Shown: positions 1 to 64,000 of the stretch, piece after piece | How positions within the stretch are numbered: the stretch's first letter is position 1 | How the letters are laid out: the number at the start of each line of letters is the position of its first letter | IMG/VR virus record: IMGVR_UViG_3300032288_001980 | Span: 32,001-96,000 of that record | Source: a virus | Length of the DNA: 64,000 nt | Strand: one strand, 5' to 3' | The notes under the pieces: generated by a model | What the model was told of the DNA's origin: nothing | Databases searched by the model: none | The model's input: only the letters and a program-made list of their open reading frames with translations | Position numbers and translations under genes: made by a program

Positions 1-68
1 GGACACAATTTAGATGAAGCAGAGAGAGAAAAACTTAGAAAGAGAATTAAGTTTTTGCTTAATTATTA

Positions 69-287
69 ATGAGTAAAGAAGATTTAATACAGTCAGACGG
101 ACAAGTAATAGAAGTTTTACCAAATGCAATGTTTAGAGTAAAACTGGACAACGGCCATATACTGCTTGCTACAATTAATGGCCGTATGCGTAAGAATAAT
201 ATTAACGTCAGTCTTAATGACAAGGTTAGCGTTGAAATTAGTCCTTACGATTTAACAAAGGGTCGTATTACATACAGACGAAGATAA
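69..287 (+). CDS. infA: Translation initiation factor IF-1
   Basis: 72 aa S1-type protein with the IF-1 signature ([20 protein letters not shown]...GRMRKNNI...[20 protein letters not shown]). Confidence 0.95.
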
Positions 288-288
288 T

Positions 289-789
289 ATGTGGCAAGTT
301 CAATGGATGCTAAGTCTTATTCCAGCTGAAATACTAAGTTTAATATACTGGATTATTATAGCTGTTGGTATTACCGGTATTGCTGCCGGGTGGCTAGGCC
401 GTTGGATTCCGTTTTATGGAAAGTATGTTCAACTCTTAAAACCTATAGGTGTTTTATTAGTTGTTTTAGGTGTTTGGCTCCGTGGCGGCTATGACGTTGA
501 AATGGCTTGGAGAGCCAAAGTAAAAGATATGGAAAACAAAGTTGCTATAGCAGAAGAACAAGCCAAGACTGCTACTGCTAAAGTAGAAACAAAAGTTGTA
601 ACCCAAACTAAAATTGTTAGAGAAAAAGGTGAAACTATCGTTCGATATGTTGACAAAGTAGTTACACAAGATAAAGAAGTTATTAAATTTGTAGAGCATT
701 GCCCTATCCCACCAGCAGTAGTTAATACTATAAATGCTGCCGCTAAAAATCAACCGATAGAAGAAAAGAAGCAGGAGGCTAAAAAATGA
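289..789 (+). CDS. Inner-membrane spanin (Rz-like)
   Basis: N-terminal hydrophobic segments, then a charged coiled-coil and a C-terminal Cys/Pro segment; ATGA overlap with a downstream lipoprotein gene. Confidence 0.6.
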   Translation: MWQVQWMLSLIPAEILSLIYWIIIAVGITGIAAGWLGRWIPFYGKYVQLLKPIGVLLVVLGVWLRGGYDVEMAWRAKVKDMENKVAIAEEQAKTATAKVETKVVTQTKIVREKGETIVRYVDKVVTQDKEVIKFVEHCPIPPAVVNTINAAAKNQPIEEKKQEAKK

Positions 790-1076
790 AAAAGGGTTTA
801 ATCATTTTATTAGTGTCCTTTGCTACTGCACTTTTGTTAACTGGCTGTAGCACAACTGTTCCTGTCAAAATGAAATTTCCTGACGCACCATCTGTGCTTA
901 TGGAAAAATGTCCTCCGTTGCAAACTATAGATAAAGCCGAAGGAGTTAGCATAATTGATATTACAAAAAATGTAACAATCAATTATACTGCATACTACGA
1001 GTGCGGAATCAAAGTAGAAAACTGGATAGAGTGGTACGACCAACAAAAGAAAATATTCGATAGCATCAAAAATTGA
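786..1076 (+). CDS. Outer-membrane lipoprotein spanin (Rz1-like)
   Basis: Signal peptide with lipobox LLTG-C followed by a Pro-rich segment (VPVKMKFPDAPSVLMEKCPPL); coupled to the Rz-like gene. Confidence 0.7.
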   Translation: MKKGLIILLVSFATALLLTGCSTTVPVKMKFPDAPSVLMEKCPPLQTIDKAEGVSIIDITKNVTINYTAYYECGIKVENWIEWYDQQKKIFDSIKN

Positions 1077-1101
1077 CATTCACTATAATAAGTAGTAGAA
1101 T
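1073..1101 (+). promoter_or_regulatory. Sigma70-type promoter
   Basis: TTGACA-17 nt-TAGAAT, 8 nt before the ATG at 1110. Confidence 0.75.
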
Positions 1102-1109
1102 ATGCAAGT

Positions 1110-1937
1110 ATGGACTACTACAAGGTATTGGGTTTAAATTCAGGCGCTTCCGAAGAGGAAATTAAAAAAGCCTATCGGAAACTAGCCAGCAAACATCATC
1201 CTGACAAAGGTGGAGACACGGCTAAGTTTCAAGAAATCCAAACGGCCTACGACGCACTAACTAACCCAAATAGTCGTCACAGTCAACAAACAAATCAACA
1301 GTGGTCCGGGGAAAGTCCTTTCAATTGGGAAGACTTGGCCAGTGTATTTTCACAACATCGCGCTCAATCGGGATTTGATCCATTTGAACAAATATTCAAA
1401 CACCCTAATGGCCCCCGCAATCAAGATTATCATGTAGACATTACAGTAGATCTCGAACAACTGTTTAGAAGCGATACTATATTAGTTGGTCTTAGATTGC
1501 CGTCGATGACTACACAAGATCTCGAAATAAAATTATCTCACGATTATAAAACTGGAACAAAAATTAGATATGCAGGATTAGGTAGTCGTGCAATTGGAAG
1601 AGCCAATCCCGGAGACTTGTATGTAACTATTATACAACGACCGCACATAAAGTACGAACGTGCTGGAGTTGATTTAACAGTTACCGAAAACATATCAGTT
1701 TGGCAAGCAATGACTGGCGGAGACTTGCAAATTAACACAATAGATAATAAAATACTAGAAATTAAGATTCATCCCGGAACACAAAACGGAACAGTTATGC
1801 GATTAAAAGGATATGGCATGCCATATGGCGCTAACGGTTTGCGGGGAGATTTGCTGGTTCGTTTAAATATTAGTATACCAGCACTTTCCGAGGAAGAAGC
1901 TAATAAAACAATTAACCAACTTAAAGGAACGGTATGA
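1110..1937 (+). CDS. dnaJ: DnaJ-class co-chaperone (CbpA-like, no zinc finger)
   Basis: J domain (DYYKVLGL...HPDKGGD), G/F-rich linker, C-terminal DnaJ_C region (GDLYV...PGTQNG...GDLLV). Confidence 0.9.
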
Positions 1938-4186
1938 GCGATCAGGATAAGATCCATGACATGATTAGTAAGGCATTTAACTTAGCCTTGGACAATAAAC
2001 ACGAATATGTTACTTTAGAGCATCTGTTGTTTGCTATCTTAGAAGATGATAGTAATAAAGAACTGCTGGTGAAATTAGGATGCAATCCAGACGCACTAAA
2101 TGCAGATCTTATGACTTTTCTTGCAGAACAAGAAAAATTAGATTCCGAGTCGGTTAAGCCCAGAAAAACTAATACACTAGAGCGTAGTTTCAATCGTGCC
2201 TTTACCCAAGCCTTGTTTAACGGCAGAAATTTTATTGCTATAACAGATATCCTGTTAAGCATTCTTAGCGAAAAGCAAAGTCACGCGGCCTATTATCTTG
2301 CAATTCAAGGTGTTAATAAAGATACAATTATTGAATATATTAAAAGCCAACACGAAGCAGAAGAGACAACCACTAAACGATCTACTAAATCTAATAGAAA
2401 AGACGAAGACAAGTATCTTGCTAAGTTTTGTAAAAATCTTTGCGATGATGCAATCGAAGGCAAAGTTGATGCAGTAATTGGCCGCGATGAAATTATTGAA
2501 AATCTTGTACAAGTTATTGCTAGACGTAAGAAAAACAATGTTGTACTAGTAGGAGATCCCGGTGTTGGTAAAACTGCTATTGCAGAAGGCCTAGCTTATA
2601 AAATTGTACACGATCAAGTGCCCGACCTACTTAAAAATAACGAATTATACAGCTTGGATGTCGGAGCATTATTAGCAGGGACAAAATATCGCGGCGACTT
2701 TGAAGAGCGTTTGAAAAACATCTTAGACATTTTAGAAACTAGGGACAATGCTATATTGTTTATCGACGAAATTCATATGATCATGGGTGCTGGCGGTGGT
2801 GGCAACAGTTCGGCTGACATGGCTAACTTAATCAAGCCTGCACTAAACAGTGGTAAGATTCGTTGCATTGGTAGTACTACTCATGAAGAATATCGCAAGA
2901 TTTTTGAAAAAGATCGTGCAATGAATCGTCGATTTTACAAGTTAGATGTTTCTGAACCTACTGTAGCTCAATGTAAAGAAATCCTTCGCGGACTAATTGG
3001 TAGTTACGAAAAGTTCCATAACATTAAATTTACAACAGCAGCCTTAGATGCGGCAGTTGAATTATCTAGTAAGTTTATGTTGGATAAGCAGTTGCCCGAC
3101 AAAGCCATTGACGTTATTGATGCTAGTGCGGCCCGTCAACGTATCAAGCCGGAATCCGATCGTAAATTAGTTATTGATGTTCCTGAAATTCAATTTGAAA
3201 TCAGCAGTATTACACGAATCCCCTTGGATCGATTAACCACTGTTAACGACAAGGAAGTAGGCAAAATTGATTACGAAGGTAAGCTCAAGGCAGGAGTATA
3301 CGGTCAAGATCATGCTATCGAAGAATTGCTAAATGCATTGTATATTGCACAAGCAGGCCTTAAGGATCCTAATAAACCATTGGGCAGTTTCTTGTTTTTA
3401 GGTCCAACTGGTACAGGCAAAACAGAACTAGCAACTCAGCTGGCACAAGCCATGGGCCAAGCCCTTGTACGTTTTGATATGAGCGAATATCAAGAACAGC
3501 ACAAAGTTGCCAGTTTGATTGGTAGTCCTCCAGGCTACGTTGGATACAGTGATGGGCAAGCTGGCTCGGGGAAACTTATTAACGAAATTGAAAAGAATCC
3601 CAATTGTGTGCTATTGCTTGATGAAATCGAAAAAGCTCATCCTAGTGTCATTAATGTGTTTTTACAGTTAATGGATGCAGGCATTGTTAGTGGCAGTGAC
3701 GGTAAAACAGTCAACGGTCGTAACATTGTGTTGATTATGACCAGTAACTTGGGCGCCGCTGATGCAGAAAAAAATGCCATTGGATTTGCCGCAGGTAAAG
3801 TGCAGGGCGCAGAAGATGCGGCTGTGAAAAAGTTTTTCACTCCAGAATTCCGTAATAGATTAGATGCAATTATCAAATTTAATAAACTGGACAAATCTAT
3901 TATCATTAATATCGTTAATAAGTTTATTAATGAAATGAACTCGCAACTGGCCGAGCGTAACTTGTTTATTACTTTGGAGACTTCTGCTATTGACTGGCTG
4001 ATAGAAAACGGTTATAATGAGACTATGGGTGCGAGACCTATGAAGAGATTAATTTCTACAGAAATCAAACAGCCTTTAAGTAAGAAAATTCTATTCAGCC
4101 AAAACTACAAAAACCTTACTGTCAAACTAAGTCGCACCAAAACGGGATGGAAGTTCAATGAGTCAAAACGAAAATCAGCCAATTAA
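1934..4186 (+). CDS. clpA: ATP-dependent Clp protease ATP-binding subunit ClpA
   Basis: Clp N-domain ([10 protein letters not shown]), two Walker A motifs ([16 protein letters not shown]), Walker B (FIDEIH, LLDEIEK), ClpP-docking IGF loop (NAIGF), no ClpB middle domain. Confidence 0.92.
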
Positions 4187-4898
4187 TCTAGGACTAAACC
4201 TTAGACACAAATATAGCCAAAAGCCTTATTTTGGCACAATGTTTTTTAAAATAGTTTATGATATCAGAGATCCTAAGGAACATAAGCGACCTGCTAAGGT
4301 ATGGAACCTAACTCCAACGACTAGAAGAGACTGGTTTAGTAAAGCAAAGATATTGGCCAGCGCGATTAGTAGGTTTTGTGTCAGAGAACTAAAAGCCAAT
4401 TATAGACAGCGTACAGAAAGTAACAGGGTCACGTTCTTTTTAGAAAAAGAAGAACATGCTAGAGCGTTGGTTAAACAATTTGATAAAAATATTGTAGAAG
4501 TGTATGTTCCTTATAACAACATGCAAATCCAAATTGGTTCCAGCGATATGATGGCTACGCCTTTGTTTAGATCTAAACTATTTGAGCAATCTAACTACTG
4601 TAACGGATTTAGGTATAAAGTTCAAGTAAATGCTACCAACGAAATAAAAGCGATGAAAAGTAACTTAAACTCTTTTTTTGCTAATATTAGCAGACAGGAT
4701 TATAGTCTTAGTTACAATGCACAACTTATGCTAGATTCTGACCCTAAAAGAGGAGAAAGACTAGCTCGCTGGAATAAATTAAGTATGTACTTTAATGATG
4801 AACAGGATCTGTTGATGCTTAAATTAATGATGGGACTAACTGAGATGGAAGTTTATAAAGTTATTTTGCACAAAGAACTGATCTTCCAGGATAAATAA
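4158..4898 (+). CDS. Hypothetical protein
   Basis: 246 aa ORF in the operon flow; no motif recognised. Confidence 0.75.
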   Translation: MSQNENQPINLGLNLRHKYSQKPYFGTMFFKIVYDIRDPKEHKRPAKVWNLTPTTRRDWFSKAKILASAISRFCVRELKANYRQRTESNRVTFFLEKEEHARALVKQFDKNIVEVYVPYNNMQIQIGSSDMMATPLFRSKLFEQSNYCNGFRYKVQVNATNEIKAMKSNLNSFFANISRQDYSLSYNAQLMLDSDPKRGERLARWNKLSMYFNDEQDLLMLKLMMGLTEMEVYKVILHKELIFQDK

Positions 4899-4929
4899 AT
4901 GCATCTAGTTATCCTTTAAGGAGATTTAT

Positions 4930-5220
4930 ATGGCTATTACAGTAACCGAAAGAACAGTAAAACCCGCAGACAAAGCATGGTGGAGTGCCAGCAATGCCGC
5001 CGCGCTTGCTCAATTAAAAGAGTGGCACAAAGCATTTCCTGGCGTTGTATCCGTTAGAGGTTCTACTATTGATGCTAACACCGTTCAAAGCGTGTTAACA
5101 TTTAACCAAATGTCTGATTATAATGCTTATAAAGCAGCCGTTGATTCTAATGCTATTTACAGAGCAAGAAGAACGTACAATGAGAACAATGGAATTGTAA
5201 CAACAGTTACAGTTGCTTAA
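4930..5220 (+). CDS. Small late protein (96 aa), function unknown
   Basis: Strong SD (TAAGGAG) and a TAAATA late promoter at 4892-4897; followed by a terminator. Confidence 0.8.
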   Translation: MAITVTERTVKPADKAWWSASNAAALAQLKEWHKAFPGVVSVRGSTIDANTVQSVLTFNQMSDYNAYKAAVDSNAIYRARRTYNENNGIVTTVTVA

Positions 5221-5237
5221 TTACTCGATTATACAAT

Positions 5238-5259
5238 AAAGCCCCTTAAGGGGCTTTTT
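5238..5259. terminator. Bidirectional intrinsic terminator
   Basis: Perfect 20-bp palindrome AAAGCCCC-TTAA-GGGGCTTT followed by more T, between convergent genes; the minus-strand stop codon lies in the loop. Confidence 0.85.
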
Positions 5260-6352
5260 GTTTGAACAAATTTTCAGGATTATAATAATCTTGTGGATTA
5301 AATTTTTCTAGGATTTCAAAGTCTTCGGTAACTGCTTCGTTTAGTATTCTGTGATTGAACACAGTAGTCAAGCTGGGACGTTTAATTTTATTTTTGAAAT
5401 AATCAAAATCTTTGTTGAAGTTATAGATGCTTTGTTTAGCTTCTAGCTTGTAATTTTTCCAATCATCAATGTATCTAACCTGCGGATTGTTTATGCTCCA
5501 CAGTTGGAATTCTTCTGTTTGATAAAAATGATAAAGATATGTAGAGTCCCACTGCTTAGTGATATTGGGTATTTGACTAGGGAATGTTAGGGCGTATATT
5601 CTAAAGTGTACTGTTTGCCATTTAAAGCAGAAGTTATACCACCAAAAGAAATCGCTGTTTTTTTCTAATTTAACTCCGTAGTTATTACTAGAAGCTACTA
5701 CTGCATCTATTAATATGTTAGATACTTGGTCATCTTTTATATAGTGATTTATATGATTAAAAATACTGGATCTAGTAAATTTAGAATTTAATTCATCTGC
5801 TCCCTGATGTGTTAGATAAAATTTTATTAAATCACTACCAAACAATTGATCATTGAATTCACCAGTTACTAATATAATAGATCCGTTAAACATCCATGGT
5901 GTGTGTTCACTGTTTAAAAATTCAAAATTAGGCAGTATGTGTTCTTTATAAAACTTGGGATTTTCAAATGTGGCTTCTGTACTGAGAATAATTTTTATTC
6001 TACCTTTAAGATCTGCTAGGCTGTAGTTTCTCATAAACCCTACTACAACCATCGTACTGTCTATACCGCCACTCCACATTATACCAATGGGCTTATTAAG
6101 ATCCACACTGGCCTGATAAATTTCTTTTACCCGAAGATCAACAGCATCATCATAACTTAAAGATTGACTAGACAACTCAGGCAATCGACAAGCATCATGC
6201 ATAGCCAGGTTAATGGGCTGTACTAGTGTGCCTGATCTATCATTCATTCCCACTGCATGACCTATTAGATTGTATATCTTGCGCCATGCGGCAACATCTT
6301 CAGTTTTTAAGCTATTGATAGTCAAGGGATTAAAGTAATAAAGGGATTTCAT
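5246..6352 (-). CDS. Asparagine-synthetase-like ATP pyrophosphatase (PP-loop), no glutaminase domain
   Basis: MWSGGIDST PP-loop and TGEFNDQLFG motif typical of the Asn synthetase C-terminal domain. Confidence 0.7.
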   Translation of the reverse strand: MKSLYYFNPLTINSLKTEDVAAWRKIYNLIGHAVGMNDRSGTLVQPINLAMHDACRLPELSSQSLSYDDAVDLRVKEIYQASVDLNKPIGIMWSGGIDSTMVVVGFMRNYSLADLKGRIKIILSTEATFENPKFYKEHILPNFEFLNSEHTPWMFNGSIILVTGEFNDQLFGSDLIKFYLTHQGADELNSKFTRSSIFNHINHYIKDDQVSNILIDAVVASSNNYGVKLEKNSDFFWWYNFCFKWQTVHFRIYALTFPSQIPNITKQWDSTYLYHFYQTEEFQLWSINNPQVRYIDDWKNYKLEAKQSIYNFNKDFDYFKNKIKRPSLTTVFNHRILNEAVTEDFEILEKFNPQDYYNPENLFKQKAP

Positions 6353-6984
6353 ATTAAACTGTTAAGCCAAAACTCTCTGACCATTTCACGTCTTGCGGCT
6401 TCGATATCTTCAGCAGTATTGCACTCGTTGATTTTATTGCGCCATTTCTCACCTAAAGTTTCTATTCTAAATTTAGTAATGTTGTCTGACTCGATCCTAA
6501 GTTTTAGTTCCTTGACTGCTTGATGTACCGGTACTTCTAGTGTACGTGCATATTCTTCTAATATGTAAGTATACCTATTATTAGCTATATCGCACTTGGC
6601 TATCTCTGCTTCGGCTACTACATCAAAGTGATCCCACGAATGCCTAGTAACTCTGGCCATAGTATTGTGTAAATGCGTTTCCCAATTAAAAAATGCTTCC
6701 TGTCTTAGCCTTAAAATCTTTTGCTTTTGTTTCCAGCTTTCACTAACATTAGCCGGGTCTATTTCTGTAAATGAATTTATAGTAGGATTTATTACATATA
6801 ATTTCTTAAAGAAAAAGTCTCTGTCAGTGGGCTTAAAGTAATCAACAGAATTGCTGATTGTAATACCTCTGACCATACTGTCACCATCGCCGGCGGCTAA
6901 CGCATTAGCAGTCAATACCCTGGGAGTCATAGTATAGACACAGTAATTTTCTGTGCTCCATACTATGTATTTCATGTCTTGCAT
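6349..6984 (-). CDS. Hypothetical protein, coupled to the Asn-synthetase-like gene
   Basis: 211 aa ORF with a 4-nt overlap; helical C-terminus. Confidence 0.75.
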   Translation of the reverse strand: MQDMKYIVWSTENYCVYTMTPRVLTANALAAGDGDSMVRGITISNSVDYFKPTDRDFFFKKLYVINPTINSFTEIDPANVSESWKQKQKILRLRQEAFFNWETHLHNTMARVTRHSWDHFDVVAEAEIAKCDIANNRYTYILEEYARTLEVPVHQAVKELKLRIESDNITKFRIETLGEKWRNKINECNTAEDIEAARREMVREFWLNSLI

Positions 6985-7008
6985 AACCGTTCCCTATAAT
7001 TATGTACG

Positions 7009-7025
7009 TATTTATTGAATAAATA
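7009..7025. promoter_or_regulatory. Back-to-back divergent late promoters
   Basis: TATTTAT-TGA-ATAAATA gives ATAAATA on both strands between divergent genes; a second TAAATA at 7054-7059. Confidence 0.65.
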
Positions 7026-7076
7026 CAACAGCATCACTACGATGTTATCCAAATAAATACTATATTGGAGAGAGAT

Positions 7077-7244
7077 ATGGCAAAAATACACGAAGAACTA
7101 ATCGTTATTAAACTAAGCAGGCTAACAAAAGACAGCGAAGAAACAGTTGTACCCACAGTGGATGCTAACATTGTTGCTAATTTGGAAGTGCTTGTACAAG
7201 AGTTAGTTGGTAATGGAGTAGTTGTGGAAATTATTAAAGATTAA
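7077..7244 (+). CDS. Small hypothetical protein (55 aa, below the ORF-track cutoff)
   Basis: MAKIHEELIVIKLSRLTKDSEE...VEIIKD read manually; GGAG SD upstream; ends 2 nt before the next ATG. Confidence 0.75.
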   Translation: MAKIHEELIVIKLSRLTKDSEETVVPTVDANIVANLEVLVQELVGNGVVVEIIKD

Positions 7245-7246
7245 AC

Positions 7247-8806
7247 ATGACAACAATTATAAAATCTAGGGGCGATTTACAATTAGACCCTTCGGGCCGA
7301 CTTGTAGTTCACCAGGTAGAAACTTCGGATCCACCACAAAGCGAAAACAGTAACGTTGTTGCTACTACTCGCTGGGTTCGTACTGCCGTTACCGAGTTAA
7401 TTAATGGCGCACCAGGAGTGTTAGATACTCTGGGAGAAATTTCTACTGCTATCGGTAATGACCCTAATTTTGTAAACAATATAACCACATTAGCTAACAA
7501 TGCTGTAATACGTGCCGGTGACACAATGACTGGTCCGCTGATTATGAGTCGTAATCCGCAGTTACCGTTAGAAGCAACAACCAAGCAATGGGTAGAATAT
7601 AAACTCGACGAACAAACTACTGATTTTATTGAAGAAGGTACTAATAACTTATATTTTTTAACTAGCAGAGCACGAAATAGTATCAGTGTTGTTGACAACG
7701 ATATACAGTCTACTTTTTTAAGTTACGATAGCACTAGTGGTCAAGTAAGATATAACCCTAGAACCGATAGACTAATTGAAGTGCCTAGTGCTCGTTTCTT
7801 TACAGAAGCAAGAGCTCAGGCTAGTTTAAGTTATACAACGGGCGTAGCTAACTACAATTCCGGTACTGGTTTAATTACTATACCAAGAAATACTACACAT
7901 ATTGATGAAGGCATAAACAGATACTTTACTGAAATTCGTGCTAGAGAAAGTATTAGTGTACAAGGACCATTACTGTACAACAATCAATCTGGTTTAATTG
8001 ATGTGCCTGCCAGCGGAGTAGTTGCAGGTGTGTATGCTTATGCTAACGTTACTGTTGATCAATACGGTCGTGTCACACACATCGAAGATGGCACTGGATC
8101 GGGGCCTATTAGCACTAATACAAATGGTGGCAATACCAGTATTAGTCTTATCACTGAAGGTAATGGTAGTGTTAATATCCAAGGTGACACTAGCATTGGT
8201 GGCGGGAACTTAAATGTTGCAGGTAATATTCATGCTACAGGCAATATCACAGCAGACGGTAACATTCAATTGGGTAATGCCGCATCTGATACCGTTACAT
8301 TTGCCGCTGAAATTAACAGCGATATTGTACCGCTATCAACCGACACTTATAACATTGGCAGCGTTACAAATCGCTGGCTAACAACTTATAGCAAGACTAC
8401 TGTAAACAACAAACAAATCATTATCAGTGATGCTGATCCTACAGTTAATACCAGTAATTATGTTTTAACTTGCACTACTAGTAATGATGCACCAACCGAA
8501 CTAACTATTGTTGGTACTAATAAAATTCAAATTCCTGCAGGATCCAGTGCTAGCTTTGAAATCAAGTTTGTGGGTGCCAACGGTCTACAGCGTTATGCTA
8601 GTATTGTAAAAGGACTAGTAATTAATAATGGGGGAGTAACATCATTAGTTGGTCCTATTGTTAAAGAAACTTTAGCCAGTACTGGTGCTACATTAAATTC
8701 TAACGTAAGCATATCGGGAAATATACTAAGTATCTCTGCTACTGGCTTGGCAGGAGAAACTATTAAATGGACAGCTTTTGCCAGCGTAACAACGGTAACA
8801 TTCTAA
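7247..8806 (+). CDS. Tail fibre-like virion structural protein
   Basis: Three T(D/T)xxxEGxxxxYFTxxRAR-type repeats, GVVAGVYAYANVTVDQYGRVT motif, G/N/T-rich beta repeats; late promoter upstream. Confidence 0.7.
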   Translation: MTTIIKSRGDLQLDPSGRLVVHQVETSDPPQSENSNVVATTRWVRTAVTELINGAPGVLDTLGEISTAIGNDPNFVNNITTLANNAVIRAGDTMTGPLIMSRNPQLPLEATTKQWVEYKLDEQTTDFIEEGTNNLYFLTSRARNSISVVDNDIQSTFLSYDSTSGQVRYNPRTDRLIEVPSARFFTEARAQASLSYTTGVANYNSGTGLITIPRNTTHIDEGINRYFTEIRARESISVQGPLLYNNQSGLIDVPASGVVAGVYAYANVTVDQYGRVTHIEDGTGSGPISTNTNGGNTSISLITEGNGSVNIQGDTSIGGGNLNVAGNIHATGNITADGNIQLGNAASDTVTFAAEINSDIVPLSTDTYNIGSVTNRWLTTYSKTTVNNKQIIISDADPTVNTSNYVLTCTTSNDAPTELTIVGTNKIQIPAGSSASFEIKFVGANGLQRYASIVKGLVINNGGVTSLVGPIVKETLASTGATLNSNVSISGNILSISATGLAGETIKWTAFASVTTVTF

Positions 8807-8807
8807 A

Positions 8808-9338
8808 ATGAGATTAAGAGAATTATTTGAACAAGCAGTTTCCGAAGCACTATTAGTTACCGATGTACCCAACGAAGATTGGTTAGATGGTAAAGTAGAG
8901 TATGCTAGAAAAAAAGGCTATGACAGTTACAACAGCCCATATATGGGCAGTACAACCGGTTATGTTAGACAGCCTAGCCGCGTAGAAATACCTATAGAGA
9001 TACTTAAAAGAATTCCTGGTGCTAGAAAAGAACAGGAAAATGTTCGCAGAGCAGATCTCGAAGCTATTATGAAAATAATGGACGAAACAGGCAAACTGCC
9101 AATGCATGACGGGAAAGAATATGCACCTTTTATTGGAGTTGCATGGAACGGTGATGCTAGAGTTTTAGAAGGTAATCATAGAATTATGGCCGCGGCTAAA
9201 TTGGGCTGGAAGTCTTTGCCAGTAGAATTAAAATACTTTGATGGCGGCGAACGAGTGGAGTCGGGCATGTTATACCCAGGTAAAATTGGATTAAAAGAAC
9301 CTGAACCCGGAACGACTATTGTTATGAATCAGGATTAA
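8808..9338 (+). CDS. MRxxE-tagged protein with a ParB/Srx-like domain
   Basis: N-terminus MRLRELFE; VLEGNHRIMAAAKLGWKSLPV resembles the ParB/Srx GxHR core. Confidence 0.65.
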   Translation: MRLRELFEQAVSEALLVTDVPNEDWLDGKVEYARKKGYDSYNSPYMGSTTGYVRQPSRVEIPIEILKRIPGARKEQENVRRADLEAIMKIMDETGKLPMHDGKEYAPFIGVAWNGDARVLEGNHRIMAAAKLGWKSLPVELKYFDGGERVESGMLYPGKIGLKEPEPGTTIVMNQD

Positions 9339-9339
9339 T

Positions 9340-9627
9340 ATGCAAGCTCAAGAATTTGATCATTTTGTTAGGTTAGTCAGCGACCAAGAATTAGACAAAG
9401 ATACTATTAAAGATTTTTTTAGAATAGTATTTGATAGTCCTGTTGGAGCATTAATTGATCAGCAATCTGATGGCGCAGTTATGATATATCATGCCAGAGA
9501 CCAAGAGCATTGCTATGATATTCCTTTAGTTGATGATCTTAGTAAATTGGATGGTGACATAATTTCCAAACGTCTATTGGATAAGTTTCCTTTTGATTTC
9601 AGCATCGAAGCCAGTACTAGTGTTTGA
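9340..9627 (+). CDS. Hypothetical acidic protein
   Basis: 95 aa; N-terminus MQAQEF is a possible variant of the MRxxE tag. Confidence 0.7.
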   Translation: MQAQEFDHFVRLVSDQELDKDTIKDFFRIVFDSPVGALIDQQSDGAVMIYHARDQEHCYDIPLVDDLSKLDGDIISKRLLDKFPFDFSIEASTSV

Positions 9628-9652
9628 CAACTAAATTAAATTTAGTTATACT
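9624..9652 (+). promoter_or_regulatory. Sigma70-type promoter with an internal palindrome
   Basis: TTGACA-17-TATACT; AACTAAAT-taa-ATTTAGTT inverted repeat spans the spacer; ATG 5 nt downstream. Confidence 0.7.
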
Positions 9653-9657
9653 AGTAC

Positions 9658-10020
9658 ATGATTAAAAACATCACTTCTAACTCCTCATTACTAAATGTAA
9701 GTTGCTATCAAGGCAATACTCCATATATCAGTCCAGGTGCCCAAAGTGCCGGTATGCTTAGATATAACACCAACATGAACTATTTAGAAGTCTATGATGG
9801 TGTCAGTTGGCAACAGTTTGGTGGTGGCAATGCTACTATTGATGTAGCACCTCACGTACAGGCTGCTATTGCGTGGGTACAATGTAAAATGGCCGAAGAA
9901 GCCGAAATGAAGGCTATGGCCGCAAAACATGCCAGCGTGGCCCATGCACTAGCTAACGTAGAGCAAGCAAAGAAAGAACTAGATTTAATTTTCCAACTAG
10001 CCAAGGACCACACAGAATGA
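9658..10020 (+). CDS. Hypothetical phage protein
   Basis: 120 aa; GMLRYNTNMNYLEVYDGVSW motif plus a C-terminal helix. Confidence 0.8.
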   Translation: MIKNITSNSSLLNVSCYQGNTPYISPGAQSAGMLRYNTNMNYLEVYDGVSWQQFGGGNATIDVAPHVQAAIAWVQCKMAEEAEMKAMAAKHASVAHALANVEQAKKELDLIFQLAKDHTE

Positions 10021-10295
10021 TTACAGTAGAATTTACCACAGACGACACACTAGAGCAACGCACAGAAACTATCGGCGATTTGCTACATCAGCACCATTGC
10101 GAAGTTACTTTTACCAAAGTAGACGGTTCGGTTAGGGTAATGCCCTGTACTCTCAAAGAAGGTAGCTTTCCCATCGTAGAAAGCAAAGGAACCAAAGCCA
10201 AAAATCCAAATGTCTACAGCGTTTGGTGTACTGACAAGTCAGAATGGCGTAGCTTCAAAATTATGAATGTTACCCAAATTACCGTTCTTGACTAA
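10017..10295 (+). CDS. WYL_2/DUF2693-like SH3-fold protein
   Basis: VTFTKVDGSVRVMPCTL...SVWCTDKSEWRSF pattern of T4-like phage DUF2693 proteins. Confidence 0.7.
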   Translation: MITVEFTTDDTLEQRTETIGDLLHQHHCEVTFTKVDGSVRVMPCTLKEGSFPIVESKGTKAKNPNVYSVWCTDKSEWRSFKIMNVTQITVLD

Positions 10296-10322
10296 TATTT
10301 TCATTTAATGTATAATAGTAGC

Positions 10323-10697
10323 ATGACTACATTTGTCGCCACGGATTCGTTTACACTAGAACAAGTGCAAGACTTTGCACGTATTAGTGGCGACGACCAA
10401 GAAATTCATGTAGTACACGGTATTGTGCAAGGCGGATTCATTATCAGCAAACTGCCTCAATGGCTAGTATGGAGTAAGTTTACCGAACAGGAATATTTCA
10501 AAGACTGTAAGTATGCGCTCAGTGCAAAAATGGATTTGAAGTTTAGTAAACCTGTTAGAGTTGATACTCCTTTGACAATAGAATTTACTTGCGATAATAT
10601 TAAGTCAGCAATCGTCACTATCGACTGGATTGTTAAAAGTGAAAATACTCGGCATTGCTGGGGATCATGGAAAGTTGTTACAAGAAATGGCACATAA
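10323..10697 (+). CDS. MaoC-like hotdog-fold (de)hydratase
   Basis: FTLEQVQDFARISGDDQEIH...IVQGGF resembles the MaoC F-A-x-x-S-G-D-x-x-x-H motif; start moved to 10323 because the track start overlaps a TTGACT-17-TATAAT promoter (10288-10316). Confidence 0.65.
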   Translation: MTTFVATDSFTLEQVQDFARISGDDQEIHVVHGIVQGGFIISKLPQWLVWSKFTEQEYFKDCKYALSAKMDLKFSKPVRVDTPLTIEFTCDNIKSAIVTIDWIVKSENTRHCWGSWKVVTRNGT

Positions 10698-11691
10698 ACG
10701 AATTGGCTTTGCTTGCAAGTGGATTGACTTTCCGCATCAGACTGACGGTATCAAACCCAAAGATGACTGCAAGAAATACAATACTGGCACTACTACTATC
10801 AGTTGGTTAAATAGACAAACTAGATCTGTAGCCGAACAAAAGCTCTGGGACCTGATGGTTCAAAACTTAGAAGCTACTAAGTTGCTGGTAGAAAGAGTTG
10901 GCAATCTTGAACCGAAATTTCGTATGGTCCGCCTTAGCAGTGATTTGTTGCCTGCTTATACCGAGCCTAGCTGGCGCTATTTTTGGCATCAGCCTGGGAC
11001 TGTTAGCTATCTTGAGCAACATTTTTCTATCATTGGCCAGCTGGCTAGGCAACTGGGTGTACGTCTTAGTTTTCATCCCGGCCAATATTGCGTACTGGCT
11101 AGTGAATCAGCTGACGTAGTTGATCGTAGTGTAGAGGAGTTTGAATATCATGTGGACATGGCCCGTTACATGGGATACGGTAAAGAATTTCAGGATTTTA
11201 AAATCAATGTCCACATCGCGGGTCGACGCGGTCCCCAAGGTATCATCGACATTATTCCACGACTCACTCCAGAAGCCCGTAACACACTTACCATCGAAAA
11301 CGACGAAATGTCGTGGGGCGTCGAAGACAGCATCAAGCTCGTTGACCATTGTGCCCTTGTACTCGATATACACCATCACTGGATCCGTACAGGAGAGTAC
11401 ATTCAGCCCTCCGACGATAGAGTATTACGTATAATTGATAGCTGGCGCGGCGTTCGGCCCGTTATCCATTACTCTGTTAGTCGCGAAGATATTTTAGTGG
11501 GGCATTGCGTTGATACTCTGCCCGACATGCACAGTTTGCTAGCACAGGGCTACAAAAAAGCCAAACTTAGAGCACACAGTGACTTTTATTGGAATACCGC
11601 AGTTAACCAATGGGCTATTACCTTTAACGATCAATTTGATATTATGTGCGAAAGCAAGGGTAAGAATTTGGCCAGTTTTCAATTAAATTAG
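10687..11691 (+). CDS. uvsE: UV damage endonuclease (UvsE/UVDE)
   Basis: IGFAC, RLSSDLLP, RLSFHPGQY, INVHI, LTIENDE, LVLDIHHH, VIHYS, RAHSD, DIMCESKGK motifs; probable start at ATG 10687. Confidence 0.9.
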   Translation: MAHKRIGFACKWIDFPHQTDGIKPKDDCKKYNTGTTTISWLNRQTRSVAEQKLWDLMVQNLEATKLLVERVGNLEPKFRMVRLSSDLLPAYTEPSWRYFWHQPGTVSYLEQHFSIIGQLARQLGVRLSFHPGQYCVLASESADVVDRSVEEFEYHVDMARYMGYGKEFQDFKINVHIAGRRGPQGIIDIIPRLTPEARNTLTIENDEMSWGVEDSIKLVDHCALVLDIHHHWIRTGEYIQPSDDRVLRIIDSWRGVRPVIHYSVSREDILVGHCVDTLPDMHSLLAQGYKKAKLRAHSDFYWNTAVNQWAITFNDQFDIMCESKGKNLASFQLN

Positions 11692-11721
11692 TATTCATTC
11701 ACTAGAAAAAAGATGTGGAAA

Positions 11722-11753
11722 ATGTTGCTCTGCAACATAAATAATGTTATACT
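11722..11753 (+). promoter_or_regulatory. Promoter overlapped by a palindromic operator (PhaR-like TGC-N3-GCA)
   Basis: ATGTTGC-TCT-GCAACAT palindrome over the -35 of TTGCTC-17-TATACT; TAAATA at 11738-11743. Confidence 0.6.
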
Positions 11754-11829
11754 ACAGAATGTACTGTAGTACAAGAGAAACGCCTAATGATAGGGTTTCA
11801 AATTTAACCTCGCTTTTAAGGAGAAAATT

Positions 11830-12048
11830 ATGCAAGAACTAATCAAAGAAACAACAACTGCTTTTGTTACTGATATCAACAAAGCCGCTTTAGAGTTTAC
11901 AAAAACCATTGTAGAAGCTCAAACCCAAGTTGTTAAGACCATGACAAAAGAGTTTTCCAAGCACTATGACCAAGAAAAAGTAAATGCTTTTTACAAGCCT
12001 TGGCAAGACCTAGCTTTACAAACTGCTCGTTCTGTATTCGTTAAGTAA
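11830..12048 (+). CDS. Phasin-like small amphipathic protein
   Basis: 72 aa all-helical, Thr/Ala/Lys-rich (INKAALEFTKTIVEAQTQVVKTM); strong SD TAAGGAG; structured leader. Confidence 0.5.
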   Translation: MQELIKETTTAFVTDINKAALEFTKTIVEAQTQVVKTMTKEFSKHYDQEKVNAFYKPWQDLALQTARSVFVK

Positions 12049-12065
12049 TTTAGAATACTATTCAC

Positions 12066-12109
12066 AAACCCCGCTAAATATAAGATTAAAACTTATATAG
12101 CGGGGTTTT
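12066..12109 (+). terminator. Long hairpin/terminator containing a late promoter
   Basis: AAACCCCGCT-aa-ATATAAG-attaaaa-CTTATAT-AGCGGGGTTT(T); TAAATA at 12075-12080; ends just before ATG 12112. Confidence 0.7.
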
Positions 12110-12111
12110 CC

Positions 12112-13098
12112 ATGAGATTTGAAGAATTTATTAGTCAGCCAGCAATAGGCGACATCATTGAAATTGAACTAGGCGAAGAAATAGTAGAAGCGGTTATCAC
12201 TGCCGTTAACGGTGACGAAATTGTTGCTGAAACTGATAGTATATCCGGTGCCAACTTACTAGTTGAGTCTTATGGAAAATACTGGTGCAGTACAGATAAA
12301 AAGTGGAAGGAACGTCAGGGTCCTAAGCAAACACGCAGTAGTGAAAGCATTGAAGAAGTCAAGCAAAGACTAGATCCTAAATGCTGGGACGGTTATAAAA
12401 AACAGGGCACCAAAATCAAAGGTGGTGTTAGAGTTAATAACTGTGTTAAAGAATCAGCAGATGTTAACAGTCTAGCTAAAATCAGCGATGAAGCACTAGA
12501 CAAAGCCTACGGGTACGGTCGCAGTAGTCCTGGTAACACATTTGGCTGGCAAGCCAATGTTATGAGTGCCACTTATGCTAAAAAACTAATTGATGCTGGA
12601 GAAACAGATATTGAAAAAATCTCTGATGCTATCCACAAAGGTTGGAATGTTACTGCACAAAAGTTTGTACAAGATCCCAATCAGTTTGATGATACAGAAA
12701 AACTACGCCAAGCAGGTAAACTAGATGCTAAGTTAGAGCAAAGAGCCAAGTTAATGAAAATTAACTATGCTCAGTTGTCCGAAGACGAAAAAGAAAAAGA
12801 CCGCGTTGTTGCTCGTGCTTTGTTACAAGCTATTAACGGTGAGCAAGGTGTGGCGGAAGCTGAATATCAAGGACGCAATGTTCCCTTAGGCAAGCCAATG
12901 CAAGGCGATGTTAAGAAGTTTAAGGTTTATGTACGTGATCCAAGCACAGGTAATGTGAAAAAAGTAAACTTTGGCGATCCTAACATGCGTATTAAAAAGT
13001 CCAACCCTAAACGCCGTAAGAGTTTCCGTGCAAGACACAATTGCAGTAACCCAGGACCACGTACAAAGGCACGTTACTGGTCATGCAGAAAGTGGTAA
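12112..13098 (+). CDS. MRxxE-tagged modular polyprotein (small Cys/basic modules plus a RyR-like domain)
   Basis: MRFEEFI start; modules CWDGYKKQG...NNCVKE; DAIHKGW...YAQLSEDEKEKDR (RyR-repeat-like); GVAE linker; AEYQGRNVPLGKP...RARHNC...YWSC. Confidence 0.75.
   Translation: MRFEEFISQPAIGDIIEIELGEEIVEAVITAVNGDEIVAETDSISGANLLVESYGKYWCSTDKKWKERQGPKQTRSSESIEEVKQRLDPKCWDGYKKQGTKIKGGVRVNNCVKESADVNSLAKISDEALDKAYGYGRSSPGNTFGWQANVMSATYAKKLIDAGETDIEKISDAIHKGWNVTAQKFVQDPNQFDDTEKLRQAGKLDAKLEQRAKLMKINYAQLSEDEKEKDRVVARALLQAINGEQGVAEAEYQGRNVPLGKPMQGDVKKFKVYVRDPSTGNVKKVNFGDPNMRIKKSNPKRRKSFRARHNCSNPGPRTKARYWSCRKW
12844..12859 (+). repeat. GVAE linker repeat, copy 1 (CAAGGTGTGGCGGAAG)
   Basis: 14-mer AAGGTGTGGCGGAA identical to the copies at 14694 and 15003. 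Confidence 0.9.
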
Positions 13099-13101
13099 GC
13101 T

Positions 13102-13500
13102 GTGCGTAAACATATCAACATTGTAGAAGCTGTTAGTAAAGGTTGTCCCATTGCCACACATGATTTGGAAGTTAATGTAAAGAATCGACAAGTGGGTATA
13201 GACCAACATCACTATGGGCCAGCTAATCCAGACAAGCCCGGCGACTACTGGAAAGTAGCTGCCAAGCAATGGAAGATAGATGAAAAGACTGCCAAGACTA
13301 TGCAATGTGCAAACTGTGCGGCATTTAATATAACAGATGCTATGTACAAATGCATACATGATGGTATGGGCAAAGAAGCGTTTGAATCCGAAAAGACACG
13401 CGAAGCCGCAGACTTAGGTTACTGTAACTTATTGCATTTTAAATGTGCAGGTTCACGCAGTTGTGAGTTATGGATAACCGGCGGACCTATAGTAAAATAA
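13102..13500 (+). CDS. Cys-rich hypothetical phage protein
   Basis: GTG start; CANCAAF and GYCNLLHFKCAGSRSC motifs; MRKHINIVE N-terminus. Confidence 0.8.
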   Translation: MRKHINIVEAVSKGCPIATHDLEVNVKNRQVGIDQHHYGPANPDKPGDYWKVAAKQWKIDEKTAKTMQCANCAAFNITDAMYKCIHDGMGKEAFESEKTREAADLGYCNLLHFKCAGSRSCELWITGGPIVK

Positions 13501-13501
13501 T

Positions 13502-15187
13502 ATGCGATTTACTGAATTCATTAAAGGTCCTGCACCTAAACAAACCAAAACACAATTCACAGAAATGGAATTGGCAATAATGGAGGGCGGCGGCAGTTTA
13601 GAACCCGCAGTCGAGTTGCCAGTTGTCAAACGTCAAAGTGCATTATCGCAGGCCATGGGCGAAGCAGAAATGGGTACTGCTTATGCTCGTAACATATCAC
13701 AAGAGTTTCGAAAACTAGGTTACAAAAAGATTGGCAGCGGTGCAGACAGTACTGTGTTTGCCAAAGAAGCAGGTTATGTAATTAAAATTCTTATGCCCGA
13801 AGATCCAGGTAGTCGTGCTGTAGAAGTGTTTAAAAAATTCTACGAATTTTGCCTGCAACATCAAGATCTTAAATGTTTGCCAGTAATCAACGAATATAAT
13901 ACTATCGATGTACTAGATAAAGAATACATTCAGATTGACATGGAACGACTTTTTCCTATTAGGAAAAATACGTTTTCCGAAGCAATGGTTTGGTATCTAA
14001 GTGATTATGTAAGCAATGACATTGCATGGCCTGCGGTTAAAGCGGAATTATCTAACCCTGATAAATGGGAAGAATCGCATTGGCCTAGGCAAGCTGATAA
14101 AATAGCTAACAAAGTAAAAAATCTCACAGCTGATCAAGAACAAACATGGAGTGAATTATATTCTGTAATGTCCATGTTATTTAAAACTGGACGTATCAAT
14201 AAACTAGGTTGGGACTTGCATACTGAAAATGTCATGCAACGTAAAAACGGCGATCTAGTTATTATCGATCCGTGGTTTGCCGACAATACTTTGTTAGAAT
14301 CTAATTTAGAAGAAAAGTGGAGTCAAAAGTACAAGAAGTCTATTAACTGTAGTAATCCCAAAGGATTTAGCCAACGTGCTCATTGCCAGGGTCGAAAGAA
14401 AAATGAAGGCGTTGAAGCCAATTTGAATACCAAGTATAGTCTAAAAAACATGTTCGGTGATGTAAAATCATTGGACAATTTAAGTCTTGAACAGTTGAAC
14501 AAGGCCATGGACGGCCGTGTTCGACTTGTGGGAAGAAAATTTCGCAGTCAAGAAGGACGCAGTTTTAGATACGATGTTAAACTGGCCAATGGTGAATGGT
14601 ATATCATGCATGTAGTTTATGTGCATGGCTTAATTGATGCTTGGCTCACCGATGAAGAAAACAATAAGATACCGTTGAGCAAATTTAAGGCAAAAGGTGT
14701 GGCGGAAGGTATTGATATTGGTCAGGAGTGGATGAGCGATACTGAACTCGACGACTATGTACCAATACAACTTCAAGACGAGTGGCGTGAGCTGTTGGGA
14801 TTTGATGAAGAAGGAAATCCACATCCATTATGGGTTAACATGACTGGGGACTACGAGCCTAACTCAAACGATCCACAACATCGTGCATGGATGGTCAAAG
14901 TAGCTAACAAATGGTTTGCTATGAAAAAGATTCCTAATGTCAAATTCTATGATGTTAGGGACATAGATGACGAATTAGAATGGTTGGTTCAGATTGGTCA
15001 GCAAGGTGTGGCGGAAAACTTTGCTGACGGCAAAGTCAAAGGCAAAAGCCGGCCCGGTCGTGTAAAACGTGCAGGTGCTAGTTGTGATGGTTCAGTCACT
15101 GACTTACGTGCTAAAGCAAAAAATGCCAGCGGCGAGAAAAGTAAAATGTATCACTGGTGTGCTAATATGAAGTCGGGTAAAAAGTAA
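13502..15187 (+). CDS. MRxxE-tagged polyprotein with a protein-kinase-like domain and four further modules
   Basis: MRFTEFI start; IGSGADSTV glycine loop, VIKIL, WDLHTENVM catalytic loop, IIDP; then KWSQKYKKSINCSNPKGFSQRAHCQGRKK, two GVAE-delimited modules and a basic Cys module. Confidence 0.75.
   Translation: MRFTEFIKGPAPKQTKTQFTEMELAIMEGGGSLEPAVELPVVKRQSALSQAMGEAEMGTAYARNISQEFRKLGYKKIGSGADSTVFAKEAGYVIKILMPEDPGSRAVEVFKKFYEFCLQHQDLKCLPVINEYNTIDVLDKEYIQIDMERLFPIRKNTFSEAMVWYLSDYVSNDIAWPAVKAELSNPDKWEESHWPRQADKIANKVKNLTADQEQTWSELYSVMSMLFKTGRINKLGWDLHTENVMQRKNGDLVIIDPWFADNTLLESNLEEKWSQKYKKSINCSNPKGFSQRAHCQGRKKNEGVEANLNTKYSLKNMFGDVKSLDNLSLEQLNKAMDGRVRLVGRKFRSQEGRSFRYDVKLANGEWYIMHVVYVHGLIDAWLTDEENNKIPLSKFKAKGVAEGIDIGQEWMSDTELDDYVPIQLQDEWRELLGFDEEGNPHPLWVNMTGDYEPNSNDPQHRAWMVKVANKWFAMKKIPNVKFYDVRDIDDELEWLVQIGQQGVAENFADGKVKGKSRPGRVKRAGASCDGSVTDLRAKAKNASGEKSKMYHWCANMKSGKK
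14694..14708 (+). repeat. GVAE linker repeat, copy 2
   Basis: AAGGTGTGGCGGAAG, in frame. Confidence 0.9.
15002..15016 (+). repeat. GVAE linker repeat, copy 3
   Basis: CAAGGTGTGGCGGAA, in frame, 309 nt after copy 2. Confidence 0.9.
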
Positions 15188-15195
15188 AACTAATA

Positions 15196-15828
15196 ATGGT
15201 TACGTTAGAAAAAACTCATGAACAATTAAATCCGCAGGCTACATGGTCAAGACCTATAGACAAGATAATAGTGTCACATGACTGCATGACTAACTTTGAT
15301 CAAAACGGCTACGACCTTACTCCCTTAGAGGAGCGTTATGCAGAAGCCAATGGAGCCAGTGTGCGTAATGTTAGATGGCGTAAAGCAATATTCAAAGATT
15401 GGTTTAGTTGCAGTTCTATAAAAGGTGTACATTTAAATCATGCTTGTTTATTTGAGCGTAAAGGCTTTAGCGGTACGGCTCTAAAACAAATACATCAGTT
15501 TGCTGAGCAGTTTACACCTGTATATAAACTAGTTCATATGAGACCTAAGTGGGGCATAGATATCAGTATAGACTATGCAGATGCTGACAAGGCATTTGAA
15601 GTATTTCACTACGAGTGGGATGATTTTAATTACGATTCAGTGGTTGAAAAACAATATCAAATAGAAAAAGTTATTACTAATGTTGATTGGCAGGACTTAG
15701 CTGATAAGTTTTGGCAAATGCGAGACCAGTGGTTGCATTTAGATTTTTACGGACAAACTAAGTTTAAAACAGATTATCTAAACCTAGAGCCCGAGCGTTT
15801 TAAATTAGTTACATGGACATTAAGTTAA
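15196..15828 (+). CDS. Hypothetical phage protein
   Basis: 210 aa; FDQNGYDLTPLE and PKWGIDISIDY motifs, no function recognised. Confidence 0.8.
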   Translation: MVTLEKTHEQLNPQATWSRPIDKIIVSHDCMTNFDQNGYDLTPLEERYAEANGASVRNVRWRKAIFKDWFSCSSIKGVHLNHACLFERKGFSGTALKQIHQFAEQFTPVYKLVHMRPKWGIDISIDYADADKAFEVFHYEWDDFNYDSVVEKQYQIEKVITNVDWQDLADKFWQMRDQWLHLDFYGQTKFKTDYLNLEPERFKLVTWTLS

Positions 15829-15835
15829 ATACTGT

Positions 15836-16462
15836 ATGCGTTTAAAAGAAATTTCACAGCAATATCTTTGGCACGGATCCAGGAACAAAATTCCTGTTCT
15901 AGAGCCAAGACAATCACTAGACACTGGTGGCGCACCAGGTAGTAACCAAAACGCTATCTATGCTACCAGCGACCCAAAAGTTGCAATTGCCATGGGACTT
16001 ACAACAGCTGGTTCTGACACTGGTATGTTTCCTAATGACCCTCAAATGGTTTTATTCAGTGGAAAAATTAGAAAAGGCGAAAATGTTTATTTGCACAAAG
16101 TACCTATGAACGGTCCTGATGGCAAGCCACAGTTTGTGCCCGGCGGTAACAGTAGAGAATTTCATTCCGTTCCTGGAGTTAAAGAAATTAAACCAGTAGA
16201 AATAAAAGAAGTTCCTGTGGACCAGTATCTTCATTTAATCAGAGAAGCTACTCCTGAAGACTGGGAACTACGCAAAAAGTACATGAAGCAAAGTGTAGAC
16301 GAAGCACGTTATCACGGCCGTGAAGTAACACTGGGTATTCCAGTTAAACAGGGCGAACATTATTTTGTTTATCAACGAGATCCTATTACTCAAAAAATAA
16401 AAAAGGTAATACACAAAGAGCCGGCAAAGAAAGTTAAAAAAGTCAAAACTATACGTAAGTGA
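15836..16462 (+). CDS. MRxxE-tagged protein with an ADP-ribosyltransferase-like domain
   Basis: YLWHGS...LEP...AIYATSD (H-G-S / Y-x-T ART pattern); C-terminal ARYHGREVTLG...RDP..KIKKV module; TAAATA 4 nt upstream. Confidence 0.6.
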   Translation: MRLKEISQQYLWHGSRNKIPVLEPRQSLDTGGAPGSNQNAIYATSDPKVAIAMGLTTAGSDTGMFPNDPQMVLFSGKIRKGENVYLHKVPMNGPDGKPQFVPGGNSREFHSVPGVKEIKPVEIKEVPVDQYLHLIREATPEDWELRKKYMKQSVDEARYHGREVTLGIPVKQGEHYFVYQRDPITQKIKKVIHKEPAKKVKKVKTIRK

Positions 16463-16487
16463 TTATAGTGATATATAATGTGTCACT

Positions 16488-18512
16488 ATGAAAAAACTTT
16501 TTGAGATTCGAAACTTAAATCCCGTTAAACGAATTGAGCAGGACTACGATGAAAAGCATAGACTGGCCATGGAAGCCATTAAGCCCTATGCTAGATCCGT
16601 ACCACAAAGTAATTTAACTCCTGTTAGTATAGACTATATTAGTAGAAAAACTAGTATAGTATTTTTACTATTGCCAGAGTGGGCACATAATTTTCCTCCT
16701 TATAACGTGGCCCGCTTGGCCGCAGTGACTAAAGCAGCCGGCTACGAAACACATGCATTTGATCTTAACGCCAAAGCATATCAAAATCATACCAATTGGA
16801 AGTTAGACTATAATCCATGGGCCGGCAATAGAGATTGGAAGTGGCGCAGTCCGCACTATGAACAAGAACTCAGTCCACATGTCGAAAAATTTCTAAGTCC
16901 TTACATAGAAAAAATAGTAAAACTTAATCCTACGGTTGTAGGACTTACACTATATTACTGCAACGAAGAAGCCAGCAAATGGATGGCTCGAGAATTAAAA
17001 AAGCGTATGCCCAATTTAATAGTAATGGTTGGCGGGCCTAGTTGTCATCAAAGCTACTGGGAGCCTCCCAAAGAATATGACTATATTGTATCTGGCGAAG
17101 GCGAAAAAATGTTATTAGAAGCCATGGAAGAAATAGAACAAGGTATTGTCAAACCCAAGCCTGTATGGTTTAGACAGCAAGATGGACAGCGTTTAGACTT
17201 AGACAGTATTCCTAGTCCAGACTACAGTCATTTTCCTGCCAGCGACTATTCTGTACCTAATGGTATTAATGCAGAACTTAGCAGAGGTTGTATAGCCAAA
17301 TGTGTATTTTGCAGTGAAACACATTACTGGAAATATCGCGGCAGAATGGCACGTAACATTATTGACGAACTAGCAGACTTGTATTATAATCGCGGAGTAG
17401 ATGTAGTATGGTTCATTGACAGTTTAGTTAATGGCAATCTTAAAGAATTACGTGCATTTGCTCTAGGAGTAGTAGCACGTGGTATGAAATTACATTGGAC
17501 CGGGTATGCTAGATGTGATGGGCGCATGGACTTGGACTATTATAAGGACCTTGCTGCCAGCGGCTGCTTTAGTTTAAGTTATGGTATTGAATCTGGGTCA
17601 AACAAAGTTCTCGCTGACATGGACAAAGGCGTAACTGTTGAAGAAATAGAACAGAATTTTAGAGACGGTGCCGAAGTTGGAGTCGAAGCATTTACTAACT
17701 GGATAGTTGGATTTCCTACTGAACAGCCGCAGGACTTGTATGACAGTATGCAGTTGATATGGCGTAATAGAAATAATAATATCAGCAGTATTGCCGCTGG
17801 TATGGGTTTTATTATTCCACCCGACACTATTATTGCACAGGCTGTGGAAAAATTTAACATAGCAAAAAACTACTTTGAAAATAACTGGATAACCAATGAC
17901 TATCGCAACAGTAAAGTTCACAGACTTATAAGGTTAAAGATTTTTAACATATTGTTGATTAATTTAATTAACAAACAAGGACATGATTATACCAATAGAC
18001 CAAACCTTAAACACAGCTATAAATTAAAGGCCAGTTCGTTAAAAGAAATTGAATTTGAGCAATTTGACTTTAATATATGCAAGCCTAACATCAGCAGTTT
18101 TGCAGACAGTGTTGTTAATGAAGTATGGCCTTTACTAAGACTGCTTTGGAGAACAAGGGGTGCATTTAGTATAGACTTGCAGTTTAATCCCGAACAAGAC
18201 AGTCAAGAGTTTGGATGGAATTTAAGCAGTGATTTTACTGCACAAATTAAATTTGAAATCAACGAGCAAGGGCGATGGACTGCGGATTTTTACTATAAGT
18301 TCAAGCAAGCAGAAAATGCTTGGAATTTCAATGACTATTCAACAGCGACCAGCGTGGCTGCTAGCAGAGCTCGCAAATTAGCAGTACCAGGAAGCACAGG
18401 ACAAGTAGTCTACGACGATGAAGAAAGAGACCGACATTTGGCTTTATTAGAACAGCGCAAACAACTGGATTTCAGTTTCGAATACACATACAAAGATATT
18501 GGACAATGGTAA
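16488..18512 (+). CDS. B12-binding-domain radical SAM protein
   Basis: N-terminal cobalamin-binding region (PPYNVARLAA...VGLTLY...VGGPS), SRGCIAKCVFC CxxxCxxC, FIDSLVN, GIESGS, NWIVGFPTE. Confidence 0.88.
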   Translation: MKKLFEIRNLNPVKRIEQDYDEKHRLAMEAIKPYARSVPQSNLTPVSIDYISRKTSIVFLLLPEWAHNFPPYNVARLAAVTKAAGYETHAFDLNAKAYQNHTNWKLDYNPWAGNRDWKWRSPHYEQELSPHVEKFLSPYIEKIVKLNPTVVGLTLYYCNEEASKWMARELKKRMPNLIVMVGGPSCHQSYWEPPKEYDYIVSGEGEKMLLEAMEEIEQGIVKPKPVWFRQQDGQRLDLDSIPSPDYSHFPASDYSVPNGINAELSRGCIAKCVFCSETHYWKYRGRMARNIIDELADLYYNRGVDVVWFIDSLVNGNLKELRAFALGVVARGMKLHWTGYARCDGRMDLDYYKDLAASGCFSLSYGIESGSNKVLADMDKGVTVEEIEQNFRDGAEVGVEAFTNWIVGFPTEQPQDLYDSMQLIWRNRNNNISSIAAGMGFIIPPDTIIAQAVEKFNIAKNYFENNWITNDYRNSKVHRLIRLKIFNILLINLINKQGHDYTNRPNLKHSYKLKASSLKEIEFEQFDFNICKPNISSFADSVVNEVWPLLRLLWRTRGAFSIDLQFNPEQDSQEFGWNLSSDFTAQIKFEINEQGRWTADFYYKFKQAENAWNFNDYSTATSVAASRARKLAVPGSTGQVVYDDEERDRHLALLEQRKQLDFSFEYTYKDIGQW

Positions 18513-18525
18513 GTTAAATATAGAT

Positions 18526-18828
18526 ATGAAACAATATAAAATTACCAGTGAAACTTTTAGAACTCAGGGCGATGATCCTAGTATTCCTGACGCTTATGTG
18601 GATCCCGCACAGCTAGCAGAACTTAAAAAACTAGCGGGTATAGACAGTTTGGGAATTATGGAACGACATCGTGCCCGTGACTCTCAAAGCCCTATCACTG
18701 GTGAAATTGGCACGGATAAAGCAGAATATCAGCGTAAGCATAATATTAGACCCGGATCAGACGAGTGGTTTAAGTTGTGGTTTGCAAGGCCCACGCTAAC
18801 TGGAGAAAACCCCATGCCCAAGGCTTGA
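18526..18828 (+). CDS. Hypothetical phage protein
   Basis: TAAATA 5 nt before ATG 18526; KHNIRPGSDEWFKLWF motif. Confidence 0.75.
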   Translation: MKQYKITSETFRTQGDDPSIPDAYVDPAQLAELKKLAGIDSLGIMERHRARDSQSPITGEIGTDKAEYQRKHNIRPGSDEWFKLWFARPTLTGENPMPKA

Positions 18829-18861
18829 CCCCAACAGGTAAATACTATATAATGGGGTTTT
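18806..18861 (+). promoter_or_regulatory. Sigma70 and late promoters enclosed in a 10-bp inverted repeat
   Basis: AAAACCCCAT...ATGGGGTTTT stem; the loop holds TTGACC-17-TATAAT (whose last 2 nt run into the right arm) and TAAATA. Confidence 0.65.
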
Positions 18862-18864
18862 ATT

Positions 18865-19491
18865 ATGAGTGAGTATTACAAAAGATTACAACTAAACAAT
18901 TTAGAACAGTTTCAAACAACAATCAGTGACTTATATGTTACTGATCCTATTGTTTCTAATGTTACCGGGCCTATCCCTTTATTTAAATCCGGTCAACCAG
19001 AACCCGAGTACAAGTATAGCTTGTTAGCATGGGCGCCTATTCAAATTTTAACTGGATCTAATAGTATTAGTCCTGCATATTTTAGAGTGTTTGGATTACC
19101 ACAACAAACTTATCCAATAGTAGAACAGGGACATGACATTAAAGTTCACCATCGACAAGCACGAGACTCAAAAGAAGTATTAACGGCCCATTTATTACAA
19201 CTAATAATGTATATTCCCATTTTAAATGGGGCCGATCACACTATAGAATTATATGATCCCGACTCTGAGGAGTTACTAGATAGTTTTGCACTAACTACGC
19301 CTGTATTGGTTGACAGCAACCTTAAAATGAAATCTGTAATTAATAATCCCAATGGTTGTTGGCATGTACAAATACAATTTGTAACTAAACATGCGTATGC
19401 AATGACAGGAAATATGCTACTTCAAACTATTGGTACTCCAATGGCTCCGGGAGCCTTATCTTTCCCTGCATCCCAAATTTTACCTGACTAA
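18865..19491 (+). CDS. Hypothetical protein, possibly double-stranded beta-helix/2OG-oxygenase-like
   Basis: 208 aa, beta-rich C-terminal half; only weak similarity recognised. Confidence 0.5.
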   Translation: MSEYYKRLQLNNLEQFQTTISDLYVTDPIVSNVTGPIPLFKSGQPEPEYKYSLLAWAPIQILTGSNSISPAYFRVFGLPQQTYPIVEQGHDIKVHHRQARDSKEVLTAHLLQLIMYIPILNGADHTIELYDPDSEELLDSFALTTPVLVDSNLKMKSVINNPNGCWHVQIQFVTKHAYAMTGNMLLQTIGTPMAPGALSFPASQILPD

Positions 19492-19494
19492 ACC

Positions 19495-20595
19495 ATGGAA
19501 AGAAAGCACCCGCTAGGACCAGCGACTACACAAAGTCAATTGCCCGAAGGCTACCAAATGAACTGGGCTGTAGCTAACGGCTGTCCCACTACATTCAGCT
19601 GGGAATACAACGACCATCGTAAAGAATTGTTGTCCTTGTACGAAAAGGGCAAGGCCGGCCAATGGGACGCACAAACAAGAATCGACTGGACTATAGAAAC
19701 AGACCCAACTAACCCAATGGGCATTGACGAAACTATTATTCCTTTATACGGTACAGATCTGTGGTCAAAACTTAGTGCTAAAACCAAAGACGATATCGTC
19801 TACGATTATAATGCTTACCTAATAGGTGCGTTCTTACATGGAGAACAGGGTGCGTTAATCAGCGCGGCTAAGATTATTGAAAGTGCTCCTGATCACGATG
19901 CCAAATGGCTAGCTACTACACAGGCCATTGACGAAAGTCGCCACATCGAAGCCTTTGGTAAGTTTGCACATAGAATTAACATGATACGCCCAGTGCAACG
20001 CAGTTTGATGAAAATGTACGAAGTTGCTTTTAAAAGCGACAAGTGGGACTTGGTATTTCTAAACAGTCACGTAGTAGCCGAGGGGTGGGGAATAGGAAGT
20101 ATGCAGTTGATGCGTGATAACGCTACTAATCCATTAGCTAAAAGTATGCTGGCCTACATTATGCAGGACGAAGCAAGACATATTGCGTTTGGACGTTATA
20201 TTCTTAAAGATTATTATAAAGGTCTAACTGCACAAGAACTAATGGACCGCGAGGACTATTTAATTGCTTGTGTAATGTGGCTATATGCCCGCTTGGATTT
20301 TAACGAAATCTTAGATCATCACTTGGATATGAAAGACGTAGGGCGCCAAATCAAAGAAAACGTCAGCTACCACAAAGTTAAAAAACACATGATGAGCAGA
20401 ATCGTTCCTATTATCAAGGATATTGGACTGCTGACCCCTAGACTGCAAAAGACGTTTGTAAAACTGGGTATCATTGAAAACGTTGACTTAAACTTTGATG
20501 ATATGTGGCGCGAAGATGATGCTATTGCTACCAGCATGGAAGAAACCATACGCAATAGACTACAGCAAGTAGGTGTCAATACTAATAATCTCTAA
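19495..20595 (+). CDS. Ferritin-like diiron oxygenase (AurF-like)
   Basis: HGEQGAL, DESRHIE, VVAEGWG, DEARHIAFG: two E...ExxH diiron motifs. Confidence 0.8.
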   Translation: MERKHPLGPATTQSQLPEGYQMNWAVANGCPTTFSWEYNDHRKELLSLYEKGKAGQWDAQTRIDWTIETDPTNPMGIDETIIPLYGTDLWSKLSAKTKDDIVYDYNAYLIGAFLHGEQGALISAAKIIESAPDHDAKWLATTQAIDESRHIEAFGKFAHRINMIRPVQRSLMKMYEVAFKSDKWDLVFLNSHVVAEGWGIGSMQLMRDNATNPLAKSMLAYIMQDEARHIAFGRYILKDYYKGLTAQELMDREDYLIACVMWLYARLDFNEILDHHLDMKDVGRQIKENVSYHKVKKHMMSRIVPIIKDIGLLTPRLQKTFVKLGIIENVDLNFDDMWREDDAIATSMEETIRNRLQQVGVNTNNL

Positions 20596-20646
20596 GCAAA
20601 AATAAATGGTATAAATTCAATAAATACATGAATTGAGCCATTTATT

Positions 20647-21873
20647 ATGCGATTACAAGAACTTCTAGCTGAAAATATCACATTACTCGAGTACAATCGA
20701 GATATCACCGCCCAAAACTATGGCAGGAAAATCGTCCCTATTGCTAGGAGAGATCGTAGTATACCCGCACAATTCAGAGATCCAGATCAAGTATCCGACG
20801 ACCAATTATTAGATTTAGTCATGGACCAAATCGAAAAGTCGGATCCCACACAAAATAAAGAATACGCACAGGCCCTAGCAAAAATATACGGACAAGGACA
20901 AACAAAGTTCGAAGACATGGGCAGTACATTATCAGATTATCTTATTAAATTTGATAAACTTAAACGCAAAAAAGTTATTCCTAGTCCTCGTAATGATTTT
21001 ATGCGCTATACTAATATTGGCGATTTTTTAAGTGTAGTTGACGAATATCCCGATGTAGACGAAAGCCCCGAAGCCAAAGGCAAATCCCACGAAATTTATA
21101 AAGATTCTGTTCTAAGAGTAATTCAACCTATTAACAAAGAAGCCGCTTGCTATTACGGACGTGGTACACGTTGGTGTACTGCGGCTAATACTAATAACAT
21201 GTTTGACACTTATGCCGGCAAGGGCGAATTGTTTATTCTTATACCTCAAAAGCCTGCATATAAAGATGAGAAATATCAACTGCATTTCGAAACTAGGCAG
21301 TTTATGAATGAAAAAGATCATCCTGTACCAATGATAGATCTTGTAAAAAGATTCCCGCAATTAAAACAAATATTCTACGATCAAGCACATAATCTTAATA
21401 TCAAAGCCTTGATACTTGACACAGAAGAATATGAAAAATTACTTAGAAAATTCCCAGAAGAAATAAGAAATCGTTTATTAGCATTTGTAAATGAAGACAC
21501 TGGTACTGTTATTAAAAATATGCTGGTACAATTACTTCACGACGCAAAAATTCTAAAAGAGTTAGTTGATCCAGACGAATTCAAAGAACTAGCATGGGAA
21601 GCCTTTAATGACGAAGGTTATGATTTAGTTAATAAAATTACTAGAACCATTCGTGATATTGATACATGGCAAGAGTTTGAAGCAAGATATGATATAGTCA
21701 GTGATGCAATAGCAGACTGGACGCAGGAAAAAGATTTTTATCAGTTAATCATGGACGAATTAGAAAGCATCGATGAGCTAGACCTACAGATGGACTGTGC
21801 AATAGGCATGAACGGTGAAATACTAAACTGGCTAGATGCGGCCATTGAACATAACGTAAGGGAACTAATATGA
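20647..21873 (+). CDS. MRxxE-tagged protein with a PcfJ-like segment
   Basis: MRLQELLAE start; AACYYGRGTRWCTAA...LFILI...KYQLHFE motif. Confidence 0.6.
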   Translation: MRLQELLAENITLLEYNRDITAQNYGRKIVPIARRDRSIPAQFRDPDQVSDDQLLDLVMDQIEKSDPTQNKEYAQALAKIYGQGQTKFEDMGSTLSDYLIKFDKLKRKKVIPSPRNDFMRYTNIGDFLSVVDEYPDVDESPEAKGKSHEIYKDSVLRVIQPINKEAACYYGRGTRWCTAANTNNMFDTYAGKGELFILIPQKPAYKDEKYQLHFETRQFMNEKDHPVPMIDLVKRFPQLKQIFYDQAHNLNIKALILDTEEYEKLLRKFPEEIRNRLLAFVNEDTGTVIKNMLVQLLHDAKILKELVDPDEFKELAWEAFNDEGYDLVNKITRTIRDIDTWQEFEARYDIVSDAIADWTQEKDFYQLIMDELESIDELDLQMDCAIGMNGEILNWLDAAIEHNVRELI

Positions 21874-23354
21874 GAGCCAGTGAGCTTTTTGAATCAAAAC
21901 AGAAAAAATTAAATGGCCTTACGGTTATGAGCTTGGATCAATTTGTTGATCATGAACAACAGGACGTAGAAGAATCCGCAGGAGACAGTCAATGGCTGGA
22001 TCGAGCAGATGTCTTAATTAAAAAACTAGGTAGACTTGGCCAAGCAGTTGTGACAAATCCTATGCATTGGAGACGTTACGAGTCTGCTGTTGAAAATAAT
22101 GATACTGATTGGCTTTACAACTTTATTGCATATCACTTAAAGTCTAACACAAAAGAAATGCTAAAGCTCGATAACCTTATTGGTGACATAGGCGGCGGCC
22201 TAGGCAGGCTTACTGATTTTGCTTGGTCTGTTAAAGAAGGAAAATGGAAAGAAGATTTCTTAGAACCATGGGAAGAATACAAATCCAGCATGACTAGTGA
22301 AAGTCTGTCAGAAGCTCCATTTGGTCTAGGATCCAAGTATAGGGCAATGGACGACGATGAAATGCAGGATTTTTTAGGCCGCGTTAAAACTAAGACCAAA
22401 ACTAAAAGAGACAAGTTCGACTATCCTTACGTGCATGGCAGTAACGTTGAAATCAAGGACGAAAAAGGACACAAGTACGACTTGGATGCACTTAAGGCCA
22501 TGATCACTGCTAGACCAAAAAGTATATTAGGCCAAAACGCTAAAATGCAACACAGCGAAACCGGCAGTCAAGCAATCTATGACATTGGCTTACCAGCACT
22601 TAAAGGACTGGCAGTCAATGAAGAAACAGGTGAGTTTGTAGTAGTAGATACTTGCCCGGGCGCCGGCGCTTGTAAAACTTACTGTTATGCAATGCAGGGC
22701 GGCTATGTTATGTTTAAAGCTTCTAGTATGAGCAGTACTAGATTGTTAAACTTCTTATTAAACGATCCTGAAGGCTTTGCAAGTATGCTTAACACAGAAA
22801 TAGAAAAATCTAAAGCCAAGCTGGGTAAAAAGAATGTTAAGATGGTAGTTCGTTGGCACGATGCCGGAGACTTTTTTAGTCCTGAATATCTAGATGTTGC
22901 TTATCAAATTGCTAATGATAATCCTGACGTAGAGTTTTATGCTTATACCAAGATAGCTGACGTAGCTACTGCAAGTCGTCCTAAGAATTTCCGTATGAAC
23001 TTTAGCGGAGGCGCACATACCAGTCAGGAAAAGAAAGTAGACTTTCAAAGAGTCAAGCACAGCAAGGTTGTGCCGCAAGAAATGTTTTGGGACTTGATTG
23101 CACGTGATGGTAACAAGCTAATTAAAGATGCCAAAGACCGTATGCAATTTAAGTCCGGTGCAGAGTTAGAAGAATTTAAACAGCGCATGGCTAAAAAGTA
23201 TGCATTAGATACCAGCAGTATCATTACATATGATGAAATGATGCGTACTCCCGAAGGTGATAAAAACAAATGGAATGTTATTGTAATGCCTGGCGACGGT
23301 GACAACGCAGCCAATAGAGATGATGTTTTAGGTAGCTATTTGCTATTCCATTGA
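21870..23354 (+). CDS. MRxxE-tagged protein with a Gp88-like (radical-SAM-related) domain
   Basis: MRASELFE start; TCPGAGACKTYCYA, VRWHDAGDFFS and FYAYTK motifs of the phage Gp88 family. Confidence 0.7.
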   Translation: MRASELFESKQKKLNGLTVMSLDQFVDHEQQDVEESAGDSQWLDRADVLIKKLGRLGQAVVTNPMHWRRYESAVENNDTDWLYNFIAYHLKSNTKEMLKLDNLIGDIGGGLGRLTDFAWSVKEGKWKEDFLEPWEEYKSSMTSESLSEAPFGLGSKYRAMDDDEMQDFLGRVKTKTKTKRDKFDYPYVHGSNVEIKDEKGHKYDLDALKAMITARPKSILGQNAKMQHSETGSQAIYDIGLPALKGLAVNEETGEFVVVDTCPGAGACKTYCYAMQGGYVMFKASSMSSTRLLNFLLNDPEGFASMLNTEIEKSKAKLGKKNVKMVVRWHDAGDFFSPEYLDVAYQIANDNPDVEFYAYTKIADVATASRPKNFRMNFSGGAHTSQEKKVDFQRVKHSKVVPQEMFWDLIARDGNKLIKDAKDRMQFKSGAELEEFKQRMAKKYALDTSSIITYDEMMRTPEGDKNKWNVIVMPGDGDNAANRDDVLGSYLLFH

Positions 23355-23355
23355 T

Positions 23356-24195
23356 ATGAGACTACAAGAATTATTAAATGAAGCACCTCTAGTAGATTAT
23401 GAACCTTTTGGTGACTTTAATAAGCCGGGCCCGTTTAGGGGACCTGACAAAAAACTAGTGCCTCATCCTGTTAACAAAGTTAAGGCCATAAAGTTTTTTG
23501 AAAAGACACCTTTTGATTTTAGATTGTTTTTTAGTAATGTATCGGGTACCGGGCGCTACAGTGAATACGGACCGATGACTCCAAGTAATGTGGAAATCAT
23601 ATTTGGTGATGAAGGTAAAGAAATTGTCAAAGGTCACGAAGATGCAATTACAGTAGTATTTGTGGGCAACAAAGGTGATGCTAAACGTATGCTGACTCCA
23701 TGGGTTATGGCACATAGATTCGGCCATGCTATTGTAGCTGGTGGTAGGGGTAGCAGTGGAGATCCTGCTTGGCAAGAAGCAGAAAGTCACTTCTTTAGAA
23801 CTATCAATCAAATTCTTCAGGATTTTTATGGCAACAGAGGTAACCCAGGTGGACAATTAAAGTTTGAACTCAGTAAAGAATACAATGCTTTATTCAATGC
23901 TATTGGCACACAACGCAGTAGTAGGGAAGGTGATATTAAAAGACCCTACGAGTTTTTATATGAACTATTTGCACAGTACTTGGGCACTGGCAACGTAACA
24001 CTAAATCCGTTGCCAGTTAGTATCGGCTATGGACGGCAAGCATGGGGCAACCCTAGTCGTCAGTTAACTATACGTTCAGAAGAACTAAGAGACGAACAAG
24101 AAAGACGTCAAACAACAGAAGTTTTAGCTAGGGATATGGAACTGTTGTTTAATGACGTTTTGGGTAATTCTGTGGGAAAAATATATGTTATGTGA
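23356..24195 (+). CDS. MRxxE-tagged protein with a zincin-like HxxxH variant
   Basis: MRLQELLNE start; PWVMAHRFGHAI (R in place of the catalytic E); YELFAQY. Confidence 0.55.
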   Translation: MRLQELLNEAPLVDYEPFGDFNKPGPFRGPDKKLVPHPVNKVKAIKFFEKTPFDFRLFFSNVSGTGRYSEYGPMTPSNVEIIFGDEGKEIVKGHEDAITVVFVGNKGDAKRMLTPWVMAHRFGHAIVAGGRGSSGDPAWQEAESHFFRTINQILQDFYGNRGNPGGQLKFELSKEYNALFNAIGTQRSSREGDIKRPYEFLYELFAQYLGTGNVTLNPLPVSIGYGRQAWGNPSRQLTIRSEELRDEQERRQTTEVLARDMELLFNDVLGNSVGKIYVM

Positions 24196-24210
24196 ACGAA
24201 ATAATGAATA

Positions 24211-24245
24211 TCCTGTGTATCCTCCACAGGAAGGCGAGTGGGATA
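24211..24245 (+). other. Intergenic hairpin with a possible pseudoknot
   Basis: TCCTGTG-TATCCTC-CACAGGA stem-loop; the loop TATCC can pair with GGATA at 24241-24245. Confidence 0.4.
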
Positions 24246-24269
24246 GACCCTTAAACCCATATAGTCCAG

Positions 24270-24277
24270 TATAAATA
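24270..24277 (+). promoter_or_regulatory. T4-type late promoter
   Basis: Exact TATAAATA, 5 nt before ATG 24283. Confidence 0.8.
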
Positions 24278-24282
24278 TAATT

Positions 24283-24630
24283 ATGAGATTAACTGAGCTT
24301 AAATCTGGTATTAATACACTTGGACGTACTGGCGCGGGCGATGTCGAAATCGCACGACTAGCCCGTAGAGCTCGTAGTATGTACCCCAATTTAGGTCATG
24401 ACGATTTAGAAGCTGTACTAAAATACTTGGAGCTTGGCTTAGAAAAAGACCAAAGCGACATAGACGATGTAGAGCGCAATGATGCAGAGCAAGAGCATGA
24501 GCTGAATAAAATGGACAAAGAAATTGATCAACTTGACAAAGAAGTTGACGATTTAGAATCCAGAGAAGAAACGGATAGGGAACTGATCGCCAATCTCCGT
24601 GACACCATAAGAATATTACAATCAAGATGA
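24283..24630 (+). CDS. MRxxE-tagged coiled-coil protein
   Basis: MRLTEL start; acidic heptad C-terminal half. Confidence 0.75.
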   Translation: MRLTELKSGINTLGRTGAGDVEIARLARRARSMYPNLGHDDLEAVLKYLELGLEKDQSDIDDVERNDAEQEHELNKMDKEIDQLDKEVDDLESREETDRELIANLRDTIRILQSR

Positions 24631-25736
24631 GATTACAAGAATTAGTTGAAAACACATCCGGTGCTTTTGCTGCCGTTAGCGCACCAATCGGCTCTATGCA
24701 ACGTAGAGTGAAAAAAGTAAAAGAAGATAGCGACAGCAGAGAAGCAGTATCTAATGCTATTTCACGTCGCATCCTAACTCGCCACCCAGAATTACTACAA
24801 AAATATGGCCCTGTACAGGTTATGGACGCTATTGACTCTGTGGCTGATTTTGTGGGAGATGTAGATGAAATTGGAACTAGCGATGTATCTGGATGGGTCA
24901 TGCAGGTAGCTGATATGCTTGAAGAACACGGTGATTCAAGTCGATTAGGAGAAACTAACAAATATCGCCTTAAACCTCCCCCAGGTTACGGAGATTACTC
25001 CAAAGGCGCCCACAATTCAGATGGCACTGCTTCTAAACAACGTGAAATAGACAGAGAGTTTGACAAACAAGAATACGAGTATAGCCGTAGAAGAGAAGAG
25101 GAAGAAGAACGTAAGAGTCGTACAGTGGGCGAATCAACAGAAGAAGATATTATAAATTCAGGTATGCCTTTAAAACACATCGAACGAGAACTGCAACACT
25201 CTGGTCTTGAACTCGACATTCGTCGTTTTCTAAGATGGGCCATTGACAATGGTAGTTCTCACATAGAAGATGCTATAGAACTTGCCGACAAAGCTATAGC
25301 AAAGTATCCACAAGAAACCAAAGAAATAGTTTATCCTTTGCATCGTCTAAAAAAACTACTAAACAATGGTGTCGACGAAGCCGCGCCGTTCCCAGTTAAG
25401 ATGGCAGCTGGTTTAGGCATGGGCGCACTAAGTGGTACTGGTGGTGTTATTATAGGCAGTATGTTGGGTGGTATTTTTGCTCCTATCATAGGAGGTTACA
25501 CCGGTTATCAAGGCGCTAAATTAGGCATGAAAGCCGCAGATGACATTTGGGATTGGGCCAGTAGAAAGCTAGGCGGTAAAGAAGAAGATGCGGCTTTTGC
25601 ACATATCAGAGCTGCCGCCGCTGGTAAAGATACCTTTGAATTCAACGGCAAAGAATACGAAGTTACATTACCTAAAACCGATGTTAATAAAGCTATTCAG
25701 GCTGTTAAGCAAGTTGCTGAAGCTAGATTAGCTTAA
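24627..25736 (+). CDS. MRxxE-tagged modular polyprotein
   Basis: MRLQELVE start; modules separated at xxE sites; glycine-zipper segment (GLGMGALSGTGGVIIGSMLGG). Confidence 0.75.
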   Translation: MRLQELVENTSGAFAAVSAPIGSMQRRVKKVKEDSDSREAVSNAISRRILTRHPELLQKYGPVQVMDAIDSVADFVGDVDEIGTSDVSGWVMQVADMLEEHGDSSRLGETNKYRLKPPPGYGDYSKGAHNSDGTASKQREIDREFDKQEYEYSRRREEEEERKSRTVGESTEEDIINSGMPLKHIERELQHSGLELDIRRFLRWAIDNGSSHIEDAIELADKAIAKYPQETKEIVYPLHRLKKLLNNGVDEAAPFPVKMAAGLGMGALSGTGGVIIGSMLGGIFAPIIGGYTGYQGAKLGMKAADDIWDWASRKLGGKEEDAAFAHIRAAAAGKDTFEFNGKEYEVTLPKTDVNKAIQAVKQVAEARLA

Positions 25737-25782
25737 TCATTTAATTTCATTTTCGGATAAATAATACTGAAAATCCCATTTA

Positions 25783-26904
25783 TTGGGTAAGAATTCTGCG
25801 AGCCAATTTATGAGTAAAAAATCAATCCAAGAACAGTTAGTCGAAAGCGTTTTAGACGACAGCGACGATGCTGGCTTCATGGCAAAAAGCAATTTATATA
25901 ATGCTATCAAAAATGCAATTCAATTGCATAGAATCATTAAAGATACAGATAACTTAGAACCATGGGTTTTAGAAAAAATTGCTATTGCCGCAGACTATAT
26001 CGATACTGTTAAGGATTATGTAGAATACAAAAGCATTCACGATAACGAATTCCAGTTGGACGGTACTTATGCTCAGGGGCACGGGCACCATGAATATGAA
26101 GAAAGTGCGATAAGCGAAGCCTACGATAAGAGTTTCTTTGTTGTTGCTGATATAGGCCAGGGCAAACAGACTTTTAGAGCGCAAGGTCAAAACGAAGAAG
26201 ATGCTCGCAAAAAGTTTTTAAGTCAACACCCTGGTGCTAAAGTTCTTCATGTAGTATTGAATACCTTTGAAAATGTTAACGAGGCCGGCGAACAGCAAGA
26301 TCCCAATGCGGCTGCTGACCCAACACAAAACCAAGCCGCACCTGCACAAGAGCCTGCTCCAGCACCGCAAGCAGGCGCACTAGCAACAGAACCTGCCGAT
26401 CCGCAAACTCAAGCAGACATCGGTAAGATCCTAGATGGCATCAAAGCTATTCAAAAATATGCTAAGAGCAGAGATGACTTAGATCCCGAATTTGACAAAG
26501 ACAAGTTAGTTAAACTAGTAAGCAAAAAGATTCAAGGCACACAGCCTGAAGATGCAGAAAAAATTGCTAACTTTATTTTAGATACAGTTTCCGAAAGTGC
26601 TGTAATGGAAAAGGCCAAAAGCAAAGCACAACAGCGTTTCATGGGCATGGTACATGCCGCACAAAAAGGCGAAAAGCCTGCTAGTAAAGAAGTTGCTAAA
26701 GTAGCCAAAGACATGCCTAAAAAAGCAGCCAAAGACTTTGCCAAAACCAAACATAAAGGCCTTCCTGAAAAAGTTAAAGAAACAGCAAACTTAATGGATG
26801 AGTGGAATCAATATAAATTAGCTACTACTCGTTCCACAAGTAATGAATCTGTAGAAGCAGAAGCAATGGCACGTATGGCCAGAATGTTTGCAGGTAAAAA
26901 ATAA
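25783..26904 (+). CDS. Modular internal-head-like protein with a DUF3008-like module
   Basis: EKAKSKAQQRFMGMVHAAQKGE...KDFAKTKHKGLPEKV basic module; P/A/Q-rich linker; TAAATA upstream; start uncertain (TTG 25783 or ATG 25810). Confidence 0.7.
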   Translation: MGKNSASQFMSKKSIQEQLVESVLDDSDDAGFMAKSNLYNAIKNAIQLHRIIKDTDNLEPWVLEKIAIAADYIDTVKDYVEYKSIHDNEFQLDGTYAQGHGHHEYEESAISEAYDKSFFVVADIGQGKQTFRAQGQNEEDARKKFLSQHPGAKVLHVVLNTFENVNEAGEQQDPNAAADPTQNQAAPAQEPAPAPQAGALATEPADPQTQADIGKILDGIKAIQKYAKSRDDLDPEFDKDKLVKLVSKKIQGTQPEDAEKIANFILDTVSESAVMEKAKSKAQQRFMGMVHAAQKGEKPASKEVAKVAKDMPKKAAKDFAKTKHKGLPEKVKETANLMDEWNQYKLATTRSTSNESVEAEAMARMARMFAGKK

Positions 26905-28151
26905 TGCCAACACCTACTCCGATGACTCCTGCTAAACCTATTGCTCCTGGTGCAACTAAACCACAAGGAACAACAGCGCCAGGAGCGCCTAATCAGCAAA
27001 ATGCTAACACACCTGGTCAAAATTCAGACGAGGTTGTTCGTAATCCGGGTGAAAAGATTTACAGTTTAAAAACACAAAAAGATCCAAACGGATCAATGAC
27101 TGTTTTTGCTAAAAACGAAATGGAAGCAAAAGCAAAATATCAGCAAATGGGCGCACCAATGGGCACAGTTGCACAAGCTATCGAAGTTAAAGAGGATAAA
27201 GCTATGACATATCAAGAACGTGTAGCACAATTTCATGAATCATCATTTCCTACATTAGAAGATGCAATCGTAGGAACACTACATGATCACTTATTAGAAA
27301 ATGGTGTTGATTTTTATGTTGACGGTGCTATTAAAACACGCAGTCAACAGACTGCATTAGACATTGTAGAAACTCTACAACAGTTCAGCACTGATTTTAT
27401 TCCTTTCGTTGTTGAAAGTGATGGCGAGTATATTATCAAAGTAGGTACTTTAGAAGAGGATACGTTATTAGAGGACGAGGTTAACTTACCTGACCCTACA
27501 CGTATTTCTGTAAAACAAAATGCCGCTGGTGCTTTTAAAGTATATGTAGGTGAAGATGTTGCAGACACATTTGATAGCATAAAAAGTGCTTCAAAGTATA
27601 TCCAAACACTTGTGTCTGAGACACGAGCACAATTTGATGAACTGGATGAAATGTTCCAGTACACTATCGGAGTAAGTATGGTTAATGAAGGCAAAAAGAA
27701 AATGGCTAAAGAAGGCAATGCCTTCGACTGGAAAAACAAAGAAGACGACGATAAGCCAAAAGTCGGCGATAAAAAGCGTACTAGCAAGGGCGAAGTAGAA
27801 TATACTAAAACTGGATTAATCCACAGAGCACGTCAGAACTATGGCGGTGCTGATTCCGAAGAGGATACAGCAGACGGAAAAGATCCAGCAACAGGCGAAA
27901 AGCGTGGCCGTGGTCGTCCACGTACTCGTCCACTACCTGATCCTGACGCTCCTAAGCGTGGTCGTGGTCGCCCAAAGAAAGTTAAAGAAGCACAAGCCAG
28001 CTTGTCTAATCTTAAAAAGCAAGTTAAAGAAACACTACGTAAGATCGAAAGCCTAAGTGAAAGCCAGCGCAGTAATCCTAAGGTAGCCGAAGTAGTACAA
28101 AGACTACACGAATCAGTCACTAAGGCAGTTGCCGCGGCACGTATGCTATGA
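26904..28151 (+). CDS. Modular protein with two AT-hook motifs
   Basis: KRGRGRPR and KRGRGRPKK near 27900-27980; P/T/Q-rich N-terminus. Confidence 0.75.
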   Translation: MPTPTPMTPAKPIAPGATKPQGTTAPGAPNQQNANTPGQNSDEVVRNPGEKIYSLKTQKDPNGSMTVFAKNEMEAKAKYQQMGAPMGTVAQAIEVKEDKAMTYQERVAQFHESSFPTLEDAIVGTLHDHLLENGVDFYVDGAIKTRSQQTALDIVETLQQFSTDFIPFVVESDGEYIIKVGTLEEDTLLEDEVNLPDPTRISVKQNAAGAFKVYVGEDVADTFDSIKSASKYIQTLVSETRAQFDELDEMFQYTIGVSMVNEGKKKMAKEGNAFDWKNKEDDDKPKVGDKKRTSKGEVEYTKTGLIHRARQNYGGADSEEDTADGKDPATGEKRGRGRPRTRPLPDPDAPKRGRGRPKKVKEAQASLSNLKKQVKETLRKIESLSESQRSNPKVAEVVQRLHESVTKAVAAARML

Positions 28152-28318
28152 GATTACACGAGCTAGTAGAATCAAAAAGCAAACTTGGTACCGATTACAC
28201 TACAGACAAAGTGTTTTCAGACCAAGTCAAAGCCACCGACAAAGCCACGAAAATGCCTGTTGCCCAATGGGGTACTAAGCATCCGTTTAACGGCAAGCTA
28301 GTAGGCGGCGGAGTATAA
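28148..28318 (+). CDS. MRxxE-tagged 56-aa peptide (missing from the ORF track)
   Basis: MRLHELVESKSKLGTDY...KHPFNGKLVGGGV read manually; ATGA overlap upstream, 1-nt gap to dps. Confidence 0.8.
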   Translation: MRLHELVESKSKLGTDYTTDKVFSDQVKATDKATKMPVAQWGTKHPFNGKLVGGGV

Positions 28319-28319
28319 C

Positions 28320-28760
28320 ATGGAACAACTAGTACAAGAAATGAAAGTGCTACATGCTAGCACATTTTCTTTATATTTAAAGGCACACAACTATCACTGG
28401 AACGTAGAAGGTATTCACTTTCCGCAGTTTCATGCATTTTTTGAAGACTTATACAACGAATTATGGACAGCAGTAGATCCTATTGCAGAAAATATTCGTA
28501 AGCTAGGCTCGTTTACGCCTGGCAGTTTATCTAGATTTAATGAATTAACTATTGTTGAAGATGAATTAAAAATTCCTACTGCTATGGATATGGTAGCCAA
28601 GTTACACGACGACAACGAAAGAGTAATTGGACTATTATACAGAGTGTACGAACTAGCAGAAGGTGCCAAGGAGCTTGGATTAAGCAATTTTATCCAAGAC
28701 AGAATTGACGTACACAAAAAACATGCGTGGATGTTAAGAAGTATTCTACGTAGAAACTAA
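28320..28760 (+). CDS. dps: Dps family DNA-protecting ferritin-like protein
   Basis: LYLKAHNYHWNVEGIHFPQFHAFFEDLY...DPIAENIRKLG...HKKHAWML. Confidence 0.92.
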   Translation: MEQLVQEMKVLHASTFSLYLKAHNYHWNVEGIHFPQFHAFFEDLYNELWTAVDPIAENIRKLGSFTPGSLSRFNELTIVEDELKIPTAMDMVAKLHDDNERVIGLLYRVYELAEGAKELGLSNFIQDRIDVHKKHAWMLRSILRRN

Positions 28761-28771
28761 TCAGTTTCCCC

Positions 28772-37898: not shown

Positions 37899-39078
37899 TA
37901 AACAAACATTTTGTATTCATCCCCATGCGGCTATGAGCACCACACCGGATGGTTTTTACAAAACTTGTTGTATGAGCGAGTTGCCTATACGCAAAGACGA
38001 TGGAACCCCATACAGGCCTAGTCAAGATAGTCTACAAGAAGCGTTCAATAGTCCATGGATGGACAACCTGCGTCGAGATTTAAATATAGGATTTAAAAAT
38101 CCCAACTGCAAAAGATGTTGGGATGAAGAACGTGCTGGCCAAAACAGCAAACGTATGAGAGACAGCAAAGAATATCTAAACGGTTCTAAAAATATACGTG
38201 CAGGTGAACATGTTATTAAAATTGTTGACTTGAAGATGGGCAATCTATGTAATTTAAAATGTCGTATCTGTAATCCATGGAACAGCAGTCAGTGGGTTGA
38301 CGAATGGCACAGTTTACGTAAGCCCAACGAAAGCAAAATAGAATTTCATAAGCCTTTTAAGGCCATGCGTGATGCTTGGAATCCAGATCAAAACATTTGG
38401 AAAAATCTAGAACAAGCATTACCAAATATTGAACACATGGATATGTACGGCGGCGAGCCACTATTAATCGAAAACATGTGGACTATTTTAAAACACAGCG
38501 TTGAAAAAGGTTACAGTAAAAAGCAAACTATTCATTATAATACCAACGGTAGTATTATGCCCAGTGATGAACAATTTGCACTTTGGAAAGAATTTAAATT
38601 ATTAGACATACAAGTTAGTGTAGACGACATTGGTGATAGGCATCACTATCAACGCTACCCCAGTGATTGGTCTAAAGTAAGAAACCATGTGTTAAAATTT
38701 AAAGAGCACGACTGGATTAGACTTAGCACTAACGCTACTATAAGTAATTACAATATTTTCTACTTAGACGAGATCACAGAAGAAATAGTAAAAAATATTG
38801 GCACTAGTGTGTGGTACAATATATTACATGCACCATACGACCAAAGTATAGCGGCATTAGATCCCGAGATTAAGAAAATTTTAGTAAAGAAACTGTCGCC
38901 TATTCAAGAGTATCAACCTGAAATTATTCCTATACTTAATTTTATAGCCAGCAGTCCAGACCCAGAGAAGATGCGTTTGTTTATGAAACGCAATGAAGAA
39001 CAAGATGAATATCGTAAACAGAGCTTTAGGGACACATTCCCCGAGTGGTGGGAAATCCTTAGATCCCACTATCAATAA
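37888..39078 (+). CDS. Radical SAM protein 6
   Basis: CIHPH...KTCC...CKRCW; CNLKCRIC; YGGEPL. Confidence 0.9.
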   Translation: MYINKQTFCIHPHAAMSTTPDGFYKTCCMSELPIRKDDGTPYRPSQDSLQEAFNSPWMDNLRRDLNIGFKNPNCKRCWDEERAGQNSKRMRDSKEYLNGSKNIRAGEHVIKIVDLKMGNLCNLKCRICNPWNSSQWVDEWHSLRKPNESKIEFHKPFKAMRDAWNPDQNIWKNLEQALPNIEHMDMYGGEPLLIENMWTILKHSVEKGYSKKQTIHYNTNGSIMPSDEQFALWKEFKLLDIQVSVDDIGDRHHYQRYPSDWSKVRNHVLKFKEHDWIRLSTNATISNYNIFYLDEITEEIVKNIGTSVWYNILHAPYDQSIAALDPEIKKILVKKLSPIQEYQPEIIPILNFIASSPDPEKMRLFMKRNEEQDEYRKQSFRDTFPEWWEILRSHYQ

Positions 39079-40183
39079 AAGTATCTGTACCTTACCATGG
39101 GTGCATCTACACGCATGGCCAGATGGCAAGGCATTTCCCTGCTGTCTTAGTGATCCAACTAAACCGGTAGGTAATTTAAATCAAACTAAGATTATTGATA
39201 TTGTAAATGGCGATGCTTACCGACAAATAAAAAGAAAGATGCTGGCCGGCGAGCCTGTTGACACTTGCTATAAATGTTACGAACAAGAAGCGGTGGGCAT
39301 GACCAGTATGCGTGTTAATAGTTTTAAATATCACCCCACAGACTTTAGTGATTTTAAACTTAAATACCTTGACATTAGATTTAGTAATGTTTGCAATTTA
39401 GCTTGCGTTAGTTGCGGACCTACTTTTAGCAGTAAATGGCATAATGATTGGATTAAATTAGGCCGCAGTAGCGGACATGCACGTATAGTAAGTTTAGATA
39501 TTATGGAACAACTCAAGACAGATTATTTAGATGATGTAGAAAATGTTACTTTTGCAGGCGGAGAACCTTTGGTAACTAACCAACACTATGAGATACTAGA
39601 ATATTTCATAGAAAAGAAAAAACAAGTTAACATTTCATATATTACAAACTTAACTAACTTAGACTATCAAAAAAGAAATGTCTTGGATTTATGGAAAAAG
39701 TTCGATAGAATTAGTATGCTGGTTAGTATAGACAATGTATGGGATAGGTTTGATTATATTCGCTGGGGCGCCAGCTGGAAACAAATACTAGAAAACCTAA
39801 GCAGAGTTAGAACAGAATGTCCTCATATTGATATTAAGATTACCCCAAGTATTAGTATTTTAAATATTTTAGACTTAGATAAGTTAGAAAGAGCTATTCA
39901 TACATTTACAGGCATTCACAGCTATCAGTACAATGTAATCAGCTATCCTGAAAATTTAAAAGCAGAATTGTTGCCACAAGCACATAAGGCTGAAGTTGCT
40001 CGCATGACTGATCATCACAGGGACTGGTTAGCTGAACATAATTTAACTTCGGAAATGCCGGACTTAGTAGACAATTTAATGAAAAATCATTCTAGTGGTA
40101 TAGAATCTACCAGGGCATATTTACAGGATTTAGACCGCATTAGAGGCACCAATAGTCAGCAGTTGTTCCCATATATTTGGTAA
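38993..40183 (+). CDS. Radical SAM protein 7 (start uncertain)
   Basis: CTLPW...FPCC...CYKCY; CNLACVSC; AGGEPL; an ATG start requires a 74-86 nt overlap with the upstream gene. Confidence 0.88.
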   Translation: MKNKMNIVNRALGTHSPSGGKSLDPTINKSICTLPWVHLHAWPDGKAFPCCLSDPTKPVGNLNQTKIIDIVNGDAYRQIKRKMLAGEPVDTCYKCYEQEAVGMTSMRVNSFKYHPTDFSDFKLKYLDIRFSNVCNLACVSCGPTFSSKWHNDWIKLGRSSGHARIVSLDIMEQLKTDYLDDVENVTFAGGEPLVTNQHYEILEYFIEKKKQVNISYITNLTNLDYQKRNVLDLWKKFDRISMLVSIDNVWDRFDYIRWGASWKQILENLSRVRTECPHIDIKITPSISILNILDLDKLERAIHTFTGIHSYQYNVISYPENLKAELLPQAHKAEVARMTDHHRDWLAEHNLTSEMPDLVDNLMKNHSSGIESTRAYLQDLDRIRGTNSQQLFPYIW

Positions 40184-40208
40184 ATATACGAGTTACAGGA
40201 GCACACAT

Positions 40209-40745
40209 ATGGCTAGAACAATAGGACAAAATGGTATGGACTTGATCAAGCATTTCGAAGGATGCTATGCGTCAAACCCAGGATCTGCCGCACTAGGTAG
40301 AATTAAACCAAAACCAGTTACCAACTTAATGAACACGGATCAAATGGTTTACAGTTATCGCTGTAGCGCCAACGTTCCTACAATTGGTTGGGGCAATACA
40401 CGTTGGGCAGACGATACTCCAGTTCAAGACGGCGATGAATGTACATTGGCCGAAGCTAACGAACTATTTGAAACTGAAGTAGACGAGTTTGCACATAATG
40501 TCGATAAATTAGTCACTAATCCGCATGTTACCCAAAACATGTTTGATGCATTGGTAAGTTTTGCTTACAATGCAGGTGTGGGTAACTTACGTGCCAGTAC
40601 ATTACTTAAAACAGTAAATGCTGGAAACTTTGCAGGTTGCAGAGAACAATTCATGCGTTGGAACAAAGCAGGCGGCAAAGAGCTTCCAGGTTTAACTCGT
40701 CGCAGAGTCGCAGAAGCCGATTTATTTGAAACACCGGATGCTTAA
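40209..40745 (+). CDS. Phage lysozyme (GH24)
   Basis: LIKHFEG...PTIGWG, FDALVSFAYNAG, WNKAGGKELPGLTRRRVAE; TAAATA and a GGAG SD upstream. Confidence 0.92.
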   Translation: MARTIGQNGMDLIKHFEGCYASNPGSAALGRIKPKPVTNLMNTDQMVYSYRCSANVPTIGWGNTRWADDTPVQDGDECTLAEANELFETEVDEFAHNVDKLVTNPHVTQNMFDALVSFAYNAGVGNLRASTLLKTVNAGNFAGCREQFMRWNKAGGKELPGLTRRRVAEADLFETPDA

Positions 40746-40746
40746 T

Positions 40747-40794
40747 ATGCAAGAAGAATGTCCAATCTGCGGTGGCAAACACCCAAAGAAATAA
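40747..40794 (+). CDS. Candidate 15-aa micro-ORF with CxxCxxxH
   Basis: MQEECPICGGKHPKK starts 1 nt after the lysozyme stop. Confidence 0.35.
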   Translation: MQEECPICGGKHPKK

Positions 40795-40872
40795 ACCAAT
40801 ATCTAAGATGTGACTTGACTGGCATAGGGCAACTAAATTATAATGTGAAACATTAATTTTTTAGGAGGCGCT

Positions 40873-41133
40873 ATGCCAGGACGTTCATTCAATTCAGAAG
40901 ATATTGCAAAACTCAAAAAACTATTCAACGAGGGTATGCGTGTAATGCGCGAAATGGAAGACCTTCGCGAAGGACTTAAAGACACGGTTAAATCTATCGC
41001 CGAAGAGCTAGATATGAAACCCGCTGTGTTGACCAAAGCACTTAAAATTGCACACAAAAACGCTCTCAAAGACGAACAAGAAGCTTTTAGCGAAGTTGAA
41101 GAAGTTCTTGAAGCATCCGGATATACCCTTTGA
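40873..41133 (+). CDS. dsDNA-binding protein (T4 DsbA/GapR-like)
   Basis: 86 aa; EDLREGLKDTVKSIAEELDMKPAVLTKALKIAHK pattern; SD AGGAGG. Confidence 0.65.
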   Translation: MPGRSFNSEDIAKLKKLFNEGMRVMREMEDLREGLKDTVKSIAEELDMKPAVLTKALKIAHKNALKDEQEAFSEVEEVLEASGYTL

Positions 41134-41432
41134 TTACCAAAATAAAATCTTTGTTCACTCCCACATGGGAGTGGATAAAGCAAGACTATCACGAGTGGCC
41201 TTTTCGATTTTTCATCGAAGTGTTAGCTTGGGCAATTAGCATCGGCAATAGTATTGCAATGATGTTGACAGTACCTAATCCTCCGCTTATAATATTATAT
41301 CCCATATGGATATTTGGTTGTTCACTATATGCGTGGGCCGCTTTTACTCGAGGTAGTTTTGGTATGCTGGCCAATTATGTGCTTCTTACAACTATTGATA
41401 CTATCGGTTTAATTAGGATGATTATTCAATGA
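41130..41432 (+). CDS. Small membrane protein
   Basis: 100 aa with 3-4 hydrophobic segments; TTG start. Confidence 0.7.
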   Translation: MITKIKSLFTPTWEWIKQDYHEWPFRFFIEVLAWAISIGNSIAMMLTVPNPPLIILYPIWIFGCSLYAWAAFTRGSFGMLANYVLLTTIDTIGLIRMIIQ

Positions 41433-44071
41433 GCTACGTAGATGCTTTCTACAATAAACAAAAAGACTTAGTACAAATTGTCGAACGTATTAACGGGCAA
41501 AGAAAATTCAGAGACGTTCCAGTCAAGTATGTGTTTTATTACAAAGATGCCAAGGGCAAATATAAAAGCATATATGGCGAGTCTTTAAGTAAAGTTGCTG
41601 TTAACAATCACAAGTCGTTTGAAAAAGAAAAACGAATTTACAATAATAAAAGATTGTATGAAAGTGATATCAAGCCAGTGTTTCGTTGTTTAGAGGAAGA
41701 ATATCCTAACGGCGACACACCAGAACTAAACGTTTGTTTCTTTGACATTGAAGTTAACTTTGACAAAGAGCGCGGCTTTGCTGACCCCAGTGATCCGTTT
41801 AATAACATCACTAGTATAACTTTGTACCTTGGTTGGCTAGATAAGTTAATTACATTGTGTTTAAAACCTAATACCTTAACTAGAGACCAAGCCGCAGATA
41901 TTTGCAACAAGTTTGAAAATACTGTTCTTTGTAATACCGAAGAAGAAATGTTAGATATGTTTATTCATCTCGTAGATGATGCAGACATTCTCAGCGGATG
42001 GAACAGCGAAGGTTTTGATATTCCTTATACTCTTAATCGTATTGCTAGAGTAATGGGCCAAGATCATTGCAAACGTTTTTGTTTGTGGGATCAAAAGCCT
42101 AAAGCACGTGAGTTTGAAAAGTATGGTAAAACTGCTGTTACCTATGACTTAATTGGTCGTGTACACCTTGACTATCTTGAACTGTATCGCAAATATACCT
42201 ATCACGAACTTCATACATACCGACTTGACTATGTAGGAGAATATGAACTAGGTGAAACTAAGGTTCACTATGAAGGTACTTTGGATCAGTTATACAACAA
42301 TGACTTTGAAAAGTTTATTGCGTATAACAGACAAGACGTTATGTTGTTAGTCAAGTTGGATAAGAAACTACAGTACATTGACTTAGTAAACGTTTTAGCA
42401 CACGCCAATGGAGTATTATTCCAAACTACAATGGGTGCTGTAGCTGTTACAGATCAGGCTGTTATTAAAGAAGCGCATAACAGAGGACTAATTGTTCCTG
42501 ACCGCACAAGAGAACACGCCGAAACACAGGCTGCTGGTGCTTACGTTGCATATCCTAAAAAAGGTATACACGAATGGATTGGAAGCATGGACTTAAACAG
42601 TCTGTATCCTTCCGTGATCCGGGCCCTTAATATGAGTCCAGAAACTATCGTGGGACAACTGCGTATGGATATGACCAAAGCAATGATTCGCGATGGTATG
42701 GCGGCCGGTAAGAGCTTTGCTGACTGCTGGGACGGAAGATTTGCTACTATGGAATACGAAGTAGTAATGAATCAAGACATTGGCACTGATGTTATTATTG
42801 ATTGGGAAAACGGGCGTAGTGAACAAGTAAGCGGGAAACAGGCTTATGAAATGATTTTCTTAAGCGGACAAAATCTTATTCTTAGCGCCAATGGCACAAT
42901 ATTTAATTACACAGAAAAGGGTGTTATTCCAGGTTTGCTAGAACGCTGGTATGCTGAACGTAAAGAACTGCAAAAGAAAGCTAAGTCGGCAACAGATCCC
43001 AAAGAGTTTGAGTTTTGGGACAAGCGACAGCTAGTTAAGAAGATTAACTTGAACTCTGCTTATGGTGCGTTGTTGAACGCAGGCAGCAGGTTCTTTGATC
43101 AACGCCTGGGTCAAAGTACAACCTTAACTGGTCGCTGTATTGCTAGGCATATGGCGGCGCAGGTTAATGCTATGTTTACTGGCGAGTACAATCACGTAGG
43201 TGATACCATTATCTATGGTGACACGGACTCCGTATACTTTAGTGCGTGGCCTGTTTTCAAAGGCGAAGCCAATCGAGGAGAATTGGATTGGAGTAAAGAA
43301 AAAATTGTAGAACTCTACGATACTGTTAGCGCCGAAGTCAACGATACCTTTCCTGCATTTATGAACAAAGCCTTTAATGTACCTAGTTTGTACGCGGCAC
43401 CAATTAAAGCAGGTCGTGAAGTTGTTGCTAGTAAAGGAATTTATATTACTAAAAAACGTTATGCTGTTCTTATCTATGACAAGGAAGGCAAACGTAAAGA
43501 CATCGATGGAGAAGAAGGCGAAATCAAAGCCATGGGATTGGATCTTAAGCGAGCCGATACTCCAGAGTACATGCAAAAGTTCTTAGAAGAAATTTTACTA
43601 ATGTTGTTAGTTGGCGATGAAAAACAAAAAATTCTAGATAAGATTATTGAATTTAGAAAAGAATTCAAAGCCAAACCAGCATGGGAAAAAGGTACGCCCA
43701 AACGTGTAAACAATTTGACTCAACATACAGCAGTATTCAATAAGACAGGCAAATGCGGTATTGGACATGCATTGGCTGCTATTAATTGGAATAGAATTAA
43801 AAAGATGCACAATGACCAATTCAGTATGGATGCTGTTGACGGCATGAAAGTTATTGTGTGTAAATTGAAAAGTAATCCATTAGGAATGACTAGCATTGCT
43901 TATCCTACAGATGAGCAACGTTTGCCATTATGGTTTAAAGAATTGCCTTTTGATGAAGAAGCAATGGAAGAAGCCATTATTGATAATAAGATTGACAACC
44001 TCCTAGGCGTGTTAGGATGGGACTTACAGTCAACTAAAATGAAGAATACGTTCAACTTATTGTTTGAATAA
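41429..44071 (+). CDS. polB: DNA polymerase family B (T4 gp43-like)
   Basis: Exo I FFDIEV, Exo II WNSEGFDIPY, Exo III YNRQD; polymerase DLNSLYPS, KINLNSAYG, YGDTDS, KKRY. Confidence 0.95.
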   Translation: MSYVDAFYNKQKDLVQIVERINGQRKFRDVPVKYVFYYKDAKGKYKSIYGESLSKVAVNNHKSFEKEKRIYNNKRLYESDIKPVFRCLEEEYPNGDTPELNVCFFDIEVNFDKERGFADPSDPFNNITSITLYLGWLDKLITLCLKPNTLTRDQAADICNKFENTVLCNTEEEMLDMFIHLVDDADILSGWNSEGFDIPYTLNRIARVMGQDHCKRFCLWDQKPKAREFEKYGKTAVTYDLIGRVHLDYLELYRKYTYHELHTYRLDYVGEYELGETKVHYEGTLDQLYNNDFEKFIAYNRQDVMLLVKLDKKLQYIDLVNVLAHANGVLFQTTMGAVAVTDQAVIKEAHNRGLIVPDRTREHAETQAAGAYVAYPKKGIHEWIGSMDLNSLYPSVIRALNMSPETIVGQLRMDMTKAMIRDGMAAGKSFADCWDGRFATMEYEVVMNQDIGTDVIIDWENGRSEQVSGKQAYEMIFLSGQNLILSANGTIFNYTEKGVIPGLLERWYAERKELQKKAKSATDPKEFEFWDKRQLVKKINLNSAYGALLNAGSRFFDQRLGQSTTLTGRCIARHMAAQVNAMFTGEYNHVGDTIIYGDTDSVYFSAWPVFKGEANRGELDWSKEKIVELYDTVSAEVNDTFPAFMNKAFNVPSLYAAPIKAGREVVASKGIYITKKRYAVLIYDKEGKRKDIDGEEGEIKAMGLDLKRADTPEYMQKFLEEILLMLLVGDEKQKILDKIIEFRKEFKAKPAWEKGTPKRVNNLTQHTAVFNKTGKCGIGHALAAINWNRIKKMHNDQFSMDAVDGMKVIVCKLKSNPLGMTSIAYPTDEQRLPLWFKELPFDEEAMEEAIIDNKIDNLLGVLGWDLQSTKMKNTFNLLFE

Positions 44072-44074
44072 TTC

Positions 44075-44103
44075 TTGACACGACCTAAATAAACCTATAT
44101 ACT
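44075..44103 (+). promoter_or_regulatory. Nested sigma70 and late promoters
   Basis: TTGACA-17-TATACT with TAAATA (44086-44091) in the spacer. Confidence 0.7.
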
Positions 44104-44123
44104 CACTGAAAGGAGATACAGAG

Positions 44124-44864
44124 ATGAAAGACATCGTATTAGACATTGTTAGGCATACCAGCGGACTAGGTATTATTGACAGTCTCAAGGTAACCGGCAC
44201 AGCCGAAGAAACGCAAATTGCGGCAATCGACCAAGACAAAACAGTCATTTTAAATGCTAAACTACACAAACCCGAAGGCGACTTTATTGGCGAATTTGGT
44301 ATGGGTAATTTAGGATTTTTAAATGGCGTTTGTAACTTGTATGCTAAAGACGGTACAACTGTAGAAGTTGTTAAGACTAATCGCAATGGCGCTGAGTTAC
44401 CAGAGACACTAGTGTTCAAAGACCCTGACGGCAATTCAGACAAATATCGTTTGATGAGCAAAGAAGTTATTGACACACAAATTCAAACTGTTAAGTTTAA
44501 AGGGGCTAACTGGGACGTTACATTTGAACCTACTAAGGCCAAAGTTCAAGACCTGGCACAGGCCGCAAGCATTTATTCTAGCATCGAGCCTACATTTACT
44601 ATTCGCACAGAAAATGGCAACTTAGTGTTAGAGCTAGGTAGCGCCAACGGAGGCAGTCACTTTGGTAAGCGCACATTTGCTAACAATGTGGGCGGAACTA
44701 TCAAAGGAGATTTGAGCTTTCCGTTAACTCAGTTCTTAACTATTCTAAAGTTAGGCATGGGCGGTATTTGTGCTGTTAACTTTAGTAACCAAGGTGCTTG
44801 TATGATTAGTGTCGACAGTGGCATTGGTTTATACAACTACATCCTTCCAGCAATGACTCGCTAA
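44124..44864 (+). CDS. Probable sliding clamp (gp45-like)
   Basis: 246 aa beta-rich two-domain pattern, directly after the polymerase; ends YNYILPA; no diagnostic motif. Confidence 0.5.
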   Translation: MKDIVLDIVRHTSGLGIIDSLKVTGTAEETQIAAIDQDKTVILNAKLHKPEGDFIGEFGMGNLGFLNGVCNLYAKDGTTVEVVKTNRNGAELPETLVFKDPDGNSDKYRLMSKEVIDTQIQTVKFKGANWDVTFEPTKAKVQDLAQAASIYSSIEPTFTIRTENGNLVLELGSANGGSHFGKRTFANNVGGTIKGDLSFPLTQFLTILKLGMGGICAVNFSNQGACMISVDSGIGLYNYILPAMTR

Positions 44865-44876
44865 TAGGAGATTTCC

Positions 44877-45098
44877 ATGTACGAAAACCGCATCCGACAT
44901 CTAACTGAAGCACATCACGTTTTAGATAAGCAAATTGCAGACATGGAGAGAAATCACCCTCATGTACAAGAACAAAAACTACATGACTTGAAGAAAAAGA
45001 AATTAGCACTCAAAGACGAAATTGCTAGACTACAAAGACTACAGTACGAACATGATCGGGAAAGTCTCGATCATTGGGATGACGATGAAAGACGATAA
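44877..45098 (+). CDS. YdcH/DUF465-family coiled-coil protein
   Basis: HHVLDKQI...LHDLKKKKLALKDEI. Confidence 0.75.
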   Translation: MYENRIRHLTEAHHVLDKQIADMERNHPHVQEQKLHDLKKKKLALKDEIARLQRLQYEHDRESLDHWDDDERR

Positions 45099-46631
45099 AT
45101 GAGTAAAACAACAGTGGACTTAGATCCGCGCAATAAAGACTATGCAATATTCTTGCCTAGTATCAGTGGATTCTATAATACCTTTATTTCAAAACAACAA
45201 GAAGGCGAATACATTGAAGCTAGTCGTATTCCTGTTGAGTTTGAAAATGGTATCGAAGGTATGAACTTTCTTAATAAAGAAAAGGCATACTTTCATTATA
45301 GTCACGCATTGTATTCGGCAGGCCATGCACAGTTAGACTTGAAAAAGTCTTGGGTGCAGGAAAGCATGGTACAGCAACGTGACAAGCCAAACACATTTAT
45401 TCTTGGCGACTCTGGCGGGTTCCAAATTGGTAAGGGTGTTATTAACTTTGACTGGAAGCACTTCTGGGAAAAGCAAGGCGATGCTGGTTATATCGGAGAA
45501 GCAGATAAAACACGTATGGCTATCCTTAACTGGTTAGAGTTTACTGCTGACTATAGCATGGTACTAGACTTACCTACGTGGGCTAGTAATCCTATTAATC
45601 AACCTCGCACTGGCCTTAAAGACTTTAACGACTGTTTAAAAGGAACTTTGTTTAACAACGATTTCTTCTTAAAGCATCGTCAAGGCAAGACTAAATTCTT
45701 AAACGTTTTACAAGGCGGTAATAACGTTGACGCAGAGATTTGGTATGACGCTGTCAAGCACTATCCTTTCGAGGGTTGGGCTATGGGTGGTAATAACATG
45801 AAGGATGTAGACCTCATGTTACGCCGTTTAATCAAGCTACGTGATGAGAAACTACTAGAGCCGGGCCGCAATGTTATTCACTTTCTGGGTACTAGCAAAC
45901 TTGAACTTGCCTGCTTATTAACGGCCGTTCAACGTAATATTCGTGAGCATGTTAACCCTAATATGAAGGTTACATTTGACTGTGCCAGTCCTTTCTTGGC
46001 CACTGCTTACGGACAAGTTTATACACAACACGTTCATCAAAACGATCGCTTCAGTTACTTGATGACTAAGGCAGTTGATAACAAAAAGCTAAGTGGCAGT
46101 AAAATTCCATGGCCCTGGACCAGCCCAGTTGGTGAACGTATGACTATGGGCGACTTGTGTTACTATGCTCCGGGTATGCTTAACAAGTTAGGCAAGGAAG
46201 GTAAGACCAGCTGGGATAGTTTCAGTTACTTCTTAATGATGGGTCATAATGTTTATCAACACATTGAATCAGTTCAACGTGCTAATGCATTAAATGATGC
46301 GGCCTGTGCAATGCATCAACCAGATCCTAGTGCTTGGCATAAAGTTAAGAAGGGTGCAGATGAGTTTAGCGAGTGGGTTCCACGTAATGTAATTTACATG
46401 AACGAACTTGTTAATCGTGTGTTTACAAGTCAAACTCCTTTTACAGAGTTGGACCGGGCACAAGACTTGTTGGCAAACTTTAATGGCACTAAGACTCTCA
46501 AGAGCACAGTGGCTGGATTTAATAATCTGTTCGAAGTTGAAGATGCTGGTAAGGACAATGACAGTAATATGTTTGATGATCCTGAAACAGTTGAACAAGG
46601 AGAACAACTACTAGAAAGTATTCTCGAGTGA
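45099..46631 (+). CDS. tRNA-guanine-transglycosylase-like protein (DpdA-type DNA deazaguanine transglycosylase candidate)
   Basis: ILGDSGGFQIG TGT signature, MVLDLP, VLQG, IHFLG, FDCAS; co-located with QueD-like, folE and queE. Confidence 0.75.
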   Translation: MSKTTVDLDPRNKDYAIFLPSISGFYNTFISKQQEGEYIEASRIPVEFENGIEGMNFLNKEKAYFHYSHALYSAGHAQLDLKKSWVQESMVQQRDKPNTFILGDSGGFQIGKGVINFDWKHFWEKQGDAGYIGEADKTRMAILNWLEFTADYSMVLDLPTWASNPINQPRTGLKDFNDCLKGTLFNNDFFLKHRQGKTKFLNVLQGGNNVDAEIWYDAVKHYPFEGWAMGGNNMKDVDLMLRRLIKLRDEKLLEPGRNVIHFLGTSKLELACLLTAVQRNIREHVNPNMKVTFDCASPFLATAYGQVYTQHVHQNDRFSYLMTKAVDNKKLSGSKIPWPWTSPVGERMTMGDLCYYAPGMLNKLGKEGKTSWDSFSYFLMMGHNVYQHIESVQRANALNDAACAMHQPDPSAWHKVKKGADEFSEWVPRNVIYMNELVNRVFTSQTPFTELDRAQDLLANFNGTKTLKSTVAGFNNLFEVEDAGKDNDSNMFDDPETVEQGEQLLESILE

Positions 46632-47509
46632 AAAGTCTAATTGTAGGGATGGGATTCGGTAATGCTGTTTACCGACCAATATTAGAAAGTATGGGTCATG
46701 AAATTTTTACAGTTGACCCGTTTTTACCTTCGGATTACAAAACAGTTGATGCGGCAGTTATTGTTAATAAAAGATTTGATACTGTTCATATTTGTACACC
46801 AAATTGGACGCATGAAGATATAGCAAGAACTGTTGCTCACTATACCGGCATTGTGTTTATTGAAAAGCCCGGTGTAATTAATAGTCAAGCATGGTCAAAA
46901 CTTATAGCCGCATATCCTAATACTAGATTTATAATGGTTAAAAATAATCAGTATAGACAAGAAATTAAAGAATTTCAAAGACTAGCTGAATCTAGTGATA
47001 CTGTGTATGTTCGTTGGAATAGTGCAAATCGTATTCCTAATCCAGGCAGTTGGTTCACTACTAAAAAATTGTCCTTTGGCGGAGTTAGCAGAGACTTAAT
47101 GCCTCACATGCTAAGTTATTACTGTGCCTTGACAAATTATCAACAAGGCACTAAACTAAAAGAAACTGCAACTCAAAATTACAGTTTAAAAGATATTACC
47201 AGCACTGACTATGGCATTGTTAATCCTAGTGGAACATATGATGTTGATGACTTTTGTCATTTAGAATTTCAAAATGGTAATACTAAATGGGTGTTAAGTG
47301 CTAATTGGAAAACTAATTTAGATCACGATGACAGTAGCATTTCTTTTAGTATGAAAAATTCCGCAGTAAGACATGAACTAGGACTTTGTCCTGAATCTGC
47401 TTATCGTACAATGATAGAAACTGCTATTAAAAATAAAACAAACGATAAATTTTGGCAGGATCAACTTGCTCAAGATATATGGATTCATCAACAGATAGAA
47501 AATCTATGA
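46628..47509 (+). CDS. Gfo/Idh/MocA-family oxidoreductase
   Basis: IVGMGFG Rossmann loop, ICTPNWTH, VFIEKP. Confidence 0.85.
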   Translation: MKSLIVGMGFGNAVYRPILESMGHEIFTVDPFLPSDYKTVDAAVIVNKRFDTVHICTPNWTHEDIARTVAHYTGIVFIEKPGVINSQAWSKLIAAYPNTRFIMVKNNQYRQEIKEFQRLAESSDTVYVRWNSANRIPNPGSWFTTKKLSFGGVSRDLMPHMLSYYCALTNYQQGTKLKETATQNYSLKDITSTDYGIVNPSGTYDVDDFCHLEFQNGNTKWVLSANWKTNLDHDDSSISFSMKNSAVRHELGLCPESAYRTMIETAIKNKTNDKFWQDQLAQDIWIHQQIENL

Positions 47510-48411
47510 ATAGAGTATTAGCCACAGAAGGCAACGGTATTTTTTATGAAACTGAATATGCTTTGCCCGATTGCGACGAAGATGGTATTCAAGTACGTGC
47601 TGTTATGACTGGTGTTTGTCGCAGTGATATTGATATGATGCAGGGCAACTTTGGTCCGTTGCCATTAGGTATGCAAGGTCACGAGGGACTAGCACAAGTA
47701 GAGAAAGTAGGAAAGTATGTCCAAGACGTCAAACCAGGAGACTACGTCGCAACCAGAGGCGAACCAGCATACGCAGATCGATATACCGTTCGCGCTAGAG
47801 AGTATGTTAAGGTTGCAGAGCCTTTACCAAGAAATATTTTGGAACCAGTGGCTTGCGGCATTAACGTGGTACAGCAACCCATACGCGAAATCGCAGAAAG
47901 ATCAGGACCAGGACGTAGACTATTAATTCTCGGTAGCGGCTTTCTTGCGTGGGTAGCATACAATACAATTAAACTTAACCATTTAGATTTTGAAATAACT
48001 GTAATTGGTTCCAGTAATCAAGAACTTTGGGGTCAAAGACTAACGTCATATTACGGTGGCAAGTTTGATGTTGTCATCGACCTAAGTAATAGAGATGATG
48101 TGTTTACACAAGACATTCTTCACAACGAAGCACTAATTGTATTTGGAGTTGAAAAAACTATTACCACTTCATTTAGCAATTTACTTTGGAAAGCCTGTAC
48201 TATTATGTTTCCTAGTCCCAGGACAGATGGCTTTTATAAATGTATGCAAGATGCCGCATACTGGGTAGAGATGGGTGATATTGTTGTTGACAGCTTCTGG
48301 TCTAAGGAGTATAATAGAGATACAGAGTGGCAACAAGCATTTACAGACGGTGTTACTAGGCCTGCTGGATACTCCAGAGGCTATATTAAATGGAATAATA
48401 ATGGCTCTTGA
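47506..48411 (+). CDS. Medium-chain (GroES-like) alcohol/polyol dehydrogenase
   Basis: GVCRSD, GHEG, PGDYV, LEPVAC, LILGSG; start set at the ATGA overlap 47506. Confidence 0.85.
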   Translation: MNRVLATEGNGIFYETEYALPDCDEDGIQVRAVMTGVCRSDIDMMQGNFGPLPLGMQGHEGLAQVEKVGKYVQDVKPGDYVATRGEPAYADRYTVRAREYVKVAEPLPRNILEPVACGINVVQQPIREIAERSGPGRRLLILGSGFLAWVAYNTIKLNHLDFEITVIGSSNQELWGQRLTSYYGGKFDVVIDLSNRDDVFTQDILHNEALIVFGVEKTITTSFSNLLWKACTIMFPSPRTDGFYKCMQDAAYWVEMGDIVVDSFWSKEYNRDTEWQQAFTDGVTRPAGYSRGYIKWNNNGS

Positions 48412-48934
48412 TACTGTAGAACGACAAGCGGTAACTTATTTTTTCGGTACTGAAGTAGAAAATACTGCTATGAAAGGTGAACCAACTTTGTTTGTAGTTG
48501 GAATTCAACCTGTTGATGTTATTGCTAAACATATCAACAAATACAATTTAAATGCCGGTAGGCCTTGCAGGCATGTTTATCTTGGAACTAGTCAGAGTTT
48601 TCATCCAGGGTCTGTTGACGAATGGCATGACTGGAATAAAATGATTTCCGAATTGTTGGATGCTGGCTACTGGGTTACATTGGACTTTGGTGTAGAGTAC
48701 GCAGAGGAACTACACGAAGATGGCTGGTGCGAAAACAATCGCTTTATTCCAATGATCAGTGTTAAACTTCCATACATTAAGTTATACAATTACAATGCTA
48801 CTCTAAAAATTGATGATGTTACTTGGGGACACAGTAATCCTGGAGTATGGTGTCACAGTTTACACGATTTAATGAACCGTTCAGTCTATACAGACTGGAA
48901 AGACTATGTAGGCGATACGCCTGTTGGAGAATAA
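48401..48934 (+). CDS. Hypothetical protein in the modification cluster
   Basis: FFGTEVENT...TLFVVG...TLKIDD...NPGVWCH; start set at ATG 48401. Confidence 0.75.
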   Translation: MALDTVERQAVTYFFGTEVENTAMKGEPTLFVVGIQPVDVIAKHINKYNLNAGRPCRHVYLGTSQSFHPGSVDEWHDWNKMISELLDAGYWVTLDFGVEYAEELHEDGWCENNRFIPMISVKLPYIKLYNYNATLKIDDVTWGHSNPGVWCHSLHDLMNRSVYTDWKDYVGDTPVGE

Positions 48935-48935
48935 T

Positions 48936-49304
48936 ATGCAACAAAGATGGATTTATGTAAAATTCCAAAAAGAAGGTATTCACAAATACCCAGCGGCTTT
49001 AACCGACCCTAACCTAGCTACAGGAGATCAATATGATGTTTCGTTTCTTGGTTATCCTCATCGCCACATTTTCCATTTCAGGGTGTGGATTACTGTTGTA
49101 CACGATGATAGGGACATCGAGTTCATCCAATTCAAGCGATGGCTCGAAAACCTCTACAACACAGGAACAATCCAACTCGACTACAAGAGTTGCGAAATGA
49201 TGGCCGATGACCTTTACCAACAAATTTCAACAAAGTATCCAGGACGCAGTGTCCGGATCGATATCTCAGAGGATGATGAAAATGGCGCATACATTGAATA
49301 CTAA
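48936..49304 (+). CDS. queD: QueD-like 6-pyruvoyl-tetrahydropterin synthase family protein (T-fold)
   Basis: EGIH, PHRHIFHF (HxH), RDIEFI, SCEMMA, ISEDDENGA; context with folE and queE. Confidence 0.65.
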   Translation: MQQRWIYVKFQKEGIHKYPAALTDPNLATGDQYDVSFLGYPHRHIFHFRVWITVVHDDRDIEFIQFKRWLENLYNTGTIQLDYKSCEMMADDLYQQISTKYPGRSVRIDISEDDENGAYIEY

Positions 49305-49599
49305 GCCTATGATTAAACCCATGATGAGCATGGATAATATTAAGTATGATTTACTTAAAATTGCAGAGCCATATGATGGCGTAATGTACGAAGGTAGTGG
49401 TTACCTTGTAGCAGATTTGTTTCATGCTTATTTGCGTGACCTGCAACGTGATCGTTTGATCTATGGCTATGACTTGCCAGAAGAACAATACAAAGAAAAC
49501 TCTGTTACGTTTGATGCTATTATCCAGCTGACAGAAGACCGTAGTCCCAAGAAGCTGAAAATTCACGTAGGCGTGTATAAGAGTGCTTGGAAAAACTAA
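49207..49599 (+). CDS. Hypothetical protein (true start probably downstream)
   Basis: ORF fills the gap between the QueD-like and GT genes. Confidence 0.6.
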   Translation: MTFTNKFQQSIQDAVSGSISQRMMKMAHTLNTKPMIKPMMSMDNIKYDLLKIAEPYDGVMYEGSGYLVADLFHAYLRDLQRDRLIYGYDLPEEQYKENSVTFDAIIQLTEDRSPKKLKIHVGVYKSAWKN

Positions 49600-50678
49600 T
49601 GGCTAATGTATTTTTAGTTGATCTTGAACCTGTAGAAACAAGGTACACGGGTCAGTGGAAATCTCATGTACCTGAACTACTAAGAAAGGCTGGCCACAAT
49701 GTTCAAATTTTATCTGGTCCTACGGATATTCCTAGTGCAACCACTCCTGGTGCTTTTCTTAACTTTGGCGGCACTAACATCTATAAGTCTTTACAAGTTG
49801 AAGGAATGGGTCGTTTATTCTGCTCCGGAGCAATTAAGCCTGGCGATCATTTTTTGTTTACTGATGCTTGGCATCCTGGCATCATAAACTTAAAATACAT
49901 GAGTGAACTGTTACAGATACCTGTAACTATTCACGCATTGTGGCATGCTGGTAGTTATGATCCACAGGACTTTTTAGGTCGCCTTATTGGCGATGCTAAA
50001 TGGGTAAGGCATGCAGAGATTAGCTTCTTTAGTGCCATTGATCACAACTACTTTGCTACACAATTTCACATTCAAATGTTTGCCGATGTTTTTGCTGATG
50101 GCGCCGACTGGTGGATCAAAGAACAGCTAATGACTGGTAAAATTGTACGCAGTGGCTGGCCTATGGAGTACTTAGACGAAACCCTGTCTACGTTTAAAGA
50201 TATTATCAAAGAAGATATTATTTTATTCCCTCATCGTATTGCTCCAGAAAAACAATTAAACATTTTTAAAGACTTGGCCGACGCTATGCCTGAGTACCAA
50301 TGGATAGTTGCACAAGAACATCAATTAACTAAACAACAGTATCACGAACTGTTAGGTCGTAGTAGAATTGTGTTTAGTGCTAACTTACAAGAAACTCTGG
50401 GCATTAGTTGTTACGAAGCATTGTGTGTTAATGCTTTCCCAATGGTACCAAATAGACTTAGCTATACAGAAATGTATCCCAATGTGTTTAAGTATGATTC
50501 CCGTTGGACTGAAAGTTTTGACAGTTACTTAAACTACAAAGACAGGATGATTGAATATATTAGAAAGACCATGAACGAAATGAAAGGTCAAGGGCATTTA
50601 GAATCTATTGTGCAGTCTAAGAATATTATTAAAAATAATTTCTTTACAGCATCTGCTATCTTAGGAAATATAAAATGA
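49599..50678 (+). CDS. GT-B glycosyltransferase
   Basis: FPHRIAPEKQL and SANLQETLGISCYEA (ExFG-like GT4 motif), PNRLSYTEM. Confidence 0.8.
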   Translation: MANVFLVDLEPVETRYTGQWKSHVPELLRKAGHNVQILSGPTDIPSATTPGAFLNFGGTNIYKSLQVEGMGRLFCSGAIKPGDHFLFTDAWHPGIINLKYMSELLQIPVTIHALWHAGSYDPQDFLGRLIGDAKWVRHAEISFFSAIDHNYFATQFHIQMFADVFADGADWWIKEQLMTGKIVRSGWPMEYLDETLSTFKDIIKEDIILFPHRIAPEKQLNIFKDLADAMPEYQWIVAQEHQLTKQQYHELLGRSRIVFSANLQETLGISCYEALCVNAFPMVPNRLSYTEMYPNVFKYDSRWTESFDSYLNYKDRMIEYIRKTMNEMKGQGHLESIVQSKNIIKNNFFTASAILGNIK

Positions 50679-50917
50679 TTGATAAGGAAATAACTTTGTT
50701 AACTTTAGAACTTAAATCTTATGTTGATCACATAAATTCCGTTATGGAAAAATTACATAAGAAAAATTGTGAAGTCAGAATCAGTTATAAAGATGCCAGT
50801 GGTGAAAAGGCGCCCAGTATAGAACTGTGGCGTGTTATTGAGCACAATGATTATCTTAAAAGTTCTGCTCCTGCAGATTCACCCAAAGACTTTATAACAG
50901 AACTATCAAAATTCTAA
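50675..50917 (+). CDS. Hypothetical protein
   Basis: 80 aa, ATGA-coupled. Confidence 0.7.
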   Translation: MIDKEITLLTLELKSYVDHINSVMEKLHKKNCEVRISYKDASGEKAPSIELWRVIEHNDYLKSSAPADSPKDFITELSKF

Positions 50918-50921
50918 CAAG

Positions 50922-51392
50922 ATGATATTCAGTAAAGCAAGAGAACTAAAAGAGCAGGGCTATAAGATTGGCATTACTTTTAGCCAATTTGATATGTTAC
51001 ATGCTGGCCATATTGCTATGTTGGCCGAAGCCAAAACTCACTGCGATTATCTAATTGCCGGACTGCAAAATAATGCACAATGGGATCGCCCTGAAAAGAA
51101 CGAACCAATTCAAAGTATTGTAGAACGGCAAATCCAATTGGCTGCTGTGCGCTATGTGGATGAAATTGTTGTGTATAATACCGAACAAGATTTAGTAGAC
51201 CTATTGCTTATTTTACCTTTAGATGTTAGAATACTTGGTGTAGAATATGCACACAGAGATTTTACTGGTAAAGACGAATGTCATGCCCGTGGAATTGAAT
51301 TGATCTTTAATGGTAGAGATCACAGCTTCAGTAGTAGCAGTTTGCGTAGGCGTGTAGCAGAAGCTGAAAATTTTAGAAATACTGTTAAATAA
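50922..51392 (+). CDS. Cytidylyltransferase (TagD/glycerol-3-phosphate CTase-like)
   Basis: FDMLHAGH (HxGH), IVERQIQL...YVDEI, RDHSFSSSSLR. Confidence 0.85.
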   Translation: MIFSKARELKEQGYKIGITFSQFDMLHAGHIAMLAEAKTHCDYLIAGLQNNAQWDRPEKNEPIQSIVERQIQLAAVRYVDEIVVYNTEQDLVDLLLILPLDVRILGVEYAHRDFTGKDECHARGIELIFNGRDHSFSSSSLRRRVAEAENFRNTVK

Positions 51393-51451
51393 GATTGCTA
51401 CACAAAGGTAGCAAATTTCAAATTTAACATCCGCGTAAGGAAGGATACACT

Positions 51452-52132
51452 ATGTCATATAACAAGACGAAAACCGACCCAGATTTGGGTAAACAAGTAC
51501 ACGAACATTTAGTTAAAATGGGCGTTGAGACTCCTACATTTCATACATCACTAGACCGCAAAGATAAAATTGCAGAGATTGAAAAGCATTTCAGTCATAT
51601 TATGCAAGTTCTTGGTTTAGATTTAGAAGATGATAGCCTTATGGAAACACCCAAGCGTGTTGCCAAGATGTATGTCAACGAAATCTTCTGGGGTCTAGAC
51701 TATGATGCTTTCCCAAAATGCACTACAGTAGACAACAAGATGAAGTATGACGAGATGGTCATTGAACGCAATGTCAATGTTCAAAGCAACTGCGAACATC
51801 ACTTTGTTGTGATTGATGGTGTGGCCACTGTTGCTTATATTCCCAAGCAGAAGGTTCTAGGCCTAAGTAAGATTAATCGTATTGTAGAATACTTTAGCAA
51901 GCGTCCTCAAATTCAAGAACGTCTAACAGAGCAGATTTATCATGCACTAAGCTACATTCTAGAAACAGATAACGTAGCAGTGGTTATTGATGCACAGCAT
52001 TATTGTGTGAAGTCGCGTGGCGTTGAAGATACTGGCAGTTCAACTGTTACCAGCAAGCTAGGCGGCTGTTTTAAAAATGAACCTGCTGTTCGAGCAGAGT
52101 TTATGAACATTGTTAATAACTGTGTGAGATAA
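51452..52132 (+). CDS. folE: GTP cyclohydrolase I
   Basis: ETPKRVAKMY, SNCEHHF, GLSKINRIV, QIQERLTEQI, HYCVKSRGV. Confidence 0.95.
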   Translation: MSYNKTKTDPDLGKQVHEHLVKMGVETPTFHTSLDRKDKIAEIEKHFSHIMQVLGLDLEDDSLMETPKRVAKMYVNEIFWGLDYDAFPKCTTVDNKMKYDEMVIERNVNVQSNCEHHFVVIDGVATVAYIPKQKVLGLSKINRIVEYFSKRPQIQERLTEQIYHALSYILETDNVAVVIDAQHYCVKSRGVEDTGSSTVTSKLGGCFKNEPAVRAEFMNIVNNCVR

Positions 52133-52134
52133 AA

Positions 52135-52644
52135 ATGGCTGACCCGATAGATGACTTAGCAGACATCTCATTTGAGTGGTCTAGCGATGATGCTACGATG
52201 ACAACTATTGACTTGTCAGGACTTACAGCCAGTGGCACTTGTCCTACTACTATGGCATCCACATATCCTTCTGGCAATGTAACCATTGCGTCTAGTAGTA
52301 CTACCAGTACCACCCTTGGTCCAATATACAGTATCGGTAGTGTCGGTAATTTAGGTATTGGTGCCCAGGGATCTACAATTAACAGTGGCTATACAATTAG
52401 TACTAGCCAAGGATGGAATGGCACGTTTGCTGGGGATCAACCTAAATTATCCATAGATGCCAAAGAAGAGGGAGTGTTTTTTAAAACAGAAAAACATAAC
52501 GTTAATTGGGATGAACTAATTGACGATATTAACTCTATTAAACGTGCGTTTTTGGCTATGAACGCTAATGACGAACTAATGGAAAAGTATCCAGAAATTC
52601 GTGACATGTTGTCCGAGTGGCTAATAAGAGGACTAAGCAAATGA
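52135..52644 (+). CDS. Hypothetical protein with an S/T/G-rich segment
   Basis: 169 aa in the operon. Confidence 0.7.
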   Translation: MADPIDDLADISFEWSSDDATMTTIDLSGLTASGTCPTTMASTYPSGNVTIASSSTTSTTLGPIYSIGSVGNLGIGAQGSTINSGYTISTSQGWNGTFAGDQPKLSIDAKEEGVFFKTEKHNVNWDELIDDINSIKRAFLAMNANDELMEKYPEIRDMLSEWLIRGLSK

Positions 52645-53228
52645 AAAAGATTTATATAGACGACAAACAATTAAAAAGTTACGTAGCTAATCTGGCTAGG
52701 CAAATTACTATCTCTAGATGGAGGCCTGATTATATAGTGGGTCTAACCAGGGGTGGACTAGTGCCTGCAACAATGCTAAGTCATTGGTTACAAGTACCTA
52801 TGCATACTCTTAATGTTAGTTTAAGAGACGATTCGGGTATGGGCCCTGAAAGTAATCTTTGGATGGCCGAAGATGCCTTTGGCTATCCTAAGCCCGAGCG
52901 TTTTGTAGAAGATGAAAACGATATAGGTGCTGTGCTAGATGCGGCGGGCTCTCTGCTAGAAGAAGGCGACACATCAAAAAAGATACTTATTGTCGATGAT
53001 ATCAACGACAGCGGTGCAACATTTAATTGGATTAAAGAAGATTGGCAAAGCGGTTGCTTGCCAAATGATCCTGATTGGAATTATGTTTGGCATCACAATG
53101 TACGTTTTGCTGTTGTAGTCAACAATGACTCTAGCGAATTTAAAAATGTCGACTACTCTGCACTTAACATAAACAAAGCAGAAGAAGATTCGTGGGTGGT
53201 ATTTCCATGGGAGAACTGGTGGGAATGA
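52641..53228 (+). CDS. Purine phosphoribosyltransferase (Gpt-like)
   Basis: IVGLTRGGLVPA, ILIVDDINDSGAT PRPP motif, WVVFPWE. Confidence 0.88.
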   Translation: MKKIYIDDKQLKSYVANLARQITISRWRPDYIVGLTRGGLVPATMLSHWLQVPMHTLNVSLRDDSGMGPESNLWMAEDAFGYPKPERFVEDENDIGAVLDAAGSLLEEGDTSKKILIVDDINDSGATFNWIKEDWQSGCLPNDPDWNYVWHHNVRFAVVVNNDSSEFKNVDYSALNINKAEEDSWVVFPWENWWE

Positions 53229-53413
53229 ACAATAATGTGTTACCAGGATCTAAGTGGTTTAGTTCCGATTGTCAAATATTTAAGGTAGAAATGGTCTACG
53301 AAAACAGTGCCGGAACATGGGTTACATATATTAATACAAAAACAGATCAAGTATACGACTGTTTAATTGAAGCATTTTTAAATAGATTTACAGAAAAGGC
53401 CAATGAAGGATGA
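53225..53413 (+). CDS. Small hypothetical protein
   Basis: ATGA-coupled 62 aa ORF. Confidence 0.65.
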   Translation: MNNNVLPGSKWFSSDCQIFKVEMVYENSAGTWVTYINTKTDQVYDCLIEAFLNRFTEKANEG

Positions 53414-53808
53414 TAATGAAAGATGATAAAATTTTTTCAGGTATTCCTGATAGTAAAGAAGATAGTACTGCCCCGTGGGACGATATGGTTTGGGAAGATT
53501 TTCACGTGGCAGTATACAAGGACAAATATCCTGTAAATCATGGGCACTTGCTGTTTGTGCCTAAATACAATACTGTTAGTATCCTAATGGATGCTTTTGA
53601 AGATGCTGTTAATCACGGTAAGAAAATGGTCAAAGACGGACAATGGGACGGTTTCAATATTGGTATGAATTATGGTTCTGCGTCTGGACAAACAGTTAAT
53701 TGGCCACATGTACATTTAATCCCTCGCTTTCATGGAGATTGTGAGGATCCAACCGGCGGCGTTAGGGGTGTTATTCCTGGCAAAGCCAATTATAAAAAGG
53801 CACCATAA
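53410..53808 (+). CDS. HIT-family hydrolase
   Basis: DKYPVNHGHLLFVPK, GFNIGMN...GQTVNWPHVHLIPR. Confidence 0.9.
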   Translation: MIMKDDKIFSGIPDSKEDSTAPWDDMVWEDFHVAVYKDKYPVNHGHLLFVPKYNTVSILMDAFEDAVNHGKKMVKDGQWDGFNIGMNYGSASGQTVNWPHVHLIPRFHGDCEDPTGGVRGVIPGKANYKKAP

Positions 53809-54038
53809 TGAGCGAAACATTCAATCTCAATACAAGGACTACAGTTGTTACTGACACACCTTCGTTTAAAATGACTATCAAAGTCAATGACATCAAAAGT
53901 CCTCCTAACCTAAAAGCCATTTATTTTATTAGAGAAGAATTTGACCTTAAAGGCGAACAAATTAATTCTAGTACATATGAATTCTTTCTTACACCAGATG
54001 AATTAAAATCTGTTGCTACAGCATTGGCTACAGTTTGA
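53808..54038 (+). CDS. Hypothetical protein
   Basis: 76 aa, coupled. Confidence 0.65.
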   Translation: MSETFNLNTRTTVVTDTPSFKMTIKVNDIKSPPNLKAIYFIREEFDLKGEQINSSTYEFFLTPDELKSVATALATV

Positions 54039-54063
54039 CTATTGCTAATTTATATTGTATAAT
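54035..54063 (+). promoter_or_regulatory. Sigma70-type promoter (leaderless)
   Basis: TTGACT-17-TATAAT, ATG 5 nt downstream. Confidence 0.75.
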
Positions 54064-54068
54064 GCAGT

Positions 54069-54452
54069 ATGGAAATCAATGATACTGTCGATCTCGCCGC
54101 CGATATTAAAAATTGTGCATGGATAGTGGAAAAAGTTCGCACTAACAAAACCTATGCACAAAATCTTTATGCGGCCTTGTGTAATATAATTTGGTTTAAG
54201 ACCAATGACTTTTGGCCGGCACTAACTGGTAACAATGAATGGAGTTGCAGTTGGCGATGGGCAGGAGGTTTTGTTGCTGAATTGGAGGATCAAGGCGGTG
54301 ATTACATGGATTGGTATTGCAGTGGTATCCGTGGTGACAAAGATGAAAATAAAGAGTTATACGTTGGTGAAGGTTATGTAACCAACGAAGTAGCAGATGA
54401 TTTAGCTAAAATTGGATGGAAATGGAAAGAATATGAAGATCAAGGTATCTGA
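54069..54452 (+). CDS. Hypothetical phage protein
   Basis: YAQNLYAALCN...WSCSWRWAGG...DYMDWYCSG motif. Confidence 0.8.
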   Translation: MEINDTVDLAADIKNCAWIVEKVRTNKTYAQNLYAALCNIIWFKTNDFWPALTGNNEWSCSWRWAGGFVAELEDQGGDYMDWYCSGIRGDKDENKELYVGEGYVTNEVADDLAKIGWKWKEYEDQGI

Positions 54453-55305
54453 GAAATTTTACAGTTTACAAGGCGAAGGAAGGTTTGTAGGAGTACCCAG
54501 TGTATTTTTACGAACCTTTGGTTGTAATTTTACCTGTGCAGGCTTTGGCTGTAAGCCTGGAGAAAAAAGTACAGGTGCAGACGAAATAGCACAAGTTGTT
54601 CATATGTACAACAAGTTCGAAGATTTGCCATTGGTAGAAACAGGCTGTGACAGTTATGCTAGTTGGCATCCGGACTTTAAGCACTTGAGCCCTAATTATG
54701 AAACTAGTGAGCTAGTTGATGCAATGCTGGCACTGACACCAAACGGTAAATGGGTGCAGGACAATGGCAATGATGTGCATCTTGTTATTACAGGCGGAGA
54801 GCCTTTGCTGGGTTGGCAACGTGCTTACGAAGAACTAATCAGTAATCCTCGTATGCGTGACTTACGCAATATTACATTTGAAACTAATGGTACTCAAAAA
54901 TTACAAAAAGGATTTAAAGACTTTTTGCAAGCATGGCAACAACCAGCACTAGGACAATCACAGACACAGTTTGTGACTTTTAGTGTTAGTGCCAAACTAA
55001 GTGCCAGCGGCGAGACATGGGAAGATGCTATTAGGCCTGAAGTAGTATGCGAATACGCCAGCATTGGTCATACTTATCTTAAGTTTGTTGTTGAAACAGA
55101 TGAGCATATCGAAGAAGCTAAACGTGCTACAAAAGAATTTAGGGATGCAGGATTTACAGGAGTAGTATATCTAATGCCGCAGGGAGGCATTGTTGCTCCG
55201 TATGACGCAAATAAAATTAGAATTGCTAATATCTGTGCGGAACAAGGATGGAACTACAGTCCCCGTTTACACGTTGACTTATGGGGTAACGGATGGGGCA
55301 AATGA
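54433..55305 (+). CDS. queE: 7-carboxy-7-deazaguanine synthase
   Basis: EKFYSLQGEGRFVGVPSVFLRTFGCNFTC...GCDS, ITGGEP, TFETNG, PRLHVDLW. Confidence 0.9.
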   Translation: MKIKVSEKFYSLQGEGRFVGVPSVFLRTFGCNFTCAGFGCKPGEKSTGADEIAQVVHMYNKFEDLPLVETGCDSYASWHPDFKHLSPNYETSELVDAMLALTPNGKWVQDNGNDVHLVITGGEPLLGWQRAYEELISNPRMRDLRNITFETNGTQKLQKGFKDFLQAWQQPALGQSQTQFVTFSVSAKLSASGETWEDAIRPEVVCEYASIGHTYLKFVVETDEHIEEAKRATKEFRDAGFTGVVYLMPQGGIVAPYDANKIRIANICAEQGWNYSPRLHVDLWGNGWGK

Positions 55306-55529
55306 TTCAAGAAACTCATAAACGTACATTAGCTAGAATGATCAGTTATAGATTAACTGCATGGTCATTTACTATTTTTTATACTTGGTTGTTCACTGGT
55401 AACATTGGAACCGCTACCGGTTTTGCTACACTATTACATATACTGTTAAGTATCGACTATTACTTTCATGAACGTATTTGGTTAAAAATTAAATGGGGTC
55501 TCAAATCCGATGATGTACCAAGACAGTGA
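55302..55529 (+). CDS. DUF2061-like small membrane protein
   Basis: ETHKRTLARMISYR...YYFHERIWLKIKWG. Confidence 0.7.
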   Translation: MIQETHKRTLARMISYRLTAWSFTIFYTWLFTGNIGTATGFATLLHILLSIDYYFHERIWLKIKWGLKSDDVPRQ

Positions 55530-55758
55530 AGTCCAATCATACGATTACTTTTGGGAACGAGCAGATTGGACTTACAAATTTGCACTAATTCCAAAACGTT
55601 GCGCCAAAACCAATAAATGGATGTGGATGCAAACAGTAGCACAGGCCCATAGAATGTATACTGGACCAGGCGATCCAATTCATGAATATAGATATATTGA
55701 CAAAAATGAGTTCTTTATGTTACAATTACAGGGAGGACTGAAAAATGGCATTCGTTGA
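55510..55758 (+). CDS. Hypothetical protein
   Basis: 82 aa, Trp-rich. Confidence 0.65.
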   Translation: MMYQDSEVQSYDYFWERADWTYKFALIPKRCAKTNKWMWMQTVAQAHRMYTGPGDPIHEYRYIDKNEFFMLQLQGGLKNGIR

Positions 55759-56071
55759 TAAAATTAAACGTTTCTTTAAAAAGAAAGAAGAAACCCGTAG
55801 TGAAAAAGACCAAGCTACACTTAAAGGTGAGCCTTGGGTTAAAGTAGTTAAAGTTGATGTTGATCCGGAAAATCCAAATCAAGGCTTTTTTGAACTTGAC
55901 TGGAACGATCATTTTGTTACAATGCTAAGTAGGGCAGGGTATCAGGGTTCTACTCCTGACATTATTGTTGACGCTTGGTTCAATGATTTGTGCAACAGTA
56001 TTGCTCGCAGTACTATTGAAGAAGAAAAGTTTATAGCTGACGCAGATGTTCTGCAAAAACGTAAAGGTTAA
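55745..56071 (+). CDS. Hypothetical phage protein
   Basis: GEPWVKV...GFFELDWN...WFNDLC. Confidence 0.75.
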   Translation: MAFVDKIKRFFKKKEETRSEKDQATLKGEPWVKVVKVDVDPENPNQGFFELDWNDHFVTMLSRAGYQGSTPDIIVDAWFNDLCNSIARSTIEEEKFIADADVLQKRKG

Positions 56072-56073
56072 AA

Positions 56074-57054
56074 ATGACTTATATCCTAGTCGATGCTAGT
56101 AATATGTTTTTTCGTGCTCGCCACGTTGTTAGGGGAGACGACCCTGAAACTAAAGTAGGCATGGCTTACCATATTATGTTTGCCAGTATTAATAAGGTAT
56201 GGCGAGACTTCCAGGGTAAACACGTTATCTTCTGTTTCGAAGGTCGCTCGTGGCGCAAAGATGTTTATCCTGCTTATAAGGCCAATCGTGCGGCTGCTCG
56301 TGCCGCACTAACTGAAAGAGAAGCCGAAGAAGATAAAATGTTTTGGGAAGCCTTTGATCAGTTCAAACAGTTTCTAACAGAAAAGACTAACTGCACTACA
56401 CTTCGACACGAAAATTGTGAAGCAGATGATTTTATTGCTCGCTGGATTCAAAATCATCCCGAAGCCGAACATGTGATAGTCAGTAGCGACAGCGACTTTT
56501 ATCAGTTACTGGCTACCAATGTAAAACAGTACAACGGTATTACCAAAGAAACAATTACTGTTGATGGTATTTTCGACGACAAAGGTCGCCCCGTACTAGA
56601 TAAAAAAACTAAAACTCCCAAAGTAGTCGAAGATCCGCAATGGCTTCTTTTCGAGAAGTGTATGCGTGGCGATACTAGCGATAATGTCTTTAGTGCTTAT
56701 CCAGGTGTGCGTGAAAAAGGTACCAAAAATAAAGTTGGCCTGCGTGAAGCCTTTGCCGACAGAACTGACAAAGGCTATAATTGGAACAATCTCATGCTTC
56801 AGCGTTGGACCGACCACGACGGTAAAGAACACAGGGTTCGTGATCGATATGAAGAAAATAAACGCATTATCGACTTGACACAACAGCCCGATAACATTAA
56901 ACTAGCACTGGATACAACTATTGCAGAATGCTTGCAAAAAGAGCCTAAACGACAAGTAGGTGTAGAGTTTTTGAGATTCTGTGGTAAATGGGACTTACAA
57001 GAAATTGCCAAGCGACCAGATGATCATGTAAATTATTTGAATGCAAAATATTAA
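56074..57054 (+). CDS. 5'-3' exonuclease / T4 RNase H-like flap nuclease
   Basis: ILVDASN, FEGRSWRK, EADD, SSDSDFYQ, GDTSDNV. Confidence 0.88.
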   Translation: MTYILVDASNMFFRARHVVRGDDPETKVGMAYHIMFASINKVWRDFQGKHVIFCFEGRSWRKDVYPAYKANRAAARAALTEREAEEDKMFWEAFDQFKQFLTEKTNCTTLRHENCEADDFIARWIQNHPEAEHVIVSSDSDFYQLLATNVKQYNGITKETITVDGIFDDKGRPVLDKKTKTPKVVEDPQWLLFEKCMRGDTSDNVFSAYPGVREKGTKNKVGLREAFADRTDKGYNWNNLMLQRWTDHDGKEHRVRDRYEENKRIIDLTQQPDNIKLALDTTIAECLQKEPKRQVGVEFLRFCGKWDLQEIAKRPDDHVNYLNAKY

Positions 57055-57523
57055 TATGTTAGCAAAAACTATCATGCCCGGCAAGTTTTGGATACTTGAA
57101 GAAAGCGGGCAGAAAATTGGCACTATTCATAATGGTGACAATGTGTTTACCTTGAGCTTTAAAGGTGGCCTTAAAAGATATACTGATGTTAAAGTGCTAG
57201 AGGACGAACTAAAAGTTAATTTAGGTGCTAGTGCTCAAGAAGTAAACATTAAAAATAGTAACGATTTTGTACAGGACTATCCGACCAGCTGGAATAAGAT
57301 TTTTAATAAAAGTGAACAAGATGGTTTACCTGTTTTTACTAAAACAGAAAAATCAAAAAGTTTTCATGCGGCTGGATACTATGGTATTAAGTTTCCAAAT
57401 GGCTGGACTACTAGTTTTTGTCCTAGATTAAATACTTTGAAAGGCTATAGTTATATCGGTCCCTTTAAGACACAAGCGGACATGATGGTAGCTATTCAAC
57501 GTAAGAAAAATGAAAGAACTTAA
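57041..57523 (+). CDS. Hypothetical phage protein
   Basis: 160 aa; AAGYYGI...FCPRL...YIGPFKT. Confidence 0.75.
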   Translation: MQNINMLAKTIMPGKFWILEESGQKIGTIHNGDNVFTLSFKGGLKRYTDVKVLEDELKVNLGASAQEVNIKNSNDFVQDYPTSWNKIFNKSEQDGLPVFTKTEKSKSFHAAGYYGIKFPNGWTTSFCPRLNTLKGYSYIGPFKTQADMMVAIQRKKNERT

Positions 57524-57713
57524 TTTCGCTGTAGTTAAAAAGCTCAGTGATACTGTAGAGACTGCTACTAGGACTCATAGCAAAGATATACGTCTAAGTA
57601 CCGCAGATGCTGTATCTTTACTGGCTGTAATTGCAAATTTAAGCATAAAAGCCGTTGAAAAACCGCCAGTTATAACTGCCCTACAAGCTACTGACGGCGG
57701 CACTTTTAAGTGA
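57510..57713 (+). CDS. Hypothetical protein
   Basis: 67 aa, coupled. Confidence 0.65.
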   Translation: MKELNFAVVKKLSDTVETATRTHSKDIRLSTADAVSLLAVIANLSIKAVEKPPVITALQATDGGTFK

Positions 57714-57738
57714 CTTAACGCCAATAAAACTTGCTTTA

Positions 57739-57754
57739 ATGGATAAATATCCAT
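57739..57754 (+). promoter_or_regulatory. Late promoter centred in an inverted repeat
   Basis: ATGGATA-AA-TATCCAT with TAAATA at 57744-57749. Confidence 0.65.
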
Positions 57755-57769
57755 GAAGAGGAAGTTAAG

Positions 57770-58066
57770 ATGGCGAGACCGAAACCACAGATACTGTTAG
57801 ACTACACTAATCCCAAAACCTATAAAAGCGAGCAAATATTAGAAGCCGACGCCATTTATGCAGTCTTTTATGACGGGCACCCTATTAATCTTCGCAGTTT
57901 AAATAGCCTAGTAAATTACCCGGGGCCGAAATACAAAAAGGTTAGCTTTAGTAACAGCGGCCATGCTTTTAATCTAGCCGAAAGACTTAACAAACTTTTC
58001 AAAACTGATAAATTCCAAGTGTTTGAATTAACACAAGGGAAACCCATATCAGATGAACCTAAGTGA
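57770..58066 (+). CDS. Hypothetical phage protein
   Basis: MARPKPQILL...GPKYKKVSFSNSGHAFNLAERLN. Confidence 0.8.
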   Translation: MARPKPQILLDYTNPKTYKSEQILEADAIYAVFYDGHPINLRSLNSLVNYPGPKYKKVSFSNSGHAFNLAERLNKLFKTDKFQVFELTQGKPISDEPK

Positions 58067-58412
58067 AGTTATTGTTGAAGAAATTAAAAAGTACCACAAG
58101 TTAGACAAAGTAAATCCTTGGACTATTTTTTACAATTACAACAAGGGTAAAGGCACAAGATTAACCAAGCAAGGTTTTTTACTGCTACAACCAATATTCA
58201 CTAGTTACAAAATTCCCTTAGATAAAGAACATAGAATTCGAAGCAAGCACTTGATAATTTTGGAAAGATCCATGACCTTTCCCTATTACATAACTGGTAG
58301 TGCTATTTGGCTTTTTAGCGAACAAGATGCTTTCATGCTTAAACTAAATGGCGGTGACATTGAGCACTTGGGCCAAACGGTTGGCGTCAGCCTTGACTCT
58401 AAAAACGATTAA
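58053..58412 (+). CDS. Hypothetical protein
   Basis: 119 aa, coupled. Confidence 0.7.
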   Translation: MNLSEVIVEEIKKYHKLDKVNPWTIFYNYNKGKGTRLTKQGFLLLQPIFTSYKIPLDKEHRIRSKHLIILERSMTFPYYITGSAIWLFSEQDAFMLKLNGGDIEHLGQTVGVSLDSKND

Positions 58413-58427
58413 TGCTACACTTGTTCT

Positions 58428-59096
58428 ATGCATACTATCTATATTGAAGACAAATCCAAACATTTACCACCAAAACTTTTGGACGCACTACATGTGGGCA
58501 AGGGCGCTTGGATCGCAGGCGGTGCGGCTCGTTGTTTATTTTTAGGAAGTCCTTTAAACGACATTGACGTATGGTATCCTAGCGAAAAACTATGGCAACA
58601 TTCTGTACAAAATATAAACCGGTACAGAGTATCTAGCCCTTATGAAACTGACAATGCAACCACGGTAACTGTATCCAGTGATTGGTCTAAGGAAGCTACT
58701 GAAACTACACCTTTAGTTGACGGAGCTAACACTGACTGGGTTGGGTTACTTAAAGGTATCACTAGTGTATTCTCCGACAATACTATCAATGAATACAAAG
58801 TACAAATGATTAAAAAGAAATACTATACCTGTATAGAAGAAATTTTTAATGATTTCGACTTTAGTGTTTGCAAAGTAGCCACAGACGGTCAAGGGCAGTT
58901 TACTTTTGATGAACAAGCATTAGAAGATATTGCACATCAGCGTTTACGTTGTACACGATATTCGCCTGAAGGCTTTCTCACAAGATTTATCAAATATAAT
59001 ATCTACGGATACAAAATGCCCAAAGAAGAACTCAAGCACTATTTGAGTTTGCCAGATTTAGATTGGAAAGTTAAGGATGACAGCACTCTCTATTGA
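58428..59096 (+). CDS. Nucleotidyltransferase (CCA-adding/poly(A) polymerase head-like)
   Basis: WIAGGAAR...NDIDVW (GG/DxD), FDFSVCKVA. Confidence 0.65.
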   Translation: MHTIYIEDKSKHLPPKLLDALHVGKGAWIAGGAARCLFLGSPLNDIDVWYPSEKLWQHSVQNINRYRVSSPYETDNATTVTVSSDWSKEATETTPLVDGANTDWVGLLKGITSVFSDNTINEYKVQMIKKKYYTCIEEIFNDFDFSVCKVATDGQGQFTFDEQALEDIAHQRLRCTRYSPEGFLTRFIKYNIYGYKMPKEELKHYLSLPDLDWKVKDDSTLY

Positions 59097-59481
59097 AGAA
59101 TTTAATCAAGCCAAGTTGGTCAGTACGCTGTCCAGACGACCAGTTAGAGTCAATAAAGACTGGGTTGTATGGTTTGATATTGCACTGACCCCGGTGTTGT
59201 GCCTCGCACTAATCGGCAAGTTCTGTGGTGCAGGGGTTGGCAATCTCAGTAAAGATATCTTGCTCAATGACTACAACAGTATCAAAGATCAATTGCCTCG
59301 AGTAATGCAACCAGGACAAGAATGGGTAACTGATTTCTTTTATAACAGAAAGTTAGATGCACTAGGCGACTCTGGTCCCGGATGGTTCAACTTAATTAGA
59401 CGTAGGCTGGAATGGAAAAGTGAAAATCAGTTTCCCGAAGATTTGCTTAAAATTTATTTGGAACAGGTATATATAGAGTAA
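59077..59481 (+). CDS. Hypothetical protein
   Basis: 134 aa. Confidence 0.65.
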   Translation: MTALSIEEFNQAKLVSTLSRRPVRVNKDWVVWFDIALTPVLCLALIGKFCGAGVGNLSKDILLNDYNSIKDQLPRVMQPGQEWVTDFFYNRKLDALGDSGPGWFNLIRRRLEWKSENQFPEDLLKIYLEQVYIE

Positions 59482-59489
59482 ATAAAATC

Positions 59490-60080
59490 ATGCACTTGCC
59501 TTACTTTGAATTAAAGTTTAGAACTGGCTCCGAAGAAGACGTTAATGAATTTATCGATATTTGGGAACAGCACACTATCGAATCAAGGGAACCTGTTAAT
59601 AGACTAACTGTGATTAACGGTAGACTTTGGCGAAAGGCAATGCTATGGCCTAATAAAACAGTTTTTTCTGCTTCAGTTGACCTAATAGGGCAACAAAAAA
59701 ATCATACTTGGTCAACTAGTTTAAAATTAAAAGACGAGTTAGTCAGCAAGGGCGATCGAAGCATAGGAAAAGTTTCTGCACCGTGGGCTACTATTTTTCC
59801 TTTAAGCGGAAAAATAACAGTTCATTTTAAAGGCGACGATAATAACACATTACTTACTTTGCCTATCACCGTACCATATATGGTACCTTCTTTCTATCCG
59901 GTTGATATTGTCACTGAAGGCTGGGCTAGCGTATATTTAATACATCGATATGTGGCCAGAACACCCAACAGTAACGAAAAAAATCCTACTGCTGAAAATA
60001 TATGGGCAGGGCATCATCGTCATATTATAGAAGTTCCTATGTATATGTTAAAAAATATAATGCTCAAAGACAAAGGTTGA
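59490..60080 (+). CDS. Hypothetical protein
   Basis: 196 aa; TAAATA 5 nt upstream. Confidence 0.7.
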   Translation: MHLPYFELKFRTGSEEDVNEFIDIWEQHTIESREPVNRLTVINGRLWRKAMLWPNKTVFSASVDLIGQQKNHTWSTSLKLKDELVSKGDRSIGKVSAPWATIFPLSGKITVHFKGDDNNTLLTLPITVPYMVPSFYPVDIVTEGWASVYLIHRYVARTPNSNEKNPTAENIWAGHHRHIIEVPMYMLKNIMLKDKG

Positions 60081-60105
60081 CACAAAATCCAATTTATTGT
60101 ATAAT
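60077..60105 (+). promoter_or_regulatory. Early promoter, shared-spacer family, copy 1
   Basis: TTGACA-caaaatccaatttattg-TATAAT. Confidence 0.85.
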
Positions 60106-60111
60106 TGGACT

Positions 60112-60351
60112 ATGAAAAGAAATTTCGATGAAATAGTTCAATGGATAGGTGCAATAGCCATTGTTAGTGGCCACACACTTAATACTCTAATAGAGTACAA
60201 CTTTAATGTTAGACCCTGGAATATCCTGGCTTTTAGCCTGGGTACTATAGCATTTTTGATATGGGCGTTGCGTGTTCGCAACGGTCCCCAGATCCTTGTT
60301 AATATTGTAAGTATGACTATCTGCGCCTTGGGCTTGTATAGGGCACTTTAA
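60112..60351 (+). CDS. Small membrane protein
   Basis: Three hydrophobic segments; start moved to ATG 60112, downstream of the promoter. Confidence 0.7.
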   Translation: MKRNFDEIVQWIGAIAIVSGHTLNTLIEYNFNVRPWNILAFSLGTIAFLIWALRVRNGPQILVNIVSMTICALGLYRAL

Positions 60352-60355
60352 TTGG

Positions 60356-60384
60356 TTGACAAATAATCCAATTTATTGTATAAT
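60356..60384 (+). promoter_or_regulatory. Early promoter, shared-spacer family, copy 2
   Basis: TTGACA-aataatccaatttattg-TATAAT. Confidence 0.85.
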
Positions 60385-60412
60385 TATGGCATACTGAAAA
60401 AGGAGCTTCGAT

Positions 60413-60553
60413 ATGCGAGTAGTGTTCAATAAAATGCTTAATGGTTGGTACATTGTACGTGGGCGCCACGATACCCCAATCAGCGGTCGTTTTGACACTA
60501 AGGAAGCCGCACTGGCACACCTGCGTCGTCGTAACCCCTTTCACGTGGCCTAA
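60413..60553 (+). CDS. Small basic early protein (46 aa, missing from the ORF track)
   Basis: MRVVFNKMLNGWYIVRGRHDTPISGRFDTKEAALAHLRRRNPFHVA; SD AAGGAG. Confidence 0.75.
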   Translation: MRVVFNKMLNGWYIVRGRHDTPISGRFDTKEAALAHLRRRNPFHVA

Positions 60554-60554
60554 C

Positions 60555-60863
60555 ATGGACAAAGTCGTTGCCAATAACCCTGCACTCTTTAGGGCTTATA
60601 TGAAATCAATTCCTACCGTGGATCTCAAGTTCTGCGAATACGACAAGAGCCGCAAGGTTCTTAAGTTGGCGTCAGAGTTCTTTGGCATGCCCAAGGAATT
60701 TTACGTCAAGAGCCATCACACTGGCAAGACTGTTCGCTTTACTCCAGTGGGTCCTGAGGACAAACTTTTCGACCCGGACCAGTGGGACGGCGAACAACAG
60801 GTCTATCGCCCCGTAGGTGTTGTGCCTGGCGTGGATCACATGGTTATCTATCACGCATGGTAA
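60555..60863 (+). CDS. Hypothetical early protein
   Basis: Start moved to ATG 60555, 1 nt after the upstream stop. Confidence 0.7.
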   Translation: MDKVVANNPALFRAYMKSIPTVDLKFCEYDKSRKVLKLASEFFGMPKEFYVKSHHTGKTVRFTPVGPEDKLFDPDQWDGEQQVYRPVGVVPGVDHMVIYHAW

Positions 60864-60864
60864 T

Positions 60865-61125
60865 ATGAACAGCCAACAAATTTCTGATGCTGTCTATGCC
60901 TGGGCTTGCCAGCAGGACTTTTCAGCACCATACGGTGTGCTACAGGGTCAGCATGTTAATGCAAAAGGTCATAAATTTCTAGCCGTTACTTTTGGTCGTG
61001 CCAGAACCCTGGATGCCACTGTGGAAATTTATAACAGAAATTTTATGTTAGTGCGTACTAACAGACACGGAACCCAAGTATTTAAAGATGTTGTAGTTTT
61101 ACAACAATTTCTAAATACCCTGTGA
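60865..61125 (+). CDS. Hypothetical early protein
   Basis: Start moved to ATG 60865. Confidence 0.7.
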   Translation: MNSQQISDAVYAWACQQDFSAPYGVLQGQHVNAKGHKFLAVTFGRARTLDATVEIYNRNFMLVRTNRHGTQVFKDVVVLQQFLNTL

Positions 61126-61126
61126 G

Positions 61127-61155
61127 TTGACAATAAATCCAATTAATTGTATAAT
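61127..61155 (+). promoter_or_regulatory. Early promoter, shared-spacer family, copy 3
   Basis: TTGACA-ataaatccaattaattg-TATAAT. Confidence 0.85.
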
Positions 61156-61185
61156 ATTGACATTGCTTAACAAAAGGAGTTCACA

Positions 61186-61680
61186 ATGAATTGTAGCCCC
61201 ACCCTTACTGCTGAAGAATTCAAGACCCTGCATAACGGTCTTTGGGAATTAGATTGCATGGTTAATAAATTGCTCAACGGCAATGTCTATGAAGGTCAGA
61301 AGTTGGAGCAGATTGCCAAGACTCTGCGTGACAGCCTTAAAGGTGCTTACGAGCAAGACCACAAGGCATTTGAAACAAAAAGCAACCACTACGACGATGT
61401 CAAGGCTCAGTTGGGTCTAGACCATAGCACCTGGAGCATCTACGAAGTAGACAATCTTGCTGACCGCCACCCCTTTGAAGGTGCTACTCATGTGGTTTAC
61501 AAAGATCACTGGGGTGACAAGCCTGTTACAAAAGAAATTATGGGTTCCACTTGGGCCGCTTTGTATGTTGCCGCTAATGCCGCTATTCGCGACAGTGGTG
61601 ATGCTCATCATATCTTTATTGAGCAGTTCAAGCCTACTAAGGCCGACTCTAAAGTTCTTAACCTTTCTACCGGGAGTTAA
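61186..61680 (+). CDS. Hypothetical early protein
   Basis: SD AAGGAG; TWAALYVAANAAIRDSGDAHHIFIE motif. Confidence 0.8.
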   Translation: MNCSPTLTAEEFKTLHNGLWELDCMVNKLLNGNVYEGQKLEQIAKTLRDSLKGAYEQDHKAFETKSNHYDDVKAQLGLDHSTWSIYEVDNLADRHPFEGATHVVYKDHWGDKPVTKEIMGSTWAALYVAANAAIRDSGDAHHIFIEQFKPTKADSKVLNLSTGS

Positions 61681-61681
61681 T

Positions 61682-61909
61682 ATGGGTGCAATGAAAGATC
61701 TCAGTTACGACATCGAGCAGTTGTTTATTGAAGGCCTTAATGCCGGACAAATTGCTCGAGAGCTTGGCTGTCCTAAGGAAATCGTGTTCCAGTGGATTGC
61801 GGATCAAAGTATTAGACCGTTTGATCAGTGGAAGCCTGACGCACAGGAGCGTTTGATTAAAGACTTAGTTTCTGAAGAACTTAGTCCGTTTCAAACGGTA
61901 AACTCGTGA
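61682..61909 (+). CDS. Small HTH-like protein
   Basis: GLNAGQIARELGCPKEIVFQWI; start moved to ATG 61682. Confidence 0.6.
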   Translation: MGAMKDLSYDIEQLFIEGLNAGQIARELGCPKEIVFQWIADQSIRPFDQWKPDAQERLIKDLVSEELSPFQTVNS

Positions 61910-62208
61910 ACATTAGAAAACCGCATCCTAACTTAGTTGTTAGGTCGGCGGCCGCCGTAAATTTTTCAGCCGACCAGTGGGGACTTAAAACTGACCAGTT
62001 CCCCAGGATTGTAATTGAAAAAGTAGCATCCTATCTTAACAATCGTCTTAGGATGGCTTATAATCGAGGCGAAGATCAGGAGTCCGCTCGAGCGGCTGTT
62101 ACTATGCTGTTCAAAGATTTTGAAATCTATGGCGCAGGAAGTACTAAGTCAAAAGAACTTCTAGATAAGGTTATTAAAAACCTTTACGTTACTAATATTA
62201 AACTGTAA
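61906..62208 (+). CDS. Hypothetical protein
   Basis: 100 aa, GTG start coupled to the upstream stop. Confidence 0.65.
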   Translation: MNIRKPHPNLVVRSAAAVNFSADQWGLKTDQFPRIVIEKVASYLNNRLRMAYNRGEDQESARAAVTMLFKDFEIYGAGSTKSKELLDKVIKNLYVTNIKL

Positions 62209-62217
62209 GGAGCTATC

Positions 62218-62532
62218 ATGGGATTCTTTAGTTGGCAATGTGCAAAAACACAAAAGCCTGTGATGAGTGAATATGCCGTGGGCGCAGGCCCGTTTGGTTT
62301 TGCCAGTCAGGTTGTAGTGCTGTTTAAAAACGGCGACCGCATTACAGGCACTTATGATGGCTATGGACGAGTTGATGGCTTTGAGCTAGTAGACCATCCT
62401 GAAGAACGATGGCGAATGGTTATCCAAAGATACTACAACGGAGAAACATTCGATGAACTGAGCCAAAACAAATATGAGCCCGGACAGGGCTACTTTTGGG
62501 ATGACGAAGACCTTGCAGAAATTTTTAACTAA
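62218..62532 (+). CDS. Hypothetical phage protein
   Basis: MGFFSWQCAKT...GTYDGYGRV; SD AAGGAG. Confidence 0.8.
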   Translation: MGFFSWQCAKTQKPVMSEYAVGAGPFGFASQVVVLFKNGDRITGTYDGYGRVDGFELVDHPEERWRMVIQRYYNGETFDELSQNKYEPGQGYFWDDEDLAEIFN

Positions 62533-62538
62533 TATATT

Positions 62539-63651
62539 ATGTTGATGAAAACCAAAGTAACCAAGCTCAGCAAGACTAAACAGAAAGAGCAACGCATTCG
62601 AGCGTTTCTTTCTAACTATGCTGTTCCATTCGAAATGGAAGATGCGGCTATTGATTTGCGTACAATGGCTCGTAATTATACTAATGGCATTATTCCTAAC
62701 AAGGATATTGGGGAAGCCATTAGTGCTGTACTAGGCCCTAGTGCTATTCCTCGTTTGAGTATCGACCCTCGCAATTTAGGTGTGCCGCAATTTGCGTGGG
62801 CACCGATGGATGATGTTGGCATTGACCCTCGATTTCAACGAGATGTAGCACCTAATCACGTAGAAAAGATTGAAGTCGATTTTCAGCCTGACATGATTAT
62901 TGTGCCTTGTGCTATCAAGGATCCTAAAACTGGCAAATACCTACTTTGGGACGGACACCATACTACTCGTGTCTGTGAGCGTATGGGTTGGACCCATATT
63001 CCAGTATGGTACACCGAAGCAGAAATCGACAACGAGCATAGTCTTGCTGAAGCTGAAAAAATTCTTATCTTGAAAGCAGGTCGTAGCTTCTTGACTATTA
63101 ATAAGAAAAACAAGCGACCTGTTGGTAATTACGATGCACACATGATCAGTGTAGAGTGCGGCGAGCCTGAAGCAGTGATGGTACAAAACATTGTCGACGC
63201 TAATAACTGTCAGGTTAAGCGAGCCAGTAGCAAAGCCGGCGACATTAGTCACATCGAACACTTGTACGGCGCTTACGATCTTGTACAGGCCAGTTCAGGC
63301 ATCAAAGGCATTTACCTTGCACGTAGTTTGAAGTTTCATCGTGACACTTGGCCTAAAGAAGAAGTTCGCGGTATTATGATGCTGGCAATGGCTCGACTGT
63401 TCCAACAGACCGAAGTGCAAACAGGCAAACTTTTGCCTTCAAGTTTTGACACAGAGTTTGGCGCTATCTTGAAAAAGGTCTATGGACAAAGTGAAAAAGT
63501 CCACACTCGTCTTAAGGAGCAGTTTGAAGACCATTTTGGTAGCTTGGGTGCTCACCCCGTTGTAGTTACTAGTGGTCTTGTGCTGACTTATATGAAGCAT
63601 GGCACTAAGCACAAGTTGAGTCAACCTGAAGCGACTTATCCTGTAAAATGA
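62539..63651 (+). CDS. ParB/Srx-like N-terminal domain protein
   Basis: IDPRFQRDV...YLLWDGHHT motif; helical C-terminal region. Confidence 0.65.
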   Translation: MLMKTKVTKLSKTKQKEQRIRAFLSNYAVPFEMEDAAIDLRTMARNYTNGIIPNKDIGEAISAVLGPSAIPRLSIDPRNLGVPQFAWAPMDDVGIDPRFQRDVAPNHVEKIEVDFQPDMIIVPCAIKDPKTGKYLLWDGHHTTRVCERMGWTHIPVWYTEAEIDNEHSLAEAEKILILKAGRSFLTINKKNKRPVGNYDAHMISVECGEPEAVMVQNIVDANNCQVKRASSKAGDISHIEHLYGAYDLVQASSGIKGIYLARSLKFHRDTWPKEEVRGIMMLAMARLFQQTEVQTGKLLPSSFDTEFGAILKKVYGQSEKVHTRLKEQFEDHFGSLGAHPVVVTSGLVLTYMKHGTKHKLSQPEATYPVK

Positions 63652-64000
63652 GACCTTACGGACTTTATCTTCGCAAGTGCCCGGGGGTTAAAAAGCCTCG
63701 GGACTTCAAGATTGGTATTGCCGCACTAGACAAGATTCGTACTCGTCTTGCGGCATACCAACAGGCCGTGGGTCCTGTTTATACCGAAGAGTTTATTTGT
63801 CTTTGGATCGGCGAAGACATTGATGTTAAAGAAGCCGAAAAGAAAATCAAGCAACAATTTAAACACAAGATTGCCAGCGCAGAAGCAGGGCTCAGCGAAT
63901 GGATCGGCGACATTGACATTAAAGACATCTTAGCCTTTGTCGAAGAACTTAAAACTGAACACTTTATTAAACTAGTAGAAGCACCCAAGGAGTTTGTGCC
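63648..64000 (+). CDS. GIY-YIG/T5orf172-like protein (truncated by the window end)
   Basis: MRPYGLYLRK...FKIGIA...RLAAYQ...EAEKKIK...EW read manually; open to the window end; ATGA overlap. Confidence 0.55.
   Translation, partial: MRPYGLYLRKCPGVKKPRDFKIGIAALDKIRTRLAAYQQAVGPVYTEEFICLWIGEDIDVKEAEKKIKQQFKHKIASAEAGLSEWIGDIDIKDILAFVEELKTEHFIKLVEAPKEFV

What the first reader, a model, noticed from the sequence alone, without database searches (positions are those of the whole stretch)
12844..15016. An identical 14-bp repeat AAGGTGTGGCGGAA (G-V-A-E) delimits in-frame modules inside polyproteins: a possible cassette-shuffling system
Seen: three identical copies at 12845, 14694 and 15003, each at an apparent module junction, in two genes. 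Copies 2 and 3 are 309 nt (103 codons) apart and bracket one self-contained acidic module. All copies use the same GC-rich codons (GGT GTG GCG GAA) in an AT-rich genome, which protein-level selection alone would not require. Inference: the site may serve both as a Glu-specific protease cleavage site and as a DNA microhomology or recombination site. That would let effector modules be gained or lost in frame, like an integron or shufflon for capsid cargo.
Basis: partly seen in the sequence, partly recalled or inferred. Interest (0 to 1): 0.82.

Follow-up and report, generated by a model that had tools for sequence, protein, structure and literature searches.

The report
Phage cargo polyprotein swap-and-cut linker
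Two head-targeted cargo genes of an uncultured giant T4-related phage join their protein modules with one short linker (Gly-Val-Ala-Glu) whose DNA is frozen even at silent positions in hundreds of phages, lies where related phages swap modules in frame, and fits the cutting rule of the phage head protease, though cutting has not been measured.

Summary
AAGGTGTGGCGGAA occurs three times in the window, and nowhere else in the 184-kb record. Each copy is in frame as (Q/K)GVAE at a module junction in two neighbouring genes. It uses Val and Ala codons that are rare in this genome.

It is not a local oddity. In 160 IMG/VR loci chosen by protein similarity alone, 61% of all GVAE are encoded by exactly GGTGTGGCGGAA. 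Invariant peptides in the same genes vary freely at silent sites.

Among 142 distinct sites, every pair with a homologous flank is homologous on one side only. Identity of 66-100% starts or stops at the linker. The acidic module between copies 2 and 3 recurs elsewhere with several unrelated left and right neighbours.

The genes carry T4-like capsid-targeting N-termini, and the record encodes a gp21-type head protease. V-A-E is therefore a plausible cleavage site, inferred rather than shown.

No tyrosine or serine recombinase was found in five motif-bearing jumbo records, and four of them have a RecA/UvsX-like gene. I therefore read the linker as a frame-locked short-homology crossover point, not an integron or shufflon.

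This scan has already reported the same linker in at least 8 other genomes; my tests were run independently. I found no paper that describes it.

The parts
12112..13098 (+). Cargo polyprotein gene 1 (328 aa). Order of parts: targeting tag, small basic Cys module (KCWDGYKKQG...NNC), weak RyR-like helical module, GVAE linker, C-terminal basic module.
   Evidence: ORF and translation. PHROG hits to separate modules. RyR match only E=0.026, below the Pfam cut-off.
12112..12141 (+). Capsid-targeting-like N-terminal tag MRFEEFISQP.
   Evidence: It resembles the 10-residue T4 IPIII targeting sequence MKTYQEFIAE (the sequence string occurs in 10.1101/2021.01.19.427310; its properties are in PMC9026906). 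About 10 ORFs in the window share MR[LFA]xE[LF], as do most motif-bearing ORFs elsewhere.
12845..12858 (+). Linker copy 1: AA GGT GTG GCG GAA (Q)GVAE. It is the junction between the RyR-like module and the C-terminal module.
   Evidence: tblastn matches from other phages to the downstream module start at residues 242-249.
12859..13098 (+). C-terminal module AEYQGRNVPLGK...RHNC...YWSC (phrog_7595). It is promiscuous and widespread in aquatic viruses.
   Evidence: It is a stand-alone tagged protein in Kyanoviridae phage C48C1. In P0007 it follows the acidic module after a GVAE.
13502..15187 (+). Cargo polyprotein gene 2 (561 aa). Order of parts: tag MRFTEFIKGP, protein-kinase-like domain, CSNPKGF basic module, a module of unknown kind, linker, acidic module, linker, NFADG basic module.
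   Evidence: Kinase: phrog_15752, E=1e-12, residues 62-261. Kinase-PolyVal is only a weak match.
13685..14284 (+). Protein-kinase-like domain (residues 62-261 of gene 2).
   Evidence: phrog_15752 and phrog_18305. In the closest relatives, L001 and L002, this domain is followed directly by the NFADG module, without the three middle modules.
14694..14707 (+). Linker copy 2 (K)GVAE, the left boundary of the acidic module.
   Evidence: L011 is homologous to the window (77% nt) only to the right of this 12-mer.
14708..15004 (+). Self-contained acidic module of 99 aa, function unknown.
   Evidence: Compact AlphaFold2 model, pLDDT 89.6. No PDB or BFVD fold match. Homologues occur alone behind a tag or between varied neighbours.
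15003..15016 (+). Linker copy 3 (Q)GVAE, the right boundary of the acidic module and the left boundary of the NFADG module.
   Evidence: L047 is homologous to the window (82% nt) only to the right of this 12-mer. tblastn matches start at residues 498-505.
15017..15187 (+). C-terminal module NFADGKVKGKSRPGR...HWCANM. It is highly conserved (up to 96% aa) across hundreds of viral contigs.
   Evidence: It is almost always preceded by a Glu, mostly with a hydrophobic residue two places upstream. In several phages it is preceded directly by a tag (MRAxEF[IV]xE|NFADGK).
16292..16303 (+). Decayed linker AGT GTA GAC GAA (SVDE) in a third tagged gene, 15836-16462. A diverged, truncated copy of the gene-1 C-terminal module follows it.
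   Evidence: BLASTP 44% identity over 59 aa, E=1e-10, aligning QGVAE|A with QSVDE|A. Sequence.

Best explanation
The repeat is the canonical inter-module linker of a widespread class of capsid-targeted cargo polyproteins. These occur in uncultured T4-related jumbo phages; this one has a PA5oct/GAP32-like capsid protein.

Protein level (inferred). Each polyprotein starts with a T4-like capsid-targeting tag, so it is loaded into the prohead core. The gp21-type head protease then cuts after Glu of V-A-E and releases the modules as separate small proteins that travel with the DNA.

DNA level (pattern shown, mechanism inferred). The roughly 18-nt string CAA GGT GTG GCG GAA GGC always lies in the same codon phase. 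It is the only sequence shared by otherwise unrelated modules. A crossover within it, between co-infecting phages or between paralogous genes, joins any upstream module set to any downstream one in frame.

The crossover is most likely made by the phage's general recombination system (UvsX-type), not by a dedicated site-specific enzyme.

The silent positions probably stay fixed because modules that keep the canonical string are the ones that keep being exchanged and spread. Linkers that drift drop out of the exchange pool, as the decayed SVDE copy at 16292 appears to have done.
For: Shown here:

1. The coding is frozen. In loci ascertained by protein patterns that do not include GVAE, 38 of 62 GVAE are exactly GGTGTGGCGGAA. 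Ala is GCG in 71% of them, against 6% in the invariant NFADGK of the same loci, and Val is GTG in 77%. Outside the motif GCG is 7% and GTG 10-20%. This holds in all GC bins from 36% to 47%.

2. The exact 12-mer occurs 42 times in 1.39 Mb of related loci, against 0.17 expected, always on the gene strand.

3. Phase lock: 118 of 119 sites are in phase 0 of long ORFs. Conservation is confined to about -5..+14, and the flanks are unrelated.

4. Breakpoints. Among 142 distinct sites, 35 pairs share at least 60% nt identity on one flank only and none share it on both. Homology stops at the 12-mer: L165/L231 are 97% identical on the left and 27% on the right; L040/L172 are 100% identical on the right and 32% on the left. 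Of internal HSP ends, 18% fall within 6 nt of the 12-mer, against 2.6% at random; the figure is 31% for HSPs of at least 90% identity, and most of the rest lie at variant GxAE linkers.

5. One module, many neighbours. Counting all distinct sequences seen, the acidic module is followed by seven different modules or by a stop, and preceded by five different modules or directly by a tag. Each polyprotein junction except one (left side, L353) lies at G/S/A-V/M-A-E. P0007 joins it to the very module that ends gene 1 of this window.

6. The closest kinase relatives lack the three middle modules. The right edge of that difference is copy 3.

7. Protease context. Peptidase_S77 and a Gp23 capsid protein are in the record. 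Tags are widespread. The NFADG module is almost always preceded by Glu, mostly with a hydrophobic residue two places upstream, including tag-only forms. T4 gp21 cuts after L/I-x-E and removes the targeting tag (PMC9026906).

8. Machinery. No tyrosine or serine recombinase in 5 motif-bearing jumbo records; RecA/UvsX-like in 4 of 5. No recurrent nuclease or recombinase stands next to the genes.
Against: Cleavage after GVAE has not been observed anywhere. P3 is Val, not the Leu or Ile of the T4 rule. These could be uncut multidomain proteins.

12-18 nt is short for RecA-family recombination. No experiment shows that this string raises crossover frequency.

Module junctions without the canonical DNA also exist, for example most junctions before NFADG, so shuffling does not strictly need it.

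Selection among illegitimate recombinants for intact domains would by itself place junctions in linkers.

Maintaining silent sites 'for exchangeability' is second-order selection and is hard to prove.

The record is only about 52% complete, and no UvsX-like gene was found in it.

Cultured relatives (PA5oct, GAP32, Vibrio phage 2.275.O, Phosso, C48C1) lack the 12-mer, so no experimental system is at hand.
Confidence: 0.6

Rival explanations
1. The exact nucleotide string is kept for another reason. It could be an RNA or DNA signal: a translational pause from rare codons at domain boundaries to aid co-translational folding, a recombination hotspot of the Chi kind, or the target of a sequence-specific nuclease whose breaks are repaired from a co-infecting genome. 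On this reading, crossovers at the string are a by-product of its conservation.
For: GTG and GCG are rare codons here. Conservation extends to the wobble base of the next codon: GGC 77 against GGT 21, where the background favours GGT. In two otherwise identical contigs, the only 2 differences in 1,103 nt are silent changes inside one linker. That could reflect local breakage and repair, or escape from a nuclease.
Against: Other rare codons (GTC, GGG) are not used; one exact string is. No start codon, slippery site, dyad or consistent pairing partner accompanies it. There are only 1-4 copies per near-complete genome, all inside cargo genes, unlike Chi. No nuclease gene recurs next to the genes; the neighbouring endonuclease in the window is a UvdE repair enzyme. 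Pooled near-identical pairs show no general excess of changes in linkers.
Confidence: 0.18
2. It is a dedicated site-specific cassette system, like an integron or shufflon. A recombinase recognises the repeat, excises modules and inserts them.
For: Identical direct repeats bracket a complete module (14694/15003). Cassette-like re-assortment is seen across phages.
Against: No tyrosine or serine recombinase in this record or in five motif-bearing jumbo records, three of them 97-100% complete. The site is asymmetric, with no inverted arms. Copies are few per genome. No promoter-plus-array layout is seen. No conserved neighbouring enzyme.
Confidence: 0.05
3. The linkers are only flexible spacers of permanently multidomain ('polyvalent') virion proteins and are never cut. 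The DNA-level role, if any, is separate.
For: Polyvalent phage proteins with many effector domains are known and some are packaged unprocessed (PMC5512222). Cleavage is untested here. The kinase gives a weak Kinase-PolyVal hit.
Against: The same modules exist as stand-alone tagged proteins, in which the tag ends with the same x-x-E just before the module. A gp21-type protease is present. The Glu is almost invariant at every junction, while non-synonymous changes elsewhere in the motif occur.
Confidence: 0.2
4. Chance, codon bias, or chimeric metagenome assembly at a shared repeat.
For: All relatives are metagenome assemblies. A shared repeat can mislead assemblers.
Against: Shuffle and codon statistics exclude chance. 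The shared string is 12-21 nt, at or below the smallest k-mers usual in assembly (my knowledge). Identical junction architectures were assembled independently from different samples: L040/L061, L049/L054, L351/L352. Protein-database entries from other sources show the same junctions.
Confidence: 0.02

Closest known systems
Phage T4 internal proteins IPI, IPII, IPIII and Alt (capsid targeting sequence plus gp21 processing)
   Same: A short N-terminal tag of similar pattern (MKTYQEFIAE against MRFEEFI...). Loading into the prohead core. Removal by a Peptidase_S77 protease that cuts after Glu at a hydrophobic-x-E site. Highly variable cargo behind a conserved tag (PMC9026906, PMC3012670).
   Different: T4 cargo proteins are single modules, each with its own tag. 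Here several unrelated modules hang behind one tag and are separated by an internal linker whose DNA is fixed. P3 is Val. Nothing here has been tested biochemically.
VENN-encoding junction of CdiA toxins and their orphan cdiA-CT/cdiI modules (similarly the Rhs core/toxin boundary)
   Same: A four-residue motif marks where conserved and variable parts meet. Homology between loci begins and ends at the motif-encoding DNA. Recombination between the conserved motif-encoding sequences is the proposed way of swapping modules (PMC3150448).
   Different: That system is bacterial, has one junction per protein, and its modules travel with an immunity gene. Here there are several junctions per gene, no immunity partner, a phage capsid context, and a presumed second role as a protease site.
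Conserved-motif recombination in T-even tail-fibre adhesins (gp38 glycine-rich motifs, gp37 motifs)
   Same: [quoted passage not shown] 1996, 1998).
   Different: The glycine-rich motifs are structural core elements of one folded domain, and the swapped pieces are loops. Here whole autonomous domains are swapped, and the motif is a linker with frozen silent sites.
PeSL mobile regulatory cassettes of T4-type phages
   Same: Short conserved sequences in hyperplastic regions that serve as crossover points for modular shuffling (PMC2839356, PMC4122927).
   Different: PeSLs are intergenic promoter/terminator elements of about 50 nt or more that shuffle whole genes. The GVAE string is coding, phase-locked, 12-18 nt long, and shuffles protein domains.
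Integron attC cassettes and shufflons
   Same: The outcome is similar: modules re-assorted at a repeated site.
   Different: Those need a dedicated tyrosine recombinase and structured or inverted sites. None of that was found here.
Polyvalent proteins of phages and conjugative elements (Iyer et al. 2017)
   Same: Many unrelated effector-like domains in one virion-delivered polypeptide. A weak Kinase-PolyVal hit. Processing into units has been proposed (PMC5512222).
   Different: That paper proposes processing by an embedded metallopeptidase domain. My term search of it (cleavage, processing, capsid) turned up no conserved linker, and I did not read the whole text. Here there is no such peptidase domain, and the prohead protease is the presumed cutter.

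Membership tests
T4-type capsid-targeted, gp21-processed internal head proteins | N-terminal capsid targeting sequence of the T4 pattern | tested here: met
   MRFEEFI / MRFTEFI against T4 MKTYQEFIAE. About 10 ORFs in the window and most motif-bearing ORFs elsewhere (32 of 61 by a strict pattern, about 45 by eye) share it. This is similarity of pattern only; targeting is not tested.
T4-type capsid-targeted, gp21-processed internal head proteins | A Peptidase_S77 (gp21-type) prohead protease and a Gp23-type capsid protein in the same genome | tested here: met
   PF03420, 88.5 bits, at G000 165696-166142. PF07068, 278 bits, at 167769-168527. 3 of 5 other motif-bearing jumbo records also match PF03420.
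T4-type capsid-targeted, gp21-processed internal head proteins | Cleavage C-terminal to Glu in L/I-x-E | not testable with these tools
   V-A-E has the right P1 and a hydrophobic P3, but not Leu or Ile. The comparative pattern (Glu, usually with a hydrophobic residue at P3, before modules; tag-only forms) is consistent. No proteomic data exist.
T4-type capsid-targeted, gp21-processed internal head proteins | Presence in the virion and ejection with the DNA | not testable with these tools
   The phage is uncultured. Cultured relatives lack the linker.
Integron | IntI tyrosine recombinase | tested here: not met
   PF00589: 0 matches in this record (about 52% complete) and 0 of 5 motif-bearing jumbo records, three of them 97-100% complete.
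Integron | attC sites: imperfect inverted repeats that fold as hairpins | tested here: not met
   The consensus CAAGGTGTGGCGGAAGGC has no dyad symmetry. Conservation ends within about 5 nt of the 12-mer.
Shufflon | Inverted repeats and a Rci-type recombinase that inverts segments | tested here: not met
   All copies are direct and on the gene strand. No tyrosine or serine recombinase was found.
Motif-delimited polymorphic effector systems (CdiA-VENN / Rhs type) - resemblance in working, not membership | Homology between loci begins or ends at a short conserved motif-encoding sequence | tested here: met
   35 one-sided pairs and none two-sided. Identity up to 97-100% stops at the 12-mer. HSP ends are enriched about 7-fold there.
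Motif-delimited polymorphic effector systems (CdiA-VENN / Rhs type) - resemblance in working, not membership | CdiA/Rhs protein homology, two-partner secretion or T6SS delivery, a cognate immunity gene | tested here: not met
   No such domains in Pfam or PHROG scans of the two genes. The context is a phage head.
Polyvalent proteins (Iyer et al. 2017) | Multiple effector domains in one polypeptide with diagnostic domains (e.g. Kinase-PolyVal, MPTase) over threshold | tested here: inconclusive
   Kinase-PolyVal scores only 14-16 bits against a cut-off of 27. No MPTase domain was found. The multi-module architecture is met.

The most novel reading that the evidence does not exclude
The frozen 18-nt linker is an evolved, frame-locked 'universal adaptor'. 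It lets a large guild of uncultured aquatic jumbo phages trade capsid-delivered effector domains as in-frame cassettes, and it doubles as the cut site that separates them after loading. This would be a pan-phage domain-exchange standard kept by selection on exchangeability, possibly helped by a still unknown factor that targets the string.
Probability: 0.4. Interest if true: 0.85.

Novelty: new variant of a known kind. Interest (0 to 1): 0.72.

Why it matters
It would be a clear natural case of a short coding sequence conserved at silent sites across many viruses and lying where protein domains are exchanged. The proposal that conserved linker sequences mediate module exchange between phages is an old one (modular theory of phage evolution; my knowledge), and here it could be tested at the level of single domains.

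It also points to a large, unexplored repertoire of proteins that giant phages probably inject with their DNA: kinase-like, ADP-ribosyltransferase-like, small basic Cys peptides, and acidic domains of no known fold. The linker gives a simple sequence handle, a fixed 12-18-mer in phase 0, for finding and delimiting these modules in metagenomes.

If cleavage and capsid targeting are confirmed, tag plus linker would be a ready-made design rule for loading several proteins into T4-type capsids.

Tried and rejected
1. Chance or codon bias: rejected by shuffles and codon statistics.

2. A locally duplicated segment: rejected, because the flanks of the three copies are unrelated apart from 20 of 21 nt shared by copies 1 and 3.

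3. Literature. 'GVAE' plus phage gave nothing relevant. Searches on jumbo-phage polyproteins and on PA5oct proteolysis found no description. Repoila et al. 1994 (PMC395341) is not held.

4. Cultured phages. No DNA relative of the locus exists beyond a 90-nt module match in Synechococcus phages. The NFADG module has no tblastn hit in INPHARED. PA5oct, GAP32, Vibrio 2.275.O, Phosso and C48C1 have no exact 12-mer; 1-mismatch hits are at control level.

5. Bacterial genomes. The 18-mer gave 56 hits, mostly single ones in high-GC actinomycetes. I read these as chance or unrelated (not examined individually). Only a few small MAG contigs carry several copies, for example L340, and these are probably mis-binned phage.

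6. Function of the acidic module: no Pfam family, and no PDB or BFVD fold match at E<=0.001.

7. A dedicated enzyme next to the genes. Clustering of neighbours in 80 loci gave family-B DNA polymerase, a ferritin-like protein, a ClpB-like ATPase and a RecA-like protein, but no recombinase or homing nuclease.

8. A general mutation hotspot at linkers: not supported by pooled near-identical pairs.

10. Complex prediction was not used, because an enzyme with its substrate peptide is a poor use of that test.


Full report
OBSERVATION

The 14-mer AAGGTGTGGCGGAA is present at 12845, 14694 and 15003 on the + strand. With up to two mismatches allowed there are still only these three hits, against 0.31 expected, and none of 100 dinucleotide-preserving shuffles reached three. 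The complete record that holds the window is a 183,898-bp IMG/VR virus record that CheckV rates about 52% complete. It contains no further copy on either strand.

All three copies are read as xAA GGT GTG GCG GAA in the frame of two adjacent genes. These are ORF 12112-13098 (328 aa; QGVAE at residues 246-249) and ORF 13502-15187 (561 aa; KGVAE at 399-402 and QGVAE at 502-505).

In this 39% GC genome GTG makes up 10% of Val codons and GCG 7% of Ala codons. A single GVAE would be written this way with probability 0.0026.

WHAT THE GENES ARE

The record encodes a gp21-type prohead protease (Pfam Peptidase_S77, 88.5 bits) and a Gp23-type major capsid protein. The capsid protein is 65-69% identical to those of Pseudomonas phage PA5oct, Cronobacter phage GAP32, Vibrio phage 2.275.O and Sinorhizobium phage Phosso. 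This is therefore about half of a T4-related jumbo phage genome.

Both genes begin MRF(E/T)EFI. About ten ORFs between 8.8 and 25.7 kb of the window begin MR[LFA]xE[LF]. This resembles the ten-residue capsid targeting sequence of T4 internal protein III (MKTYQEFIAE). That tag directs proteins into the prohead core and is removed by gp21, which cuts after Glu in L/I-x-E (PMC9026906; the sequence string occurs in 10.1101/2021.01.19.427310, found).

Gene 2 carries a protein-kinase-like domain (phrog_15752, E=1e-12). Gene 1 carries small basic Cys modules and a weak RyR-like region. The 99 residues between copies 2 and 3 fold with high confidence as one compact domain (pLDDT 89.6, pTM 0.83). That domain has no PDB or BFVD match.

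THE LINKER IS A NUCLEOTIDE-LEVEL MOTIF SHARED BY MANY PHAGES

I fetched 160 IMG/VR loci using peptide patterns from the two proteins. None of those patterns includes GVAE. In their 1.39 Mb the exact 12-mer GGTGTGGCGGAA occurs 42 times, always on the gene strand, against 0.17 expected.

Of 62 distinct in-frame GVAE in these loci, 38 (61%) use exactly this coding. Ala is GCG in 71% and Val is GTG in 77%. As an internal control, the invariant peptide NFADGK in the same loci has 35 different codings, and its Ala is GCG in only 6%. The preference holds in loci from below 38% to above 46% GC.

In the 80 loci returned, 118 of 119 distinct sites lie in phase 0 of long ORFs of up to 1,482 aa. Conservation is limited to about -5..+14, with consensus aaG CAA GGT GTG GCG GAA GGC, and the flanks are unrelated.

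One-step variants exist, both synonymous and non-synonymous. Per possible change the synonymous ones are about four times more frequent, and they are mostly transitions away from the canonical string.

Five large records of 262-355 kb, three of them 97-100% complete, carry 1-4 copies each. The copies sit on one strand and are clustered. The reversed-pattern control gives zero.

Cultured relatives and a Kyanoviridae phage that has one of the modules do not carry the string. In bacterial genomes the 18-mer occurs at roughly chance level, apart from a few small, probably viral, MAG contigs.

MODULES ARE EXCHANGED AT THE LINKER

tblastn matches of the two window proteins in other phages start or end in tight clusters at the linkers: residues 242-249 of gene 1 and 498-505 of gene 2.

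The closest relatives of the kinase (65-71% identity) go straight from the kinase domain to the NFADG module. They lack the three modules that the window has in between, and the right edge of this difference is copy 3.

Among 142 distinct linker sites, 35 pairs have at least 60% nucleotide identity over 90 nt on one side only, and none have it on both sides. In the alignments the identity switches on or off at the 12-mer. L165/L231 are 97% identical on the left and 27% on the right. L040/L172 are 100% identical on the right and 32% on the left. The window's copies 2 and 3 behave the same way against L011 and L047.

In an all-against-all comparison of 109 motif-bearing ORFs, 18% of internal homology ends lie within 6 nt of the exact 12-mer, against 2.6% for random positions. 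For HSPs of at least 90% identity the share is 31%, and most of the remaining ends sit at variant GxAE linkers.

The acidic module of the window is the clearest example.

- It occurs alone behind a tag: MKIQDILTEQGVAE|module in P0009 and MRIRDILTEQ|module in P0005.
- It occurs behind five unrelated upstream modules.
- It is followed by seven different downstream modules or by a stop.
- Each polyprotein junction except the left one in L353 lies at G/S/A-V/M-A-E.
- In P0007 it is followed, after EQGVAE, by the AEYQGRNVPLGK module that ends gene 1 of this window. That is the product expected from a crossover between copy 3 and copy 1.

Within the window, a third tagged gene (15836-16462) ends with a diverged copy of that same module behind a decayed linker: QSVDE, CAA AGT GTA GAC GAA.

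Assembly chimerism is an unlikely cause. The shared string is at or below the smallest usual k-mers (my knowledge). The same junction architectures were assembled independently from different samples.

PROTEASE SITE: CONSISTENT BUT INFERRED

The NFADG module is almost always preceded by Glu in 84 distinct contexts, mostly with a hydrophobic residue (V, I, L, M or F) two places upstream. In several phages it is preceded directly by a tag, MRAxEF[IV]xE|NFADGK. This is the layout of a T4 internal protein. The gene-1 module is a stand-alone tagged protein in phage C48C1 (MKKFKQYIDE...).

Together with the Peptidase_S77 gene, this makes cutting after V-A-E the most economical reading. P3 is Val rather than Leu or Ile, however, and no proteomic evidence exists.

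MECHANISM OF EXCHANGE

The site is asymmetric and all copies are direct repeats. No tyrosine or serine recombinase was detected in this record or in five motif-bearing jumbo records. Four of those five, including all three near-complete ones, encode a RecA/UvsX-like protein.

Recurrent neighbours of the polyprotein genes are a family-B DNA polymerase, a ferritin-like protein, a ClpB-like ATPase and a RecA-like protein. They are not nucleases or recombinases. The endonuclease just upstream in the window is a UvdE repair enzyme.

I therefore favour short-homology crossover by the general recombination system during co-infection, or between paralogous genes. The phase-locked string guarantees in-frame products. 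Why silent sites stay fixed remains an inference. The simplest idea is that modules with the canonical string are the ones that continue to be exchanged and spread.

A separate RNA or DNA function of the string is not excluded. One odd observation keeps that open. Two contigs from different samples are identical over 1,103 nt except for two silent changes inside one linker. A pooled test shows no general excess of changes in linkers.

COMPARISON WITH WHAT IS KNOWN

Targeting and processing match T4 internal proteins in pattern. The exchange logic matches three precedents:

- the VENN-encoding junction of CdiA toxins, where homology between loci begins and ends at the motif DNA and recombination between these sequences is proposed (PMC3150448);
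- the conserved-motif exchanges in T-even tail-fibre adhesins (PMC3157838);
- the intergenic PeSL cassettes of T4-type phages (PMC2839356, PMC4122927).

It is not an integron or shufflon by any defining feature tested. The combination found here is a multi-module capsid cargo polyprotein, a linker frozen at silent sites across hundreds of uncultured phages, and a probable double role as cut site and crossover site. I found no description of this combination in the papers searched.

Notes from this scan report the same linker in at least eight other genomes, with the same reading. I treated them as leads. The statistics and alignments above were produced independently here. A note on this genome pointed me to the degenerate module copy at 15836-16462, which I verified.

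VERDICT

- Observation: confirmed.
- Interpretation: partly supported. The DNA-level junction and in-frame module exchange are shown. Cleavage is plausible but untested. The integron or shufflon mechanism is not supported.
- Class: a new variant of a known kind (motif-delimited polymorphic effectors).
- Overall confidence in the best explanation: 0.6.
- Interest: 0.72.

Noticed in passing
window 8808-25736: About ten otherwise unrelated ORFs start with MR[LFA]xE[LF]. Their starts are 8808, 12112, 13502, 15836, 20647, 21870, 23356, 24283 and 24627; 9340 starts MQAQEF. This looks like a large block of capsid-targeted cargo genes.
   Followed up: partly
window 15836-16462: A tagged protein whose last 57 residues are a diverged, truncated copy of the C-terminal module of gene 1, behind a decayed linker QSVDE (16292-16303). 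BLASTP gives 44% identity, E=1e-10.
   Followed up: partly
L351:573-1103 against L352:2782-3312: Two contigs from different metagenomes are identical over 1,103 nt except for two silent changes, both inside one GVAE linker: GTA GCG against GTG GCT. This may be a local conversion or repair hotspot, but it is a single case.
   Followed up: partly
window 12859-13098: The module AEYQGRNVPLGK...RHNC...YWSC occurs in very different viruses: Pelagibacter podophages and siphophages, Roseobacter phages, Methylophilales and Flavobacterium myophages, and Nitrosopumilaceae spindle-shaped archaeal viruses. One record annotates it as 'HVA1 family protein'.
   Followed up: no
window 21870-23354: The C-terminal two thirds of this tagged protein (...KRDKFDYPYVHGS...CPGAGACKTYCYAM...) recur in L001 and L003. 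There they sit behind one to three GVAE-linked modules instead of the window's N-terminal part.
   Followed up: no
window 10630-11691: A UV-damage endonuclease UvdE homologue (PF03851, E=6.7e-36) lies just upstream of the cargo genes. It is a repair enzyme, not a homing nuclease.
   Followed up: yes
window 16488-18512: This 674-aa ORF contains CIAKCVFC, a CxxxCxxC pattern typical of radical-SAM enzymes (read from the sequence). Its only hit is a PHROG of unknown function.
   Followed up: no
window 14708-15004: The acidic 99-aa module gives a confident compact alpha/beta model (pLDDT 89.6) with no significant PDB or BFVD match. It may be a new fold family of injected proteins.
   Followed up: partly
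L164-L243 (80 loci found by the 15-mer): Motif-bearing polyprotein genes often lie near a family-B DNA polymerase gene (25 of 80 loci) and a ferritin/Dps-like gene (20 of 80 loci). This suggests a conserved hyperplastic region beside the replication genes.
   Followed up: partly

What the first reader, a model, noticed from the sequence alone, without database searches (positions are those of the whole stretch)
45099..55305. 7-deazaguanine pathway interleaved with sugar/polyol-activating enzymes and a glycosyltransferase: a candidate new DNA hypermodification
Seen, just downstream of the polymerase and clamp genes: TGT/DpdA-like (DSGGFQ), Gfo/Idh/MocA oxidoreductase, MDR dehydrogenase, an unknown protein, QueD-like, GT-B glycosyltransferase, TagD-like cytidylyltransferase, FolE, PRTase, HIT and QueE. 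Known: FolE, QueD and QueE make 7-carboxy-7-deazaguanine (CDG), and phage DpdA enzymes insert deazaguanines into DNA as anti-restriction marks. QueC, which makes preQ0, is not in this window. Inference: the redox pair and CTase could build a CDP-sugar or CDP-polyol that the GT attaches to a deazaguanine (or another base), giving a glycosylated or alditol-linked base. I do not know of such a deazaguanine derivative in phage DNA.
Basis: partly seen in the sequence, partly recalled or inferred. Interest (0 to 1): 0.82.

Follow-up and report, generated by a model that had tools for sequence, protein, structure and literature searches.

The report
Deazaguanine DNA module with sugar transferase
An uncultured giant phage carries, next to its DNA polymerase, the gene set that swaps guanine in DNA for 7-deazaguanine, with a sugar-transferring enzyme built into that set; its DNA may therefore hold a sugar-bearing purine that I found in no paper and that could be tested in phages already in culture.

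Summary
The gene list holds, with three corrections.

- **"QueD-like" gene:** the 126-aa protein is DpdL, the proposed 7-carboxy-7-deazaguanine decarboxylase of the phiST-type pathway. It has the LxxxHRHxF motif and is 56% identical to ACP17 DpdL.
- **QueD and QueC:** a canonical QueD, paired with a YhhQ-like transporter, lies outside the window. So does a divergent QueC-like gene.
- **"Clamp":** this call is unverified.

The 510-aa protein has no Pfam hit but folds as a tRNA-guanine transglycosylase (Z 19.5) and keeps the catalytic Asp motifs. The 363-aa protein is a GT4-type GT-B glycosyltransferase with an EX7E motif.

In 35 related IMG/VR loci with enough flank:

| Gene | Loci |
|---|---|
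| DpdL | 35 |
| Glycosyltransferase | 34 |
| Unknown 176-aa protein | 30 |
| Nucleotidyltransferase | 8 |
| Redox pair | 6 |

The nucleotidyltransferase and the redox pair occur separately, so both are optional. Other lineages place different sugar-nucleotide enzymes beside other glycosyltransferase subtypes.

The cultured relative PA5oct has the core genes, and its DNA resists enzymes that cut at G sites. The chemistry of that modification is unsolved.

Best reading: a dDG-type modification that is further glycosylated. This is inferred, not shown. This scan has flagged the same system in more than 200 other genomes.

The parts
44124..44864 (+). Conserved gene between the polymerase and the module.
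   Evidence: Matches phrog_12062 (unknown function, 4e-42) with no Pfam hit. The PA5oct homologue is annotated as a structural protein. Found in 79 of 80 related loci.
44877..45098 (+). Small DUF465 protein.
   Evidence: PF04325, 2.2e-13. Found in 21 of 80 loci.
45099..46631 (+). TGT-fold transglycosylase (DpdA-like, 510 aa). Proposed to exchange guanine in DNA for the deazapurine.
   Evidence: AF2 pLDDT 84.8. Foldseek to Z. mobilis TGT at E 3.5e-8. VIA Z 19.5, rmsd 4.6, about 300 aligned residues. Motifs DSGGFQ at 104, LD157, LQGG and FD294C line up with E. coli Tgt D89, D143 and D264. D104, D157 and D294 are invariant in 27 homologues. It has no CxCxxC Zn motif and no PF01702 hit.
46628..47509 (+). 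Gfo/Idh/MocA NAD(P) sugar oxidoreductase, an optional accessory gene.
   Evidence: PF01408, 27.6 bits. Found in 6 of 35 full loci, always with the MDR gene and always between the DpdA-like gene and U176.
47506..48411 (+). Zn-dependent MDR dehydrogenase, an optional accessory gene. The ORF opens at 47452; the likely start is the ATG at 47506.
   Evidence: ADH_N, 39 bits. GVCRSD and GHE Zn motifs are visible in the translation. Found in 6 of 35 loci.
48287..48315 (+). Perfect sigma-70 consensus promoter (TTGACA-17-TATAAT) inside the 3' end of the MDR gene, 86 nt before the U176 start.
   Evidence: 12 of 12 consensus positions match. The total promoter count in the region is not above the shuffled expectation, so function is inferred from position only.
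48401..48934 (+). The ORF opens at 48275; the likely start is the ATG at 48401.
   Evidence: Found in 30 of 35 full loci, in ACP17 directly upstream of its DpdA, and in PA5oct 27 kb away. The family has at least 7370 proteins, all unnamed. No Pfam, PHROG or PDB hit. The Atlas gives only weak glycoside-hydrolase-like leads, at most 0.87.
48924..49304 (+). DpdL, a QueD-paralogous T-fold protein and the proposed CDG decarboxylase that yields 7-deazaguanine.
   Evidence: LGYPHRHIF fits the DpdL signature LxxxHRHxF defined in PMC10516641. tblastn gives 56% identity to ACP17 DpdL and 33% to phiST gp040 (E 3e-6). Found in 35 of 35 loci. Similarity to the phage's own canonical QueD is only weak (hhalign probability 10%).
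49207..49599 (+). Small conserved ORF of unknown function. The real start probably lies after the DpdL stop.
   Evidence: Homologues follow DpdL directly in 18 of 80 loci. No family hit.
49587..50678 (+). GT4-type GT-B glycosyltransferase, proposed to add a sugar to the deazapurine.
   Evidence: AF2 pLDDT 90.5. VIA Z 24.9 to sucrose-phosphate synthase, 23.5 to MshA and 22.9 to BshA. EX7E lies at 269-277, with E277, R217 and K222 invariant in 28 homologues. Found in 34 of 35 loci. The nearest viral model is the ACP17 glycosyltransferase, TM 0.85-0.90.
50675..50917 (+). Small ORF between the glycosyltransferase and the nucleotidyltransferase.
   Evidence: Only a weak hit to phrog_7099. Found in 2 of 80 loci.
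50922..51392 (+). Small sugar-phosphate or polyol-phosphate nucleotidyltransferase of the cytidylyltransferase superfamily, an optional accessory gene.
   Evidence: PF01467, 39 bits. phrog_7878, 2e-27. rfaE_dom_II 67 bits and TagD 48 bits, both below their cut-offs. Found in 8 of 35 loci.
51452..52132 (+). GTP cyclohydrolase I (FolE), the first step to 7-deazaguanines.
   Evidence: PF01227, 1.3e-63. NF006824, 332 bits. It is 66% identical to ACP17 FolE but only about 34% identical to the FolE of the closest relatives.
52135..52644 (+). 169-aa ORF of unknown function.
   Evidence: No family hit. Found in 3 of 80 loci.
52617..53228 (+). Type I phosphoribosyltransferase of the 6-oxopurine (Gpt/Hpt) type.
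   Evidence: PF00156, 48 bits. Xanthine PRTase NF006613, 39 bits. PRPP motif VDDINDSGAT. Found in 24 of 35 loci.
53410..53808 (+). HIT-family nucleotide hydrolase or transferase (HinT-like).
   Evidence: PF01230, 38 bits. HinT model, 47 bits. Found in 18 of 35 loci.
54412..55305 (+). QueE-like radical SAM enzyme (CDG synthase). The likely start is the ATG at 54433.
   Evidence: phrog_2076, 6e-52 over the whole length. QueE models match the N-terminal QGEG region. The cluster motif reads CNFTCAGFGC. Found in 28 of 35 loci.

Best explanation
This is the DNA-modification module of a large clade of mostly uncultured giant phages, distantly related to Pseudomonas phage PA5oct.

**Proposed pathway**
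1. FolE (in the window), a canonical QueD (elsewhere in the genome) and QueE make 7-carboxy-7-deazaguanine from GTP.
2. DpdL converts it, most likely by decarboxylation, to 7-deazaguanine.
3. A very divergent TGT-fold transglycosylase swaps guanines in phage DNA for that base.
4. A GT4-type glycosyltransferase that is locked to these genes then adds a sugar from a nucleotide sugar to the deazapurine, either in DNA or just before insertion. The result would be a sugar-bearing purine that protects the DNA from host nucleases.

**Accessory genes**
- The Gfo/Idh/MocA plus MDR pair and the small nucleotidyltransferase are optional, lineage-specific add-ons. Most likely they alter or supply the sugar donor.
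- The 6-oxopurine PRTase most likely recycles the released guanine.

**Status of each step**
- Steps 1 to 3 are inferred from homology, fold and context.
- Step 4 and the accessory roles are inferred from gene linkage only.
For: **Protein identities**
- TGT fold with conserved catalytic Asp motifs.
- DpdL signature and homology to phiST and ACP17 DpdL. phiST-type phages carry dDG in their DNA (PMC10516641).
- FolE and QueE in the cluster. Canonical QueD in the genome.
- GT-B fold with EX7E and invariant R217, K222 and E277.

**Gene linkage**
- In 35 loci with at least 9 kb downstream: DpdL 35, glycosyltransferase 34, U176 30, QueE 28, FolE 27.
- DpdL and the glycosyltransferase are adjacent or near each other in the PA5oct group, ACP17, Phosso, Xanthomonas BUDD and X1, Burkholderia BCSR5 and Synechococcus BUCT-ZZ01.
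- Glycosyltransferase subtype changes with the neighbouring sugar gene. An NAD-epimerase/dehydratase is present in 8 of 10 type B loci and 0 of 32 others (Fisher p 4e-7, not corrected for kinship). A nucleotidyltransferase-mannose-6-phosphate isomerase (MPI) fusion occurs only with type C.

**Context**
- The order polymerase, conserved gene, transglycosylase parallels the polymerase-clamp-DpdA order of phage 9g.
[quoted passage not shown] The authors infer a modified G (PMC12191111).
- The record has no ThyA-type hydroxymethylase, so there is no hydroxymethyl-pyrimidine acceptor for the glycosyltransferase.
Against: - No chemistry is known for any member. DpdL activity has never been shown, and heterologous DpdL plus DpdA gave no dDG (PMC10516641).
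- 7-deazaguanine has no obvious hydroxyl or amine at C7 to take a sugar, so the linkage would have to be unusual.
- The closest structural matches of the glycosyltransferase use small acceptors (sugar phosphates, inositol phosphate, malate), not nucleic acid. T4 DNA glucosyltransferases are not among the listed matches.
- The transglycosylase lacks the TGT zinc motif. It shows only weak profile similarity to the ACP17 DpdA (57%) and none of note to DpdA1 or phiST DpdA3.
- On the tree, the link between glycosyltransferase type and epimerase rests on only 3 independent contrasts (p at least 0.25).
- A QueC-like protein and a YhhQ-like transporter in the genome leave room for another base.
Confidence: 0.5

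Rival explanations
1. Plain phiST-type modification. The module only puts 7-deazaguanine (dDG) into DNA. The glycosyltransferase, nucleotidyltransferase and redox pair act on something else, such as a virion or host-surface glycan or a small metabolite, and merely share the operon.
For: - dDG is the only product linked by experiment to DpdL-bearing phages.
- 7-deazaguanine offers no ready acceptor group.
- The structural neighbours of the glycosyltransferase use small-molecule acceptors.
- The redox pair and nucleotidyltransferase are optional.
- The same genome holds other sugar-related and radical SAM clusters, noted by earlier readers of this scan.
Against: - The glycosyltransferase sits with DpdL in 34 of 35 loci and in seven unrelated groups of cultured phages, often directly adjacent. 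DpdL phages of the phiST type lack it. That degree of linkage is not expected of a passenger gene.
- It lies in the replication gene block, not among structural or lysis genes.
Confidence: 0.22
2. Nucleotide-pool route. The 6-oxopurine PRTase joins the deazapurine base to PRPP. The nucleotide is reduced and phosphorylated, and the phage polymerase incorporates it during replication. HIT and MazG-type enzymes shape the pool. The TGT-fold protein has a lesser or different role.
For: - A Gpt/Hpt-type PRTase with an intact PRPP motif occurs in 24 of 35 loci and HIT in 18 of 35, both inside the module.
- A MazG pyrophosphatase lies near QueD in this genome, and one lies inside the phiST cluster.
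- An ADG nucleoside was seen in cells infected by CP220 (PMC10516641).
- From general knowledge: 7-deaza-dGTP is a good polymerase substrate, and PRTases do this step in tubercidin and toyocamycin biosynthesis.
Against: - The TGT-fold protein is in every locus (it was the search query), while PRTase and HIT are missing from a third or more of the loci. In PA5oct only a weak 24% match lies in the cluster, and ACP17 has no match there.
- Every known deazaguanine DNA system uses a transglycosylase.
- Salvage of released guanine explains the PRTase equally well.
Confidence: 0.1
3. A different base is inserted. The phage uses preQ0 or ADG, either imported through its YhhQ-like transporter or made by its QueC-like enzyme. 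DpdL has another role.
For: - The QueD gene is followed directly by a Vut_1/YhhQ-family transporter (PF02592, 8.9e-22).
- A 211-aa PP-loop protein with the QueC C-terminal Cys motif passes the Pfam QueC cut-off at 36.6 bits.
Against: - The QueC-like protein scores 27 bits against TIGR00364, whose cut-off is 150, and only its last 55 residues match. It lies 90 kb away among cupin and oxygenase-like genes.
- DpdL is in 35 of 35 loci.
- No QueF, ArcS or Gat-QueC was seen in the module.
Confidence: 0.08
4. The TGT-fold enzyme modifies tRNA, of host or phage, rather than DNA.
For: - The protein's motifs resemble bacterial tRNA-guanine transglycosylase more than they resemble known DpdA subfamilies.
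Against: - The gene sits between the DNA polymerase and RNase H in all relatives.
- The window holds no tRNA genes.
- DpdL partners mark DNA in phiST.
- PA5oct DNA resists G-site restriction enzymes.
- The zinc motif that TGT uses is absent.
Confidence: 0.05

Closest known systems
DpdL/DpdA3 dDG system of Cellulophaga phage phiST (Cui, Hutinet et al., NAR 2023, PMC10516641)
   Same: - QueC-free pathway with FolE, QueD, QueE and a DpdL that carries the LxxxHRHxF motif.
- A distant TGT-like transglycosylase placed next to the replication genes.
- A MazG-type gene in the genome.
   Different: - phiST has no homologue of the glycosyltransferase or U176 at the thresholds used, and no PRTase, HIT or sugar genes are annotated in its cluster.
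- Its DpdA3 is 259 aa and shows no significant profile match to the 510-aa protein here (hhalign probability 6%).
Acidovorax phage ACP17 cluster (U176, DpdA, glycosyltransferase, DpdL, QueE, with QueD and FolE upstream)
   Same: - The same core genes are adjacent: U176 33%, glycosyltransferase 32%, DpdL 56% and FolE 66% identity.
- Its 424-aa DpdA aligns motif for motif with the 510-aa protein (hhalign probability 57%).
   Different: - T4-like phage of 156 kb.
- No redox pair, nucleotidyltransferase, PRTase or HIT in the cluster.
- I found no analysis of its DNA. DpdL plus DpdA gave no dDG in E. coli.
Pseudomonas phage PA5oct (Wroclawvirus) and relatives such as MIJ3, Paride and Callisto
   Same: - Syntenic block: polymerase, conserved gene, TGT-fold protein (37%), glycosyltransferase (42%), DpdL (58%), QueE, RNase H.
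- The DNA resists G-site restriction enzymes and is targeted by END nucleases that sense modified DNA (PMC12191111).
   Different: - No redox pair, nucleotidyltransferase, FolE or HIT in the block.
- U176 is encoded 27 kb away.
- The modified base has not been identified.
Phage 9g / DpdA1 dG+ system
   Same: The order polymerase, clamp, DpdA, FolE, QueD, QueE next to the replication genes.
   Different: - It uses Gat-QueC to make archaeosine base.
- No DpdL and no glycosyltransferase.
- No detectable similarity between DpdA1 and the protein here (hhalign probability 0.1%).
Sugar decoration of nucleic-acid bases: T4 alpha- and beta-glucosyltransferases on 5-hydroxymethylcytosine, and vertebrate glycosylated queuosine in tRNA (from general knowledge)
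   Same: A GT-B enzyme adds a sugar from a nucleotide sugar to a modified base. Glycosylated queuosine shows that a 7-deazaguanine derivative can carry a sugar.
   Different: - Those acceptors have a hydroxyl group; 7-deazaguanine has none.
- No hydroxymethylase is present in the record.
- The T4 enzymes are not among the listed structural matches.

Membership tests
tRNA-guanine transglycosylase / DpdA superfamily | TGT-type TIM-barrel fold | tested here: met
   VIA Z 19.5, rmsd 4.6, 289-300 aligned residues to Z. mobilis and T. maritima TGT. Foldseek E 3.5e-8, probability 1.00.
tRNA-guanine transglycosylase / DpdA superfamily | Catalytic aspartates (E. coli Tgt D89 in DSGGFQ, D264 in FDC) and base-binding D143 | tested here: met
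   DSGGFQ at 104, LD157 and FD294C. hhalign places FD294C on the FD264C of E. coli Tgt. All three Asp are invariant in 27 homologues.
tRNA-guanine transglycosylase / DpdA superfamily | Zinc site CxCxxC...H | tested here: not met
   No CxCxxC in the 510-aa protein; E. coli Tgt has CDCYTC at 302.
tRNA-guanine transglycosylase / DpdA superfamily | Match to the Pfam TGT model PF01702 | tested here: not met
   No hit at E 0.01 for the protein and none at E 1 in the whole record; the control genomes all match.
DpdA subfamilies DpdA1 and DpdA3 | Sequence or profile similarity to a named member | tested here: inconclusive
   hhalign probability: 9g DpdA1 0.1%, phiST DpdA3 6%, ACP17 DpdA 57% with the motifs aligned. 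The templates were single sequences, so sensitivity is low.
DpdA (functional definition) | Exchanges guanine in DNA for a 7-deazaguanine | not testable with these tools
   Only context is available: the replication block, the DpdL partner, and the restriction resistance of PA5oct DNA.
DpdL (QueD paralogue, proposed CDG decarboxylase) | LxxxHRHxF in place of the QueD motif CxxxHGH | tested here: met
   LGYPHRHIF at 42-50. phiST gp040 has LSLNHRHLF and ACP17 has LGSPHRHLF. The definition is in PMC10516641.
DpdL (QueD paralogue, proposed CDG decarboxylase) | Sequence homology to phiST and ACP17 DpdL | tested here: met
   tblastn: ACP17 56% (3e-37); phiST, phi13:1 and phi19:2 33% (3e-6).
DpdL (QueD paralogue, proposed CDG decarboxylase) | Occurs with DpdA, FolE, QueD and QueE but without QueC | tested here: inconclusive
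   FolE, QueD, QueE and the DpdA-like gene are present. There is no equivalog-level QueC, but a QueC-like PP-loop protein exists and the record is only about 52% complete.
GT4-type retaining GT-B glycosyltransferases | GT-B two-Rossmann fold | tested here: met
   VIA Z 24.9 (6kih), 23.5 (MshA) and 22.9 (BshA) over 300-316 residues.
GT4-type retaining GT-B glycosyltransferases | EX7E motif and basic residues that bind the diphosphate | tested here: met
   ETLGISCYE at 269-277. E277, R217 and K222 are invariant in 28 homologues; position 269 is E in 23 and D in 5.
GT4-type retaining GT-B glycosyltransferases | Match to the Pfam Glycos_transf_1 models | tested here: not met
   No glycosyltransferase Pfam or NCBIfam hit at E 0.01.
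T4-type DNA glucosyltransferase systems | A hydroxymethyl-pyrimidine acceptor made by a ThyA-like hydroxymethylase | tested here: not met
   No PF00303 match in the 184-kb record; only ThyX is present. The record is incomplete.
QueC (preQ0 synthase) | Full-length match at equivalog level | tested here: not met
   The 211-aa protein scores 27 bits on TIGR00364 (cut-off 150). Its Pfam QueC score of 36.6 bits covers only model positions 155-208.
TagD glycerol-3-phosphate cytidylyltransferase | Equivalog-level match | tested here: not met
   TIGR01518 scores 48 bits (cut-off 165). rfaE_dom_II scores higher at 67 bits (cut-off 181.5). Only the superfamily domain TIGR00125 passes, at 44.4 against 27.7.

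The most novel reading that the evidence does not exclude
The virion DNA of this phage clade, including the cultured phages PA5oct, ACP17, Phosso and BUCT-ZZ01, carries a glycosylated 7-deazaguanine. That would be the first sugar-bearing purine in any DNA. The sugar may be joined by a C-glycosidic bond to the electron-rich pyrrole carbon that DpdL frees by decarboxylation. The sugar differs between lineages according to swappable donor cassettes: nucleotidyltransferase, the Gfo/MDR pair, UDP-sugar dehydrogenase, epimerase/dehydratase, and a nucleotidyltransferase-isomerase fusion.
Probability: 0.4. Interest if true: 0.9.

Novelty: new variant of a known kind. Interest (0 to 1): 0.72.

Why it matters
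Eight 7-deazaguanine derivatives are known in viral DNA, and none carries a sugar (PMC10516641). All known sugar-decorated DNA bases are pyrimidines. A glycosylated deazapurine would be a new class of DNA base.

- **Unsolved biology:** it would explain the unidentified G modification of PA5oct-type therapeutic phages and why END-type nucleases sense them.
- **Tools:** it would add a new transglycosylase subfamily and a nucleic-acid-directed GT4 enzyme to the toolbox.
- **Scale:** the TGT-fold family has at least 7,900 proteins and U176 at least 7,300, none of them named. More than 570 IMG/VR contigs encode the module. The mark would therefore be common in aquatic giant phages.
- **Testability:** several members are in culture, so the question can be tested directly.

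Tried and rejected
- **Nucleotide similarity:** the 10-kb region has no match in the phage collection.
- **Sequence searches for the TGT-fold protein, the glycosyltransferase, DpdL and U176:** PDB searches with single sequences or profiles gave nothing usable.
- **DpdL against Pfam PTPS:** only 2 of 24 members matched, at E 0.03. hhalign to the phage's own QueD gave probability 10%. The DpdL call therefore rests on the published motif and on tblastn to named DpdL genes.
- **U176:**
  - No Pfam, PHROG, NCBIfam or PDB hit.
  - No fused longer forms (weak evidence).
  - One Atlas query gave nothing and the other gave glycoside-hydrolase-like leads below 0.9.
- **T4 alpha- and beta-glucosyltransferases:** they do not appear among the listed structural matches of the glycosyltransferase. 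This does not exclude kinship.
- **Bacterial genomes:** only 13 contigs, all from metagenome bins and probably phage contigs, encode the TGT-fold family.
- **Link between glycosyltransferase type B and the epimerase:** corrected on the tree, it has too few independent contrasts to be significant.
- **Redox pair and nucleotidyltransferase as one linked pathway:** rejected, because 4 loci have both, 4 have only the nucleotidyltransferase and 2 have only the redox pair.

Full report
**Where the window lies.** The window is bases 32001-96000 of a 183.9-kb IMG/VR phage record that CheckV rates about 52% complete. The region 45099-55305 is a run of + strand ORFs with overlapping or nearly abutting ends. 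It lies between a B-family DNA polymerase (41429-44071; phrog_262, 4e-198) and an RNase H-type exonuclease (56074-57054). It has no nucleotide-level match in the phage collection.

**Checking the gene list.**
- Family models confirm seven genes: Gfo/Idh/MocA (46628-47509), an MDR Zn-dehydrogenase (47506-48411), a small nucleotidyltransferase (50922-51392), FolE (51452-52132), a Gpt/Hpt-type phosphoribosyltransferase (52617-53228), a HIT protein (53410-53808) and QueE (54412-55305).
- The nucleotidyltransferase scores higher against the RfaE domain II heptose-1-phosphate adenylyltransferase model than against TagD. Both scores are below the cut-offs, so only the superfamily is settled.
I tested them separately, as follows.

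**The 510-aa protein.**
- It belongs to a family of at least 7,900 unnamed proteins without Pfam domains. A search of 1.8 billion representatives gave 943 clusters.
- An AlphaFold model built on 27 homologues (pLDDT 84.8) matches tRNA-guanine transglycosylases: Foldseek E 3.5e-8, VIA Z 19.5 over about 300 residues.
- The motifs DSGGFQ (104), LD157, LQGG, GWAMGG and FD294C line up with DSGGFQ (89), FD143EC, IQGS, GYAVGG and FD264C of E. coli Tgt. The three aspartates are invariant.
- The TGT zinc motif is absent, and the Pfam TGT model finds nothing in the whole record.
- Profile comparison gives 57% probability, with aligned motifs, to the 424-aa DpdA of Acidovorax phage ACP17. It gives 6% to phiST DpdA3 and 0.1% to phage 9g DpdA1.
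- It is therefore a TGT-superfamily enzyme of a very divergent subfamily. Its action on DNA is inferred.

**The "QueD-like" protein is DpdL.**
- Cui, Hutinet et al. (PMC10516641) define DpdL as a QueD paralogue in which CxxxHGH has become LxxxHRHxF. They propose that it decarboxylates CDG to 7-deazaguanine. It occurs in phages that have FolE, QueD, QueE and a DpdA but no QueC.
- The window protein reads LGYPHRHIF at residues 42-50. It is 56% identical to ACP17 DpdL and 33% identical to phiST gp040.
- phiST, phi13:1 and phi19:2 carry dDG in their DNA.
- A canonical QueD (PF01242, 52 bits; phrog_2389, 3e-35) lies about 23 kb upstream of the window's first base. A YhhQ/Vut_1-type transporter follows it directly, and a MazG pyrophosphatase lies 3 kb further on.
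- A 211-aa PP-loop protein with the QueC Cys motif lies at about 138 kb. It falls far short of the QueC equivalog score.

**The 363-aa protein.** It is a GT-B enzyme of the GT4 type.
- The model has pLDDT 90.5. VIA gives Z 24.9 to sucrose-phosphate synthase, 23.5 to MshA and 22.9 to BshA.
- It has an EX7E motif at 269-277, and R217, K222 and E277 are invariant.
- Its nearest viral model is the ACP17 glycosyltransferase.

**Comparative genomics.**
- A pattern scan found 571 IMG/VR contigs that encode the TGT-fold protein, and 80 loci were fetched.
- The gene order is conserved: polymerase, conserved gene, TGT-fold, U176, DpdL, glycosyltransferase, FolE, PRTase, HIT, QueE, RNase H.
- Counts among the 35 loci with at least 9 kb downstream:

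| Gene | Loci (of 35) |
|---|---|
| DpdL | 35 |
| Glycosyltransferase | 34 |
| U176 | 30 |
| QueE | 28 |
| FolE | 27 |
| PRTase | 24 |
| HIT | 18 |
| Nucleotidyltransferase | 8 |
| Gfo/MDR pair | 6 |

- The nucleotidyltransferase and the Gfo/MDR pair are separable: 4 loci have both, 4 have only the nucleotidyltransferase and 2 have only the redox pair.
- Among cultured phages, DpdL and the glycosyltransferase lie together in the PA5oct group, ACP17, Sinorhizobium phage Phosso, Xanthomonas BUDD and X1, Burkholderia BCSR5 and Synechococcus BUCT-ZZ01. The phiST group and a few others have DpdL without the glycosyltransferase.
- ACP17 has the run U176, DpdA, glycosyltransferase, DpdL, QueE.

**Do the sugar genes feed the glycosyltransferase?**
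- Other lineages place different sugar-nucleotide enzymes directly beside it:
  - a UDP-glucose/GDP-mannose dehydrogenase after the nucleotidyltransferase (9 loci);
  - an NAD-epimerase/dehydratase after the glycosyltransferase (9 loci);
  - a nucleotidyltransferase-mannose-6-phosphate-isomerase fusion before it (3 loci).
- Glycosyltransferase subtype goes with these genes:
  - The epimerase is in 8 of 10 loci with the divergent type B enzyme and in none of 32 others (Fisher p 4e-7).
  - The fusion occurs only with type C.
  - The Gfo/MDR pair occurs only with type A, the type in this window.
- On a tree of the TGT-fold protein these patterns reduce to about 3 independent contrasts. All go the same way, but they are too few for significance.
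- Of the 28 type A loci with at least 5 kb of flank, 22 have no nucleotidyltransferase and 22 have no redox pair, yet their glycosyltransferase is about as similar to the window's (49-65% identity) as in the loci that carry them.
- My reading: the glycosyltransferase uses a nucleotide sugar, usually the host's. Some lineages, including this one, add donor-supplying or donor-altering genes.

[quoted passage not shown] The authors infer a modified G from this and from the QueE and PTPS genes. The base was not identified. I found no paper on a glycosylated deazaguanine in DNA, and no later work on DpdL.

**What remains open.**
- The sugar acceptor is unknown, and 7-deazaguanine offers no hydroxyl group.
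- DpdL activity is unproven.
- The structural neighbours of the glycosyltransferase act on small molecules. Glycosylation of the free base or of a nucleotide, or an unrelated role, cannot be excluded.
- The PRTase fits either salvage of the released guanine or a nucleotide-pool route.
- U176 is conserved and unexplained.
- The record has no ThyA-type hydroxymethylase, so a T4-like hydroxymethyl-pyrimidine acceptor is unlikely.

**Earlier notes of this scan.** The same association (DpdA-like, DpdL-like, glycosyltransferase) has been flagged in more than 200 other genomes, with the same closest known system. I reached DpdL independently, through the paper. One note mentions bacterial islands. 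For this TGT-fold subfamily I found only 13 contigs, all from metagenome bins.

**Verdict.**
- The system is a new variant of the known 7-deazaguanine DNA-modification kind.
- The prediction of a sugar-bearing purine is untested but can be tested directly in cultured phages.

Noticed in passing
L084:1447-2586 (G000:C1 about 8.65-9.8 kb, outside the window): A canonical QueD (PF01242, 52 bits) is followed 12 nt later by a YhhQ/Vut_1-family membrane transporter (PF02592, 8.9e-22). This is the family that imports queuosine precursors in bacteria. A phage-encoded precursor importer beside QueD suggests salvage of deazapurine bases.
   Followed up: partly
L001:1471-2106 (- strand; G000:C1 about 138 kb): A 211-aa PP-loop protein with SGGMDS and a C-x8-C-x2-C-x2-C tail like QueC (Pfam QueC 36.6 bits, TIGR00364 only 27 bits). 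It lies between cupin and 2OG-oxygenase-like genes and an HNH protein. It may be a QueC paralogue with another substrate.
   Followed up: partly
window 51452-52132: FolE looks displaced. It is only about 34% identical to the FolE of the closest relatives, including L007, whose TGT-fold protein is 97% identical. It is 66% identical to ACP17 FolE and scores 332 bits on the bacterial FolE model.
   Followed up: partly
window 41265-41293, 44075-44103, 48287-48315, 54035-54063, 55697-55726: Perfect or near-perfect TTGACA-17/18-TATAAT promoters sit just upstream of the polymerase, the conserved gene, U176, the ORF before QueE, and the gene before RNase H. This suggests that host sigma-70 reads the module as several units. 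The one at 48287 lies inside the MDR gene.
   Followed up: no
window 54412-55305: The radical SAM cysteine motif of QueE reads C-x3-C-x4-C (CNFTCAGFGC) instead of the usual C-x3-C-x2-C. The Pfam Radical_SAM score is only 19 bits, although the PHROG QueE family matches along the whole length.
   Followed up: no
L016:9338-10528 and L080:9998-11170: In two relatives a sulfate-permease-family gene (PF00916, 5e-46) is inserted between the Gfo/Idh/MocA and MDR genes of the same module.
   Followed up: no
L023:15768-18563 and six other loci: A protein of about 930 aa with a subtilase (S8) domain sits inside the module, between the PRTase and QueE, in seven related loci.
   Followed up: no
Its PA5oct homologue was found in virions by mass spectrometry, according to the record's annotation.
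   Followed up: partly
L102:1318-1767 and L103 (G000:C1:101514-102122): A MazG-like pyrophosphatase (phrog_229, 2.5e-46) lies 3 kb downstream of QueD. A ThyX thymidylate synthase (193 bits) lies just past the window's end. No ThyA-type enzyme is in the record.
   Followed up: no
L089-L101 (genome contigs): All 13 'bacterial' or 'archaeal' genome hits for the TGT-fold protein are contigs of metagenome bins, one of them 335 kb long. They are probably giant-phage contigs binned with cells by mistake.
   Followed up: no
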